A stretch of 64,000 nucleotides of DNA from an uncultured virus (IMG/VR IMGVR_UViG_3300030329_003290) (taxonomy: Duplodnaviria > Heunggongvirae > Uroviricota > Caudoviricetes), in the IMG/VR virus record IMGVR_UViG_3300030329_003290. One strand, 5' to 3'. A program made the translations under genes and the position numbers. The notes beneath the pieces are model-generated. The model saw only the letters and a list, made by a program, of their open reading frames with translations, searched no databases and had not been told where the DNA came from. Of this stretch, positions 1 to 64,000 are shown piece by piece (positions within the stretch are counted from its first letter, which is position 1; every line of letters starts with the position of its first letter).

Positions 1-521
1 AAATATTCTGCTTCTTCTTCATCATCATCAAAAGCTGCATCTGTTGCATCTCTTTCTGCAGCTTCATAAGCATCTCTTGCCTTTTCAAACATAGACTCTA
101 CTTCAGTCATTTCCTTATCCCAATCTTCTTCATTTGTAGGTAGACCATTTTCATCTCTTTCTGCATCACGAGGTGGATTGAAATCTTGTAAGATTGTATC
201 TTTTGTTTCCTGATCAACTTTGACATCAGATGTGGGGATTCCTTTTCCAACTTTATATTTGACGGGTTCAACATCACCTTCTTCACCATCCCTTTCAAAA
301 TCACTGCCACCTAATTTAGCACCAGAATCCTTTTCACTATCATCACCTTTGTCGGCAATTTTATCATAAGCAATTTTTGCTGGATGTTCTTTATCCATCT
401 TTTTAGCAGAACTAGCTTTCATCTCTTTAGACTCACCATCTTTATTTTTATACTTGATGATTTTATCATCATCGACATCAGCTTCAGTTATATTATGTGC
501 AATTTCTAATAGTGAAATCAT
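1..521 (-). CDS. Acidic hypothetical protein, probable head-associated; 3' end runs off the window
   Basis: Manual translation from ATG at 521: MISLLEIAHNITEADVDDDKIIKYKNKDGESKEMKASSAKKMDKEHPAK..., open to position 1; start overlaps the stop of the upstream gene; not in the ORF track. Confidence 0.75.
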   Translation of the reverse strand, partial: MISLLEIAHNITEADVDDDKIIKYKNKDGESKEMKASSAKKMDKEHPAKIAYDKIADKGDDSEKDSGAKLGGSDFERDGEEGDVEPVKYKVGKGIPTSDVKVDQETKDTILQDFNPPRDAERDENGLPTNEEDWDKEMTEVESMFEKARDAYEAAERDATDAAFDDDEEEAEY

Positions 522-706
522 TTATCTTTCTCCATCATTATTTCGTGTCTAAGACTTTCTAAGTGTTCTATCCACTGTCCAAGTCTCTTCAACATATAAT
601 TCTTTGACACATCCTTTTTCTGTATCTCAACCTGCCATCTTTTTAGCAAAGTCGAAATACTGAACAGTGTGTCCATATAAGACTTCTTTTTATCCTCGAA
701 GGGCAT
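518..706 (-). CDS. Small helical hypothetical protein
   Basis: ORF track 518..733; more likely start MPFEDKK at 706 after AAGGA. Confidence 0.6.
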   Translation of the reverse strand: MPFEDKKKSYMDTLFSISTLLKRWQVEIQKKDVSKNYMLKRLGQWIEHLESLRHEIMMEKDK

Positions 707-716
707 ATCCAGTTCC

Positions 717-1436
717 TTACTGTAACCGACCAACTTTGTTTGCTAGTTTTACTAACCTCTCGCTAATTTTATGTAAAGCCTTATGTGTATTTTTCCAATA
801 TGACCCTGAATCGACATTCAATTCATTTTTTAATCTTACATTCATATCAATGAGTTTATTCAATTCTGTTAGAGCATTTCTAACTTCTCTCATTGAACGA
901 CCAATTTTTTGTTTTGGTGTTAGGGATTCATCATTTCTATAATCGTGATATTTTCCTTCCATCACCCAACCCGCTTTATCTGGCAAATTTCTAAATTTAT
1001 CTCCTTGTTTGAGTAAATCCATTATGTTTCTCATTTGACTCATATGACCATTAAGCATAGGTTTTCCAATTTTCTTTCTTATTGCGTGTGCCCAAGCTCT
1101 TTTATTTTTATCGGGAACTGGCTTATGTTTTTTCATAAATTTTACAAGATCTTGATAGTGTTCTACAAATGCACCTAAGTTTAAATCATATTCTTTTTCC
1201 CAAGAATTATCTGTTCCAAAATCTTTGTATGGGTCTAAGTCTTCTTTTACATAAGAGTATCCAGTAGAACCTAAATCTCTTTTCTTTTTCTTCTTTTTGT
1301 CTTTTTCTGGATCTGAAAAAGCATATGGTGTATTATATCCTGGCACATTAGCAGTTACAGAAGCCTCTTCTAAAGAATTTATTTCATCAAGAAGCATTTC
1401 TTGAATTCGTTCTCTTAGTTTACTTTCTAGAGACAT
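717..1436 (-). CDS. Hypothetical head-module protein
   Basis: 239 aa, AGGAG RBS, downstream of portal; LEE/VKE/VME sites separate segments. Confidence 0.6.
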   Translation of the reverse strand: MSLESKLRERIQEMLLDEINSLEEASVTANVPGYNTPYAFSDPEKDKKKKKKRDLGSTGYSYVKEDLDPYKDFGTDNSWEKEYDLNLGAFVEHYQDLVKFMKKHKPVPDKNKRAWAHAIRKKIGKPMLNGHMSQMRNIMDLLKQGDKFRNLPDKAGWVMEGKYHDYRNDESLTPKQKIGRSMREVRNALTELNKLIDMNVRLKNELNVDSGSYWKNTHKALHKISERLVKLANKVGRLQ

Positions 1437-2280
1437 TTTTTAACTCCTTTAGCAACTGATAGTACCTCATTAAAGTAATAACTTGGTTATCCTCAACAAT
1501 TCTACCCCTAAGAAGTTTATCAGATTGTTTGATTGCTTCTTTTAGTTTTATTGATGTAACCTCGTCATCTATAGTGGGCAAAAACGATTGGAGTTGTTTT
1601 TTTACTTTTATAGACTCTTTTTCAATAAATTCTTTTAGTGAATTGGTGTTAGAAATATTATTTATATATCTTCTCAATAAACCTTTTTGTAATCCACTCA
1701 AAGTTTTATATTTATTATTAAATTTTTCTACTAATACTTGATAAGTAAGTAGTCTAAGGTCTTGTTCAGATTTCTTATAATTTTCTATAGTTCTATTTGA
1801 AGACTTTTTAGACTTAGGTTTTTTATCTGTAATAGATTCAATTATTGTAAATTTGGCATCAGTTTCAGCTGAAGGATCGGATGTAGTTAATGACTCAAAT
1901 AACTTATATATAGAAGCATAAAGCTTATAATTTGAAAGTCTTGCCATAAAAAAGTCATTAATTTCATAAGAATTTCTAATTTCGTTTACTAAATTATATT
2001 TTTCACGACGAAGTTGAGAGCGATTTATCTTATTATAAGTTTTCAACACAGCCTCAATCAAATGATTTGCTTTACTTTCTGAATTATAGCTTTCTGTAGT
2101 TAAGATTTTGTATAATTCATACTCTTTTCCCAATTGTGTTTTTGGTGAGAAGTATTTTTTTAGTAGATTTGTAGCCAATCCATCTTTATCTTCTAATATA
2201 TCGGCTGTAATTTGTCTGGTAAGTAGCTCAAAAAGAATACCTGTATTCTTAATTTTCGAGTGTTTTATTTTTATACTCAT
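1420..2280 (-). CDS. Helical protein next to portal (possible prohead core/scaffold-associated)
   Basis: 286 aa, GGAG RBS; function inferred from position only. Confidence 0.5.
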   Translation of the reverse strand: MSIKIKHSKIKNTGILFELLTRQITADILEDKDGLATNLLKKYFSPKTQLGKEYELYKILTTESYNSESKANHLIEAVLKTYNKINRSQLRREKYNLVNEIRNSYEINDFFMARLSNYKLYASIYKLFESLTTSDPSAETDAKFTIIESITDKKPKSKKSSNRTIENYKKSEQDLRLLTYQVLVEKFNNKYKTLSGLQKGLLRRYINNISNTNSLKEFIEKESIKVKKQLQSFLPTIDDEVTSIKLKEAIKQSDKLLRGRIVEDNQVITLMRYYQLLKELKNVSRK

Positions 2281-2328
2281 TTACGAACTCCAATCGTTAA
2301 ATTTCTTCTTATATAAATATATAGTAAA

Positions 2329-4146
2329 CTAATTTTTCTTAGTATTTAACGAAGTGACTTCGCTTTTATACTCTTTTTCCAACTCACCACTTTCACTAAG
2401 TAGTTTTTTACCGCTTTCTCCTAAGTGATTTAGCATATTTTCATATTTTGCCAGTGATTTTGTACTATAAGCATTATTCATGTCTTGTGAACCAACAGGA
2501 TCTCTACCTCTAGCACCACTATCCTGTCCAAATTTATTAGCTTCCTTTGGACGACCAGCGCCAGGTTGTCCACCCTCTTCCGAACCACCCTCATCATCCA
2601 ACTCATGACCTGTTCTACCCATAGCCATATCCGATGGTGTACCTTGTGATTGTCCACTTTTAGCAGGATCGTTACCTTCATTTTCAATTTGTGTTCGTCT
2701 GAATTTTGTTTTGTAGTCAAATGTTATTTGGTCATCTTGTTCTTTGATTTGATCATCAGTAAAATTAAAAATATTTTTGTAAATCCACTCTGATGATACT
2801 AAACCATCTCTAATCATTGATTCGGCAAGAGAAGTTTTTTGATTCCACAATTCAATTTTTTCTTGTTCGTATATTGTAGATGGGTTTGTAAGTTTCAAAT
2901 CAAAATTTACAAGTTCTTGATCTCTGAATCCTTGTGAGTACAAATGAACTATAGCTATTTTTTGTAACTCACTAACTAATATTCTTTGTATTCTTTCGAT
3001 TGTTCTGGCAAACCTAACATCTTCAGCTGCTAATGTAGCTTTAGAACCCAATCCCTCTTCATATCCTAAGAATGCTTTGGGTACATGAAGTGATGCTAAT
3101 AATTTATTTTTGAGATACTCAACATCTTCAGTAGCCTCATAAGTCAGACCAGGCAACGATTCAATACCTGTTCCACTATCACCACCTCTGACTGGTAAAA
3201 AGAAATCTTCTGTTAGATTTTGAATATTATATCTTAGATTATACTCACCTGTTTTTTCATCCATAACAGGAGCTTTCTTCATTTTGTTGATTGCCTGTTG
3301 CATAAAGTTATCAACTTCTGCTGGTGGTATATTTCCAATGTCTAATTTGAATACTCTCTTTTCTGGTGCTCTCATAATACGATGTATCAACATAGCATCT
3401 TCCATAAGGGTTAATTGTTTCCACACTTTTCTACCACCCTCTAAGATAGAACGACCATATGGTACAAAATTAGAATCAGATAGTAATCTGAAGTGAGCAA
3501 CTTCGTAATTTTCTAAAAGAGTTGCTTCCCTACCTCTAAGACTATGTTTCGCGCCTACATGTCCACTTCCTTGTTGTGGTATAAATTCAAATTGTACTAA
3601 TTGTGGATTTGCTGGATCGTGTCCCTCTAATCTAGAAATATCATATGCTGACATTGGTTGTACATTAGTTATTCCGTATTTTTCAGTTACATCTAATTTC
3701 AAAAAGAAGTCACCATACTTCACCATATTACGAACCCAAGGCCATAAATTGAATTCAATATTTATGATGTCATAAAAAAGATTATGTAATACATCGTGTA
3801 TTTGGTCATTACTTGTCTGTATACCTAAAATATTTCCATATTCATTTTTCATTGTCGATTCATCAGAATATATATCTAATGCGGAAGCAACAATTGAATC
3901 CGTATCCATTGATTCGTAGTCTCTGAATAAACCCAATCGTAATTGTTGTACTTGTAAAAGTTCATTATACGGATGATTAGCCATATTAGAATGAATTTTT
4001 TGAAATCTATCAACTAATGAGTTTTGTGGACTTGCTTGAATTTTGCTGCTGTCAACTACTTTTAATTTCCTACCACCAATGTTTCTTACAATGGTACTAC
4101 CTGAAAATAGTCTTTTTAGTCTACCAGTTAATGTTGTATCTGCCAT
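2329..4146 (-). CDS. Portal protein (T4 gp20-like)
   Basis: Motifs YGRSILE, LMEDAMLIHRIMRAPEKRVF, EDFFLPVRG, EDVRFARTI typical of gp20-like portals; adjacent to terminase. Confidence 0.92.
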   Translation of the reverse strand: MADTTLTGRLKRLFSGSTIVRNIGGRKLKVVDSSKIQASPQNSLVDRFQKIHSNMANHPYNELLQVQQLRLGLFRDYESMDTDSIVASALDIYSDESTMKNEYGNILGIQTSNDQIHDVLHNLFYDIINIEFNLWPWVRNMVKYGDFFLKLDVTEKYGITNVQPMSAYDISRLEGHDPANPQLVQFEFIPQQGSGHVGAKHSLRGREATLLENYEVAHFRLLSDSNFVPYGRSILEGGRKVWKQLTLMEDAMLIHRIMRAPEKRVFKLDIGNIPPAEVDNFMQQAINKMKKAPVMDEKTGEYNLRYNIQNLTEDFFLPVRGGDSGTGIESLPGLTYEATEDVEYLKNKLLASLHVPKAFLGYEEGLGSKATLAAEDVRFARTIERIQRILVSELQKIAIVHLYSQGFRDQELVNFDLKLTNPSTIYEQEKIELWNQKTSLAESMIRDGLVSSEWIYKNIFNFTDDQIKEQDDQITFDYKTKFRRTQIENEGNDPAKSGQSQGTPSDMAMGRTGHELDDEGGSEEGGQPGAGRPKEANKFGQDSGARGRDPVGSQDMNNAYSTKSLAKYENMLNHLGESGKKLLSESGELEKEYKSEVTSLNTKKN

Positions 4147-4157
4147 AATTTTACCTC

Positions 4158-5738
4158 TTATTTTTCAATTAGCCACGCCAATGATTCAGCTTCTTTACCA
4201 TTGGGCTTCCATTCCCATTGGTTGTCTTTTTCTGGATGAGTATTTTGTGGTAACATCTGAGATGCCATACCACTCAATGTTTTTTTCTGTAAGTCTATAC
4301 CCTCTTGTTTCAATCTGAGAGCAGTATCTCTTACCCATAAACATATAGCGAAACTCATCACTAAATCATCATTGTAACCACTCATAGCTTCGGCTTTATT
4401 GTTGTTATATATAAATACAAACAACTCATCAATTAATCGATTTGAACGGACAATTACTGTCTTTTCTCTGAAATATTCTTCTAATTTCGCGATTACTAAT
4501 GGTCTAGTCTTCATTGTCATAGAAAATCCAGGTACCATATTTCTATCTTGAGTCCTATACCTATTGACGACTTGTTTCTCAATGTCTACATATTGTAAAT
4601 CTTTACTTGTATAAAAAAGGTTTTCATATCCTCTATCTATTACTTGTTGAATTGCTGCCCAACCTATGTTATTGTTTTCAACTACCAATAAAGCATTGTT
4701 GTATTCTGTGGCAACATTTACTAATAGATTACCAAAATCTTTTGTTGGTATTCTTCCTTTATATTCAGCAACTTGTTCCATAGTTTCCACATCCATTATA
4801 TGAAATGCAGAATAATCTGTACTATCTCCTCTACTGACATCAGCAGATACTACATAATCTTTTGTATAATTTGGTGGTTGCCACACCCAAAAATTACTAT
4901 CTATTCCTCTTTTTTCTAATGGGTCTTGTGTATGTGTTTGTCTGTACTCTTCTAGAATAACACCATCTATTACAGTTTGACCTGAAGTGATGAAGTCACA
5001 ATCACATTCTTGTGCCGCTAATGAAGGACCTAAAAGACTATCTTGTTCCTTTCTCCACTCATCATTTCTTTCGGGATGTAAATTCCAATGTAATCTTATA
5101 AAATTCCAATCGTTTGTGCCATCTTCTGCACCAACCCAAGTTTTATGAAACCAATTACCAACACCATTTGGTGTAGAAAGTGCAATACATTTTCCACCAG
5201 TAGATAATGTCTGTGAAGCAGCAGCCCATATTGGTTCAATTTTATCAATGAAAGCAGCCTCATCTAATATTAGTAATGATAGAGCTTCTGACCTACCAGC
5301 TTCCTCACCACTCGCAACTGCTTTTATCTGTGAACCATTCTTGTATCGTAGTGATAATTTATTATCTTCAACACAATTTTGTTTTAACCAAGAGGGTAAA
5401 TTGGCGTGCATTACTCTTACCTTAGTTACTAAATTTTTAGCAGTATCTTGTTTAGTGGCAATAACCAAAATGTTTTTATCACTATGAAATGTCATCATCC
5501 AAAGTGAATACCCAGCAGATAATGTTGATAATCCCAACTGACGAGCTTTCAAAATAATATTGAATCTATGGTCTTCAAAAGTACTCAATGCTTTTTCTTG
5601 ATATTCATATAAATGAAAGGGTACTTTTCCTTTCATTGGATGCTGAACAACACAATACTTTTTTAAAAAGTATATTGGGTCTTTAGCAGACTTTACATAT
5701 TCTTTTTTTATTACTTCTTTTAGTACTTGTGGTTTCAC
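4158..5738 (-). CDS. terL: Terminase large subunit (T4 gp17-like)
   Basis: Walker A KARQLGLS, Walker B LILDEAAF, STPNG motif, nuclease ADVSRG..DYS and NDDLVM; likely GTG start at 5738 overlapping the upstream TAG. Confidence 0.95.
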   Translation of the reverse strand: MKPQVLKEVIKKEYVKSAKDPIYFLKKYCVVQHPMKGKVPFHLYEYQEKALSTFEDHRFNIILKARQLGLSTLSAGYSLWMMTFHSDKNILVIATKQDTAKNLVTKVRVMHANLPSWLKQNCVEDNKLSLRYKNGSQIKAVASGEEAGRSEALSLLILDEAAFIDKIEPIWAAASQTLSTGGKCIALSTPNGVGNWFHKTWVGAEDGTNDWNFIRLHWNLHPERNDEWRKEQDSLLGPSLAAQECDCDFITSGQTVIDGVILEEYRQTHTQDPLEKRGIDSNFWVWQPPNYTKDYVVSADVSRGDSTDYSAFHIMDVETMEQVAEYKGRIPTKDFGNLLVNVATEYNNALLVVENNNIGWAAIQQVIDRGYENLFYTSKDLQYVDIEKQVVNRYRTQDRNMVPGFSMTMKTRPLVIAKLEEYFREKTVIVRSNRLIDELFVFIYNNNKAEAMSGYNDDLVMSFAICLWVRDTALRLKQEGIDLQKKTLSGMASQMLPQNTHPEKDNQWEWKPNGKEAESLAWLIEK

Positions 5739-6148
5739 TATAATTTCCCTAGTATAAATCCTATTCCAAGCCAAATGTATTCATTTTCATACCATTTTTT
5801 TTCAATCAACTTTACCATTTTTTCATTAGCAACATCACGAGCTTTTAGTAACTCAATTTGTTTATCCTTTGCCACTAGTGTTAGAGAATCAATATTAGCT
5901 TGTTCTTCTAATTCAACAACAAGTGAGTCTGACCTACTGATAGTAATTTTCTGAAATTCTATCAATGTATTAGCCTTTGCTATTTTCTCTTCCCATTGTT
6001 TATCACGAGCCTTCAACATATCTAATGCTTCATCATAGGTAAATGATGTTGGTGTTTCACCACCCTTTTGTATTTCTTGTCCATCTACTATAGACAAAAC
6101 AAAAAATGATATCAAAAAGTATTTTATTATTTTCATACCTAGCCTCAT
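5738..6148 (-). CDS. Exported coiled-coil protein with C-terminal membrane anchor
   Basis: N-terminal signal-like segment, coiled coil, C-terminal IWLGIGFILGKL. Confidence 0.55.
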   Translation of the reverse strand: MRLGMKIIKYFLISFFVLSIVDGQEIQKGGETPTSFTYDEALDMLKARDKQWEEKIAKANTLIEFQKITISRSDSLVVELEEQANIDSLTLVAKDKQIELLKARDVANEKMVKLIEKKWYENEYIWLGIGFILGKL

Positions 6149-6456
6149 TTACTTTTAGCAAACTTCCTAAGAAATTCTTCAGCTGATTCGACTTCATCAT
6201 TATCGTAAGCCTCTTGCATCTTTTGAGTTTTCTTTTTAGAATTAGTAAGTTTTCTTTTCATATTACCAATTTCTCTTTTAGATGATTTTTTAGCTGTTTC
6301 TAATTCCTTAATTTGTTTTTCAACTTTCTTTTCTTCTTTCTTGTTTTCGTCAATAACTTTTTTAAGTTTTTTTACTTCCACGCTTTTTGATTTATTTACA
6401 GCAAATAAAGCACCAACAGCACCAAGAAATCCTAATATTATTTTCCAAAGTTTCAT
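6145..6456 (-). CDS. N-terminally anchored basic coiled-coil protein
   Basis: IILGFLGAVGALFAV followed by Lys/Glu-rich coiled coil; ATGA overlaps. Confidence 0.55.
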   Translation of the reverse strand: MKLWKIILGFLGAVGALFAVNKSKSVEVKKLKKVIDENKKEEKKVEKQIKELETAKKSSKREIGNMKRKLTNSKKKTQKMQEAYDNDEVESAEEFLRKFAKSK

Positions 6457-6989
6457 TCTTCGTTCTCCAACTCTTCTAATCGTTCTTTAAATTTTTCTAT
6501 TGCTTCTTCAGTTTCAGCAACCATCTTTTCTGTGCCGCCTTCCCATTTTTCTTTTTCTAATTCAGGAAAATTGACACCAACATTATTCAACCATTCAGGT
6601 GCTTTCATATTTTTAAATTCTTCCATTTGTTGTAAAGCATCTTTTAGATACGCTATTCTATTCTTTTTAATTTTATCATTTGCCCAATCATCAAACTCAC
6701 CTTTTATTTTTAGTTTATTTTCAAATTCAATTTGACAATCAAAACAATGTCCATACAAACTCCACATTTTATTATCCAATCTTTTTTTCATTACCTTATC
6801 ACATTTCGGACAAAACATTGGCATCCTAACATCTTTCATTATTTCAGTCATCTTAGGTATAACATCACCTTGTGGTTTTTGTTTACCCTCATAACCTACC
6901 TGAACATAATTTTTTACATGCTCTTTACCAGATAAAGCATCTTTTAGTGCTTTATTTTGTCTTTCTGTTTCTTTACTATATCCTGCCAT
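6453..6989 (-). CDS. Zinc-binding hypothetical protein
   Basis: CPKC...CFDC; AGGAG RBS. Confidence 0.65.
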   Translation of the reverse strand: MAGYSKETERQNKALKDALSGKEHVKNYVQVGYEGKQKPQGDVIPKMTEIMKDVRMPMFCPKCDKVMKKRLDNKMWSLYGHCFDCQIEFENKLKIKGEFDDWANDKIKKNRIAYLKDALQQMEEFKNMKAPEWLNNVGVNFPELEKEKWEGGTEKMVAETEEAIEKFKERLEELENEE

Positions 6990-6998
6990 AACCTACTC

Positions 6999-9900
6999 CT
7001 ATACGAATTTCAACATACCTAAGATTTGATTTGCTGGAGCAAATGCTCCAGTATACTTATATAACTTTCCTTTGAATACAAAAGTTATACCCTCTGTTGG
7101 AACAACTGCTTTTAATCCACCAATAGCATTCAATCTATCTAATTGAGTTTTCAATGTACTCAGTACTTTTGGGTCTTTTGATTTTTTTACTTGGTTTATA
7201 GCTTTAGTCAAATCCTTACGAATTTGTTGAGCTGCTTTAGTTGGATTAGCTGCTATAAAGTCTTTCATATTCTTTAGTATTTCAGCACCCAACTCAAAGA
7301 AAAGAACTTCCCAATCTCTGATATGTTTCTTTTGTAACTTAGCGTGATCCATTTTATCAGTTGATAGAACCCAATCTAAAAACTTTGGATACTCTTTCAA
7401 ATCCTTTCTTATCTGTGGTATCTTATAAGACTTATCAAAGAATGCCCATCTCTTTGTTAGTTTCATAAGAACATCATTTGATGGATTTGGATTGTCTGTT
7501 TGTTTAGCACCATTGTAAATATATTCCATCCAATATGCTTGATGATAATCACCTAATGTAGCACTATCTGTAAGTTTGTAAATACTCTGTAATTTCTGTA
7601 ACTTACCTAAGAAGTAACTTTGTCTTTGTGCAAAGTTCTTTACTACTGGCAATTGTGTAATAAATGGTTTTGTGATACTATAGGTTTTTTGTACATTTTG
7701 ATTTATCTGTTTTATCATACCAGCTAACATTCTAGCACTACCTCTGTCCTCTCCAATTGGAGAACCAGCAGAATCATATTCAATAGTTCCGTGAAATTGT
7801 AATAGTGATTTATCATAAGGTATGACATTTGAAGTTGCTGGGTACATCACTTCTAGTGACATAAACTTTTTACCCTCAGCAAATATTTTGTCTTTTTGTT
7901 TTTTACTTAGCCCCTTTAGTGCTTTTTGTAAATCTGTCATAGCAGATACAAATGCTTTTTCTATGTCTCCTCTACCAGAAAACATATTTCTTATACCACT
8001 TATATCTAAACTATTAGCACCAAAATTCTTTATATGTCCTTTGTTTCTAGCTGCAACTAATTTTCCATTCTTCCAGCTAATCATTATATTCTGTCCATCA
8101 GTCTTTTCTGTAACAGGACCTTCTTTATCAAGATTACCTTGAAGTGTATTAATAATTAGTGTTTTAAAATCTGAAAATGTTAAATTTTTATTATCAAATG
8201 GGTGGTTTAGGTGTCCGTATGCACCACCCTCAACTAATAATTTTACTTCATTTACTATGCTAATTCTCTCTTTCATTGACATTTTTTTATCATAAGCATC
8301 AGTTTTCATATCAGATATTGTGGCAATAAAAGGAGATCTTCGTAAGGCTTTGAATGCGAGATTCTCAACTGAAAACTCCCCACCTTTTGCTAAACCAGAA
8401 CTTCTCATTCTTTTCAATCTATCTTTTATCTTATCTACCATTTTGATTACTTCATCGTATTTACCTTTTTTCATCATATCCTTTAGTACAGAAACAGAAC
8501 CCAAATAACCTTCAGCCTTTGAAGTAATATCATCTAAATCAATTTTCAATTCTTTTTTCTTTGGTTTTACTATCCACTCATCTTTTAGTATAGAATATAA
8601 TCCAGAAGCAATATGTACATCTCCTAAATTTTCAACATACATTTCAACTGGAAATCCAAAAATTGAAATGTCGTGTTCATTATTCCAAATTGTTTTTTTA
8701 GCTAAAAAGTAATTTTTTACAAACTCTTCATCATCGTCTATTTGACTAAAATCAAGTCGCAGGTGTAAATCCACATCTGAAAACTTAGACCAATTATAAT
8801 TTGAAATACTTCCAGTTAAAGTAATATCTTTTAAATCTACATCTGAATCTAAATCTAAACCATCAAAAAAGTTTTTTGCTATAACTAATAATTTTTTTCT
8901 AATTTCAGGTTTTATCTTACCATCTTTCCATATTTTTTTGTTCAGAGAATCTCTCAGAATAAAACTATTTATGACATCTGGCTTTATGTCTTCTTTGACA
9001 TTTTTCTTTTTTGGTTTTGGGTTTAAGGGACCCTCTAAATATTTTTTCGATATCATATTCACTTTACCTTTTTGTTCTTTTACAACTATCTCTGATAAAT
9101 CGTCTGGTTCTTGTAAAGTAACTGTTACTACCACCTTTCCATTTGGTAATCTTGTTCGTTCTACTTTTTTAACCTTAGCCTTTGATTTGGAACTACGAGT
9201 TATTTCTCCTTCACCCCAATAACCATCTTCTCTACTTTCATCTGGCTCTCCATCAATGAATGCACCTCTAACTTCTCCATTTGAATTTGGTTCTATTCTA
9301 AATACAATTGATGTTTGTTCTGGATTATCATTATCAACACCTGCAAAACTTCTTGCAGTTTCGGCACTTGTGCTAAATCCACTTGAACCATGTCCACTTT
9401 CATCAGGTATTTCTACCATTTCGCCTTCTTCAAAATCAGCTAAAATTTGTTCTGCTACATCATTCGGTACTGATATTCCCCTTTCTATTGGTCTATCAAC
9501 CTTAGTAATGGTAGTATGAGAAACTTCACTAATTCTTTCATTTCTTTCTCTGATTTCTTCTTCCGTAATATCACCATTTTCTATAGCATCTTGTATTGCC
9601 TCAAACCCACCAAGTTGTTTCCAACTTGCGACATCTTTCTTGATTTGTTTTCTTTCTGCTGGTGTTCTTTTCTTTTGTTGTTCTTCCCATTGGTCTCGCA
9701 TTTTCCCATCATATTCTTCTTTATCAACACCACTGTCTCCCTTTAAAAGAAAATCATCTATAAAATGTTTTTCATCTTCTTTATCTCTAATCACATCAAC
9801 ACCATCTACAACATTTGGTTTTCTATCTGGTCTATTTCTTGCCCTTTCTACTTCTTTTCTTCTCTTTTCCAACTTCTCTGGTGATATAGTTGGTGCTTTA

Positions 9901-12392
9901 ATTTTAAATTTTGGTATTTTAATTTTTGGAATTGGAATTTTTGGAACTTTAATTTTTGGTTTGGATTTTGGTTTTTCTTCACTGTCTCTTTCGAAGTCAC
10001 CACCACTCAGTTTTTTTCCACCTGACTTTTTTTCATCATCCTTATCTTTTTTATCAACTGGTTTTACACTACCCTTTTCTATAGCCTTATCTAAACTATC
10101 TTGATCATCATAATATCTTTTATCACCATCCTTAGTAACACCAACAAATGCTTCACCCAACATAAGTTTGTTTTTCCACCACTCTTTTGAGAATGTTTCT
10201 ACTACTTGAAATTCATTTGGTAAGTATGAATCCCCATCAGCACCAGCTGTCATCACACTACCAATCAAATTATCAATAGCAGCACTAGTACCCATCCAAC
10301 TTACAACATCCCAACCCAGAGGTTCTATTACATCACTCATCCATTTTTTATATTTATTTACAGCCCTATTAGAACCCTTTTCATTTCCATGATCTAAAAA
10401 AGTTAGTGGTACAGATTTGTAAGCATCCTTTATAGAATTTTTAGCACCGTCCCTTATGATATAATCTAAGACTGCCCAACCAGCATCTGCATATATAGAG
10501 TCTATCCATTCTTTTGATACTTTTACATACTCAGCATAATCTTTGTGAAATGTTGAAGGACCATCATCTAAATTACCCATTGAAGAAACAGTTGCTTCTA
10601 CCAAATACTCTTTTATCAAATCATCTGATAATGTATAAGTTTCAAACAATTTTCTGAATTTATTTGTCATCATATTATACACGCCTTTGTCAAAGTATCC
10701 AAATGCTTTTTTGAAAGTTTTTTGTCTAGCACTATCATCGTGTTTTGGGTTTCCCAATAAATCTCGCATTTTCGTACCACTCATACTTCCTTGTTGTGGT
10801 GCTGTAAGAAAATATCCGTGCTCTTCATATCCTTTTATATTACCTTTACTCTTTTTGTAATCTTGATAATAAGATAAGCCACCACTCTTCTTTTTACCAC
10901 TTCCTAATCTACCAGCATCTTTCTGTCCAAAAGCATAAACAACTGCTGTGGTATCAGCATTGAATTTTTTTAATAAGTTTTGAGCAACATAAGGTGTTTT
11001 TTCTTGTACAATTCTATTTTTAGGTATTCCCATTTTTACCATATGACGAACTTTTTCTTTGAAGTTCATTGGATGTCTAGGTGGCTGTTTTATATTAGAT
11101 GTAGTTATATAAGCTTCATCTACTTGTTTTGCTAACCACTTATATGTTGCCAAGTGTCCACTATGAAATGGTTGAAATCTACCACCGAATACACCGATGG
11201 TTTTTTTGATTTGTTTTTGTTCTTCTACTGGTTCATATCCTTTTTTCTTTTTGTTTTTCTTTGTTTGATGACCACCTGGATTTGGTTCACTGCCAGAATC
11301 ATCCCAATCATAAGTATCTGGTTCTGATATCTTACCCATATCACCAGCACCCATTGAACCTGCGTGGTGTGTATTAAATGTAGCAGTAGATTTATATGTT
11401 CCCTTAGCGGAATCTGGTTCTGCTTTTACTTTTTTAATTTTTCTTAACTGTTTGATTTTTGTAGGTAATCCTTCTTTTACAATCCTAAACTTTAAAGCTG
11501 GTCTTCCATTAATAAGCAAGTCTCCTTTTTCATTCCAACTTATATCTTTTACAACAACTTTTTTATTTTTGAATCTACCCATCATAATAGTATCACCTAC
11601 ATTTACTGGTAAATCCACATCTTCTTTTTGTAATATTTTTTGTTTCTTTATCCAATTCTTACCACGATAATTTTTTACGGGTTTTCTAATAAAATTACCA
11701 ATACCCTTTTTGACTAACATATTGAATTTTTTTGTTGCTTGTTTCGGTGATAAATGATTTGAATTATCAACCATAATAAAATTAGAGCCACCAAATAATC
11801 CTTGAAAGTAAATTTTGTTTGCCTGAACTTCTCTCCAAGATTTTTCTACTAACTCAGGATCTAATTTACGAGGTCTTTCCATATTTCTTTTTTGTGCAAC
11901 TTCTAATTCTGTATGAACAAAAACCATATAGGTATCGTAACCAATTTCTTCTAATTCTTTCTTTTGCTCTTTTATTTTTTTAAACTTATGTCCTGTACCA
12001 TCTATAATCATACCCAATCTACCATCCATGTATAATTTTTTACGGCTAGCAGTTAATTCTTTTGCTCTACCTCTCATTCCACTATAATCATCATATTTAG
12101 GATCAGTAAGTTGTCTAAATAACTCTTCTGGCATATCATCTAAATCTAAACCAAAACCATATTTCTTCAACATCCTTTCTAATTCTTTGTCTTGATTTAC
12201 CAATTTCAATCCATAAGCAGATACATTTACATTATCTGGTATACCATATATTTCACCAGCAACAAAAGATTTGCCGCTTCCTGGTCCTCCAGCAAGAAAT
12301 ACAGCTTTCAATATACCAGGATCGTTAATACCCTCTTCTATTACTTCATCTTCTAAAAAAGGTTTGATTAGATATTCTGTAAGTTTATTCAT
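6999..12392 (-). CDS. 1797-aa multi-enzyme protein: P-loop kinase + HxGH nucleotidyltransferase + ADP-ribosyltransferase-like + Pol-beta nucleotidyltransferase + KxDG ligase-like domain
   Basis: LAGGPGSGKS and IIDGT; FGGRFQPFHSGH and MSGTKMR; ERG..GFSTS..EGE; LTGSISNYNWSKFSDVDLH; EKTDGQN. Confidence 0.8.
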   Translation of the reverse strand: MNKLTEYLIKPFLEDEVIEEGINDPGILKAVFLAGGPGSGKSFVAGEIYGIPDNVNVSAYGLKLVNQDKELERMLKKYGFGLDLDDMPEELFRQLTDPKYDDYSGMRGRAKELTASRKKLYMDGRLGMIIDGTGHKFKKIKEQKKELEEIGYDTYMVFVHTELEVAQKRNMERPRKLDPELVEKSWREVQANKIYFQGLFGGSNFIMVDNSNHLSPKQATKKFNMLVKKGIGNFIRKPVKNYRGKNWIKKQKILQKEDVDLPVNVGDTIMMGRFKNKKVVVKDISWNEKGDLLINGRPALKFRIVKEGLPTKIKQLRKIKKVKAEPDSAKGTYKSTATFNTHHAGSMGAGDMGKISEPDTYDWDDSGSEPNPGGHQTKKNKKKKGYEPVEEQKQIKKTIGVFGGRFQPFHSGHLATYKWLAKQVDEAYITTSNIKQPPRHPMNFKEKVRHMVKMGIPKNRIVQEKTPYVAQNLLKKFNADTTAVVYAFGQKDAGRLGSGKKKSGGLSYYQDYKKSKGNIKGYEEHGYFLTAPQQGSMSGTKMRDLLGNPKHDDSARQKTFKKAFGYFDKGVYNMMTNKFRKLFETYTLSDDLIKEYLVEATVSSMGNLDDGPSTFHKDYAEYVKVSKEWIDSIYADAGWAVLDYIIRDGAKNSIKDAYKSVPLTFLDHGNEKGSNRAVNKYKKWMSDVIEPLGWDVVSWMGTSAAIDNLIGSVMTAGADGDSYLPNEFQVVETFSKEWWKNKLMLGEAFVGVTKDGDKRYYDDQDSLDKAIEKGSVKPVDKKDKDDEKKSGGKKLSGGDFERDSEEKPKSKPKIKVPKIPIPKIKIPKFKIKAPTISPEKLEKRRKEVERARNRPDRKPNVVDGVDVIRDKEDEKHFIDDFLLKGDSGVDKEEYDGKMRDQWEEQQKKRTPAERKQIKKDVASWKQLGGFEAIQDAIENGDITEEEIRERNERISEVSHTTITKVDRPIERGISVPNDVAEQILADFEEGEMVEIPDESGHGSSGFSTSAETARSFAGVDNDNPEQTSIVFRIEPNSNGEVRGAFIDGEPDESREDGYWGEGEITRSSKSKAKVKKVERTRLPNGKVVVTVTLQEPDDLSEIVVKEQKGKVNMISKKYLEGPLNPKPKKKNVKEDIKPDVINSFILRDSLNKKIWKDGKIKPEIRKKLLVIAKNFFDGLDLDSDVDLKDITLTGSISNYNWSKFSDVDLHLRLDFSQIDDDEEFVKNYFLAKKTIWNNEHDISIFGFPVEMYVENLGDVHIASGLYSILKDEWIVKPKKKELKIDLDDITSKAEGYLGSVSVLKDMMKKGKYDEVIKMVDKIKDRLKRMRSSGLAKGGEFSVENLAFKALRRSPFIATISDMKTDAYDKKMSMKERISIVNEVKLLVEGGAYGHLNHPFDNKNLTFSDFKTLIINTLQGNLDKEGPVTEKTDGQNIMISWKNGKLVAARNKGHIKNFGANSLDISGIRNMFSGRGDIEKAFVSAMTDLQKALKGLSKKQKDKIFAEGKKFMSLEVMYPATSNVIPYDKSLLQFHGTIEYDSAGSPIGEDRGSARMLAGMIKQINQNVQKTYSITKPFITQLPVVKNFAQRQSYFLGKLQKLQSIYKLTDSATLGDYHQAYWMEYIYNGAKQTDNPNPSNDVLMKLTKRWAFFDKSYKIPQIRKDLKEYPKFLDWVLSTDKMDHAKLQKKHIRDWEVLFFELGAEILKNMKDFIAANPTKAAQQIRKDLTKAINQVKKSKDPKVLSTLKTQLDRLNAIGGLKAVVPTEGITFVFKGKLYKYTGAFAPANQILGMLKFV

Positions 12393-12436
12393 AATTTCCT
12401 ATATTCCTATTCATATATAAATATAAAGTTTATAGA

Positions 12437-15400
12437 TTATGGGTCGAATGTAACTTCTACATTGAAACAAATATCTTTGATTGTTGCTGATGAGTTTGTA
12501 GAGCCACCCCCATTTTGCATAGTTACAACACCATTCAATCGGTCTCCAGCACTAAATGTATAAGTTCCGTAATCCCAAGTTGTAGCACCACTGTGATTAT
12601 TGGTATCATCTGTTGTAGTAGTAGTACTTACCGCTACTGAAGAACCATTTATATAAACTTTTGGTTTTACTGAAGTATCTGCTCCACTAGCACCAGCTGT
12701 AGTTTGTGAGACTATATCAAAAATCCAACCTATTCCTGTAACCGAACCAGCTCTAGTCATTATAATACCTTTATTACTGTCAAATGTTACAGAGTCCGGA
12801 CCAACTAAGTAAGTTGCTGTTTCGGCAGTACCAGCAGCACTTTCTAAACTTGCATCACGAGCAAACACAAAGTTTGAACTTCTTGGTCCAACTGGTGCTC
12901 CAGCATAATGAAATCCATCTGAAGCAGTAACCGATATATGGTTTGTATTAAATCTTATCAAGGTATCAGTATCGCCACTATGTATAATATCATTTCCAAC
13001 TTGTAAGTAAGCCATTGAGCCTGTTTTTGTAACTGAGAGATCTTGCATTGTTGAAAGGTCTCCATTTACCTGTACTTGTCTTAACGGACCCGAAACACTA
13101 CCTACCCATACATTACTTTCTATGACTGTGTTGTAATCAAGTGAGTTGTGAAGTGTAACTGCACCTCCACCTCTACCAGTATGTAGTCCAATAAATGGAG
13201 CAGCACTACCATCAGAATTTTCTGCAGCACCACCATCCAAGCCTTCACATATAGTAACAGAACCACTTAGTGCTGGGTTTAACCTTATAAATTCATAACT
13301 ATTTCCTATGGTATGAGCATCTGGTGCGCCACTACTATCATGATAGTTAATAAGTTCAAGTCCCCTTTGTCGGCCTTGAGGCATATGCCCGTATCTAATA
13401 ATACCCTGATCATCAGATATGTAGTCGAGTCCCATAGCTATTTGCATATCCGTTCCATCAGCACCAAATCGATTTGAAGCACCTTCAATAATCATTTGAT
13501 TATATGTTGTCTGTCCACGAAGAACTATTCCGCCTGATGCAGAAACAGCGTTGGTGTTACCCAATTCCAATCCGCCCATTTTAGCACCTTGCAAAGTAAT
13601 TTCACCCATCTGCGCTATTCGAGTACTTCCACTTGTAAATGTTATATCACCACTTAACTCCAGATCAGTTGCATTAACATCACCATTTAAAGCAACTCCA
13701 AAATTTGGTGTGGTTATTTGTATTGAACTACCTGAGATTTTAGCAGAAGATGCTGATATTGCACCAGCAGTATTTATTTGAAATGGTGCTTCATGACTAA
13801 CTACATTACCGACCGAAACCCTAACTGCCGCGTTGCCATCACGACCACCATCGGTTTCACTTCTTGCATCTAATTTTATTATACGATTAGCATCTAGTCC
13901 TAAACCCGCACCCATAACTATCTGTCCACTAGAACCTGAAACTATAAAGTTAGCAGTAGATGATTGTAATTTTCTGTCTGCAATATTGAAACCACCTACT
14001 GAACCCTCCACTGCATCAATTTTTCTAACCGTTATATCCCCATCAGGTGCTATATGAAACTTAGATGAACTTATTTCTATATTACCAGCAGCACCACTTA
14101 CAAATTGATTAGCACCACCTAAATAGAAAGTAGATGCGCTCATTACTAAATTAGTTCCATCAAATTGAACACGATTACCTGTTGAAGTTCCAATCAAAGC
14201 CCTTGACGCAGTAATAGACCCACTTATTTCCATTACTTTATTTTTAGTATCCAAATGAAATGCGCTTGAACTAATTTCTATATTGTTATTTGAACCACTT
14301 ACAAAATTTTGATTCAAATCACCAAGTAAAAATGTTGGAGCTTCTAATTTTATTTGAGAACCAGATAGAAATGCCACTTCACTCATTAATCCAAAACCAG
14401 TAAAATCGGCTGGTACATTTCTTGTACCCGCAACTCCACTCAAATCACCAACACGAGTTTTTAGTTCAACATCATATGGTTTTGAACCTGTTCTTTCTAC
14501 AATATCTATATATGGTGTTGCCTGATTATTTGGATTAGCATTTAATCTGATATATCCAGTACCAATTTTTCCTGTTGACGCAAATACTTGTCCAGGATGA
14601 TAAGAAGTTGATGCGCCACCAGTATCTCCTACCGAACCACTGTCTGTACCAGCACCAAATGAACTAGCAATAGATCTTGTAACATATATTCTACCGTAAA
14701 CATCTCCAGCACCTGAGTCTCCATCTAAAGAAGCACTATCTACTTGCATATATTCTGTTGTAAATCCTGTATCAGTAACTTTTTTAGCTATTAATATTTC
14801 ACCACTCTCAAATCCTGAAGCGTTAGCAACACTCATTGTCGTATCTGTTTTACTAGCAGTAAGTGAACCTGAAAGTGTTGTTGAATTTGCTACAAATAAT
14901 TGACCACCCACAGCATTTACAGATTCTTTTTCAAAGGTAGTTGTAGCCATCGTACCTCTTACTCTTATATTTTCAAATTCAGCATATCCATTTTCTTCAG
15001 CTGAAATAATAAATCCTGCTATATCGCTCTGATAATCTGATGACTTTACAGTACCAGCTTTATTCAATACTAAATTGCCACCAGTTATTGTAGAATCTCC
15101 AAGTGCCCATCCACCAATAGTACCACCGACAAAGTTTACATTTGAACCAGTTACATCTCCACCAGCCCTAACATTGAATTTAGAAGATGATATAAAATAT
15201 CCGCTCGTATCTGTAACAGAAGAACTAATAAAAAATGTATTTCCAGCAGTAAATGCATCATCTGATAATTCAAAAGCAGCTATTTTACCACCCGTAAATT
15301 TTACATTAGAACCCGTTATTTGTCCTGAAGCAGACATAACAAGACTCTTATTACTACTGTGTATTGCTACATCATTTACAGTAAATCCAGCTATAGACGC

Positions 15401-18010
15401 TGAAACAAATTTTGCAAATCCCGTTGAATTTATACTCGCACTAGCATTAGCTAATGTTGATGGGCTACCACCAATTGTAGCAGGTGTTTGTATATTATCA
15501 ACCGATAAATTACCCTGAACTGTAAGTTGTCCCGCATCAAATTGTAAATATTGTCCACCACTCTTGTCACCTAATAGAATAGCACTAGCAGTTACATCCC
15601 CCTCTGGTGTTATGTGCATTCCTGACGAACTTATTTCAATAGCACCACCAGAACCACTTATGAATTGTGTTGTAGTTTTACCCACAAAGAATGAATCTGC
15701 CTGTACATCAAATACACTTGGATTAGTTCTAAACTTTAATGAACCACTTTGTCCAATTAATTCTAAACCAACTCCAGCATAATTGTCACCACTATCTGGC
15801 AAAACCGAACCACTATAAATCATAAATCCATATGTTCCACCAAGAGAAGCATTAGAAGCTGATTTGAATCCTAAGTAACCAACCGACCTCATAAATCCTG
15901 AACCTTTAGCTCCTGATGCGCCTGTTTCAGGAAGTGTGGAAGATACACCACCAAAGTGCATTCCACTAGCAGTTGTATCTCCACCTATAAATAAATCACC
16001 ACTCATATTGTTATCATCACCTGTAATAACCATATTAGCACCTGTAAATAATGAACCACTATTGAAAGCAATAGAATCTGCTATGTTATTATTAGGATCA
16101 TAAAATTCAACCATAAACTCAAATGTTTCTGGACGCTTGTGTTGATATTCTGCTGGCATTTCCTTATCGAATTCAAAGAAAGATGGTGAAAATCCAGTAT
16201 CAACGGATGGTGTTATAGAAATATCTGATATAAACCAATTACCATCAATGACTCTAAATTGTAATATACCATCACCAGTTACATCTGCTGTAAATTCGTG
16301 AGTGACAAGTTTAAAATCTACTTCACTATCATCGACATCTTTTATTTCTAATTCACCAAGTCTCTTTCCATAAGCAGCTGTTTCTGTTATTGGGTTTTCT
16401 GTATGTTCATCTATCAATGGTACTGGTTGTTGATACATCGAAGAGCCAGATATATAAGGTACTAATAATGCTCTATTAGAAGTTCCCTTTTTACCATAAG
16501 CCACAAATGATAATGTATAATCTAAACCAGCAGTCAAATTAAACTTATAAGCATCTTTCAACTCAAACCTAAGTTGATTTTCAAATGTACTTAAACTTCC
16601 AGATAAATTTACTGCATCTAATACTGTATCGTTGTCGAAGTTCATAACTTCAGTTGAACTGACAGATAATCCATTAGTACTACCAAATTTTTGCCAATAG
16701 GTATTTATATCGGATTGATTTTCGAAGTATCCACTCCTTTCCCCTCTACCAACAGAGTTAGTATCTATCAATAATTCTGATGATTCTACAGGTACTTCTG
16801 ATAAAACTTTGAAGTCATCAAATGAGCCTTCAGGTCTAACATAAACTTTTGCCTTAAAAACATCACCTGAAAATGTTCTCATCTGAGATAACTTTACTTC
16901 AGCATAAGACATAATATTAGTAAGTGAATAAGAAGCAGTTATCTCTGGCATAAATACTGTTTGTGCTGTACCAAAGAAAGGTAAAACTATTTCTTCTCCA
17001 TCAGCATTAGTTTGTGTATATGGTTTTGTAACAAATGCTGTTTTACTATTTCCAATATCTTCTATTGAACTTGTATTGACAGATGAAAGTGTTGGTGGAA
17101 ATGTTAGTTTTAATTCTTGAAATTGTTCTTCATTATACTTAGTCGTATCAATAGACTTTAATATTATATCACCATCAATTTGCTTTGTAGTAAAATTATG
17201 GTCGGTACCAGGTATTCTATAACTGTATGGGAATTCTTCTGGTGAACTTCTTTTAGCTATATGTCCAGCTCTTTTGAATATACTAAATCTTCTTTTACCT
17301 TTTTTGTTCTTAAAAGACTTTTTCATTCTGTTGAATTTGCCAGTTTTATTTTTAGACTGAACAATCTTCGTAGAAGTTTCTGCTAAAGCACCTTGTTTCG
17401 GTTCTTCTGTACTAAAGGGGTTAAAACTAAATCCGTCTTGTGGTATACCCTCAACAGTAAATGTGGAACTACTGATTGAAGCAGTCGAATCAGTTCTAAC
17501 CATCGTTCCAAGTCTTCTTTCAGTAACACTAATTTTTGGTTGTGTGTAAAATCTAATTGGTTGTGTGTTGATGGCTACTGGATTTATTATAACTTCACGA
17601 GTCAATCTCACATTATATGCACCTTGAAATTCTGCTGGTACTGGTTCAGTATCAGAAAATAAACCAGGACCTGTAGGTACTTCATCTAACTCACCAACTA
17701 TAATAATATTAGCAGGACCAGGTGCGGTATCACTATAAACCTCTACTGATATTCTTCTTGAAGTACCCTCTAAATAATCAGCTACGGGTTCTGTGTATAT
17801 TGAATTACCCTCACTATCGACAAAATCTATAAGTAAGTCTATGCCCTCTTTCATATATGGACCTGTCTCTATAAGGAAAGAACTTTTTCCTTGTGGCAGA
17901 CTTTCTGGCATATCTGAAATAACGATATGTGTCGATTGATTTAAATCATCAATCAATACATCTAGTTCATCTAAGTCTTTTAGTGGATTATATCTCTTTA
18001 CGACACTCAT
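12437..18010 (-). CDS. Large virion structural protein, tail fibre/baseplate-attached
   Basis: 1857 aa, Gly/Ser/Thr-rich, repeated FxSGSxGxIEISSSxxH and GGxIGG/IAGF beta-strand units. Confidence 0.7.
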   Translation of the reverse strand: MSVVKRYNPLKDLDELDVLIDDLNQSTHIVISDMPESLPQGKSSFLIETGPYMKEGIDLLIDFVDSEGNSIYTEPVADYLEGTSRRISVEVYSDTAPGPANIIIVGELDEVPTGPGLFSDTEPVPAEFQGAYNVRLTREVIINPVAINTQPIRFYTQPKISVTERRLGTMVRTDSTASISSSTFTVEGIPQDGFSFNPFSTEEPKQGALAETSTKIVQSKNKTGKFNRMKKSFKNKKGKRRFSIFKRAGHIAKRSSPEEFPYSYRIPGTDHNFTTKQIDGDIILKSIDTTKYNEEQFQELKLTFPPTLSSVNTSSIEDIGNSKTAFVTKPYTQTNADGEEIVLPFFGTAQTVFMPEITASYSLTNIMSYAEVKLSQMRTFSGDVFKAKVYVRPEGSFDDFKVLSEVPVESSELLIDTNSVGRGERSGYFENQSDINTYWQKFGSTNGLSVSSTEVMNFDNDTVLDAVNLSGSLSTFENQLRFELKDAYKFNLTAGLDYTLSFVAYGKKGTSNRALLVPYISGSSMYQQPVPLIDEHTENPITETAAYGKRLGELEIKDVDDSEVDFKLVTHEFTADVTGDGILQFRVIDGNWFISDISITPSVDTGFSPSFFEFDKEMPAEYQHKRPETFEFMVEFYDPNNNIADSIAFNSGSLFTGANMVITGDDNNMSGDLFIGGDTTASGMHFGGVSSTLPETGASGAKGSGFMRSVGYLGFKSASNASLGGTYGFMIYSGSVLPDSGDNYAGVGLELIGQSGSLKFRTNPSVFDVQADSFFVGKTTTQFISGSGGAIEISSSGMHITPEGDVTASAILLGDKSGGQYLQFDAGQLTVQGNLSVDNIQTPATIGGSPSTLANASASINSTGFAKFVSASIAGFTVNDVAIHSSNKSLVMSASGQITGSNVKFTGGKIAAFELSDDAFTAGNTFFISSSVTDTSGYFISSSKFNVRAGGDVTGSNVNFVGGTIGGWALGDSTITGGNLVLNKAGTVKSSDYQSDIAGFIISAEENGYAEFENIRVRGTMATTTFEKESVNAVGGQLFVANSTTLSGSLTASKTDTTMSVANASGFESGEILIAKKVTDTGFTTEYMQVDSASLDGDSGAGDVYGRIYVTRSIASSFGAGTDSGSVGDTGGASTSYHPGQVFASTGKIGTGYIRLNANPNNQATPYIDIVERTGSKPYDVELKTRVGDLSGVAGTRNVPADFTGFGLMSEVAFLSGSQIKLEAPTFLLGDLNQNFVSGSNNNIEISSSAFHLDTKNKVMEISGSITASRALIGTSTGNRVQFDGTNLVMSASTFYLGGANQFVSGAAGNIEISSSKFHIAPDGDITVRKIDAVEGSVGGFNIADRKLQSSTANFIVSGSSGQIVMGAGLGLDANRIIKLDARSETDGGRDGNAAVRVSVGNVVSHEAPFQINTAGAISASSAKISGSSIQITTPNFGVALNGDVNATDLELSGDITFTSGSTRIAQMGEITLQGAKMGGLELGNTNAVSASGGIVLRGQTTYNQMIIEGASNRFGADGTDMQIAMGLDYISDDQGIIRYGHMPQGRQRGLELINYHDSSGAPDAHTIGNSYEFIRLNPALSGSVTICEGLDGGAAENSDGSAAPFIGLHTGRGGGAVTLHNSLDYNTVIESNVWVGSVSGPLRQVQVNGDLSTMQDLSVTKTGSMAYLQVGNDIIHSGDTDTLIRFNTNHISVTASDGFHYAGAPVGPRSSNFVFARDASLESAAGTAETATYLVGPDSVTFDSNKGIIMTRAGSVTGIGWIFDIVSQTTAGASGADTSVKPKVYINGSSVAVSTTTTTDDTNNHSGATTWDYGTYTFSAGDRLNGVVTMQNGGGSTNSSATIKDICFNVEVTFDP

Positions 18011-18076
18011 ATCTATAAATATAAAACCGATAAAAAATAATACTTATTATATATACAACATATGGAGATTATCGGT

Positions 18077-18250
18077 ATGAAAAAGAAATATTCGTTTACT
18101 ATAGAAGAATCGCTAATGGATTGGTTCAGAATATATGTTAGAGAAGAAAGCACCACGATGAGCGCTGTCTTGAACCAGTATGTTTTGAATTTAAAGAGGG
18201 GACAAATAAAACCTAAGAAAATAATGTATTCTAATCAAACATCACATTAG
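18077..18250 (+). CDS. Ribbon-helix-helix (CopG/Arc-like) DNA-binding protein
   Basis: MKKKYSFTIEESLMDWF...TTMSAVLNQYV fits beta-alpha-alpha pattern; GGAG RBS before ATG 18077. Confidence 0.7.
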   Translation: MKKKYSFTIEESLMDWFRIYVREESTTMSAVLNQYVLNLKRGQIKPKKIMYSNQTSH

Positions 18251-21200
18251 AAAAAGTATTTTCTTTCTTTATTTCTAATAAAGTATCTACAGCATCTCGC
18301 ATAGAATCTATGTGTGAGACAATCATTGTGAATTGAAATTGTGATTTGAGATATTGAAATAAGTTATAAACAGAGTTTAGATTGTCCGAATCCATAGTTC
18401 CCCAACCCTCATCAATTGCCAGAAAGTTAGGTGCTGGTAGATTAGATACATTTATCAATCCCACACGCATAGCTAGAGAGGAGATAAATCGTTCCATACC
18501 GCTACTTAGTTCAAGAGGCCATACATTGTCATCATCATACACTATGTAACAATTAATATTCTTACCATCCATTTCTAATATCATAGAAAAGTCTACAATT
18601 TGAGAAAGTATATCATTTACGGCACCCTCAATTGTCGGAATTGCTTTTGATATAAGTTCATAAGGTATACCATCTCTTTTTACAGCATCCATATAATACT
18701 GATAAGCAGCATACTTATCTTCCAACTTTTCTACTTTTTTGATATTAGACATTATATTTCTACGATTAGTCTCTAATACTTTTATTTCACCATTTACAGA
18801 TTGAAGTTTTTTATCTAATTCTTCTATGGTTTGTTCTAATGATTCACTTTCATTTTCCATCTCATCTATTTCTTTTTGTAAACCAATATTATATTGTATA
18901 TCTTTTTCTTGTTCGTGATATAGATTTATTTTATCTTCAATAATAGCTAATTGACTAATAAGATTTTTCTTTTTCTCTTTAGTAAGCTTTTGATTACTGT
19001 CAACTTTACTGATATTAGCAGTTAGTAAACTAAAACTTTGAATACACTCATCCATTTGTTCTTTATGTTTCGTAATATGCGCTAAGCCATTTATAATTGT
19101 TTCCAATGAATCTGATTGTTTTACGAACTTATCTGCAAGCTTTTTATCTTCATTCAATTTCTTTTCAGTTTCCATAGCATCTAAAGTAAATGGATTACTC
19201 ATACAATAAGAACAGCTTGAGTCATATTCTAAATTACCCAACTTATTTATCTTATCAAGTTTGTTCTGCACTTCTATTTTTAGCTTATCTATCTCAATCT
19301 GATTATTTCTTTTTTCTAAAGTGTATTGTTCTAATTGGGCAAATTTTTTATCTATCTCATTTTCTTTATAGATATTTATTTTTTCAGTTAGTTCCGTTTC
19401 TTCAACTTTATATTGTTCTGAAAGAGTTTTTAGTTTACCAACTTTTGTATCAGCATCTGACAATTCATTGATTAGTCTATTTTTTTCTTCTTCTAACTCT
19501 GATATATTTAGAGCAGAGTTATCCACTTTTTTTAATTTTTTAGTTAATGAAATTATCAATTTATCTACTTCTTTTTTATCATCAACATTTTCTTTCTTTT
19601 CTTTTGATAGAGATCTAGAATCTTTTCTTAGTTCAGTTAGTGATTCTTTTATATCTGCCAGTTCTGTATCATAGTTATTATTTTTGAAAGACTTTAATAA
19701 CGAACTGACATCGTGTATCTCTTCAGCAGCTAAACCATATAATTGGTCAAATACACCAATACCCATAAATTGTGCTAATAAATCTTTTCTTTCTTTTTGT
19801 GTCTTATCAATAAAGACAGTTGAATTGGATTGTAAAGAAAGTGCAGTCATAATAAAATCTTCATAAGTACCGATAACCTTACGGATATTTACATCCGTTG
19901 TTCGTCTTTGGTCTCCATTCAAAGATAGTTTTTCTCCCGCATCATCGAATGTCCAAAAATCTACATCAACTTTTACATGACCATTTCGAAGTTTTTTACC
20001 TTTTCTTTCTATAAAATATTCACAGCCATCAACTTCCAATGTGGCTTTACAATAAAAATTATTCTTTTTACTATTTAGAACATTAGATGCTTTATAAGCT
20101 CTTGATGATGTGTCGAATAAACAAAATGATAAAGAGTCTAATAAAGAAGATTTACCACTTGCATTTGGAGCAAATATTCCAACAATACCATTTAGTTTTG
20201 TGAAATCAACTACATTGTTTTCTCCGTAACTAAACATATTATCAAACTCAAACTTTTTTACATCCCAAGTAATACCTCTATTTACATCATCTGCTGGTAA
20301 AAAAGTATTTAGTTCTTTGTTTATTTTCTTTATATCTAATAGAGTCTCACTATCTACAAAGTGATTTGTTTTTAAATACTCTTCTATCAACCCATATTGA
20401 TAATCAGCATCTCTAACATCACCTACTGTAATTCTTTGTCCTCTTACTTTTTCTTGTGATGTTAGTGAATCTGTTCTTGTAACAGAAACTTCTTTTATAC
20501 CATATGTGCTATGAATCATAGTCATAGCTTTTTTCAATTGTGATGGTGTTGTATTAGATACCCTAACTCTCAATCTAGCTTTTTTGGGAATATCAGGACA
20601 GTCTGGCACCTTTCCATTATCAATGTCAATAGTATAATAGCCGTAGTCATTTGGTATTTCTATATACTCAGATTTTCTCTTTGCTACATCCCATAATAGG
20701 TATCCGTGTGATAAACCCTCTCCGTGGTTCTGTTGAACCAAGCTACCACAATAGGATATAGTCCCTTTCTTATCTAGGTGTTGTCTTTTGTGGATATCTC
20801 CAAGCAACCCCAAATCATAACCTTTGAACTTAGATATTTTCACATCAGATGGTAAGTGAAAACCTAAGTCTGTTTCTGACTTATCCACTGTTCCGTGAAA
20901 GAGAACTATCTTTGTTTTACCGTCAATATCTTTAGCCTCAATGTAGTCGTCTTCCTTTTCCCATACATCCCATACAACAAATTTTACATCAGCACATTTA
21001 TACACACCACTATGTTTTAGGTAATGTAATTGTGAATGTTGTAGGTTATTTACAATTGGGGAAAGTACATCCATTCTAGATCGATTATTTAGATTACAAT
21101 CGTGATTTCCCGCGATTAATATCGTAGGACAGATGTCTGCCAGATTCTTAAATAATCGTGAGAGTTGGTCGACTAACTCGGGTGACATTTCGGTTTTTGA

Positions 21201-21386
21201 GTGAGCTATATCACCACCAATATAGACTACGGCATTATCTTTATGTTTTTTTACTTCTTCGTATGTTCTTTCGAAAACCTCTTCGTATTCTTTATGACGC
21301 TTTAGATTACGAATTTGTATATCTGAAATGTGGTGTATGTATTTGAGTTTTCGAAAAGGAACTTTTACAACAGTTTCTTTTATCAA
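18231..21386 (-). CDS. Fused Mre11/SbcD nuclease - Rad50/SbcC ATPase (gp47-gp46-like)
   Basis: SDIQ, GGDIAH, AGNHD, GDIH phosphoesterase motifs; NASGKSS Walker A, CSYC zinc hook, SSGME signature, IDEG Walker B. Confidence 0.92.
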   Translation of the reverse strand: MIKETVVKVPFRKLKYIHHISDIQIRNLKRHKEYEEVFERTYEEVKKHKDNAVVYIGGDIAHSKTEMSPELVDQLSRLFKNLADICPTILIAGNHDCNLNNRSRMDVLSPIVNNLQHSQLHYLKHSGVYKCADVKFVVWDVWEKEDDYIEAKDIDGKTKIVLFHGTVDKSETDLGFHLPSDVKISKFKGYDLGLLGDIHKRQHLDKKGTISYCGSLVQQNHGEGLSHGYLLWDVAKRKSEYIEIPNDYGYYTIDIDNGKVPDCPDIPKKARLRVRVSNTTPSQLKKAMTMIHSTYGIKEVSVTRTDSLTSQEKVRGQRITVGDVRDADYQYGLIEEYLKTNHFVDSETLLDIKKINKELNTFLPADDVNRGITWDVKKFEFDNMFSYGENNVVDFTKLNGIVGIFAPNASGKSSLLDSLSFCLFDTSSRAYKASNVLNSKKNNFYCKATLEVDGCEYFIERKGKKLRNGHVKVDVDFWTFDDAGEKLSLNGDQRRTTDVNIRKVIGTYEDFIMTALSLQSNSTVFIDKTQKERKDLLAQFMGIGVFDQLYGLAAEEIHDVSSLLKSFKNNNYDTELADIKESLTELRKDSRSLSKEKKENVDDKKEVDKLIISLTKKLKKVDNSALNISELEEEKNRLINELSDADTKVGKLKTLSEQYKVEETELTEKINIYKENEIDKKFAQLEQYTLEKRNNQIEIDKLKIEVQNKLDKINKLGNLEYDSSCSYCMSNPFTLDAMETEKKLNEDKKLADKFVKQSDSLETIINGLAHITKHKEQMDECIQSFSLLTANISKVDSNQKLTKEKKKNLISQLAIIEDKINLYHEQEKDIQYNIGLQKEIDEMENESESLEQTIEELDKKLQSVNGEIKVLETNRRNIMSNIKKVEKLEDKYAAYQYYMDAVKRDGIPYELISKAIPTIEGAVNDILSQIVDFSMILEMDGKNINCYIVYDDDNVWPLELSSGMERFISSLAMRVGLINVSNLPAPNFLAIDEGWGTMDSDNLNSVYNLFQYLKSQFQFTMIVSHIDSMRDAVDTLLEIKKENTFSNVMFD

Positions 21387-21607
21387 GAATTATCCTTTAT
21401 AAATTTCTTTACTTTACTTATTTTATTATCTGGCACTATAATATCCCAAGCAGTTTCTTCATTGAAACTTCCCTTACCATAATAAATAGTTTGTGAATTT
21501 CCCAAATCAAATTTTTTCTTTACCCTTTCTAACAAGGCATTATCTGATATATGAACTTTCCATTCATCTTCATTAAATCTCCATATATCTCTTTGTTTTG
21601 CCATCAA
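21383..21607 (-). CDS. Hypothetical protein
   Basis: 74 aa, stop overlaps the next start codon. Confidence 0.55.
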   Translation of the reverse strand: MMAKQRDIWRFNEDEWKVHISDNALLERVKKKFDLGNSQTIYYGKGSFNEETAWDIIVPDNKISKVKKFIKDNS

Positions 21608-22517
21608 GCTTCATCCTAATAAAATCAGAGAAAGATGTTTTACCAACACCCTTTATAAGATTTGTAACTGATTCAAATCCCATATCGGATGGATCTTTAT
21701 CTGTTAGTTTTACATAATAGACATCGATACCATTTCTCATTAGTCTGTCTGTTATTCTTATAGTATCATTTACAGCATCATTGTCTAATAATATATATAT
21801 CTTATTTACATTTTTTTCGTATATTTTTTTCATTAGAGATTTTGGTATTGTTTTTCCAAATAAAGGTATAGCATTTCTTTTTATTGCTATAGCATCAAAT
21901 ATACCCTCACACAAAACAATTGGTTCGTCCCAGTTAATAAATAAATCAAGACCAATAACATCTTTGGATACAGGTGGATTCTTATATTTCATACCACCAT
22001 CAAATATGTTTCTGGCAATAAAATAATTCAACTCACCATTAGAATCATATGATGGTACAATAATTCTGTTGGAATATAACCCACTCTCACAATAACCAAT
22101 ATTATATCTAATAATATCACGCATTTTTATATTTCTTTTCTTTAGGTGTACAAGAGCGTGTTTTTTGATAATACTATTATCAACTTCCCAAAGTGATTTA
22201 AATTCTTTTGGTAATCTTAGTGTTTTATCCTTGACTTTATCACGATTTGATGATAGTGATAGTGATTTTGGTGAACCTACCAATTCAGATAATTCTTGGT
22301 ATTGTTCTCTATTAGCCTTTAGTTTTTTTAGCAGCTGGAAAAGATTATGTCCACCTTGATTTGAAACCCAACAATGCCACTTACCAGTTTTTACATTTAT
22401 CTGAAGTTTGGGTTTATGGTGATGTATGAATGGAGACCACCACATATATTCATTTGCCTTTTTTACAGGCCTACCTTGATTACCTATTACTCTATTTAGT
22501 AGATTTATTATTCTCAT
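21573..22517 (-). CDS. DnaG-like DNA primase
   Basis: N-terminal degenerate Zn-ribbon (SPF..H..WHCW), RIIVP, KYKNP, Toprim CEGIFD, LDND, KDPSD. Confidence 0.88.
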   Translation of the reverse strand: MRIINLLNRVIGNQGRPVKKANEYMWWSPFIHHHKPKLQINVKTGKWHCWVSNQGGHNLFQLLKKLKANREQYQELSELVGSPKSLSLSSNRDKVKDKTLRLPKEFKSLWEVDNSIIKKHALVHLKKRNIKMRDIIRYNIGYCESGLYSNRIIVPSYDSNGELNYFIARNIFDGGMKYKNPPVSKDVIGLDLFINWDEPIVLCEGIFDAIAIKRNAIPLFGKTIPKSLMKKIYEKNVNKIYILLDNDAVNDTIRITDRLMRNGIDVYYVKLTDKDPSDMGFESVTNLIKGVGKTSFSDFIRMKLDGKTKRYMEI

Positions 22518-22845
22518 TTATTAGTTCTATAAATTTATCAATTTCAACGACAGCGTATGTCTTACTTCTGTTTCTTTTAAATATAAGGACAGGACTGTAA
22601 TCACCACTATTTTCTTCTGCTTGTTGTAAAGAGTCCCATATATTTAGTTTTTCTTGATTCTTACATTCAAATGAAAAGGGAATTTGTTTACGAGCAGCTG
22701 GTGATAATTTTATGTCTTCACCAGACTCACCCATAATTGCTGAACGAACATCATCGGGTTCTAATTCTGTAAAGGATTCAAGTAAAAGATCTCTTACATT
22801 ATTTTGTAATCTTTTACCTTTATTTTTAGCGCTTCTTGATTTCAT
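22492..22845 (-). CDS. Holliday junction resolvase-like PD-(D/E)xK nuclease
   Basis: SAKNKGKRLQ, GEDI, FECKNQE, PVLIFKRNR. Confidence 0.75.
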   Translation of the reverse strand: MKSRSAKNKGKRLQNNVRDLLLESFTELEPDDVRSAIMGESGEDIKLSPAARKQIPFSFECKNQEKLNIWDSLQQAEENSGDYSPVLIFKRNRSKTYAVVEIDKFIELINENNKSTK

Positions 22846-22995
22846 ACTTGTTGTACTTGTTAAATGCTTAATTGATATTTTGTAAATAAGGTCAAACAGG
22901 TATTATATAAAAAACCTTTCAGTATTTTTTATAACCCAAATAATGTTAACATTAGTAATATATATCAGAGAATTATTTATTAATCAAATATATTT

Positions 22996-23382
22996 TTACA
23001 ACCACTTAGATAACTCTCTTTTAGCAAACCTTTCTGCTTTCTCTTCCCATTTATTGTCATCGTGTGGGTCTAATCCATCATAAGCAGCCATTGTGCCAGC
23101 TTGAGTATATTTCTTTATGAACTTTTTTACGCCTAGTCTTTTAGCATCAAGAGCGTGTTTTATTTCATGCAATACAGTCATAAGAAATTCTTTTACAGTT
23201 GGGTAAGATCTTCTAAGAGTTATAGTGTCGGTTTCAGGAACATATTCTCCCATATCTTTGCCAGTTCCTATTTTTATTTTAGATTTCAGTCCATATTGCT
23301 TTACTAAATTTTTAGTAATATCTAAATAATCTATTCTTTCCAACAGAAAGGAATGATTCATCATTTTTGTAAACTTTCCCAC
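22996..23382 (-). CDS. Zincin-like metallopeptidase
   Basis: VLHEIKHALD (HExxH) and downstream WEEKAE third ligand. Confidence 0.75.
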   Translation of the reverse strand: MGKFTKMMNHSFLLERIDYLDITKNLVKQYGLKSKIKIGTGKDMGEYVPETDTITLRRSYPTVKEFLMTVLHEIKHALDAKRLGVKKFIKKYTQAGTMAAYDGLDPHDDNKWEEKAERFAKRELSKWL

Positions 23383-25097
23383 TATCTTCTCCCACCTTTA
23401 TCCATTTTAGAAAACTTTTTAAGTTTATCAAATGCTCTAAACTGACTTAATTTTTTTTGTTTAGTCCATTTCATTTTATCAAATACTTTCATTCTCATAT
23501 GCTGTTTTACTATATAATAAATATCAAGAACATTTCCACCCATTGATTTTATCCACTTAGCATATTTTTTAACAAGTTTAGCTGATACATGCTCATGACC
23601 ATAATGAGTGATAAATCCTTTCTTTGGATGTATAGCTGCAGTTTCATCCTTTCCTATGTCGTGAAATAATGCTGCTAAAGCAAAATCTATATCACCAGTT
23701 TTCAATGCTCTATTTGTAACTGCGATTGTATGTTTCAGAACACTACCCTCTGGATGAGCATCTCTTCTTTGGTCATAATTCTTAAGATTATAAACCCTCT
23801 TCTTTAAATCACTTGGCAGTGCATTATAAATGTCTCTAAATTTCTTTGGTTTAGGTCTTACTGCTATTTCATTCATACCAAGTTTCTTTCTTAACTTTTG
23901 AATTTCCTTACTAATCTTCTTTTGAGCTGGGCTTCCTGGCATCATTTTCATCGCCATTGAATAAAGTTTATACAGTTTTGCCTTATCACTATTTTCATTT
24001 AGGAATTTATCCTTTTCCATATTTTGTATTGCTTTGCCTATATCTTTCCCTTTTAGGTTCTTTGGAACATCACTACCCTTTACTGATAATTTAAACCTAA
24101 CTAATTTCTTAAAGTCTTTTCCAATATATTTACCCCATTTGATAATTTGACTTTTACTTAGTTTTGTTTTTTCTTGAAACTTTTTAATTAAGAAAATATT
24201 ATCAGGTTTGAAATTTTGTAATGAATTCAAAAACTGAATATCAATAATTTCTTGATTGGTATAACCTAATCCATTTAAGTTCCGTATTGATCTTACAACA
24301 TTTTTTCGTAAAATCCAAGCTAAAAATAAAATATAATCGTTTTCATTTATATATGGAGCATTGATTTGAAAACCAGGTAATATCTGTTTTGTAAATCCTA
24401 ATTCATCCGAAAGTTGTAAATACTTTTTAGTTGATTTTGCCTTTTTAATTGACTTTACAAACTCATCCCTAATTCTTTCACTACTAACACCCCTTAGACT
24501 GGGATTTTCTTTCAATGCTTTTTCAGTCTCTCTACCCAATTTGCCACCAAGTGCACCTTGAAACCTTAGTGCTCTCATCTTTCTCAATGGGTCTTCATCA
24601 AATCTATCAGCAGCTTTTCCAACCGTTCTGATTTTTTTCTTTTTCAAATCGGCTATTCCACCAACTAAATCAACTATCTCACCTCTATCTAAATCATAGA
24701 ATAAAGCGTTTATTGTTAAGTCTCTTCTTTTTACATCACCCTCGATGTCGGTATAATCAACTGAACTTGGGCGTCTCCCTTTACCAATATCCTTTCTGAA
24801 TGTTGCTATTTCGTGTCCACCAACTATCACGACACCGAATTGTTTTCCAACCTCTACGGTTTTCAATCCACCTTTTTTTGCTATTCGTAATACCTCTTCA
24901 GGTTTAGCATCGGTGGCTAAATCAAAATCTTTTGGGTTCTTTCCTAATATTGCATCTCTAACTGCTCCACCTACAACAAAAAGTTTTTTATTATTTTTCT
25001 TAAAAAGTCCGTGTATTTTTTTTATATCAGATGGGATATTTAGTTTAAATTTAGAGTACTCATTCAATAATATATCTTGTAGTTTAAGCATCGTCAA
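23382..25097 (-). CDS. cca: Class II tRNA nucleotidyltransferase (CCA-adding family) with C-terminal HD domain
   Basis: VGGAVRD, DFDLAT, RRDLTINAL, EDPLR, ERIRDE; HPEG..HT..LFHDIGK..GHE. Confidence 0.85.
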   Translation of the reverse strand: MTMLKLQDILLNEYSKFKLNIPSDIKKIHGLFKKNNKKLFVVGGAVRDAILGKNPKDFDLATDAKPEEVLRIAKKGGLKTVEVGKQFGVVIVGGHEIATFRKDIGKGRRPSSVDYTDIEGDVKRRDLTINALFYDLDRGEIVDLVGGIADLKKKKIRTVGKAADRFDEDPLRKMRALRFQGALGGKLGRETEKALKENPSLRGVSSERIRDEFVKSIKKAKSTKKYLQLSDELGFTKQILPGFQINAPYINENDYILFLAWILRKNVVRSIRNLNGLGYTNQEIIDIQFLNSLQNFKPDNIFLIKKFQEKTKLSKSQIIKWGKYIGKDFKKLVRFKLSVKGSDVPKNLKGKDIGKAIQNMEKDKFLNENSDKAKLYKLYSMAMKMMPGSPAQKKISKEIQKLRKKLGMNEIAVRPKPKKFRDIYNALPSDLKKRVYNLKNYDQRRDAHPEGSVLKHTIAVTNRALKTGDIDFALAALFHDIGKDETAAIHPKKGFITHYGHEHVSAKLVKKYAKWIKSMGGNVLDIYYIVKQHMRMKVFDKMKWTKQKKLSQFRAFDKLKKFSKMDKGGRR

Positions 25098-26016
25098 GGG
25101 TTATTTCACCTTCTCGATCTTGATACCATTTACGGAATTGTGCAGGTGTGCCAATTGTTATTTTATTTTCAGGTACAAGCTTTAACAATTCTTTTTTATG
25201 TGCTTCTACAGGTCTATCGAATCCAGAATCGTGTTGGAAATAATAATCGTCCCAAACTCTACTCAACACAAACACATCTTTGATTTTTACATTATAAATA
25301 ATTATTTCATTCCACCACGCAGAGGTTTTTCTAGATGGTTGTGTGATATTTTTTATTACTATATCTTTCTTTTTTTTCAATAATTTATTTGTAGTATCTA
25401 CATATTTTTTTATATGTTTAGCAACAATAGGTCCTAATTCTTTTTTAACAATTTTACTTATTTCATTGTATCGTATATCAGCATTTTTAGGATCATCTTC
25501 AACTTTTCTCACTATTTTATTTTCTATTTCTCTCCATCCATCATAATCAGGCAATCCAGCTTTCTGAATAGCATCCCTTACAACCATATTATCTCCACCA
25601 AATATATGATGTCCCATTACCCATCTACGACCAGTTCTATCTGGCACAGTATCAAAATCCATATATTTTCTTGCTAACAATAAACCCTCAACATGGAATA
25701 TCACACCACCACTACCAGTTTGTACTCCACGACCTTTTGCCAATTGAGATGATTTGTTAGCTTTGGTAAATGTTGATATTGATTTTTTCTTACCCAATAC
25801 ATCTTTTATACTTTTTATATGATGTGGGCTTGTAACATGAAATGAATTTATTGGTATCTTACCGATAATATTTTCTATTGTCTTTGGGTATAGTGGAACA
25901 TAGTTTCGAGTAAGTGTCCACGATAAAGCATCTCTCGTATGTGCGGGATACCACTCTCTATTACCCTGCAATCCCACATACATACTTTCAATTAATAAGT
26001 CTTTTAGTTTAATCAT
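25084..26016 (-). CDS. Hypothetical protein with MIKLKDLLIE leader
   Basis: 310 aa; contains FHVT, SISTFT, WWNEII. Confidence 0.65.
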   Translation of the reverse strand: MIKLKDLLIESMYVGLQGNREWYPAHTRDALSWTLTRNYVPLYPKTIENIIGKIPINSFHVTSPHHIKSIKDVLGKKKSISTFTKANKSSQLAKGRGVQTGSGGVIFHVEGLLLARKYMDFDTVPDRTGRRWVMGHHIFGGDNMVVRDAIQKAGLPDYDGWREIENKIVRKVEDDPKNADIRYNEISKIVKKELGPIVAKHIKKYVDTTNKLLKKKKDIVIKNITQPSRKTSAWWNEIIIYNVKIKDVFVLSRVWDDYYFQHDSGFDRPVEAHKKELLKLVPENKITIGTPAQFRKWYQDREGEITLDDA

Positions 26017-27032
26017 GCATCAAACCTCACTACTATTGCTAGTGCCAAATCCTTATCGTTCTTTATGGGTGCTGATAGTTGTCCTATCGCTATCAATTGA
26101 TTGAAGTCGTTATATAACCCCACCTTAGTTACATATGGTCTGAAATCAGAGTGTGTAACGAAATTTTCATAGTCCGTAGCTGCTGTGTATGTTGAATTAA
26201 AAGATCCCGATTTAGCTGCTGCGTGTCCAGGTGGAAACAACTTCCAAGCTTCAGTACCATCGACACTTATACTACCACTATTTGCTTTAGTAGCAGATAT
26301 GTTCATAGTACCATTGAATTCATTTTCACTAACAACACAAGTATATTCATACTCTCTAATAGTTGTCTGTCCTTTATACTTCAAAGAAAATCCATCTGTA
26401 CCCTCTTTTTGTGCGCAATCAATATACCTACTACCAGTATCCGTAATTACTATAACTCCGTGTTCATAAAAAACATTACCAATTACAGAACCTGAACTTT
26501 CAGTTATCTGTGTATAATCAAATTTACCATTAGCCATACTACCACTTTTGAATTTAGCATATGATGCGGAATATTGAAAGTCATATAGATTGCCATCACC
26601 ATCATCAACAATCGTTACTGTTTCTGATGTTGAGTCGTCATTTAGCTCTATTGATTTAGGTTTTATTCTTTCACCATACAGGTTTTGTGGTATGGATATA
26701 ACAGATGCTGATTGATGTAGTAATCTGTATTGATTATCATTATTTGAAGCAAAATTCTCATATGGATTCAAGTCTGTATAAGATTTTCTAAGACCAGCAC
26801 CATCTTGTTTGTAATACATTTGATTCAACATAAAATACGATGGTTTGGCATAAAAAGACATCGATGGATAAGTTTTGGTTACATCTGAAGCTGTTGCGTA
26901 ATTATATGAACTTCCACTAATTGCTCTAAAACTATAGAAAAAACTTCCACTATCAGCATTTGTTAAAGTAAATGTCTTACCTACTTTGAAAGGTGTGATA
27001 TTTATATCGCCTGGGTCTAGTGTCTTAAACAT
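26013..27032 (-). CDS. Virion structural protein (baseplate/fibre attachment)
   Basis: C-terminal PYVTKVGLYNDFNQLIAIGQLSAPI, paralogous to the upstream gene. Confidence 0.7.
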   Translation of the reverse strand: MFKTLDPGDINITPFKVGKTFTLTNADSGSFFYSFRAISGSSYNYATASDVTKTYPSMSFYAKPSYFMLNQMYYKQDGAGLRKSYTDLNPYENFASNNDNQYRLLHQSASVISIPQNLYGERIKPKSIELNDDSTSETVTIVDDGDGNLYDFQYSASYAKFKSGSMANGKFDYTQITESSGSVIGNVFYEHGVIVITDTGSRYIDCAQKEGTDGFSLKYKGQTTIREYEYTCVVSENEFNGTMNISATKANSGSISVDGTEAWKLFPPGHAAAKSGSFNSTYTAATDYENFVTHSDFRPYVTKVGLYNDFNQLIAIGQLSAPIKNDKDLALAIVVRFDA

Positions 27033-27050
27033 GACCTATTATCTCCCAGT

Positions 27051-28073
27051 TTAGAAATCTAATTTTACTTTTATAAGCGCTTCTCTTGAAAATGATTTCA
27101 TTAGTGGTTTACTTAGTTTAGCAACTGCTAATAGTTCATTAGAATCATTGTACAATCCTACTTGCGTTATATAAGATTTTGGATTTTTATAAAACGAACC
27201 TATCGTAAATGAACCATCCGAAGAAGTTGCAAAAGTTGGATTTGAACTAAAATTGAATTCTTGATTTGGTATTCTAACAAAGAAATGTTGTGAAGTAATT
27301 ACCTCTTCTCTTCTTGCCTGAAATTTACCAGCAACTCTGATTCTTTCAAAGAATTTAAAAGAATTATCACCATTTACATTCGAACCCGATATAGTTGCTA
27401 AAGAAGCACTTGTATTCAGTACAGGTCCATTGAAAACTAAGATACCTAAATCAGGATAAAATAATCCATACCCACCACCATCTTGTGAAGCAGCAGCTGT
27501 TTTTGTTACGGCAGTTCCAGTGGCAATAGAACCACTAACAATATTGAATACTCTACCACCTTGATTTACAGTTGGATTTGTAGTAGCACCACTGTCATCG
27601 ATAAATTTGAGTTTAGTTGCTCCACTACCACTTATATGTAATTCCCAATTACCTGGATCCATTTTTTCTCTAAGAAATTCTCTGGCAACTGAAATAGCAT
27701 ATACAAATTTCGGTGTTATGTTTCCACCTGTACCAGCAAATGTAAATTGAGTTTCAGTTGGTCCTAATAATGTTTGTGATAACTGTCTATAAACCGATGC
27801 AGCTGCTCTATTACCATCAACACCAATTCTTCCTAATGAACCACTTCCATTGAAGTGTCCATAAGCAACAGAAAATTGTGGTTTTCTTGTAGTTGTAGTA
27901 GCAGCTGAACCATATACATCTAAGTAATGTTCTCCGCTACTGCCAGATTGTGTGGATGATGTATAAAAAGCAGTTAATGTACCAGATCCATTTTCCCACA
28001 TTCCTGATGAGACTGTATCTTTTACATTACTAATTACATCGTTCCCATCATCAAATATTTTATAGATAGCCAT
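27051..28073 (-). CDS. Virion structural protein (baseplate/fibre attachment)
   Basis: C-terminal YITQVGLYNDSNELLAVAKLSKPL resembles tail-collar/fibre attachment segments. Confidence 0.7.
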   Translation of the reverse strand: MAIYKIFDDGNDVISNVKDTVSSGMWENGSGTLTAFYTSSTQSGSSGEHYLDVYGSAATTTTRKPQFSVAYGHFNGSGSLGRIGVDGNRAAASVYRQLSQTLLGPTETQFTFAGTGGNITPKFVYAISVAREFLREKMDPGNWELHISGSGATKLKFIDDSGATTNPTVNQGGRVFNIVSGSIATGTAVTKTAAASQDGGGYGLFYPDLGILVFNGPVLNTSASLATISGSNVNGDNSFKFFERIRVAGKFQARREEVITSQHFFVRIPNQEFNFSSNPTFATSSDGSFTIGSFYKNPKSYITQVGLYNDSNELLAVAKLSKPLMKSFSREALIKVKLDF

Positions 28074-28083
28074 TTCTTACTCC

Positions 28084-28767
28084 TTATCCAAGAATCGTAG
28101 CATCACCAGCTGATGTGATTTTAACTTTATTAGTTACTGTTATTGATTGTGTAGCACCTGTATCGTTACCTATTACAGTCAATTGAGTTGCTTTACCACC
28201 AGCAGGTGTTGTGGATGGTAATGGTAACAATGCAATTCTTACAGAATTAGCAACCACTGTTTTACTATTTGGTGCGTCATCCTCTCCTAAGAAGAAAGGT
28301 GTAGAAGCGCCAGGTGAACCAGCACCAGCACCCGAAGCAACACTCATCGTAACAACAGATTGATCATGTAAAATAAAAGTATAACTATTATCAGATACAT
28401 TAGCAGTTGTAGCTTGTATTACAACGGATGGTTGATTTAGTCCACCAGCTGCATTGAATGTTACGGAACCTGGACTTACAGTAAGAACAGGCATCCTAGC
28501 AGTATTTTTGGGTAAAGTAATGAGTTTATATCTCATTACATGATTCTCATCAGGTAATGCTTCAAGTAAAGGCATATTTTCTATTACCTTTCCATAAAAA
28601 TCACTTCCATTTGGATGAGTCACATCAAATAATTTATAATCTACTTCATCGTCTGCTAAAGCAAATTTTGTTATATTGAAAGCAGATGTTCCTTGTGCCA
28701 ATAACTCTCGACCCTTTTTAGTAAGGATAGCATCTACGGTTATGGTAGCGTTATTTAAAAATCCCAT
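28084..28767 (-). CDS. Virion structural protein
   Basis: DAILTKKGRELLA..ITKFALADDEVDY resembles the N-terminus of tail-fibre attachment domains; AGGAG RBS. Confidence 0.7.
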   Translation of the reverse strand: MGFLNNATITVDAILTKKGRELLAQGTSAFNITKFALADDEVDYKLFDVTHPNGSDFYGKVIENMPLLEALPDENHVMRYKLITLPKNTARMPVLTVSPGSVTFNAAGGLNQPSVVIQATTANVSDNSYTFILHDQSVVTMSVASGAGAGSPGASTPFFLGEDDAPNSKTVVANSVRIALLPLPSTTPAGGKATQLTVIGNDTGATQSITVTNKVKITSAGDATILG

Positions 28768-28842
28768 AGTTTACTCCTAAAATGTATCTGTATATGGTTA
28801 GATTGATATCATATATAAATATAGTCATATCAAAATTTTATG

Positions 28843-31800
28843 TTATTTTTTTCCTCCGAAATCGAATTTGAAAGAACTCTTCTTTTTCTTAAACTTCTTT
28901 CCACCTTTCTTTTTCTTCTTTAATTTTTTTGATTTTGTAGCATCTGGATCTCCATCACTCTTTCCAGCAAATTTATTTATCAATGTTTGTTCAGTTCTCA
29001 ATAAATTTTTGAAATCTAAATCAAATGATATTGGTGCTGGTCTTCCATCTGCTCCTATTCCAAATTTACTTATTCCCTTTTTTCTTTTCTTTTTCTTACC
29101 TTTAAATTTGAACTTAGATTGTTTACCATCTCCAGTTTTCAATGTAGACTCCCCATCTTTATCAGTTACAAGTTTAGTTGGTGATGTAATTGTAATCTCT
29201 ACTGGACGACCACCATCAATAGTAGTTCGTGGTGTATTTTTTACGCCAGAATAAAAAGACCTAAATTTAGCTAAGTCATGATCTACTAAGTTGTCCAAAT
29301 CAACATTATAAAATGATGATGAGTTCGGTAAACCCAAAGAGTGACTAAGTACAGTTGTATAAAATTTCATTTGTTTTTGGTTTCTACCATAAATACGAGA
29401 CCCAGTTACCATTGGTTGTTGAAGTTCTTTGTACTTTATATCACCTTGTGTTACCGAAGCAGATACATAAAGACCAGGTTGTGTGAGTACTTGCCACAAA
29501 GACTTATCAAAGTTTCTATCTTTCTGTTCTGATATAGTTCCATCATATGTATCATATGAACCTGTAACAACTATATTTGAACCTGATTCGTGTGTATTAG
29601 ATATTCTAATTGTATCACTATAATGATCTGTAGTAGTAACAGCAACTCCCGCATTATATGATCCTGTTATTTCAATGTAATCTGTACTGACATCAATAGT
29701 TGTTCTATAATTATCCTGTGATACCTCAGGTTCTCTACCTACAATAACTTTTGGTCTTTCAAATATATTTGGTTCTACCAATAAGCCAATATCAGCTTTT
29801 GCTCTAGCAGGTACCAATTTTCTTAATTGTGGATATAATGATTGATCATAATATCTCAATAATCTAATATAATCCCAAAAATTATTCGGTTCGGTATACT
29901 TTTGCCAGTATGTATTAGATGTAGCCCTCAATCCTCTATAACTCAACTTTTCTCTGTCTCTAGGGTCTCCTAAATAATTTTCAAAATTCAAATCACCAAC
30001 GGATTGTATTATATCATTATTAATTACATCTGTAGGAGCAAAATAAATTCCCACTTTATTGGAATCATTAGCTGCTGTATCATATTGACTTACAGTTGCT
30101 CTTTTTGTTCTTTGTAATATTTCACCAGGTTTTATTGAGTTATCTTCAATCCTTATCTTTTTCGTAGTTCTTCTCAAAGCACCAATACTTGGAATATGAG
30201 ATTTTAACTCATCAACTACATTACTAAAAAAGTTTCCTGTAAATCCATTATGAGATCCAGATACTGTTGTCGTCTGATTTGAACTGACATCACGAATACC
30301 ATCTGTATCTGAACTTAAATCTTTATTGTCATTGAAAGAATATCTTAATACTAAATTATCATAAGATGAAGATAAATTATTTCCATTGTATGCTTGTGGA
30401 TTAGCGATATGATTTTTGAATGGTTTTACACCTAATGTTTCTGTCCATTGTCTATATTCCATCATTGAACCAGTAAGTCGAGAACCAACTAATGCATTAT
30501 TAGCACTACCACCAATAAAAATATCACCATCGTTTGCGTATGATAAATTATATGATGATGAAGCAGCTATATCAGTAGACATTGTTACAGCAGAAAATAA
30601 ATGTATCTTACTTCTACTAGCATCATACTTACCTACAGATAATTGGAATGATTGTGACACAACACCTGTATCTGAACCAGATGTTCTTCTCAACATAACA
30701 GAATAAAAATCTCCGTCATAAACTGGAAATGCGGAAGAGCTGATTTCTTTTAGACCATTTGAACCACTCAATTGAAAAGCAACAGTACCATAATCATCAG
30801 CTGATCCATTATCTTTTAGTCTGATATAAAAACTAGAAGATACATTAGGTGATTTTGCCTTTTTCTCAACCAATATCTGATTGGAACTACTTACTGCTCT
30901 AAATCTAAACTCAATAGTATCTGGCTTTCTCCCACTACCAGTATCATCTACCCAAGGCATCGTCACATACTGAGAACCTTTGAAATCTAAAGCCTTTGTA
31001 AATTTTCTTGTTATCTCAAACTGTGGTGCTTCATCATCTTTTATTTTAGGACCACCATATTCTTTGACTCTCAAAATTGTAGATGGAATACCATAAACAT
31101 TTATCAAACCTTTTAGAGCTTTTATTGTACCTTTATTCTTTAGAAAGAATGGCATATTGTTTATGATACGACTCCAAATTTCTCTTGTTAAATCTTTTTG
31201 TGATGTTGCTGAAAATGTAGACACCGAAGAACCTGTAACTTCATTTCCTGAATGGTATCTTGGTAAACTTACTAAATCAGAACTATCATTTAGCCTCCAA
31301 CCCAAAGATTGACCTACAGCATACAATACATCTTTCGACATTCCCTCTGATAAACTTTCTCTTCTATCATAAACATCACCTAAAGCCTTTACATAAACCC
31401 AAATATTATCAAAGTGGTGTCCTATCATATCCGTAAATGCTAGATAAGTATCATTTGAAGTATCATCTATTAGATGTTGTGGCAGTAAACTACTTAGTTT
31501 ATTTAAATTTTCATCATCAAATAACGAAGCAGATATAATGTTATTTTCATACCAAGTAGTGGCTACCGATGAAGTAGTATGTGCTAACACATAAGGATTT
31601 GTTACAGTCCCACCACCGCTTGTTTTAGGCCATGCATTACTATAGAATTGTCCCAAAGAACTTGATTCTGCTGAAGAGCTTTCGAAGTACATATATTTTT
31701 CAAAATGATCAAATTGATTTTTAACTTCATTGATTCTCAAATCCCAAACATTTTTGTCACCTGTAGAACCAGATACATTTGATAAAGAAGAACTTGAAGC

Positions 31801-34800
31801 AGTATAACTTTCTATCAACTCCAATTTATATTTAAAATTTTCTATTCTTTTTTCTACCGAACTAAAGTTTGCAACATTTTCCCAATTACGATAATTTATA
31901 TTTAATTCAGCACTAGCTTCACTAGCAGATATTATTTTATTTTTTAATTCTTTTGATACTATAGCATCCGATGTAACAATAGAATTTTCAGTTTTGAAAT
32001 CAGTAGTTCGTCTTTGTACAGGACTTTCCACATTACTCATATCAGGACTTTTTAGTACTCTGTCCCCCATTTCATTATCTACAAAATCAACTATTCTTAC
32101 TCTTTCTGTTATAGGCGTAACCATTTCCTTTACTACTGTAAGTTCATCGAATCTTTGTATATTTCCAGGTAATGGTTCGTATAATTTATAAACTATTGAG
32201 TGAGGCCATTTAGTAACAGCAGCTCTATCTTGTCTAAAATTAGTTGTTAGAAAGAATTGATTTCCAAATTTTAAGTATGTCCTTAGTTCTCTAGGATTGA
32301 AAATTGTATATGAAACATCAAATCCAGTATAAGAACCAGCAGCAGTTCCTTCTTGATAAAAAGCAGTTGCTGGATTATCATCATCTCCAACTTCTATAGC
32401 ACCATCTGCAAAAGTCTTATTTAGTGTTACTTGTGTACCATCATCACTAACAGATTGTATTTGTGCAACAAAGGGTTTTTTTATTTCTTGTTGTGTTGTT
32501 TCATTTACTAATTCAAATCTTACATCTACAGCATCTACCCAACTAACTCCAAATGTATTCGTATCAGTAAAATCATGACCTTCAAAAACGACCTGCCAAC
32601 CAGGTGCTTCCAATCTCCAATCATCTCTAACTGGAATTATTACTTCAGCACTCTCCCACTCATTTGCCACACTTGTTCTATATATTGGAGCATTAGTTCC
32701 ACCTGGTCTGACATATGTATATCTTGGTGGAACAGGTCCTGTGAATTTCCAATAATAAACTGAAGATTGATCATCTGGTTCTGACCAAACCCAAAATTCT
32801 TCTGGACTTAAAGTACCTACTTTATCAGGAGTATCTCCTACTATTTCTATTCCCGAACCATCGTCATAATCTGGAACTCTAGGTAATGGATTACCATCAG
32901 CATCCTGCATCCAATTTTCTGTTCCAGGATTTCTAGTACCAAATATAAAATCTTCACCACCAGTATCAAACTCACCAGCACCAAAAAAGTGTTCGGTAAT
33001 TGTATCCCACGGTTTATGTTCATCATCGCCAGGATATCTTTTTCTTAATCTTTTGCCAATAAGTTGAACATAACCACTATAATCTCCTGTCTTATGACTT
33101 GGGTCTTCTTCAATAACCACATCACAAGGCATTTCAAATTGTTTAAACCCATCATCATTAATTATTCTTGGATAATCACTTTCAATCCATTGGTTGTCAT
33201 CATCTAATTCATATAAATCACCATTACCATCATCAACTCTATAATATTCATTTCCTGTAAATGCGTAGTACCTTACTTCTTGAGTATCATTTTTTCTTCT
33301 ACCAGCCCATTTTACCATACCACCATTATCATTGATTTTTTCATTGAAAGGTGCATCTAAGTCAGCTATTTTGAAAACTCCTTCGATGGGTGGAAATGCA
33401 GTAGAATCTCCTGGATTATATGTATCTACTCTGAATGATTTATTACTGTCTGTATTCCCCATACCATCATTATAAAATACATGGTATGATCCAAACTGAA
33501 ATCTTCTTAGTCCAGTATCACGAAATCTAGCACAAGTTATATCTTGTATATAACCATATTGAAATATGTCTTCATATAAACTTATAGTTGTGATATTACC
33601 ATCACCATCTACTCTTTCAATTTCTGTAGCTCTTAGTTGTGGAAAAAGTTTATCCCAATCGTAACAATAATATGTCCCATGTGATATAGTTGCTTCATTA
33701 TATTTGACAAGCCATACTTGGTCTTGTTTACCCAATAAAATCCACTTTCGAAAATCTAAAGTATTATCGACACTACCAAATCCATTTCCTGCAAGCCAAT
33801 TTACCCATCCTGAAGAAGCTGCAGCACCATATTCAAAATTAGTATCACTTGGTGCATTTCTTGGAAAAAGTGGTCTTCTTGTTTGTATGTTCTGATTCTG
33901 TATAGCATAATTATGAGCATTTACAGCATTAGGAAAATCATTCGGATGAACAGTTGTATACTCTACACCATTTACTGTTTGAACTATAGGTGTAGGTGTA
34001 CTTGGTTCAGGATAAGTAACCCATTGTTGTCCATTCCACTGCCAGTTACCACCCTCACTCAATTCGCCAGCAGAATCTTGAAAATTAGAATTGCCTGTAT
34101 TTACAGCCCATTCAAATATTGGATTTGAACCACCACTAGAACTAACAGCAACCCACACACCAGTACCACCAAGTGCTGCAGTATTGTCCCCTACTCCAAA
34201 ATCAAAAACAGGTTCTTCAAGATTGAAAAAATTTATTATAGTAGACCACTTTTGTGGCGGCTGTGCTTCTATCAACTGTGCATTAGCAACTGTTGGCGGA
34301 TAATAATCATCAGGTGGATTTATCGGTGACTCTTCGTCACCAAATGCTCCTGTTATTGGATTAAAAAATCCATCAGGAGATTCAGTAGGTTGTGGTTCTT
34401 GATCTAAAAAATTAGCGTATTTTAAACTTACTTTTATTGGTTTATTTGGAACACTTGATTTTACTTGAAACGAAACAACAACATTGTCTTGATGACCAAC
34501 ACCCAATGAATTTAATGCATGAGGTATGTGTTGTGCTATCAATAATGATCTATGTGGATTCTCCAATGGCCATTGAGTATACTCTTCAGCAAATGACTGA
34601 TTTATATCAGGAAATTTCATACAATTTCCACCATCTATACCCTCACCTTGTACAATATGCGCCCAATAACCTAAGTGTGTAGAGTTTTTCCAAGTATCGT
34701 TATTTTCAAACCAATGTAAATATCCAGTACTCCAACCTGTTGCCCTTACTGCATTTGCGTGTAAATTTTCATCCCACGGAAATTTATCTCCTAGTTTTAT

Positions 34801-35700
34801 AACTTCGCTGTATGTATCTTTTTCTAAATCCGCTAATTCAGAATTTACAATAATATTAGCTTCTGTTCTTGGTATGGTAGTAATAGTATCAACCAAATAA
34901 ACATTATTGACATAAACAGTTCCACCAACCATTCGTGGTGTAAATAAAAAGTTAAATATTTGCTGTGTACCACTTGGTGGAGGACCTGATGATCCAGCAC
35001 TATATCCTGGAGGAGGACCAGAACTTTCTTGTATTTCAGGAATAATTGTCATAACATTTGTATCTGTCTCAAAATTATCTATATCATTTAGAGTCCCAAA
35101 AGTTATTCCTATATTCGGATGCGCTGTTCTCCTTACACTTTCGCCAAGTCTAGCAAAGTTTTCAAGATACTTATTACCAGTTATACTTTTTGTTTTTAGT
35201 CTAACCTCACTTCTACTGGGCGAAATAGCATCTACTTGTAATGTCAAATTATCAAGTTGTAATGCCTGTCCTCTCTCACCATTAGGACCAGAAGCATAAA
35301 TTTCACCATTATCTAATATTTCAATGGCATTTGTATCTTCCCATATAGTAAAATATCCTTGGTCATTTTGTTGAGTTGTTGTTAGTAAGGTAGTTTCATC
35401 ACCAGCTAACTGTCTGTAAAATTGGTAATTGACTTGATAAGCACCAGTTTGAATATCTTCAGCAACCAATTCCTTTACTGGTTTTAATAATAACTTACCC
35501 TCATCATCAATCTCAATTTCAGAAAAAGGTATCTTTTTGAAATTTAGTGTACCACCAGTAAGACTTTTCAGTTCAAAGTATATATAATCTCTTTCTGGTC
35601 TAGTACCAAATAAACCATTTTCGTATGGCTTATTACCAATATTAATCTTAGTGCCAGATGTTAGTAAATTTTTATCTGTTGTGTTTAGTTTACTTGCCAT
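28843..35700 (-). CDS. Large baseplate wedge-like protein with LamG-like region
   Basis: 2285 aa; FFLKNKGT..LINVYGIP..LRVKEYG wedge-type motif; TIEFRF...GSMMEYRQW LamG-like; follows gp6-like gene. Confidence 0.7.
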   Translation of the reverse strand: MASKLNTTDKNLLTSGTKINIGNKPYENGLFGTRPERDYIYFELKSLTGGTLNFKKIPFSEIEIDDEGKLLLKPVKELVAEDIQTGAYQVNYQFYRQLAGDETTLLTTTQQNDQGYFTIWEDTNAIEILDNGEIYASGPNGERGQALQLDNLTLQVDAISPSRSEVRLKTKSITGNKYLENFARLGESVRRTAHPNIGITFGTLNDIDNFETDTNVMTIIPEIQESSGPPPGYSAGSSGPPPSGTQQIFNFLFTPRMVGGTVYVNNVYLVDTITTIPRTEANIIVNSELADLEKDTYSEVIKLGDKFPWDENLHANAVRATGWSTGYLHWFENNDTWKNSTHLGYWAHIVQGEGIDGGNCMKFPDINQSFAEEYTQWPLENPHRSLLIAQHIPHALNSLGVGHQDNVVVSFQVKSSVPNKPIKVSLKYANFLDQEPQPTESPDGFFNPITGAFGDEESPINPPDDYYPPTVANAQLIEAQPPQKWSTIINFFNLEEPVFDFGVGDNTAALGGTGVWVAVSSSGGSNPIFEWAVNTGNSNFQDSAGELSEGGNWQWNGQQWVTYPEPSTPTPIVQTVNGVEYTTVHPNDFPNAVNAHNYAIQNQNIQTRRPLFPRNAPSDTNFEYGAAASSGWVNWLAGNGFGSVDNTLDFRKWILLGKQDQVWLVKYNEATISHGTYYCYDWDKLFPQLRATEIERVDGDGNITTISLYEDIFQYGYIQDITCARFRDTGLRRFQFGSYHVFYNDGMGNTDSNKSFRVDTYNPGDSTAFPPIEGVFKIADLDAPFNEKINDNGGMVKWAGRRKNDTQEVRYYAFTGNEYYRVDDGNGDLYELDDDNQWIESDYPRIINDDGFKQFEMPCDVVIEEDPSHKTGDYSGYVQLIGKRLRKRYPGDDEHKPWDTITEHFFGAGEFDTGGEDFIFGTRNPGTENWMQDADGNPLPRVPDYDDGSGIEIVGDTPDKVGTLSPEEFWVWSEPDDQSSVYYWKFTGPVPPRYTYVRPGGTNAPIYRTSVANEWESAEVIIPVRDDWRLEAPGWQVVFEGHDFTDTNTFGVSWVDAVDVRFELVNETTQQEIKKPFVAQIQSVSDDGTQVTLNKTFADGAIEVGDDDNPATAFYQEGTAAGSYTGFDVSYTIFNPRELRTYLKFGNQFFLTTNFRQDRAAVTKWPHSIVYKLYEPLPGNIQRFDELTVVKEMVTPITERVRIVDFVDNEMGDRVLKSPDMSNVESPVQRRTTDFKTENSIVTSDAIVSKELKNKIISASEASAELNINYRNWENVANFSSVEKRIENFKYKLELIESYTASSSSLSNVSGSTGDKNVWDLRINEVKNQFDHFEKYMYFESSSAESSSLGQFYSNAWPKTSGGGTVTNPYVLAHTTSSVATTWYENNIISASLFDDENLNKLSSLLPQHLIDDTSNDTYLAFTDMIGHHFDNIWVYVKALGDVYDRRESLSEGMSKDVLYAVGQSLGWRLNDSSDLVSLPRYHSGNEVTGSSVSTFSATSQKDLTREIWSRIINNMPFFLKNKGTIKALKGLINVYGIPSTILRVKEYGGPKIKDDEAPQFEITRKFTKALDFKGSQYVTMPWVDDTGSGRKPDTIEFRFRAVSSSNQILVEKKAKSPNVSSSFYIRLKDNGSADDYGTVAFQLSGSNGLKEISSSAFPVYDGDFYSVMLRRTSGSDTGVVSQSFQLSVGKYDASRSKIHLFSAVTMSTDIAASSSYNLSYANDGDIFIGGSANNALVGSRLTGSMMEYRQWTETLGVKPFKNHIANPQAYNGNNLSSSYDNLVLRYSFNDNKDLSSDTDGIRDVSSNQTTTVSGSHNGFTGNFFSNVVDELKSHIPSIGALRRTTKKIRIEDNSIKPGEILQRTKRATVSQYDTAANDSNKVGIYFAPTDVINNDIIQSVGDLNFENYLGDPRDREKLSYRGLRATSNTYWQKYTEPNNFWDYIRLLRYYDQSLYPQLRKLVPARAKADIGLLVEPNIFERPKVIVGREPEVSQDNYRTTIDVSTDYIEITGSYNAGVAVTTTDHYSDTIRISNTHESGSNIVVTGSYDTYDGTISEQKDRNFDKSLWQVLTQPGLYVSASVTQGDIKYKELQQPMVTGSRIYGRNQKQMKFYTTVLSHSLGLPNSSSFYNVDLDNLVDHDLAKFRSFYSGVKNTPRTTIDGGRPVEITITSPTKLVTDKDGESTLKTGDGKQSKFKFKGKKKKRKKGISKFGIGADGRPAPISFDLDFKNLLRTEQTLINKFAGKSDGDPDATKSKKLKKKKKGGKKFKKKKSSFKFDFGGKK

Positions 35701-36020
35701 TATAATTCTGTTATTGTTCTATCTAATACCTCATCCAATATGTCTTCATTTATTCTATACTGAACAACTTCTAAAGTGTGTGGTATAATAGTGGTTTCAT
35801 CATCGTATAATTCCCCATCATAAGGGCTCTCAAATAAAAGCATTGTTCCCGACTCGTCTCTTGATATCATACTACCATCTGCTGGTATGCCTCCTGAACC
35901 AGGATGGATAGCAGCAGCAGTTTTATATAACTCTCTTTGCTGTAGATATTTCTGTTCTTCTTCATCCTTGAGATTTTGATAATATTCGTTACTCTCAAGT
36001 TCTTCTATTGTATATGGCAT
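35700..36020 (-). CDS. Acidic hypothetical protein in baseplate operon
   Basis: 106 aa, TAATG-coupled to the next gene. Confidence 0.6.
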   Translation of the reverse strand: MPYTIEELESNEYYQNLKDEEEQKYLQQRELYKTAAAIHPGSGGIPADGSMISRDESGTMLLFESPYDGELYDDETTIIPHTLEVVQYRINEDILDEVLDRTITEL

Positions 36021-36024
36021 TTTT

Positions 36025-37149
36025 TTACCTCACAACTTTGAAAACAAAGTCATTATTATAATAATTTACTTGTTCTTCTACTGTACCACTTCCACTCACT
36101 ACCTTAATGTCAATTCTATAATATCTTTCTGATTGTAATCCATTCATCCATATATTGAAATAGTTTCCATCACTATCACAACTTATTAGTGAACCTGTAC
36201 CATATGGTACTATTACATCTTCTGTATCATTATCAACAATAGAATAGTAAGCACCATCTTTTACTAATTTACTACCACTTGGAAAATATTTTGCTGTTAA
36301 ATATTCCGAAGCAGTATTTGAATAAGATTTTGTTGGATACCTACTTCTACCGACTAATCTAAATTTAGTTTTAGATTTTTCTTTATATTCGGGCCTTAAA
36401 TTTTTCATATAAATTTGTAAATCTTCTATATCTGCTTTAGATAATGCTGATAACGAACCTGTACTCCACGCAGTATCATACCACTCAACTTCCAACTTTG
36501 GTGGGTATATAGTATTAGTTTGTCTTGAAAAGAACGATAGATTACCTAATCTAGTATCATTTCCTTCAGGGGCATTGCTGTCTGAGTTTCCTATACTACC
36601 ACTTCTTTTCAAAATAAATCCACTATTTGGGTGTGTACCATTGAACCAAGCAGTAACTATCGGTGTCACATCCATTCTCACATCTCTTGTCTCATACTCC
36701 AATGATTGTGAACCATAAACATCCGTATGCCAAGTACCACCAGATCCTGTAATCGAACCAGTCCAATATGTTTTTGTGTCAGCATTATCTCTATAATACC
36801 AACTAGCACCATCTGTTGTTATTGGGTCGTCAGCTTTGAAACCCTCTCCCTCATGAACCCAACTACCACTTATAGGGTAAGCATATAAAGATTGACTAGT
36901 ACTAAGTTCTGCTGGATTAGCATCATATAAATTCAAATAATATTTTGCATCACTGGCAATTAATCCACTGGAAACAGATTGGGATATATAAGTCAAATCA
37001 AATTTCAATAATGCTCTTGAAACCTTTGGATTAGATCCAGCATCATTTAAATCTTTTCTTACTTCTAAGATTTCATCTAATCCTGTATTCTGACTACCAC
37101 TTTGCTCATATAAAGTTGTATCTATATCTGGAAAAATAAAATAATGCAT
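36025..37149 (-). CDS. Virion structural protein
   Basis: 374 aa; DTTLY..NTGLDEILE..SRALLKFD..PKLEVEW; GGAGG RBS; within baseplate operon. Confidence 0.65.
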   Translation of the reverse strand: MHYFIFPDIDTTLYEQSGSQNTGLDEILEVRKDLNDAGSNPKVSRALLKFDLTYISQSVSSGLIASDAKYYLNLYDANPAELSTSQSLYAYPISGSWVHEGEGFKADDPITTDGASWYYRDNADTKTYWTGSITGSGGTWHTDVYGSQSLEYETRDVRMDVTPIVTAWFNGTHPNSGFILKRSGSIGNSDSNAPEGNDTRLGNLSFFSRQTNTIYPPKLEVEWYDTAWSTGSLSALSKADIEDLQIYMKNLRPEYKEKSKTKFRLVGRSRYPTKSYSNTASEYLTAKYFPSGSKLVKDGAYYSIVDNDTEDVIVPYGTGSLISCDSDGNYFNIWMNGLQSERYYRIDIKVVSGSGTVEEQVNYYNNDFVFKVVR

Positions 37150-39104
37150 TAGTTACCTCCTGATGAAGAACCAACAACTCTGCCCTCAATATCTGTTGCT
37201 GGAAATTTTAATTCAAAACAACTTGGGTCTAATGATGGATACACAACACCATCTTTAGTTGCTGAAATCATATCATACATATTTCCAGAATACCCTTGTG
37301 ATGCTAAAAATTTATTAGTTATTAATACAGGTAAACCATTAGGATTATTTTCTTCAGGCGGCGATACAGCAGAGACTCCATCAACTAATGATATTTGATA
37401 AGCTAAATCTGATAACACAATTGGTTGTCCTATTTGCCAATTATCAACATTAAAAAACTCTCTAACTCTTTGTATTGCTCTTAGAGTAACTTCTTCTCCA
37501 TTATATCCAGTTTTAGCTATAATATTGAATTTGACTCCAATGTTTATTATAAAAGCATCCTTTATATTTACAGCATCAGTAACCATTCTGAATTGTGTTA
37601 GATAAGTTTGTATGTTTTCTTTTACTGCTTCATTTATTTGAGTAAGACTTTTAGAAGCATCGTATCCGAGAACATATAAATTCAATGCCAGTGGATTCAT
37701 AATTCTACTATCTGAATTAGCACCTGTATCGGTGGTGTCTAATTGAGAGTCTTGTACAATATAAGCTTTTGCAATATTACCATATTTTGGTGGTAATGCA
37801 TAAACTCTTGTTATATAATCTTCCTTTGTTACAGCTCTTGATTGTGCCTGAAAATATGCTAAAGCATTATTTTTGACTTCAACTACACTTTCTTCTGACT
37901 TACCGCCTGTTGCTGGTATAGGATTACTTACAGCAACTGAATTTCTAGTAGTTTGTACTAATGCTGTATTTAAACCAGAGGTATCTAATGATATGTCTAC
38001 TTTTTGTACATTTCTCAGAGTTCCAGCACCAACATTATGACTTATACCACCACCGTGTCTGTAAGTAATAACCAATTGAGTATTTGATGGTGCTTGACCA
38101 TAAGCCTTTGTTTGTAAAAAGTTAGATGGATCAAAAGCCTTTCCTAAGTGTGATGGTGAACCTGGAAGAGAAGAACCAACAGAATCAGGATTAGGAACTA
38201 TTTCCTCATCAGGAGAATCTGAGATTCCAGCACCAAATCTTAATTCAGTTTTATCATCCTCTCTCACATAAGATATAAATCTTCTTGAAGTTTTCAATAG
38301 TTTCAATAAGTATGGTGCTTGGTCTGCTTGACTAGCTAAATCAGGATCTGTATTTGAATTAAGTTGAACATCTGTAAATACAGTATCTTGTGCTAAAAAG
38401 GGAACTTCGTACCAACTATTCCCATCACTATCCGTACAAGAAATAATTTCAGTTACTCTAGGATTAGCAAGTGCTATCCTTTTATATTTTTCAGCTGCAT
38501 TTACTGTAATATATTCAGTAGTTACTGTACCACTTACTGCTCTAACAGATTTTTTCAAAAGATATGTTACTGGAACATTACCACTACTTTCAAAAATACT
38601 AACATCCATCGGATCATTAGATGATGAAAATTTAAAATTACAATCTTCCGTTGTACTAAAACTTACACCTGATGTTGACTCAACTATCATTCCTGATTGT
38701 AAAGTCAAAGCATATGTTAAGTCTGGTTGAGTTGTGTAACTATCTCCACTACCAGCAGTCTTTGCTGGCACTGTTTGAAATATATCAAGGTTAGTGGAAG
38801 CTGGTGCAGCTAGTTTAGGTTTATAACCTAATGCTTGAGCCATATTATATACAGTTCTTTTTTCTTCTGCAAATGCCAATAAACTTTCTTTGAATTGGTT
38901 ATCTATATAATAAGAAAGTACATCACCAACATATGAAGCCATCTCAATAAATATCATACCTGGAGAAGCTTCATTGAAATCATTGAAATTATTTGGAAAA
39001 TATACTTTAGCAAATTCTATTAAATTTGCTTTGAATGAAGTAAAATCCTTGTTTAGATACTTCACCTCTTTTACTGAATTATTTTTTGGTGCTGAATAAG
39101 GCAT
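37149..39104 (-). CDS. Baseplate wedge subunit (T4 gp6 / baseplate J-like)
   Basis: KDFTSFKANL, YVGDVLSYYID, LRFGAG, AQSRAVTKEDY. Confidence 0.88.
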   Translation of the reverse strand: MPYSAPKNNSVKEVKYLNKDFTSFKANLIEFAKVYFPNNFNDFNEASPGMIFIEMASYVGDVLSYYIDNQFKESLLAFAEEKRTVYNMAQALGYKPKLAAPASTNLDIFQTVPAKTAGSGDSYTTQPDLTYALTLQSGMIVESTSGVSFSTTEDCNFKFSSSNDPMDVSIFESSGNVPVTYLLKKSVRAVSGTVTTEYITVNAAEKYKRIALANPRVTEIISCTDSDGNSWYEVPFLAQDTVFTDVQLNSNTDPDLASQADQAPYLLKLLKTSRRFISYVREDDKTELRFGAGISDSPDEEIVPNPDSVGSSLPGSPSHLGKAFDPSNFLQTKAYGQAPSNTQLVITYRHGGGISHNVGAGTLRNVQKVDISLDTSGLNTALVQTTRNSVAVSNPIPATGGKSEESVVEVKNNALAYFQAQSRAVTKEDYITRVYALPPKYGNIAKAYIVQDSQLDTTDTGANSDSRIMNPLALNLYVLGYDASKSLTQINEAVKENIQTYLTQFRMVTDAVNIKDAFIINIGVKFNIIAKTGYNGEEVTLRAIQRVREFFNVDNWQIGQPIVLSDLAYQISLVDGVSAVSPPEENNPNGLPVLITNKFLASQGYSGNMYDMISATKDGVVYPSLDPSCFELKFPATDIEGRVVGSSSGGN

Positions 39105-39118
39105 TTACTTTCTCCTGT

Positions 39119-39568
39119 TTATCCGCCCATTTCTCTACTGAATGGCATTCCAGCATTACCATCTGAATCTTCAAGTGATGGTAAGTCTAAGGTTATATCT
39201 TCTATACTAGTAGTATCTGTATTAATACTAAAAGAAATTTTTGGTACTATTGTATTTTGATTACTACTAAACTCTATATTATTGACATTTACATGAGGTA
39301 GAAATTCTTGTATAGCAGTTCTTATTGCTTCTTCAATTTGACTTTCTATATCACCATCTATCTGTTCAAACACAGCCTTCAAAACATCTGAACCAAATAA
39401 TGGATTTCCCAGTCTCTCTCCTTTTCGCGTCAATAATAAATTTTTTATATTAGACTTCGTTTGTTCTAATAAAGTTTGAGTTTGTTTAAAAACTCCATTT
39501 TGATGTGTGCCAAGAGGAAGCTGTAAACCAATTTGTACATCTTCATTAAAATCTAATTCATTTGGCAT
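39119..39568 (-). CDS. Baseplate wedge subunit (gp25/GPW-like)
   Basis: NIKNLLLTRKGERLGNPLFGS. Confidence 0.9.
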   Translation of the reverse strand: MPNELDFNEDVQIGLQLPLGTHQNGVFKQTQTLLEQTKSNIKNLLLTRKGERLGNPLFGSDVLKAVFEQIDGDIESQIEEAIRTAIQEFLPHVNVNNIEFSSNQNTIVPKISFSINTDTTSIEDITLDLPSLEDSDGNAGMPFSREMGG

Positions 39569-39578
39569 TTACACTCTC

Positions 39579-40046
39579 CTATTTTCCCGCGTCTTTTTTA
39601 TCTAAAGCTTTCATTACACCACTGTAATCTTTAGTCAACGCTTTCATCACATCTTCAGGTACTTTATCTGGATCTACACCAGCAGCTTGAGCAGTTGTTA
39701 TCCCAATCGATTGTCTTTTAGCTTCGGGATTACCAAATGCTCCACCATACCCTAACATTTCTGTCATTTTAGAAGTATCGTATGTTCCACCACCCATAGT
39801 TGGATACTCTTCGAATTCATTTTGTTGTGCTGTTTCATTGAGTACTTTATTCAACATTGGGTTTTTTGTATAACTAACTTCTTTATGTTTGGGTTTGGGA
39901 AGTACTTCGGGCACATCATTTATTCCATTGGGTTTAGATGACATAGCCTTCATACCCTCACTAATAAATATCTTCTGTACTTCTTTTTGTACCTCTCGTT
40001 TGATTATTTCTTTTATAATCCCAACTAATTTATTTTTCTTTGACAT
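39579..40046 (-). CDS. Hypothetical virion-associated protein
   Basis: 155 aa, AGGAG RBS, preceded by the TATTTATA motif. Confidence 0.6.
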   Translation of the reverse strand: MSKKNKLVGIIKEIIKREVQKEVQKIFISEGMKAMSSKPNGINDVPEVLPKPKHKEVSYTKNPMLNKVLNETAQQNEFEEYPTMGGGTYDTSKMTEMLGYGGAFGNPEAKRQSIGITTAQAAGVDPDKVPEDVMKALTKDYSGVMKALDKKDAGK

Positions 40047-40090
40047 ATAAAACTCCTATATTATATAAATATGTTTTTATTAGAAAATCT

Positions 40091-40810
40091 TTATCCATCA
40101 TCACTTTCATCTGTTGCTGGTGGTGTCGGTGTCGGCTCTTCTATTTGTGGTGCTGGAACATTAGATATTGCCTCAGCAGCTGAACCATATTGTGCTAAAG
40201 CATTTTTCTGATTTGCACTAGATCCATATCCTCTTCTCATTTGTTTTTTTCGTTTTAGAGCAGCGTCCCTCTTTTTTCTCGCATCATTCTTTTTTCTCAG
40301 CCTAATTTCCATATCGTGTATCTTTTCATTGAAAGTTCCATCAACTTTAGTTTTTCCATCAGATAATGTTCCCCCAGCAAACCTTATAAATTGGTCTTGT
40401 GCTGGAGCTATAATATCAGCTACAGCAGTTAGGTGATTCAGTTCAAATTTTATTTCATCTTTCAAAAGTTTAGCTGCAAATTGTAAAGCAGCTGCTGCTG
40501 GATTCAATGCTCCAGCAATCGTATTTGTTTTATCAGCAGCATCAGCAGTCTTTACACCAATTTTAGCAGTCTTTATTGCTTTCTTTACTTTATCACGAGT
40601 CTTTTTAGTATCTACCCAAAATTGTGCTATTTTTTCTAAAGCTGCTCTAACTTCTTGTAACTGTTTATAGTACTTATCAGCTGCTGCTTCATTCGTTTCT
40701 ATAAATAGAATATACTCATCTGTTAGTTCTTCTAATCTCTGAACCTCTAACACACTTTGGTCGAGTATTTGTTTTTTTATAAGTTCAGATAAAATTGGTT
40801 TTCTTGGCAT
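40091..40810 (-). CDS. Helical Ala/Lys-rich hypothetical protein
   Basis: 239 aa, downstream of spike-like gene. Confidence 0.55.
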   Translation of the reverse strand: MPRKPILSELIKKQILDQSVLEVQRLEELTDEYILFIETNEAAADKYYKQLQEVRAALEKIAQFWVDTKKTRDKVKKAIKTAKIGVKTADAADKTNTIAGALNPAAAALQFAAKLLKDEIKFELNHLTAVADIIAPAQDQFIRFAGGTLSDGKTKVDGTFNEKIHDMEIRLRKKNDARKKRDAALKRKKQMRRGYGSSANQKNALAQYGSAAEAISNVPAPQIEEPTPTPPATDESDDG

Positions 40811-40814
40811 TCAA

Positions 40815-41966
40815 CTACTCCAAAAATACTTTCTTACTTACCATTCCACTATTTTCAATATCAGAACCTATGTACTTTGTTCTCATTGTTTCTATTGCTG
40901 TTTTTAGTTGGTCTGCAGCACCCTCTGCTTTGGTTTTTTGTAAAAACTCTGACTCATCATCATCACCAGTTGTAGAAAGTGTGTCTACAAAACCAGTTAC
41001 AGCCAATAATAACTCATTCATAAATCCTCTCATCTCTGTACCTTTTACTGCGGGATTGGTGGCATCTGTTTTACCTAACGAAACTTGATTCATTCCAACT
41101 AAATTTAAATCATTCAAACAAGTCAAACTTATATCATCTGCAGAATGCATTGATATTGAACTTACACGACTATTAAAAATTAATTGGTCTGATGTAATGG
41201 TAATTAGATTTCCAGATGTATCCCAAAAATCTTCTAATTCTGTTTCTAATGCTGATGGTTGTATATCAGCATTTCTAGGACTACTTGTAAATTCTATACA
41301 AGAACCTATACTATTAGCATTATGAAAGTGTGGAAAATATTTATCATAATTTTTATAACGAACCTGTACCCCATCCGTATCCTGCATATTGCCAATTACT
41401 ATTTTTGGATAAGCAGGTTTAGCATTCATTTCAAGCTCTGATGTTAGATTTATGTAATTACCGAATCTACCTTGTATTATAGTATCTCCGTGTTGTGGAG
41501 CTACTGGTCTTGCGTGATATGTTAATGATTCAAAAACCTGTCTTTCACCCGTTATTTTATTTACTCTATTATGATTTACCTTGCCTAATCTATTCAATGG
41601 AAAATCATAATAAATTGTACCTTCGTGTTCATCTAAAATAACTTCCTCATCCACCAATGGTAAACAAATAAAATGTGAACACTTAGAACCAATATTATTT
41701 ATTATTTTACCATTGTGATTTAATTCTACATCTATCTTACCAAACATATTCCATGCAGGAGTATCTACACCATCATTTCTTGTTAGTATAGGTAAATCAA
41801 ATTGAGAAGTATATACTTTAGTTACCCTAGCAGTTACTTGTTGCTTATATTCACTTTCTCTTTGCAGATCTCTAACTAAATTAACTGCATCTGTATGTGA
41901 TATAAAACCACTTTTTCTTTCTACTGTATTTTTATTGGGTAGTATATTTGCCGATATTTCCGACAT
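40815..41966 (-). CDS. Baseplate hub/central spike-like protein (gp5/gpV-like)
   Basis: LPLVDEEV OB-fold-like motif, GDTIIQGRFGNYI, beta-repeat ITSDQLIFNS, NPAVKG; no lysozyme domain recognised. Confidence 0.65.
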   Translation of the reverse strand: MSEISANILPNKNTVERKSGFISHTDAVNLVRDLQRESEYKQQVTARVTKVYTSQFDLPILTRNDGVDTPAWNMFGKIDVELNHNGKIINNIGSKCSHFICLPLVDEEVILDEHEGTIYYDFPLNRLGKVNHNRVNKITGERQVFESLTYHARPVAPQHGDTIIQGRFGNYINLTSELEMNAKPAYPKIVIGNMQDTDGVQVRYKNYDKYFPHFHNANSIGSCIEFTSSPRNADIQPSALETELEDFWDTSGNLITITSDQLIFNSRVSSISMHSADDISLTCLNDLNLVGMNQVSLGKTDATNPAVKGTEMRGFMNELLLAVTGFVDTLSTTGDDDESEFLQKTKAEGAADQLKTAIETMRTKYIGSDIENSGMVSKKVFLE

Positions 41967-42339
41967 CGTTTGTTTCCTCTAATTTATCTGAGTGTTTTTG
42001 TACATCGTTGGCAACTTCTTCAACTGCATTTAACAATTGCTCTTTTTCAGCTTCTGATAATCCGTATTCATCATCAGATCCACCTTTACTTTCAGCAGCC
42101 ATTATTCTTTGAACTATTGCTGCCATTTTTACAAGTTGGTCATCATTTTTTACATTGATTTCCAAATACTCTTTTAACATAGGAATAATTTGTACAGCAG
42201 TATCACCATCTTTTATGAATGATGTTACCTCTTTCATAAGTACTTCTAATTGTGTTTTATTCCTCTCTGTATTCTCATATATATCTTTGAATAAGTCTGA
42301 TAACGACTTACCCTCAAATATTTCATAATTATTAGCCAT
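41932..42339 (-). CDS. Hypothetical helical protein
   Basis: Likely start MANNYEIF at 42339 after GGAG. Confidence 0.6.
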   Translation of the reverse strand: MANNYEIFEGKSLSDLFKDIYENTERNKTQLEVLMKEVTSFIKDGDTAVQIIPMLKEYLEINVKNDDQLVKMAAIVQRIMAAESKGGSDDEYGLSEAEKEQLLNAVEEVANDVQKHSDKLEETNDVGNIGKYTTQ

Positions 42340-42470
42340 AATTGAACTCCATAGATATAAAAATGTGGTCATACATAAATAGATTGATAAACAACTTTTT
42401 AATAAATATATATGATAGTTATTATAGGGTATAAAAATCCCTGTTTTTTTTAACTAATTGGAGACTAAAC

Positions 42471-42692
42471 ATGAAGGAAATAATAACAATGGTAAAAGGC
42501 TATGTAGATGATTTAGCTCATCTTATGATGTCTTTTGTAGCTATAGGTGCTATATCTGAAGTAATCTTTGGAACTGGTGTCTTTGGCGTCAATGTTATTG
42601 GAAACCTGACATCCATCATAAACACATTCGGCGAATCTGGATTTGCTGGATTAGTCGCTTTGTTGGTGTTGGTTGGTTTGTTCCGTAAGTAG
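42471..42692 (+). CDS. Small two-helix membrane protein
   Basis: GGAG RBS, two hydrophobic segments, followed by terminator. Confidence 0.8.
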   Translation: MKEIITMVKGYVDDLAHLMMSFVAIGAISEVIFGTGVFGVNVIGNLTSIINTFGESGFAGLVALLVLVGLFRK

Positions 42693-42696
42693 TTCT

Positions 42697-42731
42697 AAAA
42701 ACAGGGGAAGTTAATACTTCCCCTGTGTTTT
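42697..42731. terminator. Bidirectional intrinsic terminator
   Basis: ACAGGGGAAGT-TAAT-ACTTCCCCTGT perfect 11-bp stem flanked by A and T runs, between convergent genes. Confidence 0.85.
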
Positions 42732-43479
42732 ATTGTGTTGTAACTTGATTGTCATTTCTAATCAAAGAACCTGTATAAGTCACATCAACAACCCCAAATT
42801 TATCAAATTCGTGAAATAATCTATCGTTGAACTTTTTCATCACATTTATAATGCGTGTAATATGTTGAGTGTTAGAGCCAGTCATTTCACGAATCAAAAT
42901 ATATAAAGCTTTCTTATTGAAATTTTCTATATTTTCTTTTATACGAAATATATGTAATACAGAGTCAGCAACTCTGATATCTTTGTCTCTACGAAAAACA
43001 TTAGTTAGGTTTGTATCCCAAAACCTATGTAGTTCATTTATAAATAATTCAGATCCTTCTTGAGAAGCTTCCAATTCTCTTTCTGCTTGTGTGTTTCGTT
43101 TATAGTCTAACACATCCATTTGAGAATGAATTTTACCCATTTTATAATTTTTATTGTTATTTAGAATAAGATAGTTTTTTGCCACAATACTGAAATATGA
43201 GAATGCTCTACCTTTACCCTCTTTGAATTTATGCATATTCATTACAAGAAAAGAAACCACCTCATGCTTTACTTCTTCCGAACTAACATCAAAATAATAA
43301 AATTTGAAAGTGTGGATTATATTTTCAACTAACTTCTCAAAAGCCTTTCTGATATGTTCATTGTATATCTTATTCCTCAGTACATGATTATCTTCAGCAT
43401 TATTATATCTGATAATTGCTTTTTCTGTTGTCATTGTAAAGTAGTATCTACTACTTCCTTTTTTTGCTTTTCTAGCCAC
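42730..43479 (-). CDS. Phage late-transcription sigma factor (T4 gp55-like)
   Basis: HKFKEGKGRAFSYFSIVAKNYL matches sigma region 2 as in gp55-like proteins. Confidence 0.7.
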   Translation of the reverse strand: MARKAKKGSSRYYFTMTTEKAIIRYNNAEDNHVLRNKIYNEHIRKAFEKLVENIIHTFKFYYFDVSSEEVKHEVVSFLVMNMHKFKEGKGRAFSYFSIVAKNYLILNNNKNYKMGKIHSQMDVLDYKRNTQAERELEASQEGSELFINELHRFWDTNLTNVFRRDKDIRVADSVLHIFRIKENIENFNKKALYILIREMTGSNTQHITRIINVMKKFNDRLFHEFDKFGVVDVTYTGSLIRNDNQVTTQ

Positions 43480-43736
43480 TATTGTTGCTCCTCTTCTATA
43501 TCAAGTTCACTAACTGCTTTTACGATTTCTCTGAATATAATTCCTACCTCATCATCTTCTTCGAAGTATTCTTTATAGTCAAGTTCTTTTATTGTTTTAT
43601 TGACATTTACCATTCTTGTACTGTATTCATCTATCCAGTCTTCCATAACTTCCATCTTTTTCATAGTGTTCCAAAGTCCGTACCAAGAAGTTACACATAA
43701 TATTGCCAATAATCCAAGTATTATTTCTAAAATCAT
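43479..43736 (-). CDS. Membrane-anchored acidic protein
   Basis: N-terminal TM, acidic coiled coil. Confidence 0.6.
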   Translation of the reverse strand: MILEIILGLLAILCVTSWYGLWNTMKKMEVMEDWIDEYSTRMVNVNKTIKELDYKEYFEEDDEVGIIFREIVKAVSELDIEEEQQ

Positions 43737-44503
43737 TCTTTTTCCCCAAATAACTCTTCAAATAAATCTTGTGATTTGTTTTTCAATCTATCACTATCAT
43801 CAGTTTTAGTATCAACTGCTTTCTTTATACTTTCGGATACTCTAACATTTTCTTCTTCATCTAATCTCATCCATTGGTCGTATTCGATATGGGTAGCCAT
43901 CATATCTGCCTGATGTAATATGTATGCGATATTAGACCTCAGAGACCAATCAGGATTGTAATTCATATAGTATGTCTTATTAGCATCTTCATACATACCA
44001 TCCGTAAGTCTCAATCCGATATATTCCCATTCCGACATTGGTATTCCAAAATGCTGTAACAAAAATAAAGACCTATCTGTTACGGACATATACTGAAGTT
44101 TCGGATTGTGTTTGAATATAGAACCTTGATTCTTTCTGTGCCACTCTGAGTCTTGTGGTATATAATAGTCTTCATCTAAATCACCAACCTTACCTAAGTC
44201 GTGATGCATAGCAGCAAAGATAAGTTCTTCATCTGTAAAGTTTATTGTAGCACCATCCTCAACCCATAACTTTTTTATCTTCAAAGCGCAATTTGTAACA
44301 TGCAATACATGCTCTACATAACCACCTACCATAGCATTATGATAATGTGCTTTGCCACTAGCAGGTGCTACTGACATTCTATCTTCAAAATAAGTATACA
44401 TAGTCTTTAGTTTTTTCAATCTATCCCCATCGAATGTATCCTCAATAAGTTTCATCAACTTATCCCAATTTTCTATTATTTGATTTTCTGTAAGCTGTTT
44501 CAT
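43733..44503 (-). CDS. HD-domain phosphohydrolase
   Basis: APAS..YHNA..GGYVEH, HHDLGK, LHQAD. Confidence 0.85.
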   Translation of the reverse strand: MKQLTENQIIENWDKLMKLIEDTFDGDRLKKLKTMYTYFEDRMSVAPASGKAHYHNAMVGGYVEHVLHVTNCALKIKKLWVEDGATINFTDEELIFAAMHHDLGKVGDLDEDYYIPQDSEWHRKNQGSIFKHNPKLQYMSVTDRSLFLLQHFGIPMSEWEYIGLRLTDGMYEDANKTYYMNYNPDWSLRSNIAYILHQADMMATHIEYDQWMRLDEEENVRVSESIKKAVDTKTDDSDRLKNKSQDLFEELFGEKE

Positions 44504-44829
44504 TACACAGTCTCCTTTCTCATATTTTTAATTTCCCATATGTATCTACTTGGGACATATCCGTTAGAACTCTTATTCCAGCTTTTTTCTTCTATTGGCA
44601 CATCGTTGATATCTCTTCTATCATAGTTTCGAAATCGTTTAGGAATAAAAGACCAATATTCGGTATCATACTTTTCATTTAGAAATACTCTGACATATAT
44701 CTTTTTACCAATATTATTTTTGAGTTTTTCACTATCCTTACTGTTACTGATTCTATATACTTCTCTACCCTCATAGAAAGAATCAGCACCTGGCGTCCAA
44801 CTTTCTATTGTATTATTATTATTGTTCAT
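44503..44829 (-). CDS. Hypothetical protein
   Basis: 108 aa, TAATG-coupled on both sides. Confidence 0.55.
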   Translation of the reverse strand: MNNNNNTIESWTPGADSFYEGREVYRISNSKDSEKLKNNIGKKIYVRVFLNEKYDTEYWSFIPKRFRNYDRRDINDVPIEEKSWNKSSNGYVPSRYIWEIKNMRKETV

Positions 44830-46166
44830 TATCTTACCTCATAACCATATTTAGTTAGTTTTATTGTAGGTTCAGTTCTAAGTCTATTTCTGTAAATATC
44901 AAATGGTATTCCTCTACCCCATTTCAAATATTCCATTATTTGTGTTTTAGTTACCGAGCCAACTTTGTGGATATAATCCAGAATTTTTTTATAACCATCT
45001 GTATCTTTCTTTACCATCTTTAGATTATCTTCAGCTTTTACGAAATGACTGTTGTATTGTTTTATAATATTTTCCCACGAGTTTTTCTTTGCTAATTTTA
45101 CAGACCTAATAGAATATTCTCCTCTTAGACTCACATTGTCTAACACCATATTCATCTTTGTCATGAACTCTTCGTCTTTGTCAAAATAGATACCAGCCTT
45201 TTCAGCATATTGTGAATAGTAGTTAGCATTGTAAAATATGTAAGGTACACCAACTGCCATACCATCAGAAGCAGAGTTAGCCCAACCTGTATGATGTGAT
45301 TGTCCACATACACCAACCCAACATTTAGATAACTCTGTGAAATATCCTTGTCTATCAAATTTACTATTATAAATATATTCTCTATCCATTGAATCAGCAA
45401 GCGGCACCCATACTGTAAAATCTTTTCTTTGTTCCCATAACTTATCCATCTGTTGTAAGAACCAAGGATAACTTTTATAACTATTAGCCCTATGATTCCA
45501 AACGATTATCTTAGGCTCTAATTGTGGTTTTTTTCTTGGGCCTTCTACATTATCCCAACCACGAGGTAGAGGTTCTATCTTATCTTTTAGTATCTCTATA
45601 TCTTTATCTGGCAAACAATTTGGTGCGTGTTCTATAATAGTATCTTTTACTGCTTGTGAGTTTACACCACAACTATTCATAGACATCAAACCAGCATAGT
45701 GATGTCTAAGTAAACTAGCTTCATATAATGTGGTTTTAGGTATTTCTATATAAGCATCATAACCAAATATTACAGGCCTACAATTAGTCAAATTTCTAAA
45801 ATGATTTTCTATTTGTAGTGTATGTTCTGGCAAATAACAATAAACAAAATCCCAATCCGTATTTTTGAAATCAGTTATTTTAGATAACTGATAAGTATCA
45901 AAATGCTGTCTCATCTCATTTGGATAAGTTGGTTGTTTGTAAATAACTTGTTCTGTATTATCATACTGAAAGCCTGGCATTATCTCAGGAGTCAATACAG
46001 TAAAGTGTACATCCTCTCTCATCGCTGTCAAATACTTTAGTATGTTAGACATTATAATATAGTAACTATCCTTTGTAAAATCTTTTTGAAAAGTTATATT
46101 AGGATATACTAAACATCTATATTTGTATTCTCTACTTTCGTCTAAGTCTTGAAAAAAATCGTTCAT
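44829..46166 (-). CDS. GT-B glycosyltransferase (GT4-like) with short C-terminal helical domain
   Basis: IIVWNHR..YKSY, GWANSASDGMAVGVPYI, SWENII pattern. Confidence 0.7.
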   Translation of the reverse strand: MNDFFQDLDESREYKYRCLVYPNITFQKDFTKDSYYIIMSNILKYLTAMREDVHFTVLTPEIMPGFQYDNTEQVIYKQPTYPNEMRQHFDTYQLSKITDFKNTDWDFVYCYLPEHTLQIENHFRNLTNCRPVIFGYDAYIEIPKTTLYEASLLRHHYAGLMSMNSCGVNSQAVKDTIIEHAPNCLPDKDIEILKDKIEPLPRGWDNVEGPRKKPQLEPKIIVWNHRANSYKSYPWFLQQMDKLWEQRKDFTVWVPLADSMDREYIYNSKFDRQGYFTELSKCWVGVCGQSHHTGWANSASDGMAVGVPYIFYNANYYSQYAEKAGIYFDKDEEFMTKMNMVLDNVSLRGEYSIRSVKLAKKNSWENIIKQYNSHFVKAEDNLKMVKKDTDGYKKILDYIHKVGSVTKTQIMEYLKWGRGIPFDIYRNRLRTEPTIKLTKYGYEVR

Positions 46167-46945
46167 TTCAATATGTCAATTAGTTTGTTACTTGTAAATT
46201 TCTTTATACCAATAGAGTCTTCAATTCTTTTGAGTGACTTTTCATAATACTCTTCATCTAACTCACAACCTAAAAACTCTCTATCTGTATTAGCACAAGC
46301 TATAGTTGTACTACCACTTCCATTGAATATATCTAATACAACATCGCCAGGATTTGTATGAGCCTTTATGATTCTTTCTAATAACTCAATTGGTTTTTGC
46401 GTTGGATGCCAACCAGCATATTCTTTTGATGTAGTGTGATTATTTTTAGGCCATACATCCGTTGGTATTTTTCCTAATGGATTCAATTCTACACCTTTAC
46501 GAACACTCTTTTTCATAATGTATGGTATTCTAACATCATCTTTATTGAACATAAATTCTTTACCCTTAGAATACATAAGTAAGTCTTCGTGTTTTCTAGC
46601 AAAATTCTTTTTTGTTCTACCACCCCAATCATAAGACCAGATTATCCAACTCTGATAAACCATATCCTCAAGTGAATTTAGTACATCCAACTTATATCTC
46701 AAAAATGTATCTGTTTTAGTAGTACCCCAAACATACATACAACCATTTGGTTTTAGTACTCTAGCACATTCTTCACTCCATTCCATACACCAATCTAAAT
46801 AATCTTTTTCTGTATCCCAAGCAGAGTCCCATCCCTTACCACCATCAAATCCTATAAAGTATGGTGGGTCTGTTAGAACCAATTCAACCGACTCAGTATC
46901 TAATTCTTTCAAAAATTCTAAACAATCTTTATTTTCTAAAATCAT
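46163..46945 (-). CDS. Beta-class amino (N6A/N4C) DNA methyltransferase
   Basis: LTDPPY, HPTQKP, VLDIFNGSGST. Confidence 0.92.
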   Translation of the reverse strand: MILENKDCLEFLKELDTESVELVLTDPPYFIGFDGGKGWDSAWDTEKDYLDWCMEWSEECARVLKPNGCMYVWGTTKTDTFLRYKLDVLNSLEDMVYQSWIIWSYDWGGRTKKNFARKHEDLLMYSKGKEFMFNKDDVRIPYIMKKSVRKGVELNPLGKIPTDVWPKNNHTTSKEYAGWHPTQKPIELLERIIKAHTNPGDVVLDIFNGSGSTTIACANTDREFLGCELDEEYYEKSLKRIEDSIGIKKFTSNKLIDILK

Positions 46946-47388
46946 GGTTTAAGTTTACCCTCTAAGCGTAATTTATCATATACTGCGTCTACATACTCTT
47001 TTGATTCTTTTAGAGACTTATCCAATCCATAAACTATTGGCGCATTTCTTCTGTAGTGTTTTATCGCATTTATTTTTTGAGGACCTTGTGGGTTTAATAA
47101 AAATTGTTCTATTTCTTTCTCCAATATAACAGGTGGTACTTTAGAAGGATCTTCTCCATTATATATCATTCTTCTTATTTTCCATATAGTGTTAGCCTGT
47201 AACATCACATCACGCAATTCACGATATGACATATTGGTATAATCCTCTTTTACTTTTGATAATAAGCTGTAAGCATCTGTAGTGTGTTTTGTAAATAATT
47301 CTTCGTCACTTGGTTTATCAGGTTCAGTAGCTCTAGATAACTTTACTAACCTTTCAAGCTTTTCTACCATCCAATCTTTTTTGCTCAT
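46942..47388 (-). CDS. Protein with C-terminal ribosomal bL12 (L7/L12) CTD-like motif
   Basis: KINAIKHYR...SLKESKEYVD compared with bL12 KIxVIKxVR..GLKEAKxLV. Confidence 0.6.
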   Translation of the reverse strand: MSKKDWMVEKLERLVKLSRATEPDKPSDEELFTKHTTDAYSLLSKVKEDYTNMSYRELRDVMLQANTIWKIRRMIYNGEDPSKVPPVILEKEIEQFLLNPQGPQKINAIKHYRRNAPIVYGLDKSLKESKEYVDAVYDKLRLEGKLKP

Positions 47389-48578
47389 CTACCAACTTCT
47401 CCTAAGTATTGTTTTTTAGTTTCTTCCCAACTCTTACCTACAATATCACCATAGAATAATTTTTCTGGCTTTAGTCTACCCTCATCAAATAACTTACTAT
47501 ATCTTTTGATAGCTTTTGGTTTCCACCACTTCATAATATAATCTGAATCTTCAACATACTTTTGTTTCATCTTCAACTCTGATTCTTCAATCTCACCTCT
47601 GAGAAATTCCTTACCATTCTCGTACATATCAGCAAAGTATATACCTCTTTTGAATCCGTGTTGATATTCAGATGCTTTTACTCCGACAACTTTGAATATC
47701 ATATTTATTGTCTTTTGTTTCACACCAGTTGGAGGACCAGCAACACCTTCTTTTTGTGTAGTAGCCGCTTTGTATTCTTCTTCCCTATTTTCTTTCAACC
47801 ATTGGTGCCATATATCATAAGTTTCATCATCTGGCTTTAGCGCGATTCTACCTTTTGAGCTTCCCATTGTTCTCCATAGTGGTATGGAGTTATACATAGA
47901 GTGAATTCCATATAGCGATGTTGTCGATAATCCCACAAGTGTCTGTCCATACAATTTCTTCCAAGCGTCTCTTACAACCGATGAGGTGACTAAAGCGGCT
48001 ACTAACTTACCCCCTAAAAAATTAAAACCTAATGGTTGAGCACAACAAATAGTAGTTCCAATAGATGTATATTTTAGCTTACCATCTTTGAACTTATTAT
48101 CCTTTGTCCAACCAATAAATTTATCTCTAGCTCCTAATGAAGTTACATCAGAGCCTAAACATATTATACCTAAAATCTTTTTACTAACTTTATCTTTTAC
48201 ATAAAACTTTATATTTCTGCCAGGATTAGCAGTAAACTCCATAGTGTGAATCAACCTACGAACCAATGTCCACTCTTCATTATGTTTAGCATTACCTTGT
48301 TCTGTCATCTCAACATAAGGTTCTAAGGCTTCTATCTCTTTGATAGTTTGTTCTTTATTATTTATATCTTTTGGTGTCCAAATAGACTTTTCTATTTTAG
48401 AAAATTGAGTGGCTTTTTGTGTCATAGAATAAACATCGGCATTGAACTCTAGCCACTTCTTATATAATGTTTGTTCTTGTACTGACATAGATTTGAGAAA
48501 ATCTAAGTTGTCGATAAACTTCTTGCGTTCAGCATCGAAGTCAAATTGCGGTTCGTCAAAAAAGTCGTTAAAACCCAT
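47385..48578 (-). CDS. DUF4338 / DruA-like domain protein
   Basis: PGRNIKFYV, ARDKFIGW, QPLGFNFLGGKL, TTSLYG..YN. Confidence 0.7.
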   Translation of the reverse strand: MGFNDFFDEPQFDFDAERKKFIDNLDFLKSMSVQEQTLYKKWLEFNADVYSMTQKATQFSKIEKSIWTPKDINNKEQTIKEIEALEPYVEMTEQGNAKHNEEWTLVRRLIHTMEFTANPGRNIKFYVKDKVSKKILGIICLGSDVTSLGARDKFIGWTKDNKFKDGKLKYTSIGTTICCAQPLGFNFLGGKLVAALVTSSVVRDAWKKLYGQTLVGLSTTSLYGIHSMYNSIPLWRTMGSSKGRIALKPDDETYDIWHQWLKENREEEYKAATTQKEGVAGPPTGVKQKTINMIFKVVGVKASEYQHGFKRGIYFADMYENGKEFLRGEIEESELKMKQKYVEDSDYIMKWWKPKAIKRYSKLFDEGRLKPEKLFYGDIVGKSWEETKKQYLGEVGR

Positions 48579-48633
48579 TCTATTCCTTATTCAATTATCA
48601 TTTAGTAAATAGCCTTGCTGGCCAAAAATTTTG

Positions 48634-48705
48634 AGCGGTGGGTTGGAGTCGAACCAACACCTTTTTGATGGAATCAAAACGACTTTCCTATAAGTCTTCC
48701 ACCGC
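48634..48705 (-). tRNA. tRNA-Gly(UCC), atypical
   Basis: GCGGTGG/CCACCGC acceptor, U73, GACT/AGTC D-stem, TTTTG-ATTCCAT-CAAAA anticodon arm, GTTGG-TTCGACT-CCAAC T-arm; CCA not encoded. Confidence 0.88.
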
Positions 48706-48756
48706 ATAAATAAATATATATTCAATTCTCCAAATACAAAAAAAACTCTTGAGTCA

Positions 48757-49350
48757 TCAAGAGTTTTCTTCGAACCAATTTTCATCTTTGAAAACGATTT
48801 CATAAGTAGAAGCATCTTCCAAATCCACAACAACACTATTTAGATTAGTAGTAGCGCCTTCCTTACGATTGTTATTGTTTTCAGTAAGTGTATCAATAAC
48901 ATAATCAGTATGTGGTTTGATAATCAAAACACACTTCTCTTTCCAAAACACACCAAAATAGTGGTTGTGATTTGAATAAGCATCAATCGCATCTTGTGTA
49001 TATGCCCCATTGTAAACACCAGGAACTTTGAGAGCAGAAAATCTCAAACCTGTATTATGGTTTCTAATTTGACGAGTAAGATTACGAACCTCTTTGTCGT
49101 TTATTGCCTTACTTTTATACTCAGCAGTTTGTCCATCAGCCTCATAAGCATCAGCACCATATTTATCACTACCTTTACCAGCAGAGATTTTATCAAATGC
49201 CTTATGGCCTAATTTTTCAGCTATAACAAATTCTCTCCATTGAGTCTTATCTGTAATTTTTTGAGCACCATCTCTTTCACCCATAAGATACATAGCATGA
49301 GCCAAATCCTCATAAGAGTAATTTTCAATCAAAGTGTCTATTGTTTTCAT
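48757..49350 (-). CDS. PD-(D/E)xK restriction endonuclease-like protein
   Basis: WRE...YGADAYEADGQTAEYKS resembles the PvuII-type catalytic motif; GAGG RBS before MKTIDT. Confidence 0.6.
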   Translation of the reverse strand: MKTIDTLIENYSYEDLAHAMYLMGERDGAQKITDKTQWREFVIAEKLGHKAFDKISAGKGSDKYGADAYEADGQTAEYKSKAINDKEVRNLTRQIRNHNTGLRFSALKVPGVYNGAYTQDAIDAYSNHNHYFGVFWKEKCVLIIKPHTDYVIDTLTENNNNRKEGATTNLNSVVVDLEDASTYEIVFKDENWFEENS

Positions 49351-49376
49351 ATTATTTTCCTCTTTCATAACACCTA

Positions 49377-49406
49377 AAGCTAACATTAAAAACAGGTAAA
49401 AGTCAA
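49377..49406 (-). promoter_or_regulatory. Sigma70-type promoter
   Basis: TTGACT-N18-TAGCTT with TG before the -10. Confidence 0.7.
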
Positions 49407-49429
49407 GGTTTTTTTATAACTTTTTCTTG

Positions 49430-49502
49430 TGGAGCTGACAGGAATCGAACCTGCGACCTCCGCAGTGCAAGTGCGGCGCTCTCCCAACTGAGCTACAGCC
49501 CC
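49430..49502 (-). tRNA. tRNA-Ala(UGC)
   Basis: GGGGCTGTAGCTCAGTTGGGAGAGCGCCGCACTTGCACTGCGGAGGTCGCAGGTTCGATTCCTGTCAGCTCCA; G3:U70; CCA not encoded. Confidence 0.97.
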
Positions 49503-49507
49503 ATATA

Positions 49508-50017
49508 TTAAAAGTCTCCTGGTGCTACTTGAAATGTATTCAAACCTAAATCTCTCCACATCTTCACAACCTTATCTCTGTCATCAACAACTAAAAAAAC
49601 ATCATCGATATCTACGAAAGTATCTAACATAGATTTCTTTAGTATTTCATCTGGCATAAATCTCATTTCAAATGTGGCAGGATTACCATCAGCAATCGGC
49701 CACGAGTCTGCTTTAAATTTATCTGGTCTCATAACTAAAAGGTCAAATGGTACATTATGTATCTTCAACCAATCTCTAGTAGCAAAAAACCCCCTATCGT
49801 TCCTACCTGAAAAGATTACAATTTTGAATCCATCAGCTTTAAACAATTGAGCCATCTTTATAACTGGTACATTAGGTTCATCCCAATCCATAATAGAAGT
49901 AGGTGAAGCAAATATATCCCAATCCAACTTACCATTAGGTTTTAGCGATTTGTCTCTCCTAACATCAATGTTAGCAAGAGTTCCATCTAAATCAAATATA
50001 ACTGTTTTCTTATTCAT
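49508..50017 (-). CDS. HAD phosphatase (T4 PseT/Pnk 3'-phosphatase-like)
   Basis: FDLDGT, FSGR, MRP, VDDRDKVVKMWR..G..FQVA. Confidence 0.88.
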   Translation of the reverse strand: MNKKTVIFDLDGTLANIDVRRDKSLKPNGKLDWDIFASPTSIMDWDEPNVPVIKMAQLFKADGFKIVIFSGRNDRGFFATRDWLKIHNVPFDLLVMRPDKFKADSWPIADGNPATFEMRFMPDEILKKSMLDTFVDIDDVFLVVDDRDKVVKMWRDLGLNTFQVAPGDF

Positions 50018-50022
50018 ACACG

Positions 50023-50051
50023 AAGCTACAAAGAATTTTGCTAAAAGTCAA
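50023..50051 (-). promoter_or_regulatory. Sigma70-type promoter, probably giving a leaderless mRNA
   Basis: TTGACT-N17-TAGCTT, 5 nt before the ATG. Confidence 0.75.
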
Positions 50052-50059
50052 GGACTTTT

Positions 50060-50467
50060 TTACGCTAATTGTGGTGTTACTAATAATTTGTCTATTTGAG
50101 TCTCTAACGCTGAACATAATTGTTCAACAACAATAGCATTACCAGCATATGATGGAGATGGTGCTCCAGAAACAGCAACAGATTGTGCTGTAGTTGATGC
50201 TATATTGGCAATTATCGAAGCTACAGTAACTAAACAACTTTGACAACTACTGATAGAAATATTATTTGGTGGTGTAGTTAGTGCTGTTGGCGGTAACAGA
50301 GCTTGAATTATATTTACTTGAGTACTTATTGTACCCATAGCAGCAGATGCTGCTGCTATAGCAGCTCCATATCCACTACCTGCTGGTTTAGCAGCAGTTG
50401 CTGTTTTCAAAGCTGTACTAGCAGCAATTAATGCTGTTTGTGCATTTGGTAACATTTTACCTGGCAT
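50060..50467 (-). CDS. Ala-rich helical hypothetical protein
   Basis: AAGGAG RBS immediately after the tmRNA 3' end. Confidence 0.6.
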   Translation of the reverse strand: MPGKMLPNAQTALIAASTALKTATAAKPAGSGYGAAIAAASAAMGTISTQVNIIQALLPPTALTTPPNNISISSCQSCLVTVASIIANIASTTAQSVAVSGAPSPSYAGNAIVVEQLCSALETQIDKLLVTPQLA

Positions 50468-50481
50468 TTGATTCTCCTTAG

Positions 50482-50905
50482 TGGAGCTGGGGGGATTCGA
50501 ACCCCCGTCCAGTCTACTTTTTCCAATGAGTCATTCACAACTTAGTCAGGTTCCTACTAATACTATACGAAGTCACCTGCAACCCAATAACAACTTTGTT
50601 CAGAGTTGCCAACTGGCAGTTTCTTTAATCACTAACTTCCCTCTAGCTAAAGTGAGTTTGTCTAACTTATTTTATGACCGAGTGTTAGACAACTCAGTAA
50701 CTTATGCAGCGTATGCGTAAGTTGGTTGGTAATCACCGATTGGTAAATCAACTGAGTAATCATACTCAGCTAAATGCCAATCTATCACCAACCCTTCGAG
50801 CGAATTATCGCCATTTGAGATTGTGAGTCTTTTATGTCAAGTAGTACTCAAACTCAGTTGCACTCAATTGTCAAATAGCACCTGTCGATTTCCATAGACA
50901 GCCCC
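50482..50905 (-). ncRNA. ssrA: tmRNA
   Basis: 5' GGGGCTG...TCGAC, 3' GGACGGGGGTTCGAATCCCCCCAGCTCCA, G3:U70, internal frame ending YAYAA-stop. Confidence 0.95.
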
Positions 50906-50909
50906 ATAT

Positions 50910-51035
50910 TTAAATATCATCATCTGAAAATTCTTCGTATTCTTCAATGTAAGAAATTATTTCTCTTACTAAGTCCCAATCTTCTTCATCCCTAGCTTCT
51001 TTCAAAGCATTCAATACCCAATCTAAGTCTAGCAT
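50910..51035 (-). CDS. 41-aa highly acidic peptide
   Basis: Manual translation MLDLDWVLNALKEARDEEDWDLVREIISYIEEYEEFSDDDI; GGAG RBS. Confidence 0.6.
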   Translation of the reverse strand: MLDLDWVLNALKEARDEEDWDLVREIISYIEEYEEFSDDDI

Positions 51036-51064
51036 AAATGTCTCCGATTATTCGGAAATAAATA

Positions 51065-51385
51065 TTAGTCTTTCAAAGAATTCTCTAGCTCTTCTCTCAT
51101 TTTATAATATTCATCTAATTCTGGTTGAGCAACTATTTCTGCAGTTTCTGTGGTAGTTGGTGGTCTGGACATAAACATATTTGCTAAAATAGAAAGTCCA
51201 AATGTTTCAAGTATATTCAATTTTGGTAAACCGAATATTATTGGCATCAACCAATTCCACATCAAACACATAGGTATACTAAGTAATAGTCCAATACCAA
51301 AAAATGTAATAAGTGATTTAAAATAGCTCTTAGCTAAAATTAGATGATCTGTAAATCCGAATTTAGATAAATAATTCGTCTTCAT
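51065..51385 (-). CDS. Membrane protein
   Basis: MWNWLMPIIFGLPKL motif and two hydrophobic segments; GAGG RBS. Confidence 0.65.
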   Translation of the reverse strand: MKTNYLSKFGFTDHLILAKSYFKSLITFFGIGLLLSIPMCLMWNWLMPIIFGLPKLNILETFGLSILANMFMSRPPTTTETAEIVAQPELDEYYKMREELENSLKD

Positions 51386-51681
51386 CTATAACCTCTTTCT
51401 TTTGTTCTTTATAAAAAAATGTAGAATATATGCTTTTAGCACTAAAAGAAAAAATTTCTAATATAAAAAGTTGAACTCTCAGAAACTTAGTTCTCAAATC
51501 CAAAGTTTTTATCATATCCTCTACTAATTCTAAATATTTCATAAATGCCATCCCATTACTACAAAGTGTAAATATAAGTATCCAGCGGCAAAAATTAAAA
51601 ACATTTTAAAATAGTCCCATAGTTCATCACTACGAGTGTAACTTATAGGTCGTCTCTTTTTTTCGACCTTATCCCAATCTC

Positions 51682-52029
51682 CTAATCTGCCCATTGTTGT
51701 CCATCCGTAAAAGGTAATCTAACTAAATAATATGGTTTGTTGTCTACATAAAACATTTCTCTACTAGCCCATTGACTTGTTTCTTCAAATACTATTCTAT
51801 CCATAATAATCTCCATAGTTTCCTCTCTCTGTGGTTCATGCATATCATCCCAACCAAAACCCTCTACTATCTCTATCTTTATTTGACAATGTACATCCCA
51901 CGATGGAACTAATCTGTATGGGATTATCTCAGGCTTTTCAGTTAGTAATATCTGTCCTCTTAGTGTACTGAACATAAATGCTATTACAGCGATTGCCAAA
52001 TGTAATAATGAAAGATTCATTCTTTTCAT
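51682..52029 (-). CDS. Hypothetical exported protein
   Basis: Signal-peptide-like N-terminus; AGGAG RBS. Confidence 0.55.
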   Translation of the reverse strand: MKRMNLSLLHLAIAVIAFMFSTLRGQILLTEKPEIIPYRLVPSWDVHCQIKIEIVEGFGWDDMHEPQREETMEIIMDRIVFEETSQWASREMFYVDNKPYYLVRLPFTDGQQWAD

Positions 52030-52229
52030 TTTTTCTCCTTTGTATTATTAAATAATTCTAATTGATTTCGATTCTTATCAAATGGTCTAAACCAATTACC
52101 ATACTCATCAATCCATGCTTCCCAACCATCCCATTCCATATTAAGTGAAATAGCTTTCAACATATTTATATCTAAAGTATCTGATGATTCCAATGTTATT
52201 GGCAATTTACTATGTCTAATTTTCTTCAC
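52026..52229 (-). CDS. Hypothetical protein
   Basis: 67 aa, overlaps both neighbours in operon fashion. Confidence 0.5.
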   Translation of the reverse strand: MKKIRHSKLPITLESSDTLDINMLKAISLNMEWDGWEAWIDEYGNWFRPFDKNRNQLELFNNTKEKK

Positions 52230-52851
52230 GCATTTCCCATCCTTGATTCAAAAAAGGCATTGCCTTTTTGTATTTCAAAACTTTTACTGCATCACCTTTT
52301 TTGATTGTGACTAACTGATTACGACCTATTTTCTTTTCAGCCCTAACAGTAGTATTTACTTGTCTGTCGTGAATTGTCTTACCCATCAAATGGTCTATTT
52401 CGTGTTGAACACATACTGACTCTAAAGTTCTCATTTCTTGATCATTCTTTTTATCATCAGTTTCCCAACTACCTTTACCATCAGATGGTTCTGGCGCCCC
52501 ACTAAAGTACCAACCACTTTCTGATTGAGCAGTTTCAATCATTATATCTCTGTATCTTTTGGTGTGTATTCCTTTGCCTGGATAAGAGAGACAACCCTCA
52601 TAATAAGGTATCTCATTTTCCTTTGATATAATCTTCGGATTGATGAGTACCAAAGGTTCACGAACATTGACAACGGCCACTTGTGCATCAATTCCCACTT
52701 GATTAGCTGCCAACCCAATACCGTCTTTTCTTTCGTTAAGTATCTGAAATAATTCCGTTGCAATAGCCATTCCCTCTTCAACTGAAACCTCCTTGAGTTT
52801 TTTGTTTATAACTGGATTATTATTTTGATAACAATCTATAACCCTATTCAC
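52216..52851 (-). CDS. def: Peptide deformylase
   Basis: GIGLAANQ, EGCLS, QHEIDH. Confidence 0.95.
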   Translation of the reverse strand: MNRVIDCYQNNNPVINKKLKEVSVEEGMAIATELFQILNERKDGIGLAANQVGIDAQVAVVNVREPLVLINPKIISKENEIPYYEGCLSYPGKGIHTKRYRDIMIETAQSESGWYFSGAPEPSDGKGSWETDDKKNDQEMRTLESVCVQHEIDHLMGKTIHDRQVNTTVRAEKKIGRNQLVTIKKGDAVKVLKYKKAMPFLNQGWEMREEN

Positions 52852-53289
52852 TTATCCCCCAAACTTATGATTCAGAAAATCTTTTTGTTTTTGTATTGCT
52901 TTTTTCAAAGCTGCTTTTTTCTCTTTGTTTCTAGCAATAAGTATCTGATCTTTTGTTCTTCTTTTAGTTTTTTTCTTGGCTGCTACTTTAGTAGGTGGTA
53001 ATGTACCTTTCAACTTAGGTTGTTCTTTACCTTTGTGAAATACATTACCATCCTTATCTACAAACTCAGCCATCCAATGCCAACCAGCAGGACGACCTGT
53101 AGGTTTGTATGTTGGTTTAGTAACATCAGGAAATTGTTTGAACATTCTACCCATCAATGCCCTACTACTAATTACAGATACCGCTTCTGTACTTACATTA
53201 GATACAGGTTCACCTGTAATTTTACAATCCATATATGCCACTCCATTGATGAAGTAACCACCATTTTTTTCAAATGTACTTTTAGCCAT
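52852..53289 (-). CDS. Basic hypothetical protein
   Basis: GRPAGWHWMAEFVDKDGNVFHKGKEQPKLKG; AGGAG RBS. Confidence 0.65.
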   Translation of the reverse strand: MAKSTFEKNGGYFINGVAYMDCKITGEPVSNVSTEAVSVISSRALMGRMFKQFPDVTKPTYKPTGRPAGWHWMAEFVDKDGNVFHKGKEQPKLKGTLPPTKVAAKKKTKRRTKDQILIARNKEKKAALKKAIQKQKDFLNHKFGG

Positions 53290-53812
53290 TTGCTAACTCC
53301 TTTTCTTTTTGTAACCAGTTTAGTTTATAAATTTGAGCATCTGTATATTTGTATGGTTGAACATTTTCAGATTCTAAAATGTCCACTACATTTACCCACT
53401 TAGGATTCATAGTATCCCTTACTTGATAAACACCATCTTTTTTGCCAGTACCTTTGAGTAGAATAAAATCCCCATAATCAAAAGGCCCACCCCATCGTTT
53501 TAGTAAGTTACGAGACAAAGCAACAAACTTATAATCTGATGCTTTACTAATACGAATCTTAGTGCCATCAGCAGTAATGTTTGGTGTTCTATCTGTTTGT
53601 GGATATACAGGTTGATACATCGTAACATCTACAACAATCCCATATTCGTTGTAATGTTCCAATTCTGTTCTTAGTTCATGATTCTCTGTTTCTAATCGTT
53701 CAATCTTACCAGAATACATATTCTTATAAGACTCAAACATATTAGTTGAGAAGAATCCATTTATAAAAGTAACTGCTAAGACTGCAGCTACAGCTTTATT
53801 GGTGTCTATCAT
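53282..53812 (-). CDS. 3D-domain (double-psi beta-barrel) cell-wall protein with membrane anchor
   Basis: VTMY..QTD..ITADG, VALSR, VRDTM, VDIL. Confidence 0.8.
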   Translation of the reverse strand: MIDTNKAVAAVLAVTFINGFFSTNMFESYKNMYSGKIERLETENHELRTELEHYNEYGIVVDVTMYQPVYPQTDRTPNITADGTKIRISKASDYKFVALSRNLLKRWGGPFDYGDFILLKGTGKKDGVYQVRDTMNPKWVNVVDILESENVQPYKYTDAQIYKLNWLQKEKELANG

Positions 53813-53839
53813 ATATTATCTTTCCTATTATATATTGCA

Positions 53840-53869
53840 AAGCTAATAAAGAAATGCCATACAAGTCAA
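53840..53869 (-). promoter_or_regulatory. Sigma70-type promoter
   Basis: TTGACT-N18-TAGCTT. Confidence 0.7.
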
Positions 53870-53878
53870 GTACTTTTT

Positions 53879-54796
53879 TTACTTTTCTGTTTTTATTCCA
53901 CCTTTTAGGGTTGGTCTGTTAATATCGACATCTTTATTTTCGTCTACAGTGATAGCTTCAGAGACTACATCCGTAACTTCTTTATCGGAAACAGGTTCTC
54001 TATTTATCATTTTTATCAATGTATCGGATATTTTTTTTGTATCTATTTTCTTTCTTTTTTTCTTTGCTTTGTTTATTGGTTTAGGTTCAGCCCCATCTTG
54101 CATTAAGATGTGATTGTAACTAATAACAAAGATAACTGCCATTGGATCGAAAACAAAAATTAGAATGAATATGAAAAATTTCACTACTGAATCAACATCT
54201 GTGTCGAATACCCTTGCTAAATAAATAGCAGGTCCTACATCAACACCTGTTTCAACTAGTGCTATTTTCAAATCACCTATTTCCGATTTCAAAGAAAGCA
54301 TTTGATTATTTATTTCATTGATTTTCGGCTGATAATCCTCTCTCAATTTTCTTTTAGCAGTACGATAGTTTTCTGGCAATTCCTCTACAGCAGCTTCTAA
54401 TTCTTCCTTTAGGAATTTCTTATCTTCTGATAATTGGTCTAACCTATCTTCCTTATATAATAAAGCAGTAGATTCTTTTTCAAATGTTACTGTGGCACCT
54501 TGATAAGCATTGGATAAGAATCCAAATATACCAGCAGATGTTATTAGAACAAGAATAATTGTTGCTATTGTCATATAAGTTCTGTGCAATAGGTTTATAT
54601 TAGTCCAGTATCTATATAAGAACGAAGCAGCAACCAACTTACCAAACTCTAACGAACCAGCCATTATTATTACAGCAAGTTGAGCACCAGCAAATAATTT
54701 TGATAACCCAAAAACCGAAAAGAAAGCAGCGCTACCAGCAATTGATAATGCTGAAAATCCTACTAACTTATGAAATGATTTCGATGATTCAAACAT
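53879..54796 (-). CDS. Multi-pass membrane protein with coiled coil
   Basis: Three N-terminal TM segments, coiled coil, VGPAIYLA, IFVFDPMA. Confidence 0.7.
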   Translation of the reverse strand: MFESSKSFHKLVGFSALSIAGSAAFFSVFGLSKLFAGAQLAVIIMAGSLEFGKLVAASFLYRYWTNINLLHRTYMTIATIILVLITSAGIFGFLSNAYQGATVTFEKESTALLYKEDRLDQLSEDKKFLKEELEAAVEELPENYRTAKRKLREDYQPKINEINNQMLSLKSEIGDLKIALVETGVDVGPAIYLARVFDTDVDSVVKFFIFILIFVFDPMAVIFVISYNHILMQDGAEPKPINKAKKKRKKIDTKKISDTLIKMINREPVSDKEVTDVVSEAITVDENKDVDINRPTLKGGIKTEK

Positions 54797-54839
54797 CGGG
54801 TATCTCCTTATTATTTATTATAAATAAATATATGAAAAC

Positions 54840-55109
54840 CTATTTTCTATCATCAAAATCAGCTTCTTGACACTTCATACACACATAAAATTGATCATTG
54901 TTCCTCAGAACAGTGTCAGCTAATCTCCACATATTTTTGAGATCTTCTGTACTATAACCAGAGTCAACCGATACTGTTCCAAGAACAATGTATAGATCAT
55001 TGTCTAATTTAATAAGGCGATTATTTAATTTTGACAATGTTCTTTTTTGGGAGTTCGGGCTCTGTCTTTGGTATTTCGACAGAGAGTATACCATCTTTGA
55101 ATGTGGCAT
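54840..55109 (-). CDS. Small hypothetical protein (true start probably downstream of 55109)
   Basis: C-terminal ~60 codons fill the gap after hsp20; N-terminal part overlaps hsp20. Confidence 0.45.
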   Translation of the reverse strand: MPHSKMVYSLSKYQRQSPNSQKRTLSKLNNRLIKLDNDLYIVLGTVSVDSGYSTEDLKNMWRLADTVLRNNDQFYVCMKCQEADFDDRK

Positions 55110-55497
55110 TTATATTATCCCCATCCAACATATCACCCAAAGTGAAAGAACGCTTGAATGAAGAATGCTTCAATTCTCTTCTGAGAACTTTAGCTTTAGC
55201 CTCATCAAACATTCCATGATGTTTCTCACCAGAAATGGTAAGTGTCCCATCCTCTACTTCGACATTCAAGTCTTTTTTATCAAGACCTGGAATCTCAGCA
55301 ATTACACCAACTTTGTCATCGTATTCATATACATTGACCTTTGGGTATGCTGTTCCTGAAAATGGATTGACACCAACTTGTTGGTTGATTTGAGGAAATG
55401 TAGATGAAACAATATCATCAAACATTTTATCAAAGGGTGTTAGAAAGGAATCTCTATCGATTACGGGTAGTCCGCGATGTAAAGTAACTTTAGTCAT
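55021..55497 (-). CDS. Small heat shock protein (Hsp20/alpha-crystallin)
   Basis: YPKVNV, AEIPGL, LTISGEK, FKRSFTL, ATFKDGILSVEIPK; AGGAG RBS before MTKVT. Confidence 0.95.
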   Translation of the reverse strand: MTKVTLHRGLPVIDRDSFLTPFDKMFDDIVSSTFPQINQQVGVNPFSGTAYPKVNVYEYDDKVGVIAEIPGLDKKDLNVEVEDGTLTISGEKHHGMFDEAKAKVLRRELKHSSFKRSFTLGDMLDGDNINATFKDGILSVEIPKTEPELPKKNIVKIK

Positions 55498-55569
55498 TTT
55501 ATTTCTCCTATGTTGTTTACTTTTAGTCAAACGATGTATCCTCATTTGAGCGATACACACTTTATATTA

Positions 55570-55652
55570 TACAATTTCTATACCATTTACATGCGTATGT
55601 CATATTGTCATTATATAAATATAATAAAATTTTTTTTCTGTCATAATGTCAT
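55570..55652 (-). promoter_or_regulatory. Putative sigma54-like promoter with two tandem ATGACA direct-repeat pairs upstream of hsp20
   Basis: TGGTATAGAAATTGTA (55585-55570); plus-strand TGTCAT-N2-TGTCAT at 55598-55611 and 55639-55652. Confidence 0.5.
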
Positions 55653-55804
55653 ACTAACCAAAAGTAGAGCAGGTGTCCATCATTTACTGAAACTTTTTAG
55701 GCCTTTTAGTTCCCTCTCTTCTAATTATGCTCCCCATTCTTTTGGTGAATATGAAACTATATTATAAATATCGTGAAAAGCCAAAAAAGTGTTAAATATT
55801 TTTA

Positions 55805-56281
55805 CTAAACTTCAAGAGCTCTACGAAACCAACCAAAATAAAATTTTTCTAAGTCTGGTTTGCGTGTTACCAAGTCTGCATAATACTTAACTCGGTATGC
55901 TCTCACCCTATCTAATTCAACACCATCCATAGCAGCGATAGTCTTGGGTCCCATGCCACCATCAACTTTTAGATTTGCTCCTTTAGCGTTAGCTGCTCTT
56001 TGCATAATCCTCACCGCTCTACTTCTACCTTGGTTAACACACATATCAAAATAAATATGTCTTAGATTTTCTGGCAAATCTTCAACTTTATTTCTGTCCC
56101 AATAATGTTCTTTATAGATTTCTTTAGCACCCTCTTCTGTAAGGTTTTTTATATCTACATCAGGATGACTTCTTTTAGCTATACCAAAATTAGTCTCTCC
56201 ACCTGGATCTTTCGGATCATTTACATATCCACCCTCGTGATGTAATACTACTTCTATAATATCATCAAATTTAATTAGCAT
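55805..56281 (-). CDS. Glycosyl hydrolase family 108 endolysin
   Basis: HEGGYVNDPKDPGGETNFGI, FDMCVNQG, VDGGMGPKT, FYFGWFRR. Confidence 0.92.
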   Translation of the reverse strand: MLIKFDDIIEVVLHHEGGYVNDPKDPGGETNFGIAKRSHPDVDIKNLTEEGAKEIYKEHYWDRNKVEDLPENLRHIYFDMCVNQGRSRAVRIMQRAANAKGANLKVDGGMGPKTIAAMDGVELDRVRAYRVKYYADLVTRKPDLEKFYFGWFRRALEV

Positions 56282-56915
56282 TATTTTCTCCATTTATAGT
56301 AATTTTATGTACAAAGATATTTTTAGATGGGCAATAATTCCAACTATCTTGATGTTGGTGTTCTACGACAATATCATCTGTTTCTGAGTGCGCCCATTCT
56401 ATATCTTCATATCCTGATTTCCAAGCTTGCATATTATCCCATATACAAAATCTAGTTCCTCCTTGTTGCCACTTTACATAAACTCTTTTACCCTCAACTA
56501 CTGTTTGTACGGGCTTTGATAATTTAAGAACTACTTCTTTTTTGAAATATTCTATGTTCATATCATCAAAAGTATCAAATAATATTCCATCATATTTACC
56601 AAAGTTATCAATATTTTTATACCAATCACCCTTTACTATTTTTACATTAGGTTTATCACTAGCCCACTCTTCTAATCTCTGAATAACTTCAGGATCTATT
56701 TCACATATTGTATGGCTGGTAGGATTATATTGCTGTATAAAGTTTGATGCTATACCCATACCAAATCCAATTTCTAAAATGTCATTTCTCTCTGCCCATC
56801 CACCAGAACATACAAATCTAGCCATTCTTTCCATAACTGGTGTTTCCCAATTATGCATAACTACTTTCTTACCTTTCAGTATAGAATTTTCTGTAAATGT
56901 GTATGGTGTAGCCAT
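56271..56915 (-). CDS. Class I SAM methyltransferase, GAMT/RMT2-like
   Basis: VMHNWETPVM, LEIGFGMGI, HTICE, YDGILFDTF. Confidence 0.8.
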   Translation of the reverse strand: MATPYTFTENSILKGKKVVMHNWETPVMERMARFVCSGGWAERNDILEIGFGMGIASNFIQQYNPTSHTICEIDPEVIQRLEEWASDKPNVKIVKGDWYKNIDNFGKYDGILFDTFDDMNIEYFKKEVVLKLSKPVQTVVEGKRVYVKWQQGGTRFCIWDNMQAWKSGYEDIEWAHSETDDIVVEHQHQDSWNYCPSKNIFVHKITINGENNAN

Positions 56916-57556
56916 TACTTACTACTATAACTTACTAATTGACTAGAAAGTAATCCTTGTATTGTATAATACAATGATGGGTTTCTTTTCAATAATTCTT
57001 TGAATTCAGGTTGTTTCCAAACCAAGCATTCAGTATTGTGTTTTACAACACAAGTTGCTGTTGCTGGTTTCTCTGTAAGGAATGACATCTCCCCTACAAA
57101 CTGACCATCTTTTAGTTCAGCTACCTTTTTACCATCTACTGCCACATCAACAGTTCCATTATATATCAATATTAAATCTAATACTGGTGTACCTTGTCGT
57201 ATAATCTTTTCACCACTTTCATATTTTTCCCATCTGGCAACTTTACTAATTTTTAGATACTCAACAGGACTCAAATCTTTGAATAGAGTTTCATACAACT
57301 CTTTGTCTTTTGGTGCCATTTTGATTGGTCGTTTTTCATATATGATAACTGCTATGTGATAGAGGTTGAGAGTAATAAATACAAAATTCCAATTGATAGC
57401 CAACCACATTGGTTCAACTGGTATGGTGTAGTTATAAAATACTGAAAATAAACTAGCAAGTATGGATACTACTCGTAACCACAAAATGTCTTTTACTAAA
57501 AAAGAAAATGCTATTAAACCAAATGCTAAATGACCAGCTATAGTTGCGATATCCAT
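56915..57556 (-). CDS. Popeye-like membrane protein with cyclic-nucleotide-binding domain
   Basis: Three TM segments (SFLVKDILWLR, WNFVFITLN), ELYETLF, IIRQG..LIYNGTV..GQFVGEMSF..ATAT. Confidence 0.85.
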   Translation of the reverse strand: MDIATIAGHLAFGLIAFSFLVKDILWLRVVSILASLFSVFYNYTIPVEPMWLAINWNFVFITLNLYHIAVIIYEKRPIKMAPKDKELYETLFKDLSPVEYLKISKVARWEKYESGEKIIRQGTPVLDLILIYNGTVDVAVDGKKVAELKDGQFVGEMSFLTEKPATATCVVKHNTECLVWKQPEFKELLKRNPSLYYTIQGLLSSQLVSYSSK

Positions 57557-57557
57557 T

Positions 57558-57917
57558 TTACCACTTCCACCCTAACATTGTTTTAGTTTTTTTGAAATTT
57601 TCTGCTGCTTGTTTCATTCCATAAATTTTATTTATCTTTGGATTCCAAGTATCTTTGAAGAATTTCATTGGCATTCCTTTGAAACCATATTTACTTGAAC
57701 CTGCAACCATTGTTTGCCAGTCTTCAACTACACCTCTCTTATTTACAATCCAAACATGCTTATATCTTTTACCACCTGAAATCCAATCGTTTTGTACTGT
57801 ACCAAATACTACTTTTGCCTTTTTATCTCGTTGGTTGGTCATATAATATTTCCAAGCCCACTGGACACATTCACCACAAGCAATTACTTCATTTAGTAAA
57901 TGCTTTAGTCTAATCAT
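57558..57917 (-). CDS. Small protein with MIRLKHLLNE leader and putative Cys-His-Asp (transglutaminase/papain-like) triad
   Basis: GEC, KHVWI, VEDW in the order expected for that fold. Confidence 0.55.
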   Translation of the reverse strand: MIRLKHLLNEVIACGECVQWAWKYYMTNQRDKKAKVVFGTVQNDWISGGKRYKHVWIVNKRGVVEDWQTMVAGSSKYGFKGMPMKFFKDTWNPKINKIYGMKQAAENFKKTKTMLGWKW

Positions 57918-58224
57918 CTGCGTGTTCTAATAGTTTGTTATCATTTTCTTGGTTGTTGAACCAGAAGTCAATTACTTTGGCAAACGAACCAACAAATCCA
58001 CCCAACATCAATAGTAGGATTTCTTTCCATCCATCTGTAACATCTTTGCCTTGTCCCATAAAATAAATCATAAGCATTAGTATTACAGCAAACATACCCA
58101 CAACAGCAATACTTACATACCACTTACGGGATTGTCTATACTCAATTAGGTCTACTAATTTGACATTTATAAAATGTTTTTGATTTTGTCTTGCATCTTT
58201 TGTTGTTAAATCTTTAGCATCCAA
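57910..58224 (-). CDS. Two-TM membrane protein (holin-like)
   Basis: Two hydrophobic helices, KVIDFWF; GGAG RBS, TTG start. Confidence 0.55.
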   Translation of the reverse strand: MDAKDLTTKDARQNQKHFINVKLVDLIEYRQSRKWYVSIAVVGMFAVILMLMIYFMGQGKDVTDGWKEILLLMLGGFVGSFAKVIDFWFNNQENDNKLLEHADD

Positions 58225-58260
58225 TTTACTTCTCCATTATTCAAGAATAAATATAATGGA

Positions 58261-58854
58261 TTATAAAGAATATTCAAAACCTATTTTAGCCTTATAAAAT
58301 TCTTTACCTTGCAATTTAGAGATTTCACCTGTATTGTAGATTCTAAATTTTTTGGTTAGCTGATAAGATACTTTGAACTTATCTTCAAATTCAAAAGTGT
58401 CTCTCTCATTTTCTTGACTTGGTGGAAAGTAACCATCAAATGAAATATCGACTTCTACTTTATCATCGTAATACTTTTTCTTTTTACTCATACCAAAAGA
58501 AAAGAATGTCTCAAAGTTTTTACTGAATACATTGTCGTCACTGTTACGACTTGTGAAACCATACGACCAATCTTTCCATTTATTACGCCAGTCCATCTTT
58601 AGGTATTTTACACCTTGACTTTCTTTATTCATATATTCAGGTTTAAAATATACACCATCTTCTAACTTAGCCCAAAATAAATCGTCTATATAGAACTCAC
58701 CAAGTTCCCTTTCCCATTGACGATTTACATAAATATTCTTATGACTAAAGCCAACACTTACTTCGTAATCATCAGGATTAGGCTGTACATTTGGCGTTCT
58801 TGCAGCAAAAGAACTGAATAACATTACACCAGCTAATAAGCTATCTAATCCCAT
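58261..58854 (-). CDS. Putative outer-membrane beta-barrel protein
   Basis: Signal peptide, alternating aromatic/polar strands, C-terminal KIGFEYSL. Confidence 0.5.
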   Translation of the reverse strand: MGLDSLLAGVMLFSSFAARTPNVQPNPDDYEVSVGFSHKNIYVNRQWERELGEFYIDDLFWAKLEDGVYFKPEYMNKESQGVKYLKMDWRNKWKDWSYGFTSRNSDDNVFSKNFETFFSFGMSKKKKYYDDKVEVDISFDGYFPPSQENERDTFEFEDKFKVSYQLTKKFRIYNTGEISKLQGKEFYKAKIGFEYSL

Positions 58855-59192
58855 TACCCTTTATACCATCTCATCTTTTTTATTTTTGAAGTAATATCAA
58901 ATTCAATTACATGCATAGCATTACCATTGAATTCATCATCTAACATAATATTACATTCACAAATAGCAACACTGTGATCAGTGAAATAATATTCTTGTGG
59001 ATTTACCCAAAGTTTTTTATTAGAAAAAATATCTACTAATGCTTTTTCTACTTTAGAATCTCCGTGATGGATAGCACCATCAGCATCTCTAAATTCAACA
59101 TTTCCTCTACACATACTTTTAATTCTAACAGCATCTTTATTGTTGAATGCCTCATAGAAAAAATTTACTCTATTTACTAATACTGAATCCAT
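58854..59192 (-). CDS. NTF2/SnoaL-like protein
   Basis: FYEAFNNKD..VEFRD..HG...HVIEFD..KIKKMRWY; GGAGG RBS. Confidence 0.7.
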   Translation of the reverse strand: MDSVLVNRVNFFYEAFNNKDAVRIKSMCRGNVEFRDADGAIHHGDSKVEKALVDIFSNKKLWVNPQEYYFTDHSVAICECNIMLDDEFNGNAMHVIEFDITSKIKKMRWYKG

Positions 59193-59323
59193 TATAGCCT
59201 CCTCTGAGTTTTTCTTTTACTGCGTTTTCTTTTACTTTTCTTGACTCGTCTGTCAACACCATCTCGTCTATCTCCTAAGATAAACATAGTGACAGCATCA
59301 ATTGCATTTTCAAATTTAGTCAT
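59192..59323 (-). CDS. 43-aa basic peptide
   Basis: Manual translation MTKFENAIDAVTMFILGDRRDGVDRRVKKSKRKRSKRKTQRRL; GGAG RBS, TAATG coupling. Confidence 0.55.
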   Translation of the reverse strand: MTKFENAIDAVTMFILGDRRDGVDRRVKKSKRKRSKRKTQRRL

Positions 59324-59519
59324 CTGATTTCTCCCTTGATAAAATTACTGGTGAATCAGTAAGTTGTTTTGGATTTACAAACCATATACGACCCATACTA
59401 TCCTTTACTCTCCAATCACCATCATCTTCTTTATTTTGATATGTAACTATCTCTTCTTTATATAAAGTACCATCTACAGTAGTTATTGTTTCAAGCACTC
59501 TGTATTTCTTTTTTATCAT
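59316..59519 (-). CDS. Small SH3-like beta-rich hypothetical protein
   Basis: 67 aa, GAGG RBS, ATGA overlap. Confidence 0.5.
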   Translation of the reverse strand: MIKKKYRVLETITTVDGTLYKEEIVTYQNKEDDGDWRVKDSMGRIWFVNPKQLTDSPVILSREKSDD

Positions 59520-59653
59520 CCCTGACCTCTGTATTTTTTCTTAAATCTTTTTGAATTTATTCGTGTACTGTATTTAGTACCACGACCTAATCCTTGTCGT
59601 GTTTTTTTCTTCCTCTTCACAGGTCTATTTGTAATCAGTTTAGCCCTAGCCAT
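59516..59653 (-). CDS. 45-aa highly basic peptide
   Basis: Manual translation MARAKLITNRPVKRKKKTRQGLGRGTKYSTRINSKRFKKKYRGQG; coupled at both ends. Confidence 0.7.
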   Translation of the reverse strand: MARAKLITNRPVKRKKKTRQGLGRGTKYSTRINSKRFKKKYRGQG

Positions 59654-60426
59654 TATTTATTCCATTCGAATGTTTTGTATGATTGCGTGGTTGTCTTTGT
59701 CTTATATGGTATAAGTATATTAGAAACTACTTTTTCACTATCATCATTTTGTTTCATTCCTATTGCTAAACTTGTATTACATTCATTTGGAAATTTTGTT
59801 TTCCAATTATTTGGCAATTCCCCACAAGGTTGTACATTTAGTTTTAGTCCCTCATCCAATCTCTGTGATACTGCTCTATAAGGTCCTTCCAATACATTCA
59901 GAGAAGATTTCCAAAGTGGTTTATAATTTGGAAAGTAATCGTGAAATAATATGTATCCATTATCAGCTAATAAATCATAAGCTAAAGGTAATTCCTCATA
60001 TACTTTTTCATAACTATGATCTCCATCTAAAAATATAAAATCATATTTAGACTTTGGTAGATAATGTGATTCATTCTTTAAAAATTCTACAGAATCGCTG
60101 ACAACAAAATCAACGAAAGACTCACAACCTATTTCGTGTATCAAATCTCTTGGACAAGGAGAGTCTGTATTTACATCAGCAATATCAACAGTAGTAATTT
60201 TAGCACCATCTCTATCTTTCATAGCTAAAGCAATACTTACTAACGAGCCACCTATATGAGTTCCAATTTCTAAAACATTCCTAACATCTAAGTTTTTTAT
60301 TAGATGATATATTGCCCTTTGGTCTCCTGGATTTACACCACCAGTATATTCAGGAATGCTAAGTGGTACTTTACTAACTTTGTCCCAGTTGGTATCTTTT
60401 TCCCAAATCTTTTTTAGGTCTAACAT
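59653..60426 (-). CDS. Class I SAM methyltransferase (Methyltransf_24-like)
   Basis: VLEIGTHIGGS, TTVD, YDFIFLDGDHSY, ILFHD. Confidence 0.85.
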   Translation of the reverse strand: MLDLKKIWEKDTNWDKVSKVPLSIPEYTGGVNPGDQRAIYHLIKNLDVRNVLEIGTHIGGSLVSIALAMKDRDGAKITTVDIADVNTDSPCPRDLIHEIGCESFVDFVVSDSVEFLKNESHYLPKSKYDFIFLDGDHSYEKVYEELPLAYDLLADNGYILFHDYFPNYKPLWKSSLNVLEGPYRAVSQRLDEGLKLNVQPCGELPNNWKTKFPNECNTSLAIGMKQNDDSEKVVSNILIPYKTKTTTQSYKTFEWNK

Positions 60427-60550
60427 ATATTTCCCCATAACAATCTAAGCATAATTGTCCAGCACCATCTACATATCCAAAGCGAACAAGTATATGTTCA
60501 TCTTTATCGTGGTGTGAATCTTTTCTACATACAACACACTTATCTTTCAC
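60374..60550 (-). CDS. 58-aa zinc-finger protein
   Basis: Manual translation (GTG) MKDKCVVC...RFGYVDGAGQLCLDCY... Confidence 0.6.
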   Translation of the reverse strand: MKDKCVVCRKDSHHDKDEHILVRFGYVDGAGQLCLDCYGEIYVRPKKDLGKRYQLGQS

Positions 60551-60698
60551 TTACAACTTCTTTTATCTTACCAAGATGTCCACCTACTTTCTGAACATAT
60601 AGTTCAGCGTCTTGTTTATCTTTAGCTAGAAATGTGAACCCCTCATCAGTTGTCCACCTTTTGTAGTCAACCCATTGACCTACTTTTTTCTTTGGCAT
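60540..60698 (-). CDS. 52-aa hypothetical protein
   Basis: MPKKKVGQWVDYKRWTTDEGFTFLAKDKQDAELY...; GAGG RBS. Confidence 0.6.
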   Translation of the reverse strand: MPKKKVGQWVDYKRWTTDEGFTFLAKDKQDAELYVQKVGGHLGKIKEVVSER

Positions 60699-60708
60699 AT
60701 ATAACCTC

Positions 60709-60942
60709 TTATGTTACCGATTCATAATATTCAATTAAATCTTCAATTTCATTTTCATTTGGGAATCTACCCAATTCTTTTTTACTAAACAGTAAGCTAT
60801 TATTAAAAGATACTTCAAACACACCACCAGTACCTTGTATCAATTCAGCAGTTACACCGTATTGTTTTTCTATTGATTCTCTCAAACTGAGAGCTTTATC
60901 TAAATAGCCTCACTGTGTGCAATATTCAATTTTGACTTCCAT
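60709..60942 (-). CDS. SelW/SelT/SelH (Rdx family) selenoprotein, 77 aa, Sec at codon 11
   Basis: MEVKIEYCTQ-U(TGA 60912-60910)-GYLDKALSLRESIEKQYGVTAELIQGTGGVFEVSFNNSLLFSKKELGRFPNENEIEDLIEYYESVT; AGAGGA RBS. Confidence 0.92.
60871..60906 (-). promoter_or_regulatory. Bacterial-type SECIS element
   Basis: TATT(TA)GAT(AAAG)CTCTCA-GTT-TGAGAG(A)ATC-AATA; loop G is the 23rd nt after UGA. Confidence 0.8.
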
Positions 60943-61067
60943 ATGTTTCCTCTAATACATTTCATAAATCTTTTCAAAACTTTATTATAGATATATGTTT
61001 TTCCGTGATTTCTAAATATCATTAGAAGAGCCTGACTCCGCAAAACAGATTCTTCTCGTTCACTCAT
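60900..61067 (-). CDS. 55-aa hypothetical protein overlapping the selenoprotein 5' end
   Basis: MSEREESVLRSQALLMIFRNHGK...HSEAI; AGGGG RBS-like sequence. Confidence 0.45.
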   Translation of the reverse strand: MSEREESVLRSQALLMIFRNHGKTYIYNKVLKRFMKCIRGNIWKSKLNIAHSEAI

Positions 61068-61163
61068 CGCTTTCCCCTAAAATTTATTTTGGGTGCCCCA
61101 ACCCTTCGTTTCAATTCTAGTAGCGATTCCTTAATATCTTGTTCAGTTATTTCTATCTCTATA

Positions 61164-61550
61164 TCAGGAACTAAACACCTTCTTTTTTTCTCCGTGGTAT
61201 TCGTAGGCATGACCATTTTCCTTTAGTAACTCATTGACAGATTTCTCGTGCCCTTTTACAAATATCTCTCCAAGTACTCGACCATACTTTCCTCTTCCGT
61301 GAGATATTATTGAAAACTTTCCCTCATCAGTATTTTCTAAGAGGTCTTTTACATAAGCCTTAGCTTCTAAACCTTTGGCTTTTTCTTCTAAATCTCGTGT
61401 TCTACTTTCCCAAGTATCTACACCATAAAATCTAATTCGTGATTTTACCCATACATCAAATCCTAAATCTATCATAGCATCACAAGTGTCACCATCGACA
61501 ACCCTTACTAATTTACAACTATAACCATGCTTCTTTACTTGCTTCCCCAT
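61164..61550 (-). CDS. Thermonuclease (SNase-like)
   Basis: RVVDGDT, RIRFYGVDTWES, GKYGRVLG, VNELL..GHA. Confidence 0.9.
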   Translation of the reverse strand: MGKQVKKHGYSCKLVRVVDGDTCDAMIDLGFDVWVKSRIRFYGVDTWESRTRDLEEKAKGLEAKAYVKDLLENTDEGKFSIISHGRGKYGRVLGEIFVKGHEKSVNELLKENGHAYEYHGEKKKVFSS

Positions 61551-61563
61551 AACTAATCTCCTG

Positions 61564-61743
61564 TTATTGCCAGTTATACTTATGCCACTTCCATGGAGGA
61601 TAAATATATTCTTTATTTACGAAAACCATAGTATCAGCTGGAAATGAACTCGCATCATATCCTCCTGCTTGATACCAAGTCTTGTATTCAGCCTCATCCT
61701 CAAATATCAGTATAGTTTTACCGTCAACTGTTTCTGTTTTCAT
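61564..61743 (-). CDS. 59-aa hypothetical protein
   Basis: Manual translation MKTETVDGKTILIFEDEAEYKTWY...; ATGA overlap. Confidence 0.55.
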   Translation of the reverse strand: MKTETVDGKTILIFEDEAEYKTWYQAGGYDASSFPADTMVFVNKEYIYPPWKWHKYNWQ

Positions 61744-62024
61744 AATCTAATTCCAAGTTGGTGAGCACAAGATTTCATAGCCTTATCAAATCTTCTTTGT
61801 TCGTGTGCCTTCAAAATTCTTTGAGCATCTCCAACTGTTATCTTCTTATTATAAATAGTTCCCTTATAAGAAAAAACATCAGAATTATTATTAGCAATAG
61901 CCTTTACAAATTGTAAAGTTTCTTTATAATCCAAAAATGTAGTATAGTTTGGATCTATACCAGGTGTCTTATGTGCCATTACTAAGAAATCTTCATAGTC
62001 TGTATTTCTTCTATCCTCATTCAT
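61740..62024 (-). CDS. Hypothetical protein
   Basis: 94 aa, AGGAG RBS. Confidence 0.55.
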   Translation of the reverse strand: MNEDRRNTDYEDFLVMAHKTPGIDPNYTTFLDYKETLQFVKAIANNNSDVFSYKGTIYNKKITVGDAQRILKAHEQRRFDKAMKSCAHQLGIRL

Positions 62025-62250
62025 TTTCTATCTCCTGAGCAATTTTTATATGCTCTTCTATTGGTCTATTTCTGTTATATTGGTCTACTAACCAATCTTC
62101 TTTATTATCAAAAAATTTATTATCAGATACTGTTCTAGTAAGTAAAGCATTTTCTATTTCAATAGCTAATTGTCTTCTAGCAGCAAAAGAACTTAGATTC
62201 AATTGACTATCTTTATACTTGTATAAAATTTTTTCTATCACTTTTCTCAT
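62017..62250 (-). CDS. Hypothetical protein
   Basis: Likely start MRKVIEK at 62250 after GGAG. Confidence 0.55.
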   Translation of the reverse strand: MRKVIEKILYKYKDSQLNLSSFAARRQLAIEIENALLTRTVSDNKFFDNKEDWLVDQYNRNRPIEEHIKIAQEIENE

Positions 62251-62281
62251 CGTCTTCTCCAATCCTTTTAGTTGTGTAAAT

Positions 62282-62346
62282 GGGGCTGTGAAAAAGGAAA
62301 TAAACACAGCCCCGATGCGGTAACGGAATGAGTTATACCGTTACCG
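62282..62346. repeat. Two tandem GC-rich inverted repeats
   Basis: GGGGCTGTG-N14-CACAGCCCC (62282-62313) and CGGTAACGG-N11-CCGTTACCG (62318-62346). Confidence 0.8.
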
Positions 62347-62362
62347 ACAGAGAGAATAATAA

Positions 62363-63553
62363 TTATTCGTCAGCACCCATCTCTTCTTCATTGAACAAAT
62401 CTTCAGAAGAACCATCAGAGACATACTTTTGAACAAGCTGTTTCACATAAGTTCTTTCAGATTCCATCCCACCATCATCCGAAAACTGAGGATAGACAGT
62501 CACTTCAGCCGCCTCATCTAATCCGAAACCATCAAAGAGTAGTCCAGCTATCTCAACCGAAGTTCTGGTTGAAATTCCAGCAGACAACCGACCAGCTTCA
62601 GACTTTGACTCAGTTCTGGTTGAAGAAGCAATTTCAGCAACCGACTTTAGTAAGTCAGAATCAACATGCGGAAACATATAATCCAGTAATCCATGCTCTT
62701 CATCTGAGGTTAGAACATCCATCTCAACAATGATGAATCTATCCATCAGCGCCTTATCCATAACTCTGGTAGATGTATACTCATTACCAATGTTAGCGGT
62801 GGCAACGAAAGTAACACCCTCAGCCACATTGATAGTTTCTTGGCCTGAAGCCTCATCTAATCTGAGATATCTCTGACCATTGTCTAAGACAGTCATCAAA
62901 ATATTCCAAGCATCAGGGTGAGCCCGACTCAACTCATCTAACAGAATAACAGCGTTAGGAGTTTGTATTGCCTTCACAAATAAAGACTCAGAAAAGTAAG
63001 TCCCAGCTTTTTTATCAAAGTGAACATTACCAATCAAAGTAGCCCTTGGATCCTGTGTAGCACCTAAGTTGAAATAAAAGTCAGGTCTGTCAAGTGAATT
63101 TACCAATGACTTAGCAGCCATAGTTTTTCCACATCCAGCAGGACCTGTCATCAAAATATTCTTACCTCTAACAGCACTACGAACTAAGTACTTCCACTTT
63201 AGTTCTTTCATAACCAAACCAGCAGGTTTGAGATTATAAGAAGAGTGAATGAAATTCAGCATCTCAGCATGATCAGTTGGTACATCAACTGAAGAAACAT
63301 CAATTACAGGAGCTGTGGTAGATTCAAATTCACTCATAGGAACTTTCCACCAGTAAATCCTACCAGCTTTACCAGTTCTTCGTTCCAATGCCATACCAGC
63401 ATTATAAGCTTTTTTTCTGGTAGAAGTTCCAATGTGGGATGTGTATTTATTACCATCGGCATCCCATGCATTGAATCTGTTACCAGATTTTTCAATTTTT
63501 ACAACTACTTTTTTATCCATAGTTTTTTTTCCTTTTGTTATTGTTTTACTCAT
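62363..63553 (-). CDS. MoxR/CbbQ/CobS-like AAA+ ATPase
   Basis: GPAGCGKT, ILLDELSR, VATAN.G.EY, DKALMDRF, STR. Confidence 0.9.
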   Translation of the reverse strand: MSKTITKGKKTMDKKVVVKIEKSGNRFNAWDADGNKYTSHIGTSTRKKAYNAGMALERRTGKAGRIYWWKVPMSEFESTTAPVIDVSSVDVPTDHAEMLNFIHSSYNLKPAGLVMKELKWKYLVRSAVRGKNILMTGPAGCGKTMAAKSLVNSLDRPDFYFNLGATQDPRATLIGNVHFDKKAGTYFSESLFVKAIQTPNAVILLDELSRAHPDAWNILMTVLDNGQRYLRLDEASGQETINVAEGVTFVATANIGNEYTSTRVMDKALMDRFIIVEMDVLTSDEEHGLLDYMFPHVDSDLLKSVAEIASSTRTESKSEAGRLSAGISTRTSVEIAGLLFDGFGLDEAAEVTVYPQFSDDGGMESERTYVKQLVQKYVSDGSSEDLFNEEEMGADE

Positions 63554-63565
63554 TATTTACAGGTA

Positions 63566-63594
63566 AAGCTACAAAGAATTTTGCTAAAATACAA
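63566..63594 (-). promoter_or_regulatory. Sigma70-type promoter
   Basis: TTGTAT-N17-TAGCTT; spacer and -10 identical to the promoter at 50023-50051. Confidence 0.7.
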
Positions 63595-63623
63595 GGAAAA
63601 AGTCCAGATTTTTTGATCTTTTT

Positions 63624-63803
63624 TTATGATCTCCAAAACTTTACCCTATAACTTTCTTTTGTAAATGCTTCCCAAGTACACTGTTCAAATTTACATTTCC
63701 AATAATTACTAAAATGTTGCCGAGTGGTTGAAATCATTCTCCAACCACACGGACACATTGGATTTTCTTTATACTTACGATTGTGTAACCATTTGAATAT
63801 CAT
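63624..63803 (-). CDS. 59-aa zinc-ribbon protein
   Basis: Manual translation ...NPMCPCGWRM...YWKCKFEQCTW...; TAATG coupling. Confidence 0.6.
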   Translation of the reverse strand: MIFKWLHNRKYKENPMCPCGWRMISTTRQHFSNYWKCKFEQCTWEAFTKESYRVKFWRS

Positions 63804-64000
63804 TACTTTTGTAAGAACTTTTTGTTCATTGTCTTAGCGACAGGAAGAACTGAGGTTACATCGATGAACTCAGCATCCGAACCATACATTCTGGTAAAAG
63901 TATTTTTACTTCTATCTCTATCCCAAGTATCTCCGATGAAATAACTAAGAACTTTTACACCACGATTACGAATCTCATTTACCATTTTGTTAGTGTGATT
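63803..64000 (-). CDS. C-terminus of a probable VWA (CobT-like) protein, partial
   Basis: HTNKMVNEIRNRGVKVLSYFI...MYG resembles the end of a VWA fold; lies upstream of a MoxR-type ATPase; MIDAS motif is outside the window. Confidence 0.55.
   Translation of the reverse strand, partial: NHTNKMVNEIRNRGVKVLSYFIGDTWDRDRSKNTFTRMYGSDAEFIDVTSVLPVAKTMNKKFLQK

Follow-up and report, generated by a model that had tools for sequence, protein, structure and literature searches.

The principle of capsid targeting in phage T4 has been known since 1996. The T4 internal proteins IPII and IPIII both start MKTYQEFIAE/A, i.e., ten residues of which 4, 7 and 8 are hydrophobic, 6 is acidic and 10 is Glu. Encapsulin cargo-loading peptides, which are usually C-terminal and uncleaved and bind the shell protein directly, likewise send unrelated enzymes into an HK97-fold shell by means of a short portable peptide, as we propose here for a tag of uncultured phages. 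According to the available parts of PMC10229621, PMC5694885 and PMC3012670, the 10-residue capsid-targeting sequence (CTS) of T4 is removed by gp21, and the diverse internal proteins have only the CTS in common; the Alt protein is cleaved at ITE-6 and LTE-619, and T4-type prohead proteases work inside the prohead (PMC5694885, available text). The same text describes giant phages, in which a distant relative of gp21 (phiKZ gp175, SPN3US gp245; MEROPS S80) cuts many inner-head proteins after the Glu of a short motif and paralogs can have identical N-termini. For polyvalent proteins, Iyer et al. 2017 predicted virion delivery of the ART-PolyVal and zincin MPTase families, and no N-terminal targeting leader was met for them in the available parts of that paper (PMC5512222). 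The capsid-targeting and prohead-protease literature covers T4, P1, P22 and the giant phages, with no paper on the present clade by title, and the string MIKLKDLL was not found in the literature.

The tag was recognized in a 64,000-nucleotide stretch of an uncultured virus (IMG/VR record IMGVR_UViG_3300030329_003290; hereafter the window), for which an initial annotation had claimed a common leader at six N-termini, all of which are present on the minus strand (Table 1). Three of the genes, with starts at 26016, 25091 and 57917, follow the strict pattern M-I/L-K/R-L-x-x-L/I-L-x-E, and their proteins have no mutual similarity. Since the pattern was derived from window N-termini, only the contrast between N-terminal and internal positions counts, i.e., 3/385 versus 0/19,675. 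A matrix trained on 13 leaders from relatives, with the window excluded, assigns the three canonical leaders scores of 23.5, 16.0 and 9.6, the last having a one-residue insertion, and the best internal score among 19,731 positions is 9.6; the claim of a common leader on unrelated proteins thus holds, with two leaders well above the internal best. The remaining N-termini (521, 12392 and 23382) had been taken as looser copies of the motif. They are indeed conserved leaders, however, the 521 ORF scores –2.1 with the canonical matrix, the other two fall outside its nine best (lowest of the nine, –2.1), and each represents its own conserved N-terminal class in relatives; they are separate leader classes, not weak canonical copies. 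The six leaders end in LIE, LNE, LNE, ITE, FLE and LLE, all of the [L/I]-x-Glu type.

Table 1 Tagged genes, leaders and associated features of the window
Feature	Position	Strand	Remarks
Acidic head-module protein, cut by window edge	3..521	-	class MISLLEIAHNITE leader
Fourth leader class MISLLEIAHNITE of the 521 gene	483-521	-	
Head-module protein, tentative prohead-core protein	717..1436	-	between portal and protease; N-terminal helix ending LLDE
T4-type portal gene, marks head module	2329..4146	-	PF07230, E 2e-73
1797-aa multi-enzyme giant (zeta/AAA_33 kinase, cytidylyltransferase)	6999..12392	-	Pfam; leader MNKLTEYLIKPFLE
Third leader class MNKLTEYLIKPFLE of the 1797-aa giant	12351-12392	-	
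128-aa zincin-like metallopeptidase	22996..23382	-	HEIKH motif; PF18818, phrog_87
Second leader class MGKFTKMMNHSFLLE of the 128-aa protein	23338..23382	-	GTG start
tRNA nucleotidyltransferase (CCA-adding type) with C-terminal HD phosphohydrolase, 569 aa	23382..25091	-	Pfam; phrog_2244, E 1e-65
Leader MLKLQDILLNE, codons 1-11 of CCA-adding enzyme	25059..25091	-	
310-aa cargo gene, abundant marine phage family	25084..26016	-	636 homologs at E<=0.001
Canonical leader MIKLKDLLIE, codons 1-10 of 310-aa protein	25987..26016	-	matrix score 23.5
Late-promoter-like intergenic motif ATATTTATA (coding strand)	28814..28821	-	heads operon ending with three tagged genes
119-aa protein with leader MIRLKHLLNE	57558..57917	-	homolog L173 starts MIKLKDLLME
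Canonical leader MIRLKHLLNE of 119-aa protein	57888-57917	-	matrix score 16.0

Comparison with the T4 CTS (IPI-III, Alt, gp24) reveals in both cases an N-terminal peptide of about ten residues that is common to unrelated proteins, ends in [L/I]-x-Glu and is conserved on hypervariable cargo. The [L/I]-x-E form, which bears out the T4-like site proposed in the initial annotation, matches the gp21 sites ITE-6 and LTE-619 (PMC5694885, available text). Length and hydrophobic/acidic pattern agree (MKTYQEFIAE versus MIKLKDLLNE), but there is no sequence homology, only Met1 and Glu10 being identical. Unlike in T4, the tag is nearly letter-for-letter constant over a very large uncultured marine clade and dozens of families, large enzymes (CCA-adding/HD, kinases, the 1797-aa giant) take the place of small basic DNA-binding proteins among the cargo, and a single genome has at least four leader classes that are interchangeable. 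The giant phages differ in having propeptides mostly longer than 100 residues with A/S/G-x-E sites, as compared with 9-15 residues, L/I at P3 and a plain S77 protease here. With the polyvalent proteins the clade shares zincin MPTase-PolyVal, ART-PolyVal, kinases and nucleotidyltransferases as well as predicted delivery with the DNA (PMC5512222, available parts), and the 1797-aa giant and CCA-kinase fusions are polyvalent in form; however, most domains here are encoded by single genes, each with its own address tag.

The tag is conserved in marine T4-like myophages that together form a large uncultured clade. At least 597 portal relatives were confirmed among 600 matched IMG/VR stretches, and in 836 non-nested ORFs from 80 portal loci and the window the strict pattern occurs at 34 N-terminal positions and at none of 238,027 internal ones, and the loose pattern at 46/4,180 N-terminal versus 4/238,027 internal positions, counts that are not independent events because the relatives share phylogeny. 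Around the portal genes, 42 tagged ORFs fall into 15 unrelated clusters. The exact form MIKLKDLLxE was found in at least 129 IMG/VR stretches, and 80 loci with flanking DNA yielded 80 distinct ORFs, in nearly all of which the tag comes first in the open frame; the 77 ORFs of at least 40 aa add 44 further cargo clusters, in agreement with the portability suggested by the initial annotation. Pfam gave nothing at E<=0.001 for 38 of 46 tagged-family representatives; among the domains recognized behind the tag are ART-PolyVal (47.5 bits) and zincin MPTase, and one tagged family (cluster 0) begins MANIKLKDLLNE... Position 9 is variable across the 80 IMG/VR leaders, in which Glu10 was set by the search pattern, and Glu10 is invariant in a 26-sequence alignment of the 310-aa family, where the pattern did not impose it. 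In a 165-kb relative used as control, scores above 8 are confined to two N-termini among 157 ORFs (29.5 and 26.8), both in the head module; the tag is absent from the replication and sugar-metabolism genes of this genome, which bears on the earlier proposal that occurrence on early non-virion genes would speak against capsid targeting.

That the other leader classes do the same job is argued by leader swaps on homologous cargo. The canonical tag stands on homologous cargo at the same junction, directly after Glu, in the kinase, 521 and MGKF families. Relatives of the giant begin MDKLTEFLTKPFLNE, followed by G.RDPGIFK, and its kinase domain also occurs stand-alone behind MIKLSELLHE or MIKLKDLLMENIDE; in the 521 family the homolog L209 has MIKLKDLLTE at the junction. 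At the position of the 23382 gene, 34 of 37 related loci have an MGKFKKMM-like start on three different bodies, one of which has a homolog starting MIKLKDLLDE instead, and the zincin family includes a canonical-leader homolog with about 60 extra residues ahead of the shared domain.

The clade has a T4-like head gene set, i.e., a gp21-family Peptidase_S77, a T4-type portal, a gp23-type capsid protein and, in the scaffold position of relatives, a scaffold-like gene without family match. Peptidase_S77 was detected in 34 of the 80 portal loci, in G007, G009, G010 and G014, and in L007, in which it spans 14236-14838 (E 5e-28), with Gp23 at 17828-19486. The counterpart of the 521 gene directly precedes the protease in all relatives; since the window ends inside this gene, we infer its own S77 gene from synteny. 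At least one tagged ORF lies between the S77 protease (T4 gp21-type) and the gp23-type capsid gene in all nine loci that span both. Glu-ended junctions are also seen in head proteins: the capsid protein has LLE54/N and LIKE63/A just ahead of its region of alignment to mature T4 gp23*, and counterparts of the 717..1436 protein, for which neither Pfam nor PHROG gave a family match, read ...ELDE/AS and ...LIDE/VS. Complex prediction with the S77 protease alignment and residues 1-45 of the 310-aa family gave 0.00 in two runs without controls and is no evidence either way. None of the canonical genes of the window belongs to the head module: two close a tail-fibre operon and the third is found among accessory genes near the endolysin, which we counted against head loading.

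The tagged genes from 26016 to 22996 overlap start-on-stop with one another and with the upstream structural gene (4, 8 and 1 nt), the ATG of the 310-aa gene overlapping the stop of the structural gene as ATGA, and any gaps from 28767 to 22996 are shorter than 35 nt. The overlaps make the co-transcription put forward in the initial annotation plausible; the operon, which had been assigned to the baseplate, is a tail-fibre/baseplate-distal, presumably late operon. Of 15 TATAAATA sites on the plus strand, 8 fall between genes, in the rare gaps that precede structural genes. The T4 late promoter TATAAATA read on the coding strand was rejected as a candidate, with only five matches, none positioned before genes; the motif reads ATATTTATA there. 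A generic scan for sigma-70 promoters and terminators gave 34 hits versus 32.6 expected from shuffles, i.e., background.

An uncleaved docking peptide for another partner (baseplate or tail, membrane, or chaperone) would agree with the two tagged window genes that end the tail-fibre/baseplate-distal operon, and with the 207-kb IMG/VR record G011 (CheckV estimate 100%). This record has at least six leader-like N-termini, four of them on genes adjoining fibre-like genes. The search for its head module, protease included, was negative: no S77, gp23 or T4-portal match was obtained with Pfam families and a protein query, and no clade structural protein by local tblastn with ten clade proteins. The record, which may be incomplete or have another type of head, was also counted against head loading. 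However, the location of tagged genes between head protease and capsid gene in 9/9 spanning relatives, the protease-type [L/I]-x-E end of every leader class, and leaderless homologs that start exactly past that Glu make this role unlikely. A Glu-ended junction on possibly toxic enzymes (zeta-type kinases, ART, peptidases) would also suit a propeptide that holds enzymes inactive or times their activation by the phage protease, with no storage in the capsid. T4-type prohead proteases act within the prohead (PMC5694885, available text), however, many cargoes are small, non-enzymatic and encoded in the head module, and a ten-residue disordered peptide is an unlikely inhibitor of 59 different folds, so that we assign this explanation a lower probability still.

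The conserved element could, alternatively, reside in the nucleic acid, either as an enhancer of translation initiation in late genes or as a homology patch of 30 nt that serves cassette exchange, with no role for the peptide. Initiation can profit from AT-rich A/U codons just past the start, 74/75 leaders have AAA as codon 5, and the MGKF class occupies one fixed locus with swapped bodies. The remaining leader codons, however, vary synonymously at roughly the rate of the gene body (for Leu, TTA, CTT, CTA and TTG are all used) and the DNA upstream is not conserved, which points to selection on the peptide; furthermore, the peptide pattern persists among leader classes that share no DNA, with an invariant final Glu, and we regard an origin in the nucleic acid as very improbable. 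Chance likeness of Lys/Ile/Leu-rich N-termini was considered because the genome is AT-rich (32% G+C) and K, I, L and N occur most often, but it is refuted by the absence of the strict pattern from all internal positions in the portal loci and the window, by the matrix scores and by the exact ten-residue tag on 44 IMG/VR cargo clusters, and its residual probability is negligible.

We therefore return to the CTS-like reading, and consider it probable, by analogy with T4, that MIKLKDLLxE and its sister classes MISLLEIA..N.xE, MDKLTEFLTKPFLxE and MGKFKKMME serve as propeptides for capsid targeting in the manner of T4. The capsid-targeting interpretation of the initial annotation is supported, each of its predictions that can be tested in sequence having been borne out; loading and cleavage are what we infer beyond these. 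If the tag works like the T4 CTS, as is most likely, it marks proteins that are probably injected with the DNA. Gene overlaps and a common late-type promoter motif suggest that tagged proteins would be made alongside structural proteins late in infection; by analogy with T4, the tag would dock them on the scaffold core while the prohead assembles, where Peptidase_S77, observed in relatives, may cut after the Glu of [L/I]-x-E, a proposal based on the form of the site. Mature cargo would then remain in the head and enter the cell with the DNA. In the window this cargo would comprise the CCA-adding/HD enzyme, the 310-aa protein, the small zincin-like peptidase, the 119-aa protein and the 1797-aa kinase/nucleotidyltransferase giant. 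It is possible, but doubtful, that heads are preloaded with a CCA/HD tRNA-repair enzyme, zeta-type kinases, nucleotidyltransferases and ART-like or zincin proteins which, delivered with the DNA, neutralise tRNA-targeting or nucleotide-depleting defences before phage expression, the leader labelling the whole injected set.

Should the tag act as a CTS, sequence would suffice to predict injected proteins in a clade represented by hundreds of marine viral contigs, and the tagged families would constitute a candidate list of host-takeover and counter-defence proteins of the first minutes. The load of the head may extend to complete enzymes, among them one for tRNA repair and the multi-enzyme protein of 1797 aa, and a natural ten-residue tag could load foreign proteins into the heads of non-coli phages. 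A cultured relative, Flavobacterium phage vB_FspM_immuto (host Flavobacterium sp. LMO8), has an annotated prohead core serine protease and four proteins with their own common leader, MENFDLKKFLVEN... (record starts 1803, 103806, 117631 and 118632), which makes the head-loading idea directly testable. The literature searched held no proteomic data for the clade, no virion-proteomics title for immuto and no paper on another cultured relative, Microcystis phage Mel-JY01.

Among the matches listed for the 310-aa family (636 homologs), 109/120 keep the leader M[IVF][KL]LK[DE]L[ILV]xE. The protein gave no Pfam or PHROG match and no tblastn match against phages. In its AlphaFold model (pLDDT 71) residues 1-31 are disordered; Foldseek against the PDB returned nothing at E<=0.001 (best E 0.5, several ARTs among the weak rows) and VIA-align nothing at Z>=5 (Tpt1, Z 4.5; CteC, Z 3.8). 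The ART-fold rows are recurrent but not significant, so the protein is not called an ART, and the earlier ART label is not established. Nor is the Cys-His-Asp label of the 119-aa protein, for which Pfam, PHROG and phage tblastn gave no match and the Protein Atlas only viral clusters, none with a family. The 128-aa zincin-like protein matches PF18818 MPTase-PolyVal with E 3.4e-4 and 21.1 bits, below the curated cut-off of 27.5, has HEIKH as its HExxH motif, and matches the phrog_87 metallo-protease with E 6e-5.

The 25091 protein has the class II tRNA nucleotidyltransferase and HD domain set, with PF01743 (PolyA_pol head, 114 bits), PF12627 (PolyA_pol_RNAbd, 28.4) and PF01966 (HD, 35.3) all above cut-off, and its CCA-adding specificity is predicted. 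A CCA-adding enzyme has an obvious job inside the cell, since CAA instead of CCA stands behind the tRNA-Ala gene, and this job does not need packaging, which counts against head loading, and a virion-borne one, if true, would be without precedent found in the literature on virion proteomes. Similarity to other phage enzymes begins at residue 13-20, and a canonical-like leader is present in 76/120 close homologs, the leaderless forms beginning right after the Glu position. Five different N-terminal extensions occur in the family, each having [L/I]-x-E as its last residues, immediately ahead of the domain; the enzymes of AS-zj and Tunturi_5 are without leader. A search of GenBank phage DNA with the region gave two short matches only (70-75%), both inside the CCA gene.

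The six N-termini that the initial annotation had quoted as one leader were all found in the window sequence, and those at 26016, 25091 and 57917 are versions of one motif, the canonical tag MIKLKDLLxE; those at 521, 12392 and 23382 form separate classes. The strict pattern occurs at 3 of 385 N-terminal positions of the window versus 0 of 19,675 internal ones. A weight matrix trained on 13 leaders of relatives, with the window sequences left out, scored the canonical three at 23.5 (26016), 16.0 (57917) and 9.6 (25091, which carries one extra residue), the best internal score among 19,731 positions in the window being 9.6; chance is ruled out for these three leaders. The 521 ORF scores -2.1, the ORFs at 12392 and 23382 do not rank among the window's nine highest-scoring N-termini, and the looser three are conserved classes in their own right, not weaker versions of the canonical tag.

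The window (G+C 32%) holds essentially all its genes on the minus strand, and has recognisable genes for a T4-type portal (PF07230, E 2e-73), a T4-type large terminase, gp25-type and gp6/J-type baseplate proteins, primase, endolysin, DNA methylase and several giant proteins. By portal, the nearest named relatives are Microcystis phage Mel-JY01 and Flavobacterium phage vB_FspM_immuto (50-54% identity), in both of which a prohead protease and a gp23-type capsid gene are annotated downstream of the portal. IMG/VR holds closer portal relatives (at least 597 confirmed matches), the best 80 of which, at 58-94% identity, were analysed.

Features of the window and of named records (window positions unless a record is given)
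Feature	Location	Strand	Detail
MIKLKDLLIE	26016		310-aa protein
MLKLQDILLNE	25091		569-aa protein: PolyA_pol head, RNA-binding neck, HD domain
MIRLKHLLNE	57917		119-aa protein
SbcD-like metallophosphoesterase and SbcC/SMC-like ATPase fused in a single ORF	18231-21386	-	1051 aa, length conserved among relatives
ATATTTATA motif, intergenic	e.g. gap 28768-28842	coding	heads operon ending in three tagged genes
Gaps with promoter-like motifs (examples)	2281-2328, 12393-12436, 28768-28842, 40047-40090, 54797-54839		
DruA (Druantia defence protein) match	47385-48578	-	PF14236, E 2e-26; phrog_19197
tRNA-Gly(tcc)	48633-48705		near tmRNA
tRNA-Ala(tgc)	49429-49502		near tmRNA
tmRNA, full length	50479-50905	-	Rfam RF00023, 70.2 bits (gathering score 47); no ARAGORN call
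Peptide deformylase	52216-52851	-	
Hsp20 small heat-shock protein	55021-55560	-	
Membrane protein, POPDC-like N-terminus and cyclic-nucleotide-binding domain	56915-57556	-	directly downstream of tagged 119-aa gene
CobS/MoxR-type AAA ATPase	62363-63553	-	
Ribosomal protein S21 homolog	L007 16407-16634		PF01165, E 3.5e-13
Tandem array of tagged genes	G010, L218-L221, about 208.3-217.6 kb		at least six paralogs starting MIKLKDLL[LT]E
immuto leader-bearing proteins	MW353175 starts 1803, 103806, 117631, 118632		one annotated cob(I)alamin adenosyltransferase

Among 836 non-nested ORFs from the 80 portal loci and the window, the loose pattern has 46 matches in the first five residues versus 4 elsewhere, and the strict pattern 34 versus 0, these being counts over related loci and not over independent events. 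After leader removal, BLASTP placed 42 tagged ORFs in 15 cargo clusters. A search of IMG/VR with a back-translated pattern for exact MIKLKDLLxE gave at least 129 matching stretches, from which 80 distinct ORFs in 80 loci with flanking DNA were obtained; almost all start only a few codons after the last in-frame stop, and the 77 of at least 40 aa form 44 cargo clusters. The tag is therefore an N-terminal peptide that is found throughout the clade and is portable between cargo families. Pfam matches at E<=0.001 were obtained for 8 of 46 representatives of tagged families, five of them above the curated cut-off (two zeta/AAA_33 kinases, a phage lysozyme, DUF6321 and ART-PolyVal); a zincin MPTase match lies below it.

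Within cargo families the leader is retained: of 120 homologs listed for the 310-aa protein, 109 begin with M[IVF][KL]LK[DE]L[ILV]xE (manual count), and a canonical-like leader is present in 76 of 120 sequences closely homologous to the CCA enzyme. Selection acts on the peptide, since codon usage in 75 distinct leader DNAs approximates the gene-body background (Leu4 is TTA in 50, CTT in 12 and CTA in 10) and comparison of these DNAs found no conservation in the 20 nt upstream; codon 5 departs from background, with AAA in 74 of 75.

Every leader class ends in [L/I/F]-x-E, and the capsid protein of relatives has LLE54/N and LIKE63/A (slash, junction) immediately before the segment aligning with mature T4 gp23*, query residue 75 corresponding to residue 25 of the mature chain. 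The leader junction has the character of a putative protease-type site, for which the best evidence comes from naturally swapped leaders. A kinase domain, G.RDPGIFK...GGPGSGK, stands behind MNKLTEYLIKPFLE(DEVIEE) in the window giant, MDKLTEFLTKPFLNE in the large record G007, MIKLSELLHE in locus L077 and MIKLKDLLMENIDE in L155. The 521 family has two forms, MISLLEIAHNITE/ADVDDDKIIKYKNKDGE and MIKLKDLLTE/IDDEKIIKYKDKDG, and the ...GEPDTGF family follows either MGKFKKMME/ or MIKLKDLLDE/. MGKFKKMM-like starts precede three different bodies and, in 34 of the 37 related loci, open the gene that follows a fibre-like gene of 339 aa; the other three loci are two that are cut short and the window's twin. 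In the CCA family, extensions ending LNE/Y, LLE/S, LNE/S and LLE/D each terminate shortly ahead of the conserved start KLxLxxPxDI; members that lack a leader open with M(S/Y)NLKLNIPSDI, and the CCA enzymes of the unrelated phages AS-zj and Tunturi_5 are without such an N-terminal extension.

T4 IPII and IPIII both start MKTYQEFIAE/A (NC_000866), and MIKLKDLLNE resembles this capsid-targeting sequence (CTS) in length, in hydrophobic residues at 4, 7 and 8, in an acidic residue at 6 and in Glu at 10. Sites of gp21 reported in T4 Alt are ITE-6 and LTE-619 (PMC5694885). The 10-aa CTS is described as directing its fusion partner to the scaffolding core and being removed by gp21 (PMC10229621), and as the sole conserved element of the highly diverse T-even internal proteins (PMC3012670), so that the principle is already known; the novelty lies in the lineage and its tag sequence, and in how many families of cargo carry it and of what kind they are. 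Four immuto proteins share a leader longer than the canonical tag, ME(N)(T)FDLKKFLVEN[KR]LT.N..L..E (~24 aa, MENFDLKKFLVEN[KR]LT.N..L..E), with two [L/I]-x-E sites. This comparison suggests that tags are lineage-specific and matched to lineage-specific cores.

In the related locus L007, the fourth gene downstream of the portal, encoding 200 aa, matches Peptidase_S77 (T4 gp21 family, E 5e-28), and a 552-aa Gp23 gene lies beyond it; S77 is present also in the records G007, G009, G010 and G014, and by tblastn in 34 of the 80 portal loci, the remaining ones being mostly too short. One or two tagged ORFs occupy the protease-to-capsid interval in all nine loci spanning both genes. In G007 (165 kb, CheckV 79%), scoring of 157 ORFs gave two N-termini above 8 (29.5 and 26.8), both between protease and capsid gene, and left the replication, nucleotide and sugar-metabolism genes without a tag. 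The question set beforehand, whether the motif is equally common on early proteins, is thus answered in the negative.

The window edge falls inside a MISLLEIA... gene that directly precedes the protease in six inspected relatives with portal identity of at least 75%, and is absent from two inspected at 58-59%; because the window breaks off there, its protease is one we infer. The 310-aa and CCA genes occur at the fibre-adjacent spot only in the window and its twin contig, while the 310-aa homolog of locus L008 sits downstream of the capsid module, so that tagged genes change position between genomes. A caveat comes from G011, a 207-kb record classed as complete: its leader-like N-termini number at least six (104-106 kb and 151 kb), including four consecutive ones adjoining fibre-like genes, and it has T4-like replication genes; searches of it for S77, gp23, T4 portal and this clade's structural proteins found none. 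G011 also has a DruA homolog. The tandem tagged array of the 296-kb record G010 is ~65 kb away from its S77 and gp23 genes. The S21 homolog of L007 lies in the head module, between a tagged gene and the scaffold, with equivalents in L004, L008, L015, L017 and L038 and a like annotation in Mel-JY01.

The three genes at 26016-22996 have start-on-stop overlaps with each other and with the upstream structural gene, and every gap between 28767 and 22996 is shorter than 35 nt. The ATATTTATA motif also precedes 2280, 12392, 18010, 40046, 54796 and 55560, and a copy with one mismatch stands ahead of 58224, the gene immediately upstream of that at 57917. Of the 15 plus-strand TATAAATA sites, 8 fall between genes. 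The ATATTTATA class precedes structural and giant genes, and promoter-like sequences of the TTGAC[TC]T type stand before the block of replication genes that starts at 22845, and before 53812, 50017 and 49386; the two may represent a late and an early class, respectively.

The comparative evidence supports the capsid-targeting interpretation of the initial annotation, which is probably correct. One caveat is that maturation of phage tRNAs may be all that the CCA enzyme does: the window has tRNA-Gly, tRNA-Ala and tmRNA genes, and the tRNA-Ala gene is, by manual reading, followed by CAA, not CCA. A bolder and less likely reading is that tagged cargo would make up a virion-borne tRNA-repair and effector kit. 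In other marine contigs, CCA/HD enzymes are fused to a zeta-type kinase, a cytidylyltransferase or DUF2608 (proteins P0183, P0232 and P0234-P0243), so that the same modules are found as separate genes with a tag and also joined in polyvalent giants.

Follow-up and report, generated by a model that had tools for sequence, protein, structure and literature searches.

A selW-like gene with an in-frame TGA is present on the minus strand

Near one end of the window, by which we mean the whole 64-kb stretch of DNA analysed here, lies a complete selW-like gene whose coding frame is interrupted by a TGA at codon 11. Its features, together with those of the shorter ORF that overlaps it, are as follows.

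60709..60942 (minus strand): complete selW-like gene of the Rdx family; 77 codons including the UGA at codon 11, then TAA; translated with TGA as U
60948..60953 (minus strand): Shine-Dalgarno-like AGAGGA, with a 5-nt spacer to the ATG; read directly from the sequence
60940-60942 (minus strand): ATG start codon; read directly from the sequence
60919..60921 (minus strand): Cys8 codon TGC, first residue of the CxxU redox motif; from sequence and translation
60910..60912 (minus strand): in-frame TGA, predicted selenocysteine codon 11; from homologue conservation and alignment to CxxC
60879..60893 (minus strand): SECIS-like hairpin CUCUCA-GUU-UGAGAG; from folding and covariation
60709..60885 (minus strand): 58-aa ORF with its TTG start (60885) inside the hairpin; from the ORF list, reported by ORF finders instead of the full gene
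60709-60711 (minus strand): TAA stop codon of selW; from the sequence

The segment upstream of the TGA encodes MEVKIEYCTQ, and the TGA is followed by 66 open codons up to the TAA, within which GGVFEV, LFSK and GRFP are all found. An earlier reading made from the letters alone (the sequence-only reading) had described the same ribosome binding site, the ATG, IEYC-T-Q-TGA, the 66 open codons with their three motifs and the hairpin CTCTCA-GTT-TGAGAG after the UGA, and we found each of them in its place. It had also pointed out that the gene was missed by the ORF track, and indeed selW is present in the ORF list for the window solely as the 58-aa form, 60709-60885.

In another frame, a 55-aa ORF (60900-61067, minus strand) overlaps selW over the initial 43 nt of the gene and thus also over its TGA. 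As homologues of this ORF are located downstream of selW in two related loci (L006 and L045), the ORF may be a genuine small gene that runs on at its end in the window.

The decoded product belongs to the Rdx/SelW family

With the TGA decoded, the 77-residue protein was compared with the PF10262 (Rdx) profile, as the sequence-only reading had suggested. The match is strong (E 9.1e-21, 74.3 bits, cut-off 22.6), extends over positions 1-73 of the 74 in the profile, and takes in all ten residues that precede the TGA. The NCBIfam model TIGR02174 was matched at 59.2 bits against a cut-off of 34.2. The top-scoring NCBIfam model was NF041051 (SelTWH_Campy, an equivalog), to which residues 3-70 aligned on profile positions 1-69 of 70; its 88 bits are equal to the curated cut-off of 88, and from so borderline a match neither a host nor an origin in the Campylobacterota can be deduced. 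Sequence matches in the PDB include MIEN1 (2ljk, 7.5e-10), Atu0228 (2fa8), bacterial SelW-related proteins and mouse SelW (2npb). In the alignments to the solved relatives 2ljk and 2fa8, Cys8 falls on the first Cys of CxxC and residue 11 on the second one. The TGA of the proposed CxxU motif is thus found at the redox Cys position, in agreement with the codons of the homologues described below.

An AlphaFold model built from 23 homologues (pLDDT 89.3) has a thioredoxin-like beta-alpha-beta-beta-beta-alpha fold, with strands predicted at residues 3-8, 33-37, 42-46 and 49-53, and helices at 14-28 and 63-76. It superimposes on four bacterial SelW-like crystal structures (2fa8, 2ojl, 2obk and 2oka) with TM 0.84-0.89 and rmsd 1.1-1.6 A, and so the assignment to Rdx/SelW made by the sequence-only reading is borne out by profiles, PDB alignments and model superposition alike. 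In the predicted model, C8-T-Q-U11 comes directly after strand beta1 (3-8). The 58-aa ORF is devoid of this strand, of the CxxU motif and of the first six residues of helix 14-28; since beta1 and the redox motif lie upstream of its start, this ORF, judged by the model, cannot be the functional unit.

A library of viral structures gave no match at E<=0.001 (best 8.5e-3, TM 0.59), and the sole matches there, all of them weak, were phage thioredoxins and glutaredoxins. Among 50,697 records of cultured phages, no DNA or tblastn match to selW was found with the 77-aa query, in a search that only strong matches could pass.

Codon 11 is almost invariably TGA and is flanked by constrained codons

Searching a large protein catalogue returned 195 matches, and the best 120 of them (P0002-P0121) were inspected. 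In 116 of these best 120 homologues, which are 77-78 aa long, residue 11 is W, this being the TGA as translated by table 4. Three of the remaining four are 58-aa stubs and one lies outside the motif pattern; 58-aa fragments in public catalogues are P0083, P0094 and P0111. Cys at residue 11 did not occur in any of the best 120. It needs to be mentioned that the public data on this family are systematically mistranslated, as gene callers took table 4 for short low-GC contigs. In practice, catalogues store selW either truncated or with Trp at its active site.

We thus turned to DNA, which was fetched for 83 related loci (9 from IMG/VR, 5 from species-representative genomes and 69 from metagenomes); 5 loci were excluded, their codon not being covered or their match being no real homologue. 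Codon 11 is visible in 79 sources, 78 of which (77 loci and the window) have TGA and one (L016) TGC; neither TAA nor TAG occurs among the 79. Some loci are pieces of one contig, and alignment A2, with its 50 distinct 66-nt sequences, gives the more cautious number. The sequence-only reading had proposed aligning homologues at codon 11 in search of Cys/Sec exchange, and such an exchange was seen once, in L016. It had also been ready to give way to reads with TGT or TGC at 60910-60912; no variant at these positions was found in the contigs of four public runs, some of them DNA runs from two further studies.

L016 (300-365) is the only Cys form among the 79 sources. It has a GTG start and two Leu-to-Phe changes in the 66-nt segment, and its hairpin contains a U-G wobble, which is a weakening and not a loss.

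Codons on both sides of the TGA are under coding constraint. The start codon stands exactly 7 codons before the Cys in 45 of the 46 distinct phage-clade sequences (ATG in 39, GTG in 6), and a purine-rich stretch is found ahead of this conserved start. At the three codon positions, nucleotide diversity amounts to 0.205/0.171/0.427 before the TGA and 0.237/0.101/0.359 after it, that is, an excess of third-position variation is seen in both segments. Synonymous switches among homologues include Ser4 TCT/AGT and Cys8 TGT/TGC.

The hairpin downstream of the UGA is maintained by compensatory changes

The hairpin begins 16 nt after the UGA and its loop G is base 26 when the U of the UGA is taken as base 1; this position and the loop G fit the general pattern of bacterial SECIS elements. 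In the window it consists of 6 bp and a GUU loop, with a folding energy of -8.8 kcal/mol (z -1.2), and 24 of 200 shuffled sequences fold equally well. The homologous stretch of L001 gave a z of -0.4, and hairpin energies range from -6.5 to -8.8 kcal/mol. As these energies are no better than those of shuffles, folding energy was dropped as evidence, and we therefore relied on covariation, which had been named in the sequence-only reading as a suitable check of the stem.

Across all 50 distinct sequences, 98% of the 300 cells are paired and 4 of the 6 pairs have changed on both sides. Compensatory cells number 44, compared with 8.4+-2.2 after shuffling (0 of 500 shuffles reach 44), and pairing falls to 21-56% when the 3' arm is slid by 1-3 columns. 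A similar picture was obtained for the 40 phage-clade sequences (alignment A3): all 240 cells (100%) are paired, 3 of the 6 pairs have changed on both sides, there are 20 compensatory cells versus 4.3+-1.6 in shuffled alignments (0 of 500 reach 20), and sliding the 3' arm by 1-3 columns leaves 14-63% paired.

Some of the paired changes are synonymous (CTC/TTG to CTT/TTA, GCT/AGA to GCC/AGG), others alter amino acids (Leu/Arg to Phe/Lys), and G-C to C-G flips, by which GC content is kept, occur in the GC-rich cellular homologues. On one hand, the synonymous and the Phe/Lys changes are C-G/U-A switches, which compositional drift alone could mimic. On the other hand, neither wobbles nor mismatches occur as intermediates at pair 33-39 (CG 35, UA 14, AU 1), and this, like the flips that keep GC content, speaks against drift. 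The loop reads GUU, GGU or GUC among homologues, with A34, G35 and U38 of the alignment invariant. As far as the alignments tell, the hairpin thus acts like a selected structure across homologues.

The suggestion that the gene carries its own SECIS is therefore sustained by covariation for the apical hairpin, whereas the "extendable lower stem" that accompanied it in the sequence-only reading is not conserved: this extension forms in the minimum-energy fold of the window, but only 56.5% of its cells are paired across the 50 homologues. At gathering thresholds, Rfam found no SECIS family in the window. The tool bSECISearch, proposed in the sequence-only reading, is named in PMC2398784.

The gene resides in a clade of large phages, and TGA is a normal stop codon in the window

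We selected 76 non-overlapping ORFs of at least 50 aa in the window (GC content about 33%), 72 of which are on the minus strand. PHROGs, applied to 63 proteins, identified portal, large terminase and baseplate wedge proteins, endolysin, primase and RusA, and further a tRNA nucleotidyltransferase, a peptide deformylase, Hsp20 and a CobS-like ATPase. Among 60 window ORFs scanned with Pfam, none was recognised as a cellular housekeeping gene or as SelA, SelB or SelD. Other genes are held in common with the window by 60 of the 83 related loci. A gene for an SNase-like nuclease (window 61164-61550) is present in 42 loci, always upstream of selW where listed, and usually directly so. Moreover, two IMG/VR records that carry selW, G002 (77.8 kb; 42% complete by CheckV) and G003 (95.9 kb; 52%), run collinear with the window, to which their DNA is 67-85% identical; they reach about 14 kb before the start of the window and about 70 kb past its end, which gives a composite of about 148 kb. 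The phage origin assumed in the sequence-only reading is well founded in view of the portal, terminase and baseplate genes, of the loci sharing genes and of the collinear records. These sequence comparisons also support the view that selW is carried by a widespread clade of large marine phages and not by one phage.

The 76 selected ORFs are ended by TGA in 17 cases, TAA in 43 and TAG in 16, TGA often being found in ATGA overlaps; ORF 6145-6456, the example put forward by the sequence-only reading, is among those ended by TGA. A scan of the coding strand for in-frame TGA yielded 9 raw candidates, of which selW alone is credible. The other in-frame TGA genes in the window and in G002 and G003 were rejected as spurious, being either short shadow ORFs or frames that extend across a tRNA or tmRNA gene (the largest other candidate in the window runs through a tRNA-Gly gene). 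Because TGA ends 17 of 76 ORFs and there is no other credible in-frame TGA gene, site-specific recoding of the UGA, and not an altered genetic code, is supported.

In a tree calculated on 77 columns, long-branched cellular sequences appear at two points inside the phage diversity. On this tree, 4 changes of the phage label are required, at least 2 of them being forced by the starred branches; no donor or direction was drawn from it. A distant selW with TGA (45% identity) is present on L072, a 51-kb metagenome contig, amid small unannotated ORFs and a DNA methylase gene, and L072 may represent a second, unrelated phage lineage carrying selW.

Several other features of these genomes were recorded. 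A one-piece tmRNA gene (window 50479-50905, minus strand; Rfam RF00023, 70.2 bits) is missed by ARAGORN, which does find the tmRNA of G003 and G002 (L088 14431-14840; L096 329-738), with a tag peptide ending in YAYAA. A 397-aa protein (47385-48578, minus strand) matches the Pfam family DruA (Druantia defence protein) at E 1.9e-26 and has a tRNA-Gly gene just upstream. Three giant ORFs on the minus strand encode 2285 aa (28843-35700), 1857 aa (12437-18010) and 1797 aa (6999-12392); the former two have no PHROG or Pfam match, and the third contains cytidylyltransferase-like and Zeta_toxin/AAA_33 kinase-like domains. The ORF at 56915-57556 (minus strand) encodes a POPDC-like domain (PF04831, 1.2e-13) followed by a cyclic-nucleotide-binding domain (PF00027, 1.1e-16).

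Selenocysteine machinery is found in cellular relatives and not in the phage DNA analysed

Our search for tRNA-Sec, selA, selB and selD gave nothing in the 64-kb window, just as the sequence-only reading had noted, or in the relatives G001-G006, including the composite of about 148 kb, these relatives being fragments that are at most 52% complete. A suppressor tRNA (UCA) was likewise absent from this composite and from G001 and G004-G006. Sub-threshold tRNA-Sec matches in the relatives were rejected, as they proved to be tRNA-Gly and tRNA-Cys. A tRNA-Cys(GCA) gene is present in G003 (L090 7418-7491) and absent from the window. The proposal that the phage relies on host SelA, SelB, SelD and tRNA-Sec fits these results: with no Sec machinery in the window or its collinear relatives, decoding would have to rely on the host.

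Distant homologues (39-56% identity) occur in cellular contexts, among genes for ribosomal protein S4, DnaK, DapF, SufBD and ABC-transporter binding proteins. One cellular selW-like gene, on L079 (2971-6020), shares the TGA and the hairpin and is followed directly by a SelD-like (AIRS) gene and selA. SelB scored over the curated cut-off in three of four MAGs whose selW homologue has TGA; the fourth (G009) contains split pieces. This co-occurrence draws largely on G008 and G010, two of the three SelB-positive MAGs, which are flagged as unpublished. Two of the 50 rows in alignment A2 come from the same two MAGs, as do two in the tree; alignment A3, being restricted to phages, is without them.

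By large terminase, the nearest cultured phages among the 50,697 records are Microcystis phage Mel-JY01 (55.5%) and Flavobacterium phage immuto (53.8%). SelB was over the cut-off in only 1 of 401 sampled Bacteroidota genomes, which makes a host from this phylum unlikely, provided that SelB is required. No host assignment was obtained from the terminase relatives or from the tmRNA tag.

A 1629-nt contig of the metatranscriptomic run X18 covers 60400-61209, with the TGA intact and one difference at 60458. It lends weak support to transcription of selW, as the library may contain DNA and contigs show neither strand nor translation.

A phage-borne selenoprotein is the most plausible explanation

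In our opinion, the most plausible explanation, to which we would assign a probability of about 80%, is that this is a genuine phage-borne selenoprotein gene, encoding a 77-residue SelW-like protein with Cys8-x-x-Sec11, equipped with a SECIS hairpin, decoded by means of host SelB and serving a redox role. In this scenario, the hairpin at 60879-60893, with G-U in its loop, would act as a bacterial-type SECIS when a ribosome arrives at the UGA at 60910-60912. The loop would bind host SelB carrying Sec-tRNA(Sec), and selenocysteine would be inserted at the UGA instead of termination, giving a thioredoxin-fold oxidoreductase with the Cys8-x-x-Sec11 motif. The phage would provide the mRNA signal only, and as no decoding machinery lies in the available phage DNA, its hosts would have to be Sec-decoding bacteria. 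What we infer here is that the residue is Sec rather than another one, that decoding depends on SelB and that the role is in redox chemistry. By analogy with phage thioredoxins and glutaredoxins, the protein is probably a small thiol/selenol oxidoreductase in the infected cell, and it may keep some thiol-dependent process running there or, as the sequence-only reading proposed, buffer redox stress during infection.

An alternative would be that the UGA is read through without selenium, by a near-cognate Trp or Cys tRNA at low efficiency and perhaps with the help of the hairpin, in which case the host need not decode Sec. Such a process would agree with the lack of Sec machinery in any phage DNA examined, with cultured relatives infecting phyla in which SelB is rare (Bacteroidota) or which were outside the survey (Cyanobacteria), and with the tRNA-Cys(GCA) of G003. 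We nevertheless find it improbable, as the codon occupies the redox Cys/Sec position of a family with known Sec forms and is TGA only, never TAG or TAA (78 of 79 sources), while a protein in need of Cys could simply use TGT or TGC, as L016 does. Moreover, the position of the hairpin and its loop G are the same in cellular homologues that lie beside selD and selA or co-occur with SelB, and no suppressor tRNA(UCA) was found in the available phage DNA. Termination at the UGA, with production of a 10-residue peptide and/or of a separately initiated 58-aa ORF (TTG 60885), is very improbable. It is true that the 58-aa form appears in the ORF list and in public catalogues; however, the 10 upstream codons, the start and the ribosome binding site are conserved with an excess of third-position variation, neither the Pfam profile nor the fold is complete without beta1 and the CxxU motif, and the TTG, itself part of the conserved hairpin, is replaced by TTA, which is no start codon, in 11 of the 40 phage-clade sequences.

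Scarcely credible to us, and the least probable of all, is a phage or host code of the table 4 type with TGA as a sense codon. This would account for W at residue 11 in 116 of the best 120 catalogue homologues and would be in line with the low GC content; yet 17 of the 76 ORFs stop at TGA, frequently within ATGA overlaps, table 11 leaves frames of 1797-2285 codons open, the further in-frame TGA candidates on the coding strand are all spurious, and Trp is implausible at the redox position of CxxC/U. Finally, the window might be a bacterial region or a mis-binned chimera, and its selW simply a gene of bacteria, where selenoproteins of the SelW-like type are common (PMC2398784). The tree, too, does not cleanly split phage and cellular sequences. 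Still, a cellular gene is highly unlikely here, since the 64 kb that contain it also encode, on the same strand, portal, terminase, baseplate and endolysin proteins, with no housekeeping gene seen, the place just downstream of the SNase-like nuclease gene is kept (nuclease in 42 loci), and the gene recurs in IMG/VR records of 78 and 96 kb collinear with the window.

Comparison with known selenoproteins

In E. coli fdhF, a SelB-bound stem-loop lies within the ORF soon after the UGA, and its apical loop contains a G followed by a U (G23/U24). The phage element has the same layout, an in-ORF stem-loop shortly after the UGA with a conserved loop G followed by U. In contrast to that of fdhF, however, the phage stem is much shorter and AU-rich, with 6 bp and a 3-nt loop, its G-U lies 3 nt further from the UGA, and SelB binding is predicted. 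Many phages carry thioredoxins and glutaredoxins, which are likewise small thioredoxin-fold redox proteins, but the Rdx subfamily and Sec are unrepresented in the viral structure library.

The prokaryotic SelW-like selenoproteins (CxxU; PF10262, TIGR02174) share family, motif, length, fold and the in-ORF hairpin after the UGA with the phage gene. In the GOS data, 427 Sec forms of SelW-like proteins were found versus 56 Cys forms (PMC2398784), and the phage set resembles them in that Sec forms far outnumber Cys forms. The surveys PMC2398784 and PMC9402790 treat the sequences as bacterial, whereas here the gene is in a phage clade; the words phage and virus are absent from PMC2398784, and PMC9402790 describes viral sequences as absent or very few outside RNR II, plastocyanin and Cu-Zn SOD.

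As to selenoproteins of viruses, the only ones named in the recoding review PMC8310308 are the glutathione peroxidases of molluscum contagiosum virus and fowlpox virus. These too are virus-carried genes dependent on the Sec machinery of the host, with the fowlpox SECIS located in the coding region (PMC8310308). They differ from the phage gene in belonging to eukaryotic viruses and to another protein family, and in being decoded through a eukaryotic SECIS and SBP2. A tRNA-SeC gene has been reported, as a first, in Basilisk-like Bacillus phages (PMC6145125). This is also a link between phages and Sec, but what that paper describes is a tRNA without a selenoprotein gene, whereas here we have a selenoprotein gene without tRNA-Sec in the DNA seen. 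Phage, virus and viral are nowhere mentioned in a 2022 review (PMC9312934) or in the 2026 BSepDB paper (PMC13326102). Our full-text literature search, which covered few subscription-journal papers, found no report of a bacteriophage selenoprotein, so that the remark of the sequence-only reading that these are rarely described is, if anything, understated. Both the protein family and this way of recoding are familiar; what seems not to have been reported is that a widespread phage clade carries such a gene.

Significance of a phage-borne selW

On balance, we lean towards the view that these genes constitute the first family of bacteriophage selenoproteins: large marine phages of a widespread clade would bring selW and its SECIS into the cell and leave the decoding to host SelB. 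Viral selenoproteins known so far are limited to a few animal viruses. If the gene is decoded as predicted, phages would exploit the selenocysteine machinery of their hosts by means of an mRNA signal alone, and infection would draw on the selenium supply of the host. SelW-like genes, which have been counted as the most abundant bacterial selenoproteins of marine metagenomes, would then be partly viral, and thus a real share of the ocean's "most abundant selenoprotein family" would belong to viruses and not to bacteria. The gene would also mark its hosts as Sec-decoding bacteria, and its presence might therefore serve as a simple predictor of host range for abundant uncultured marine phages.
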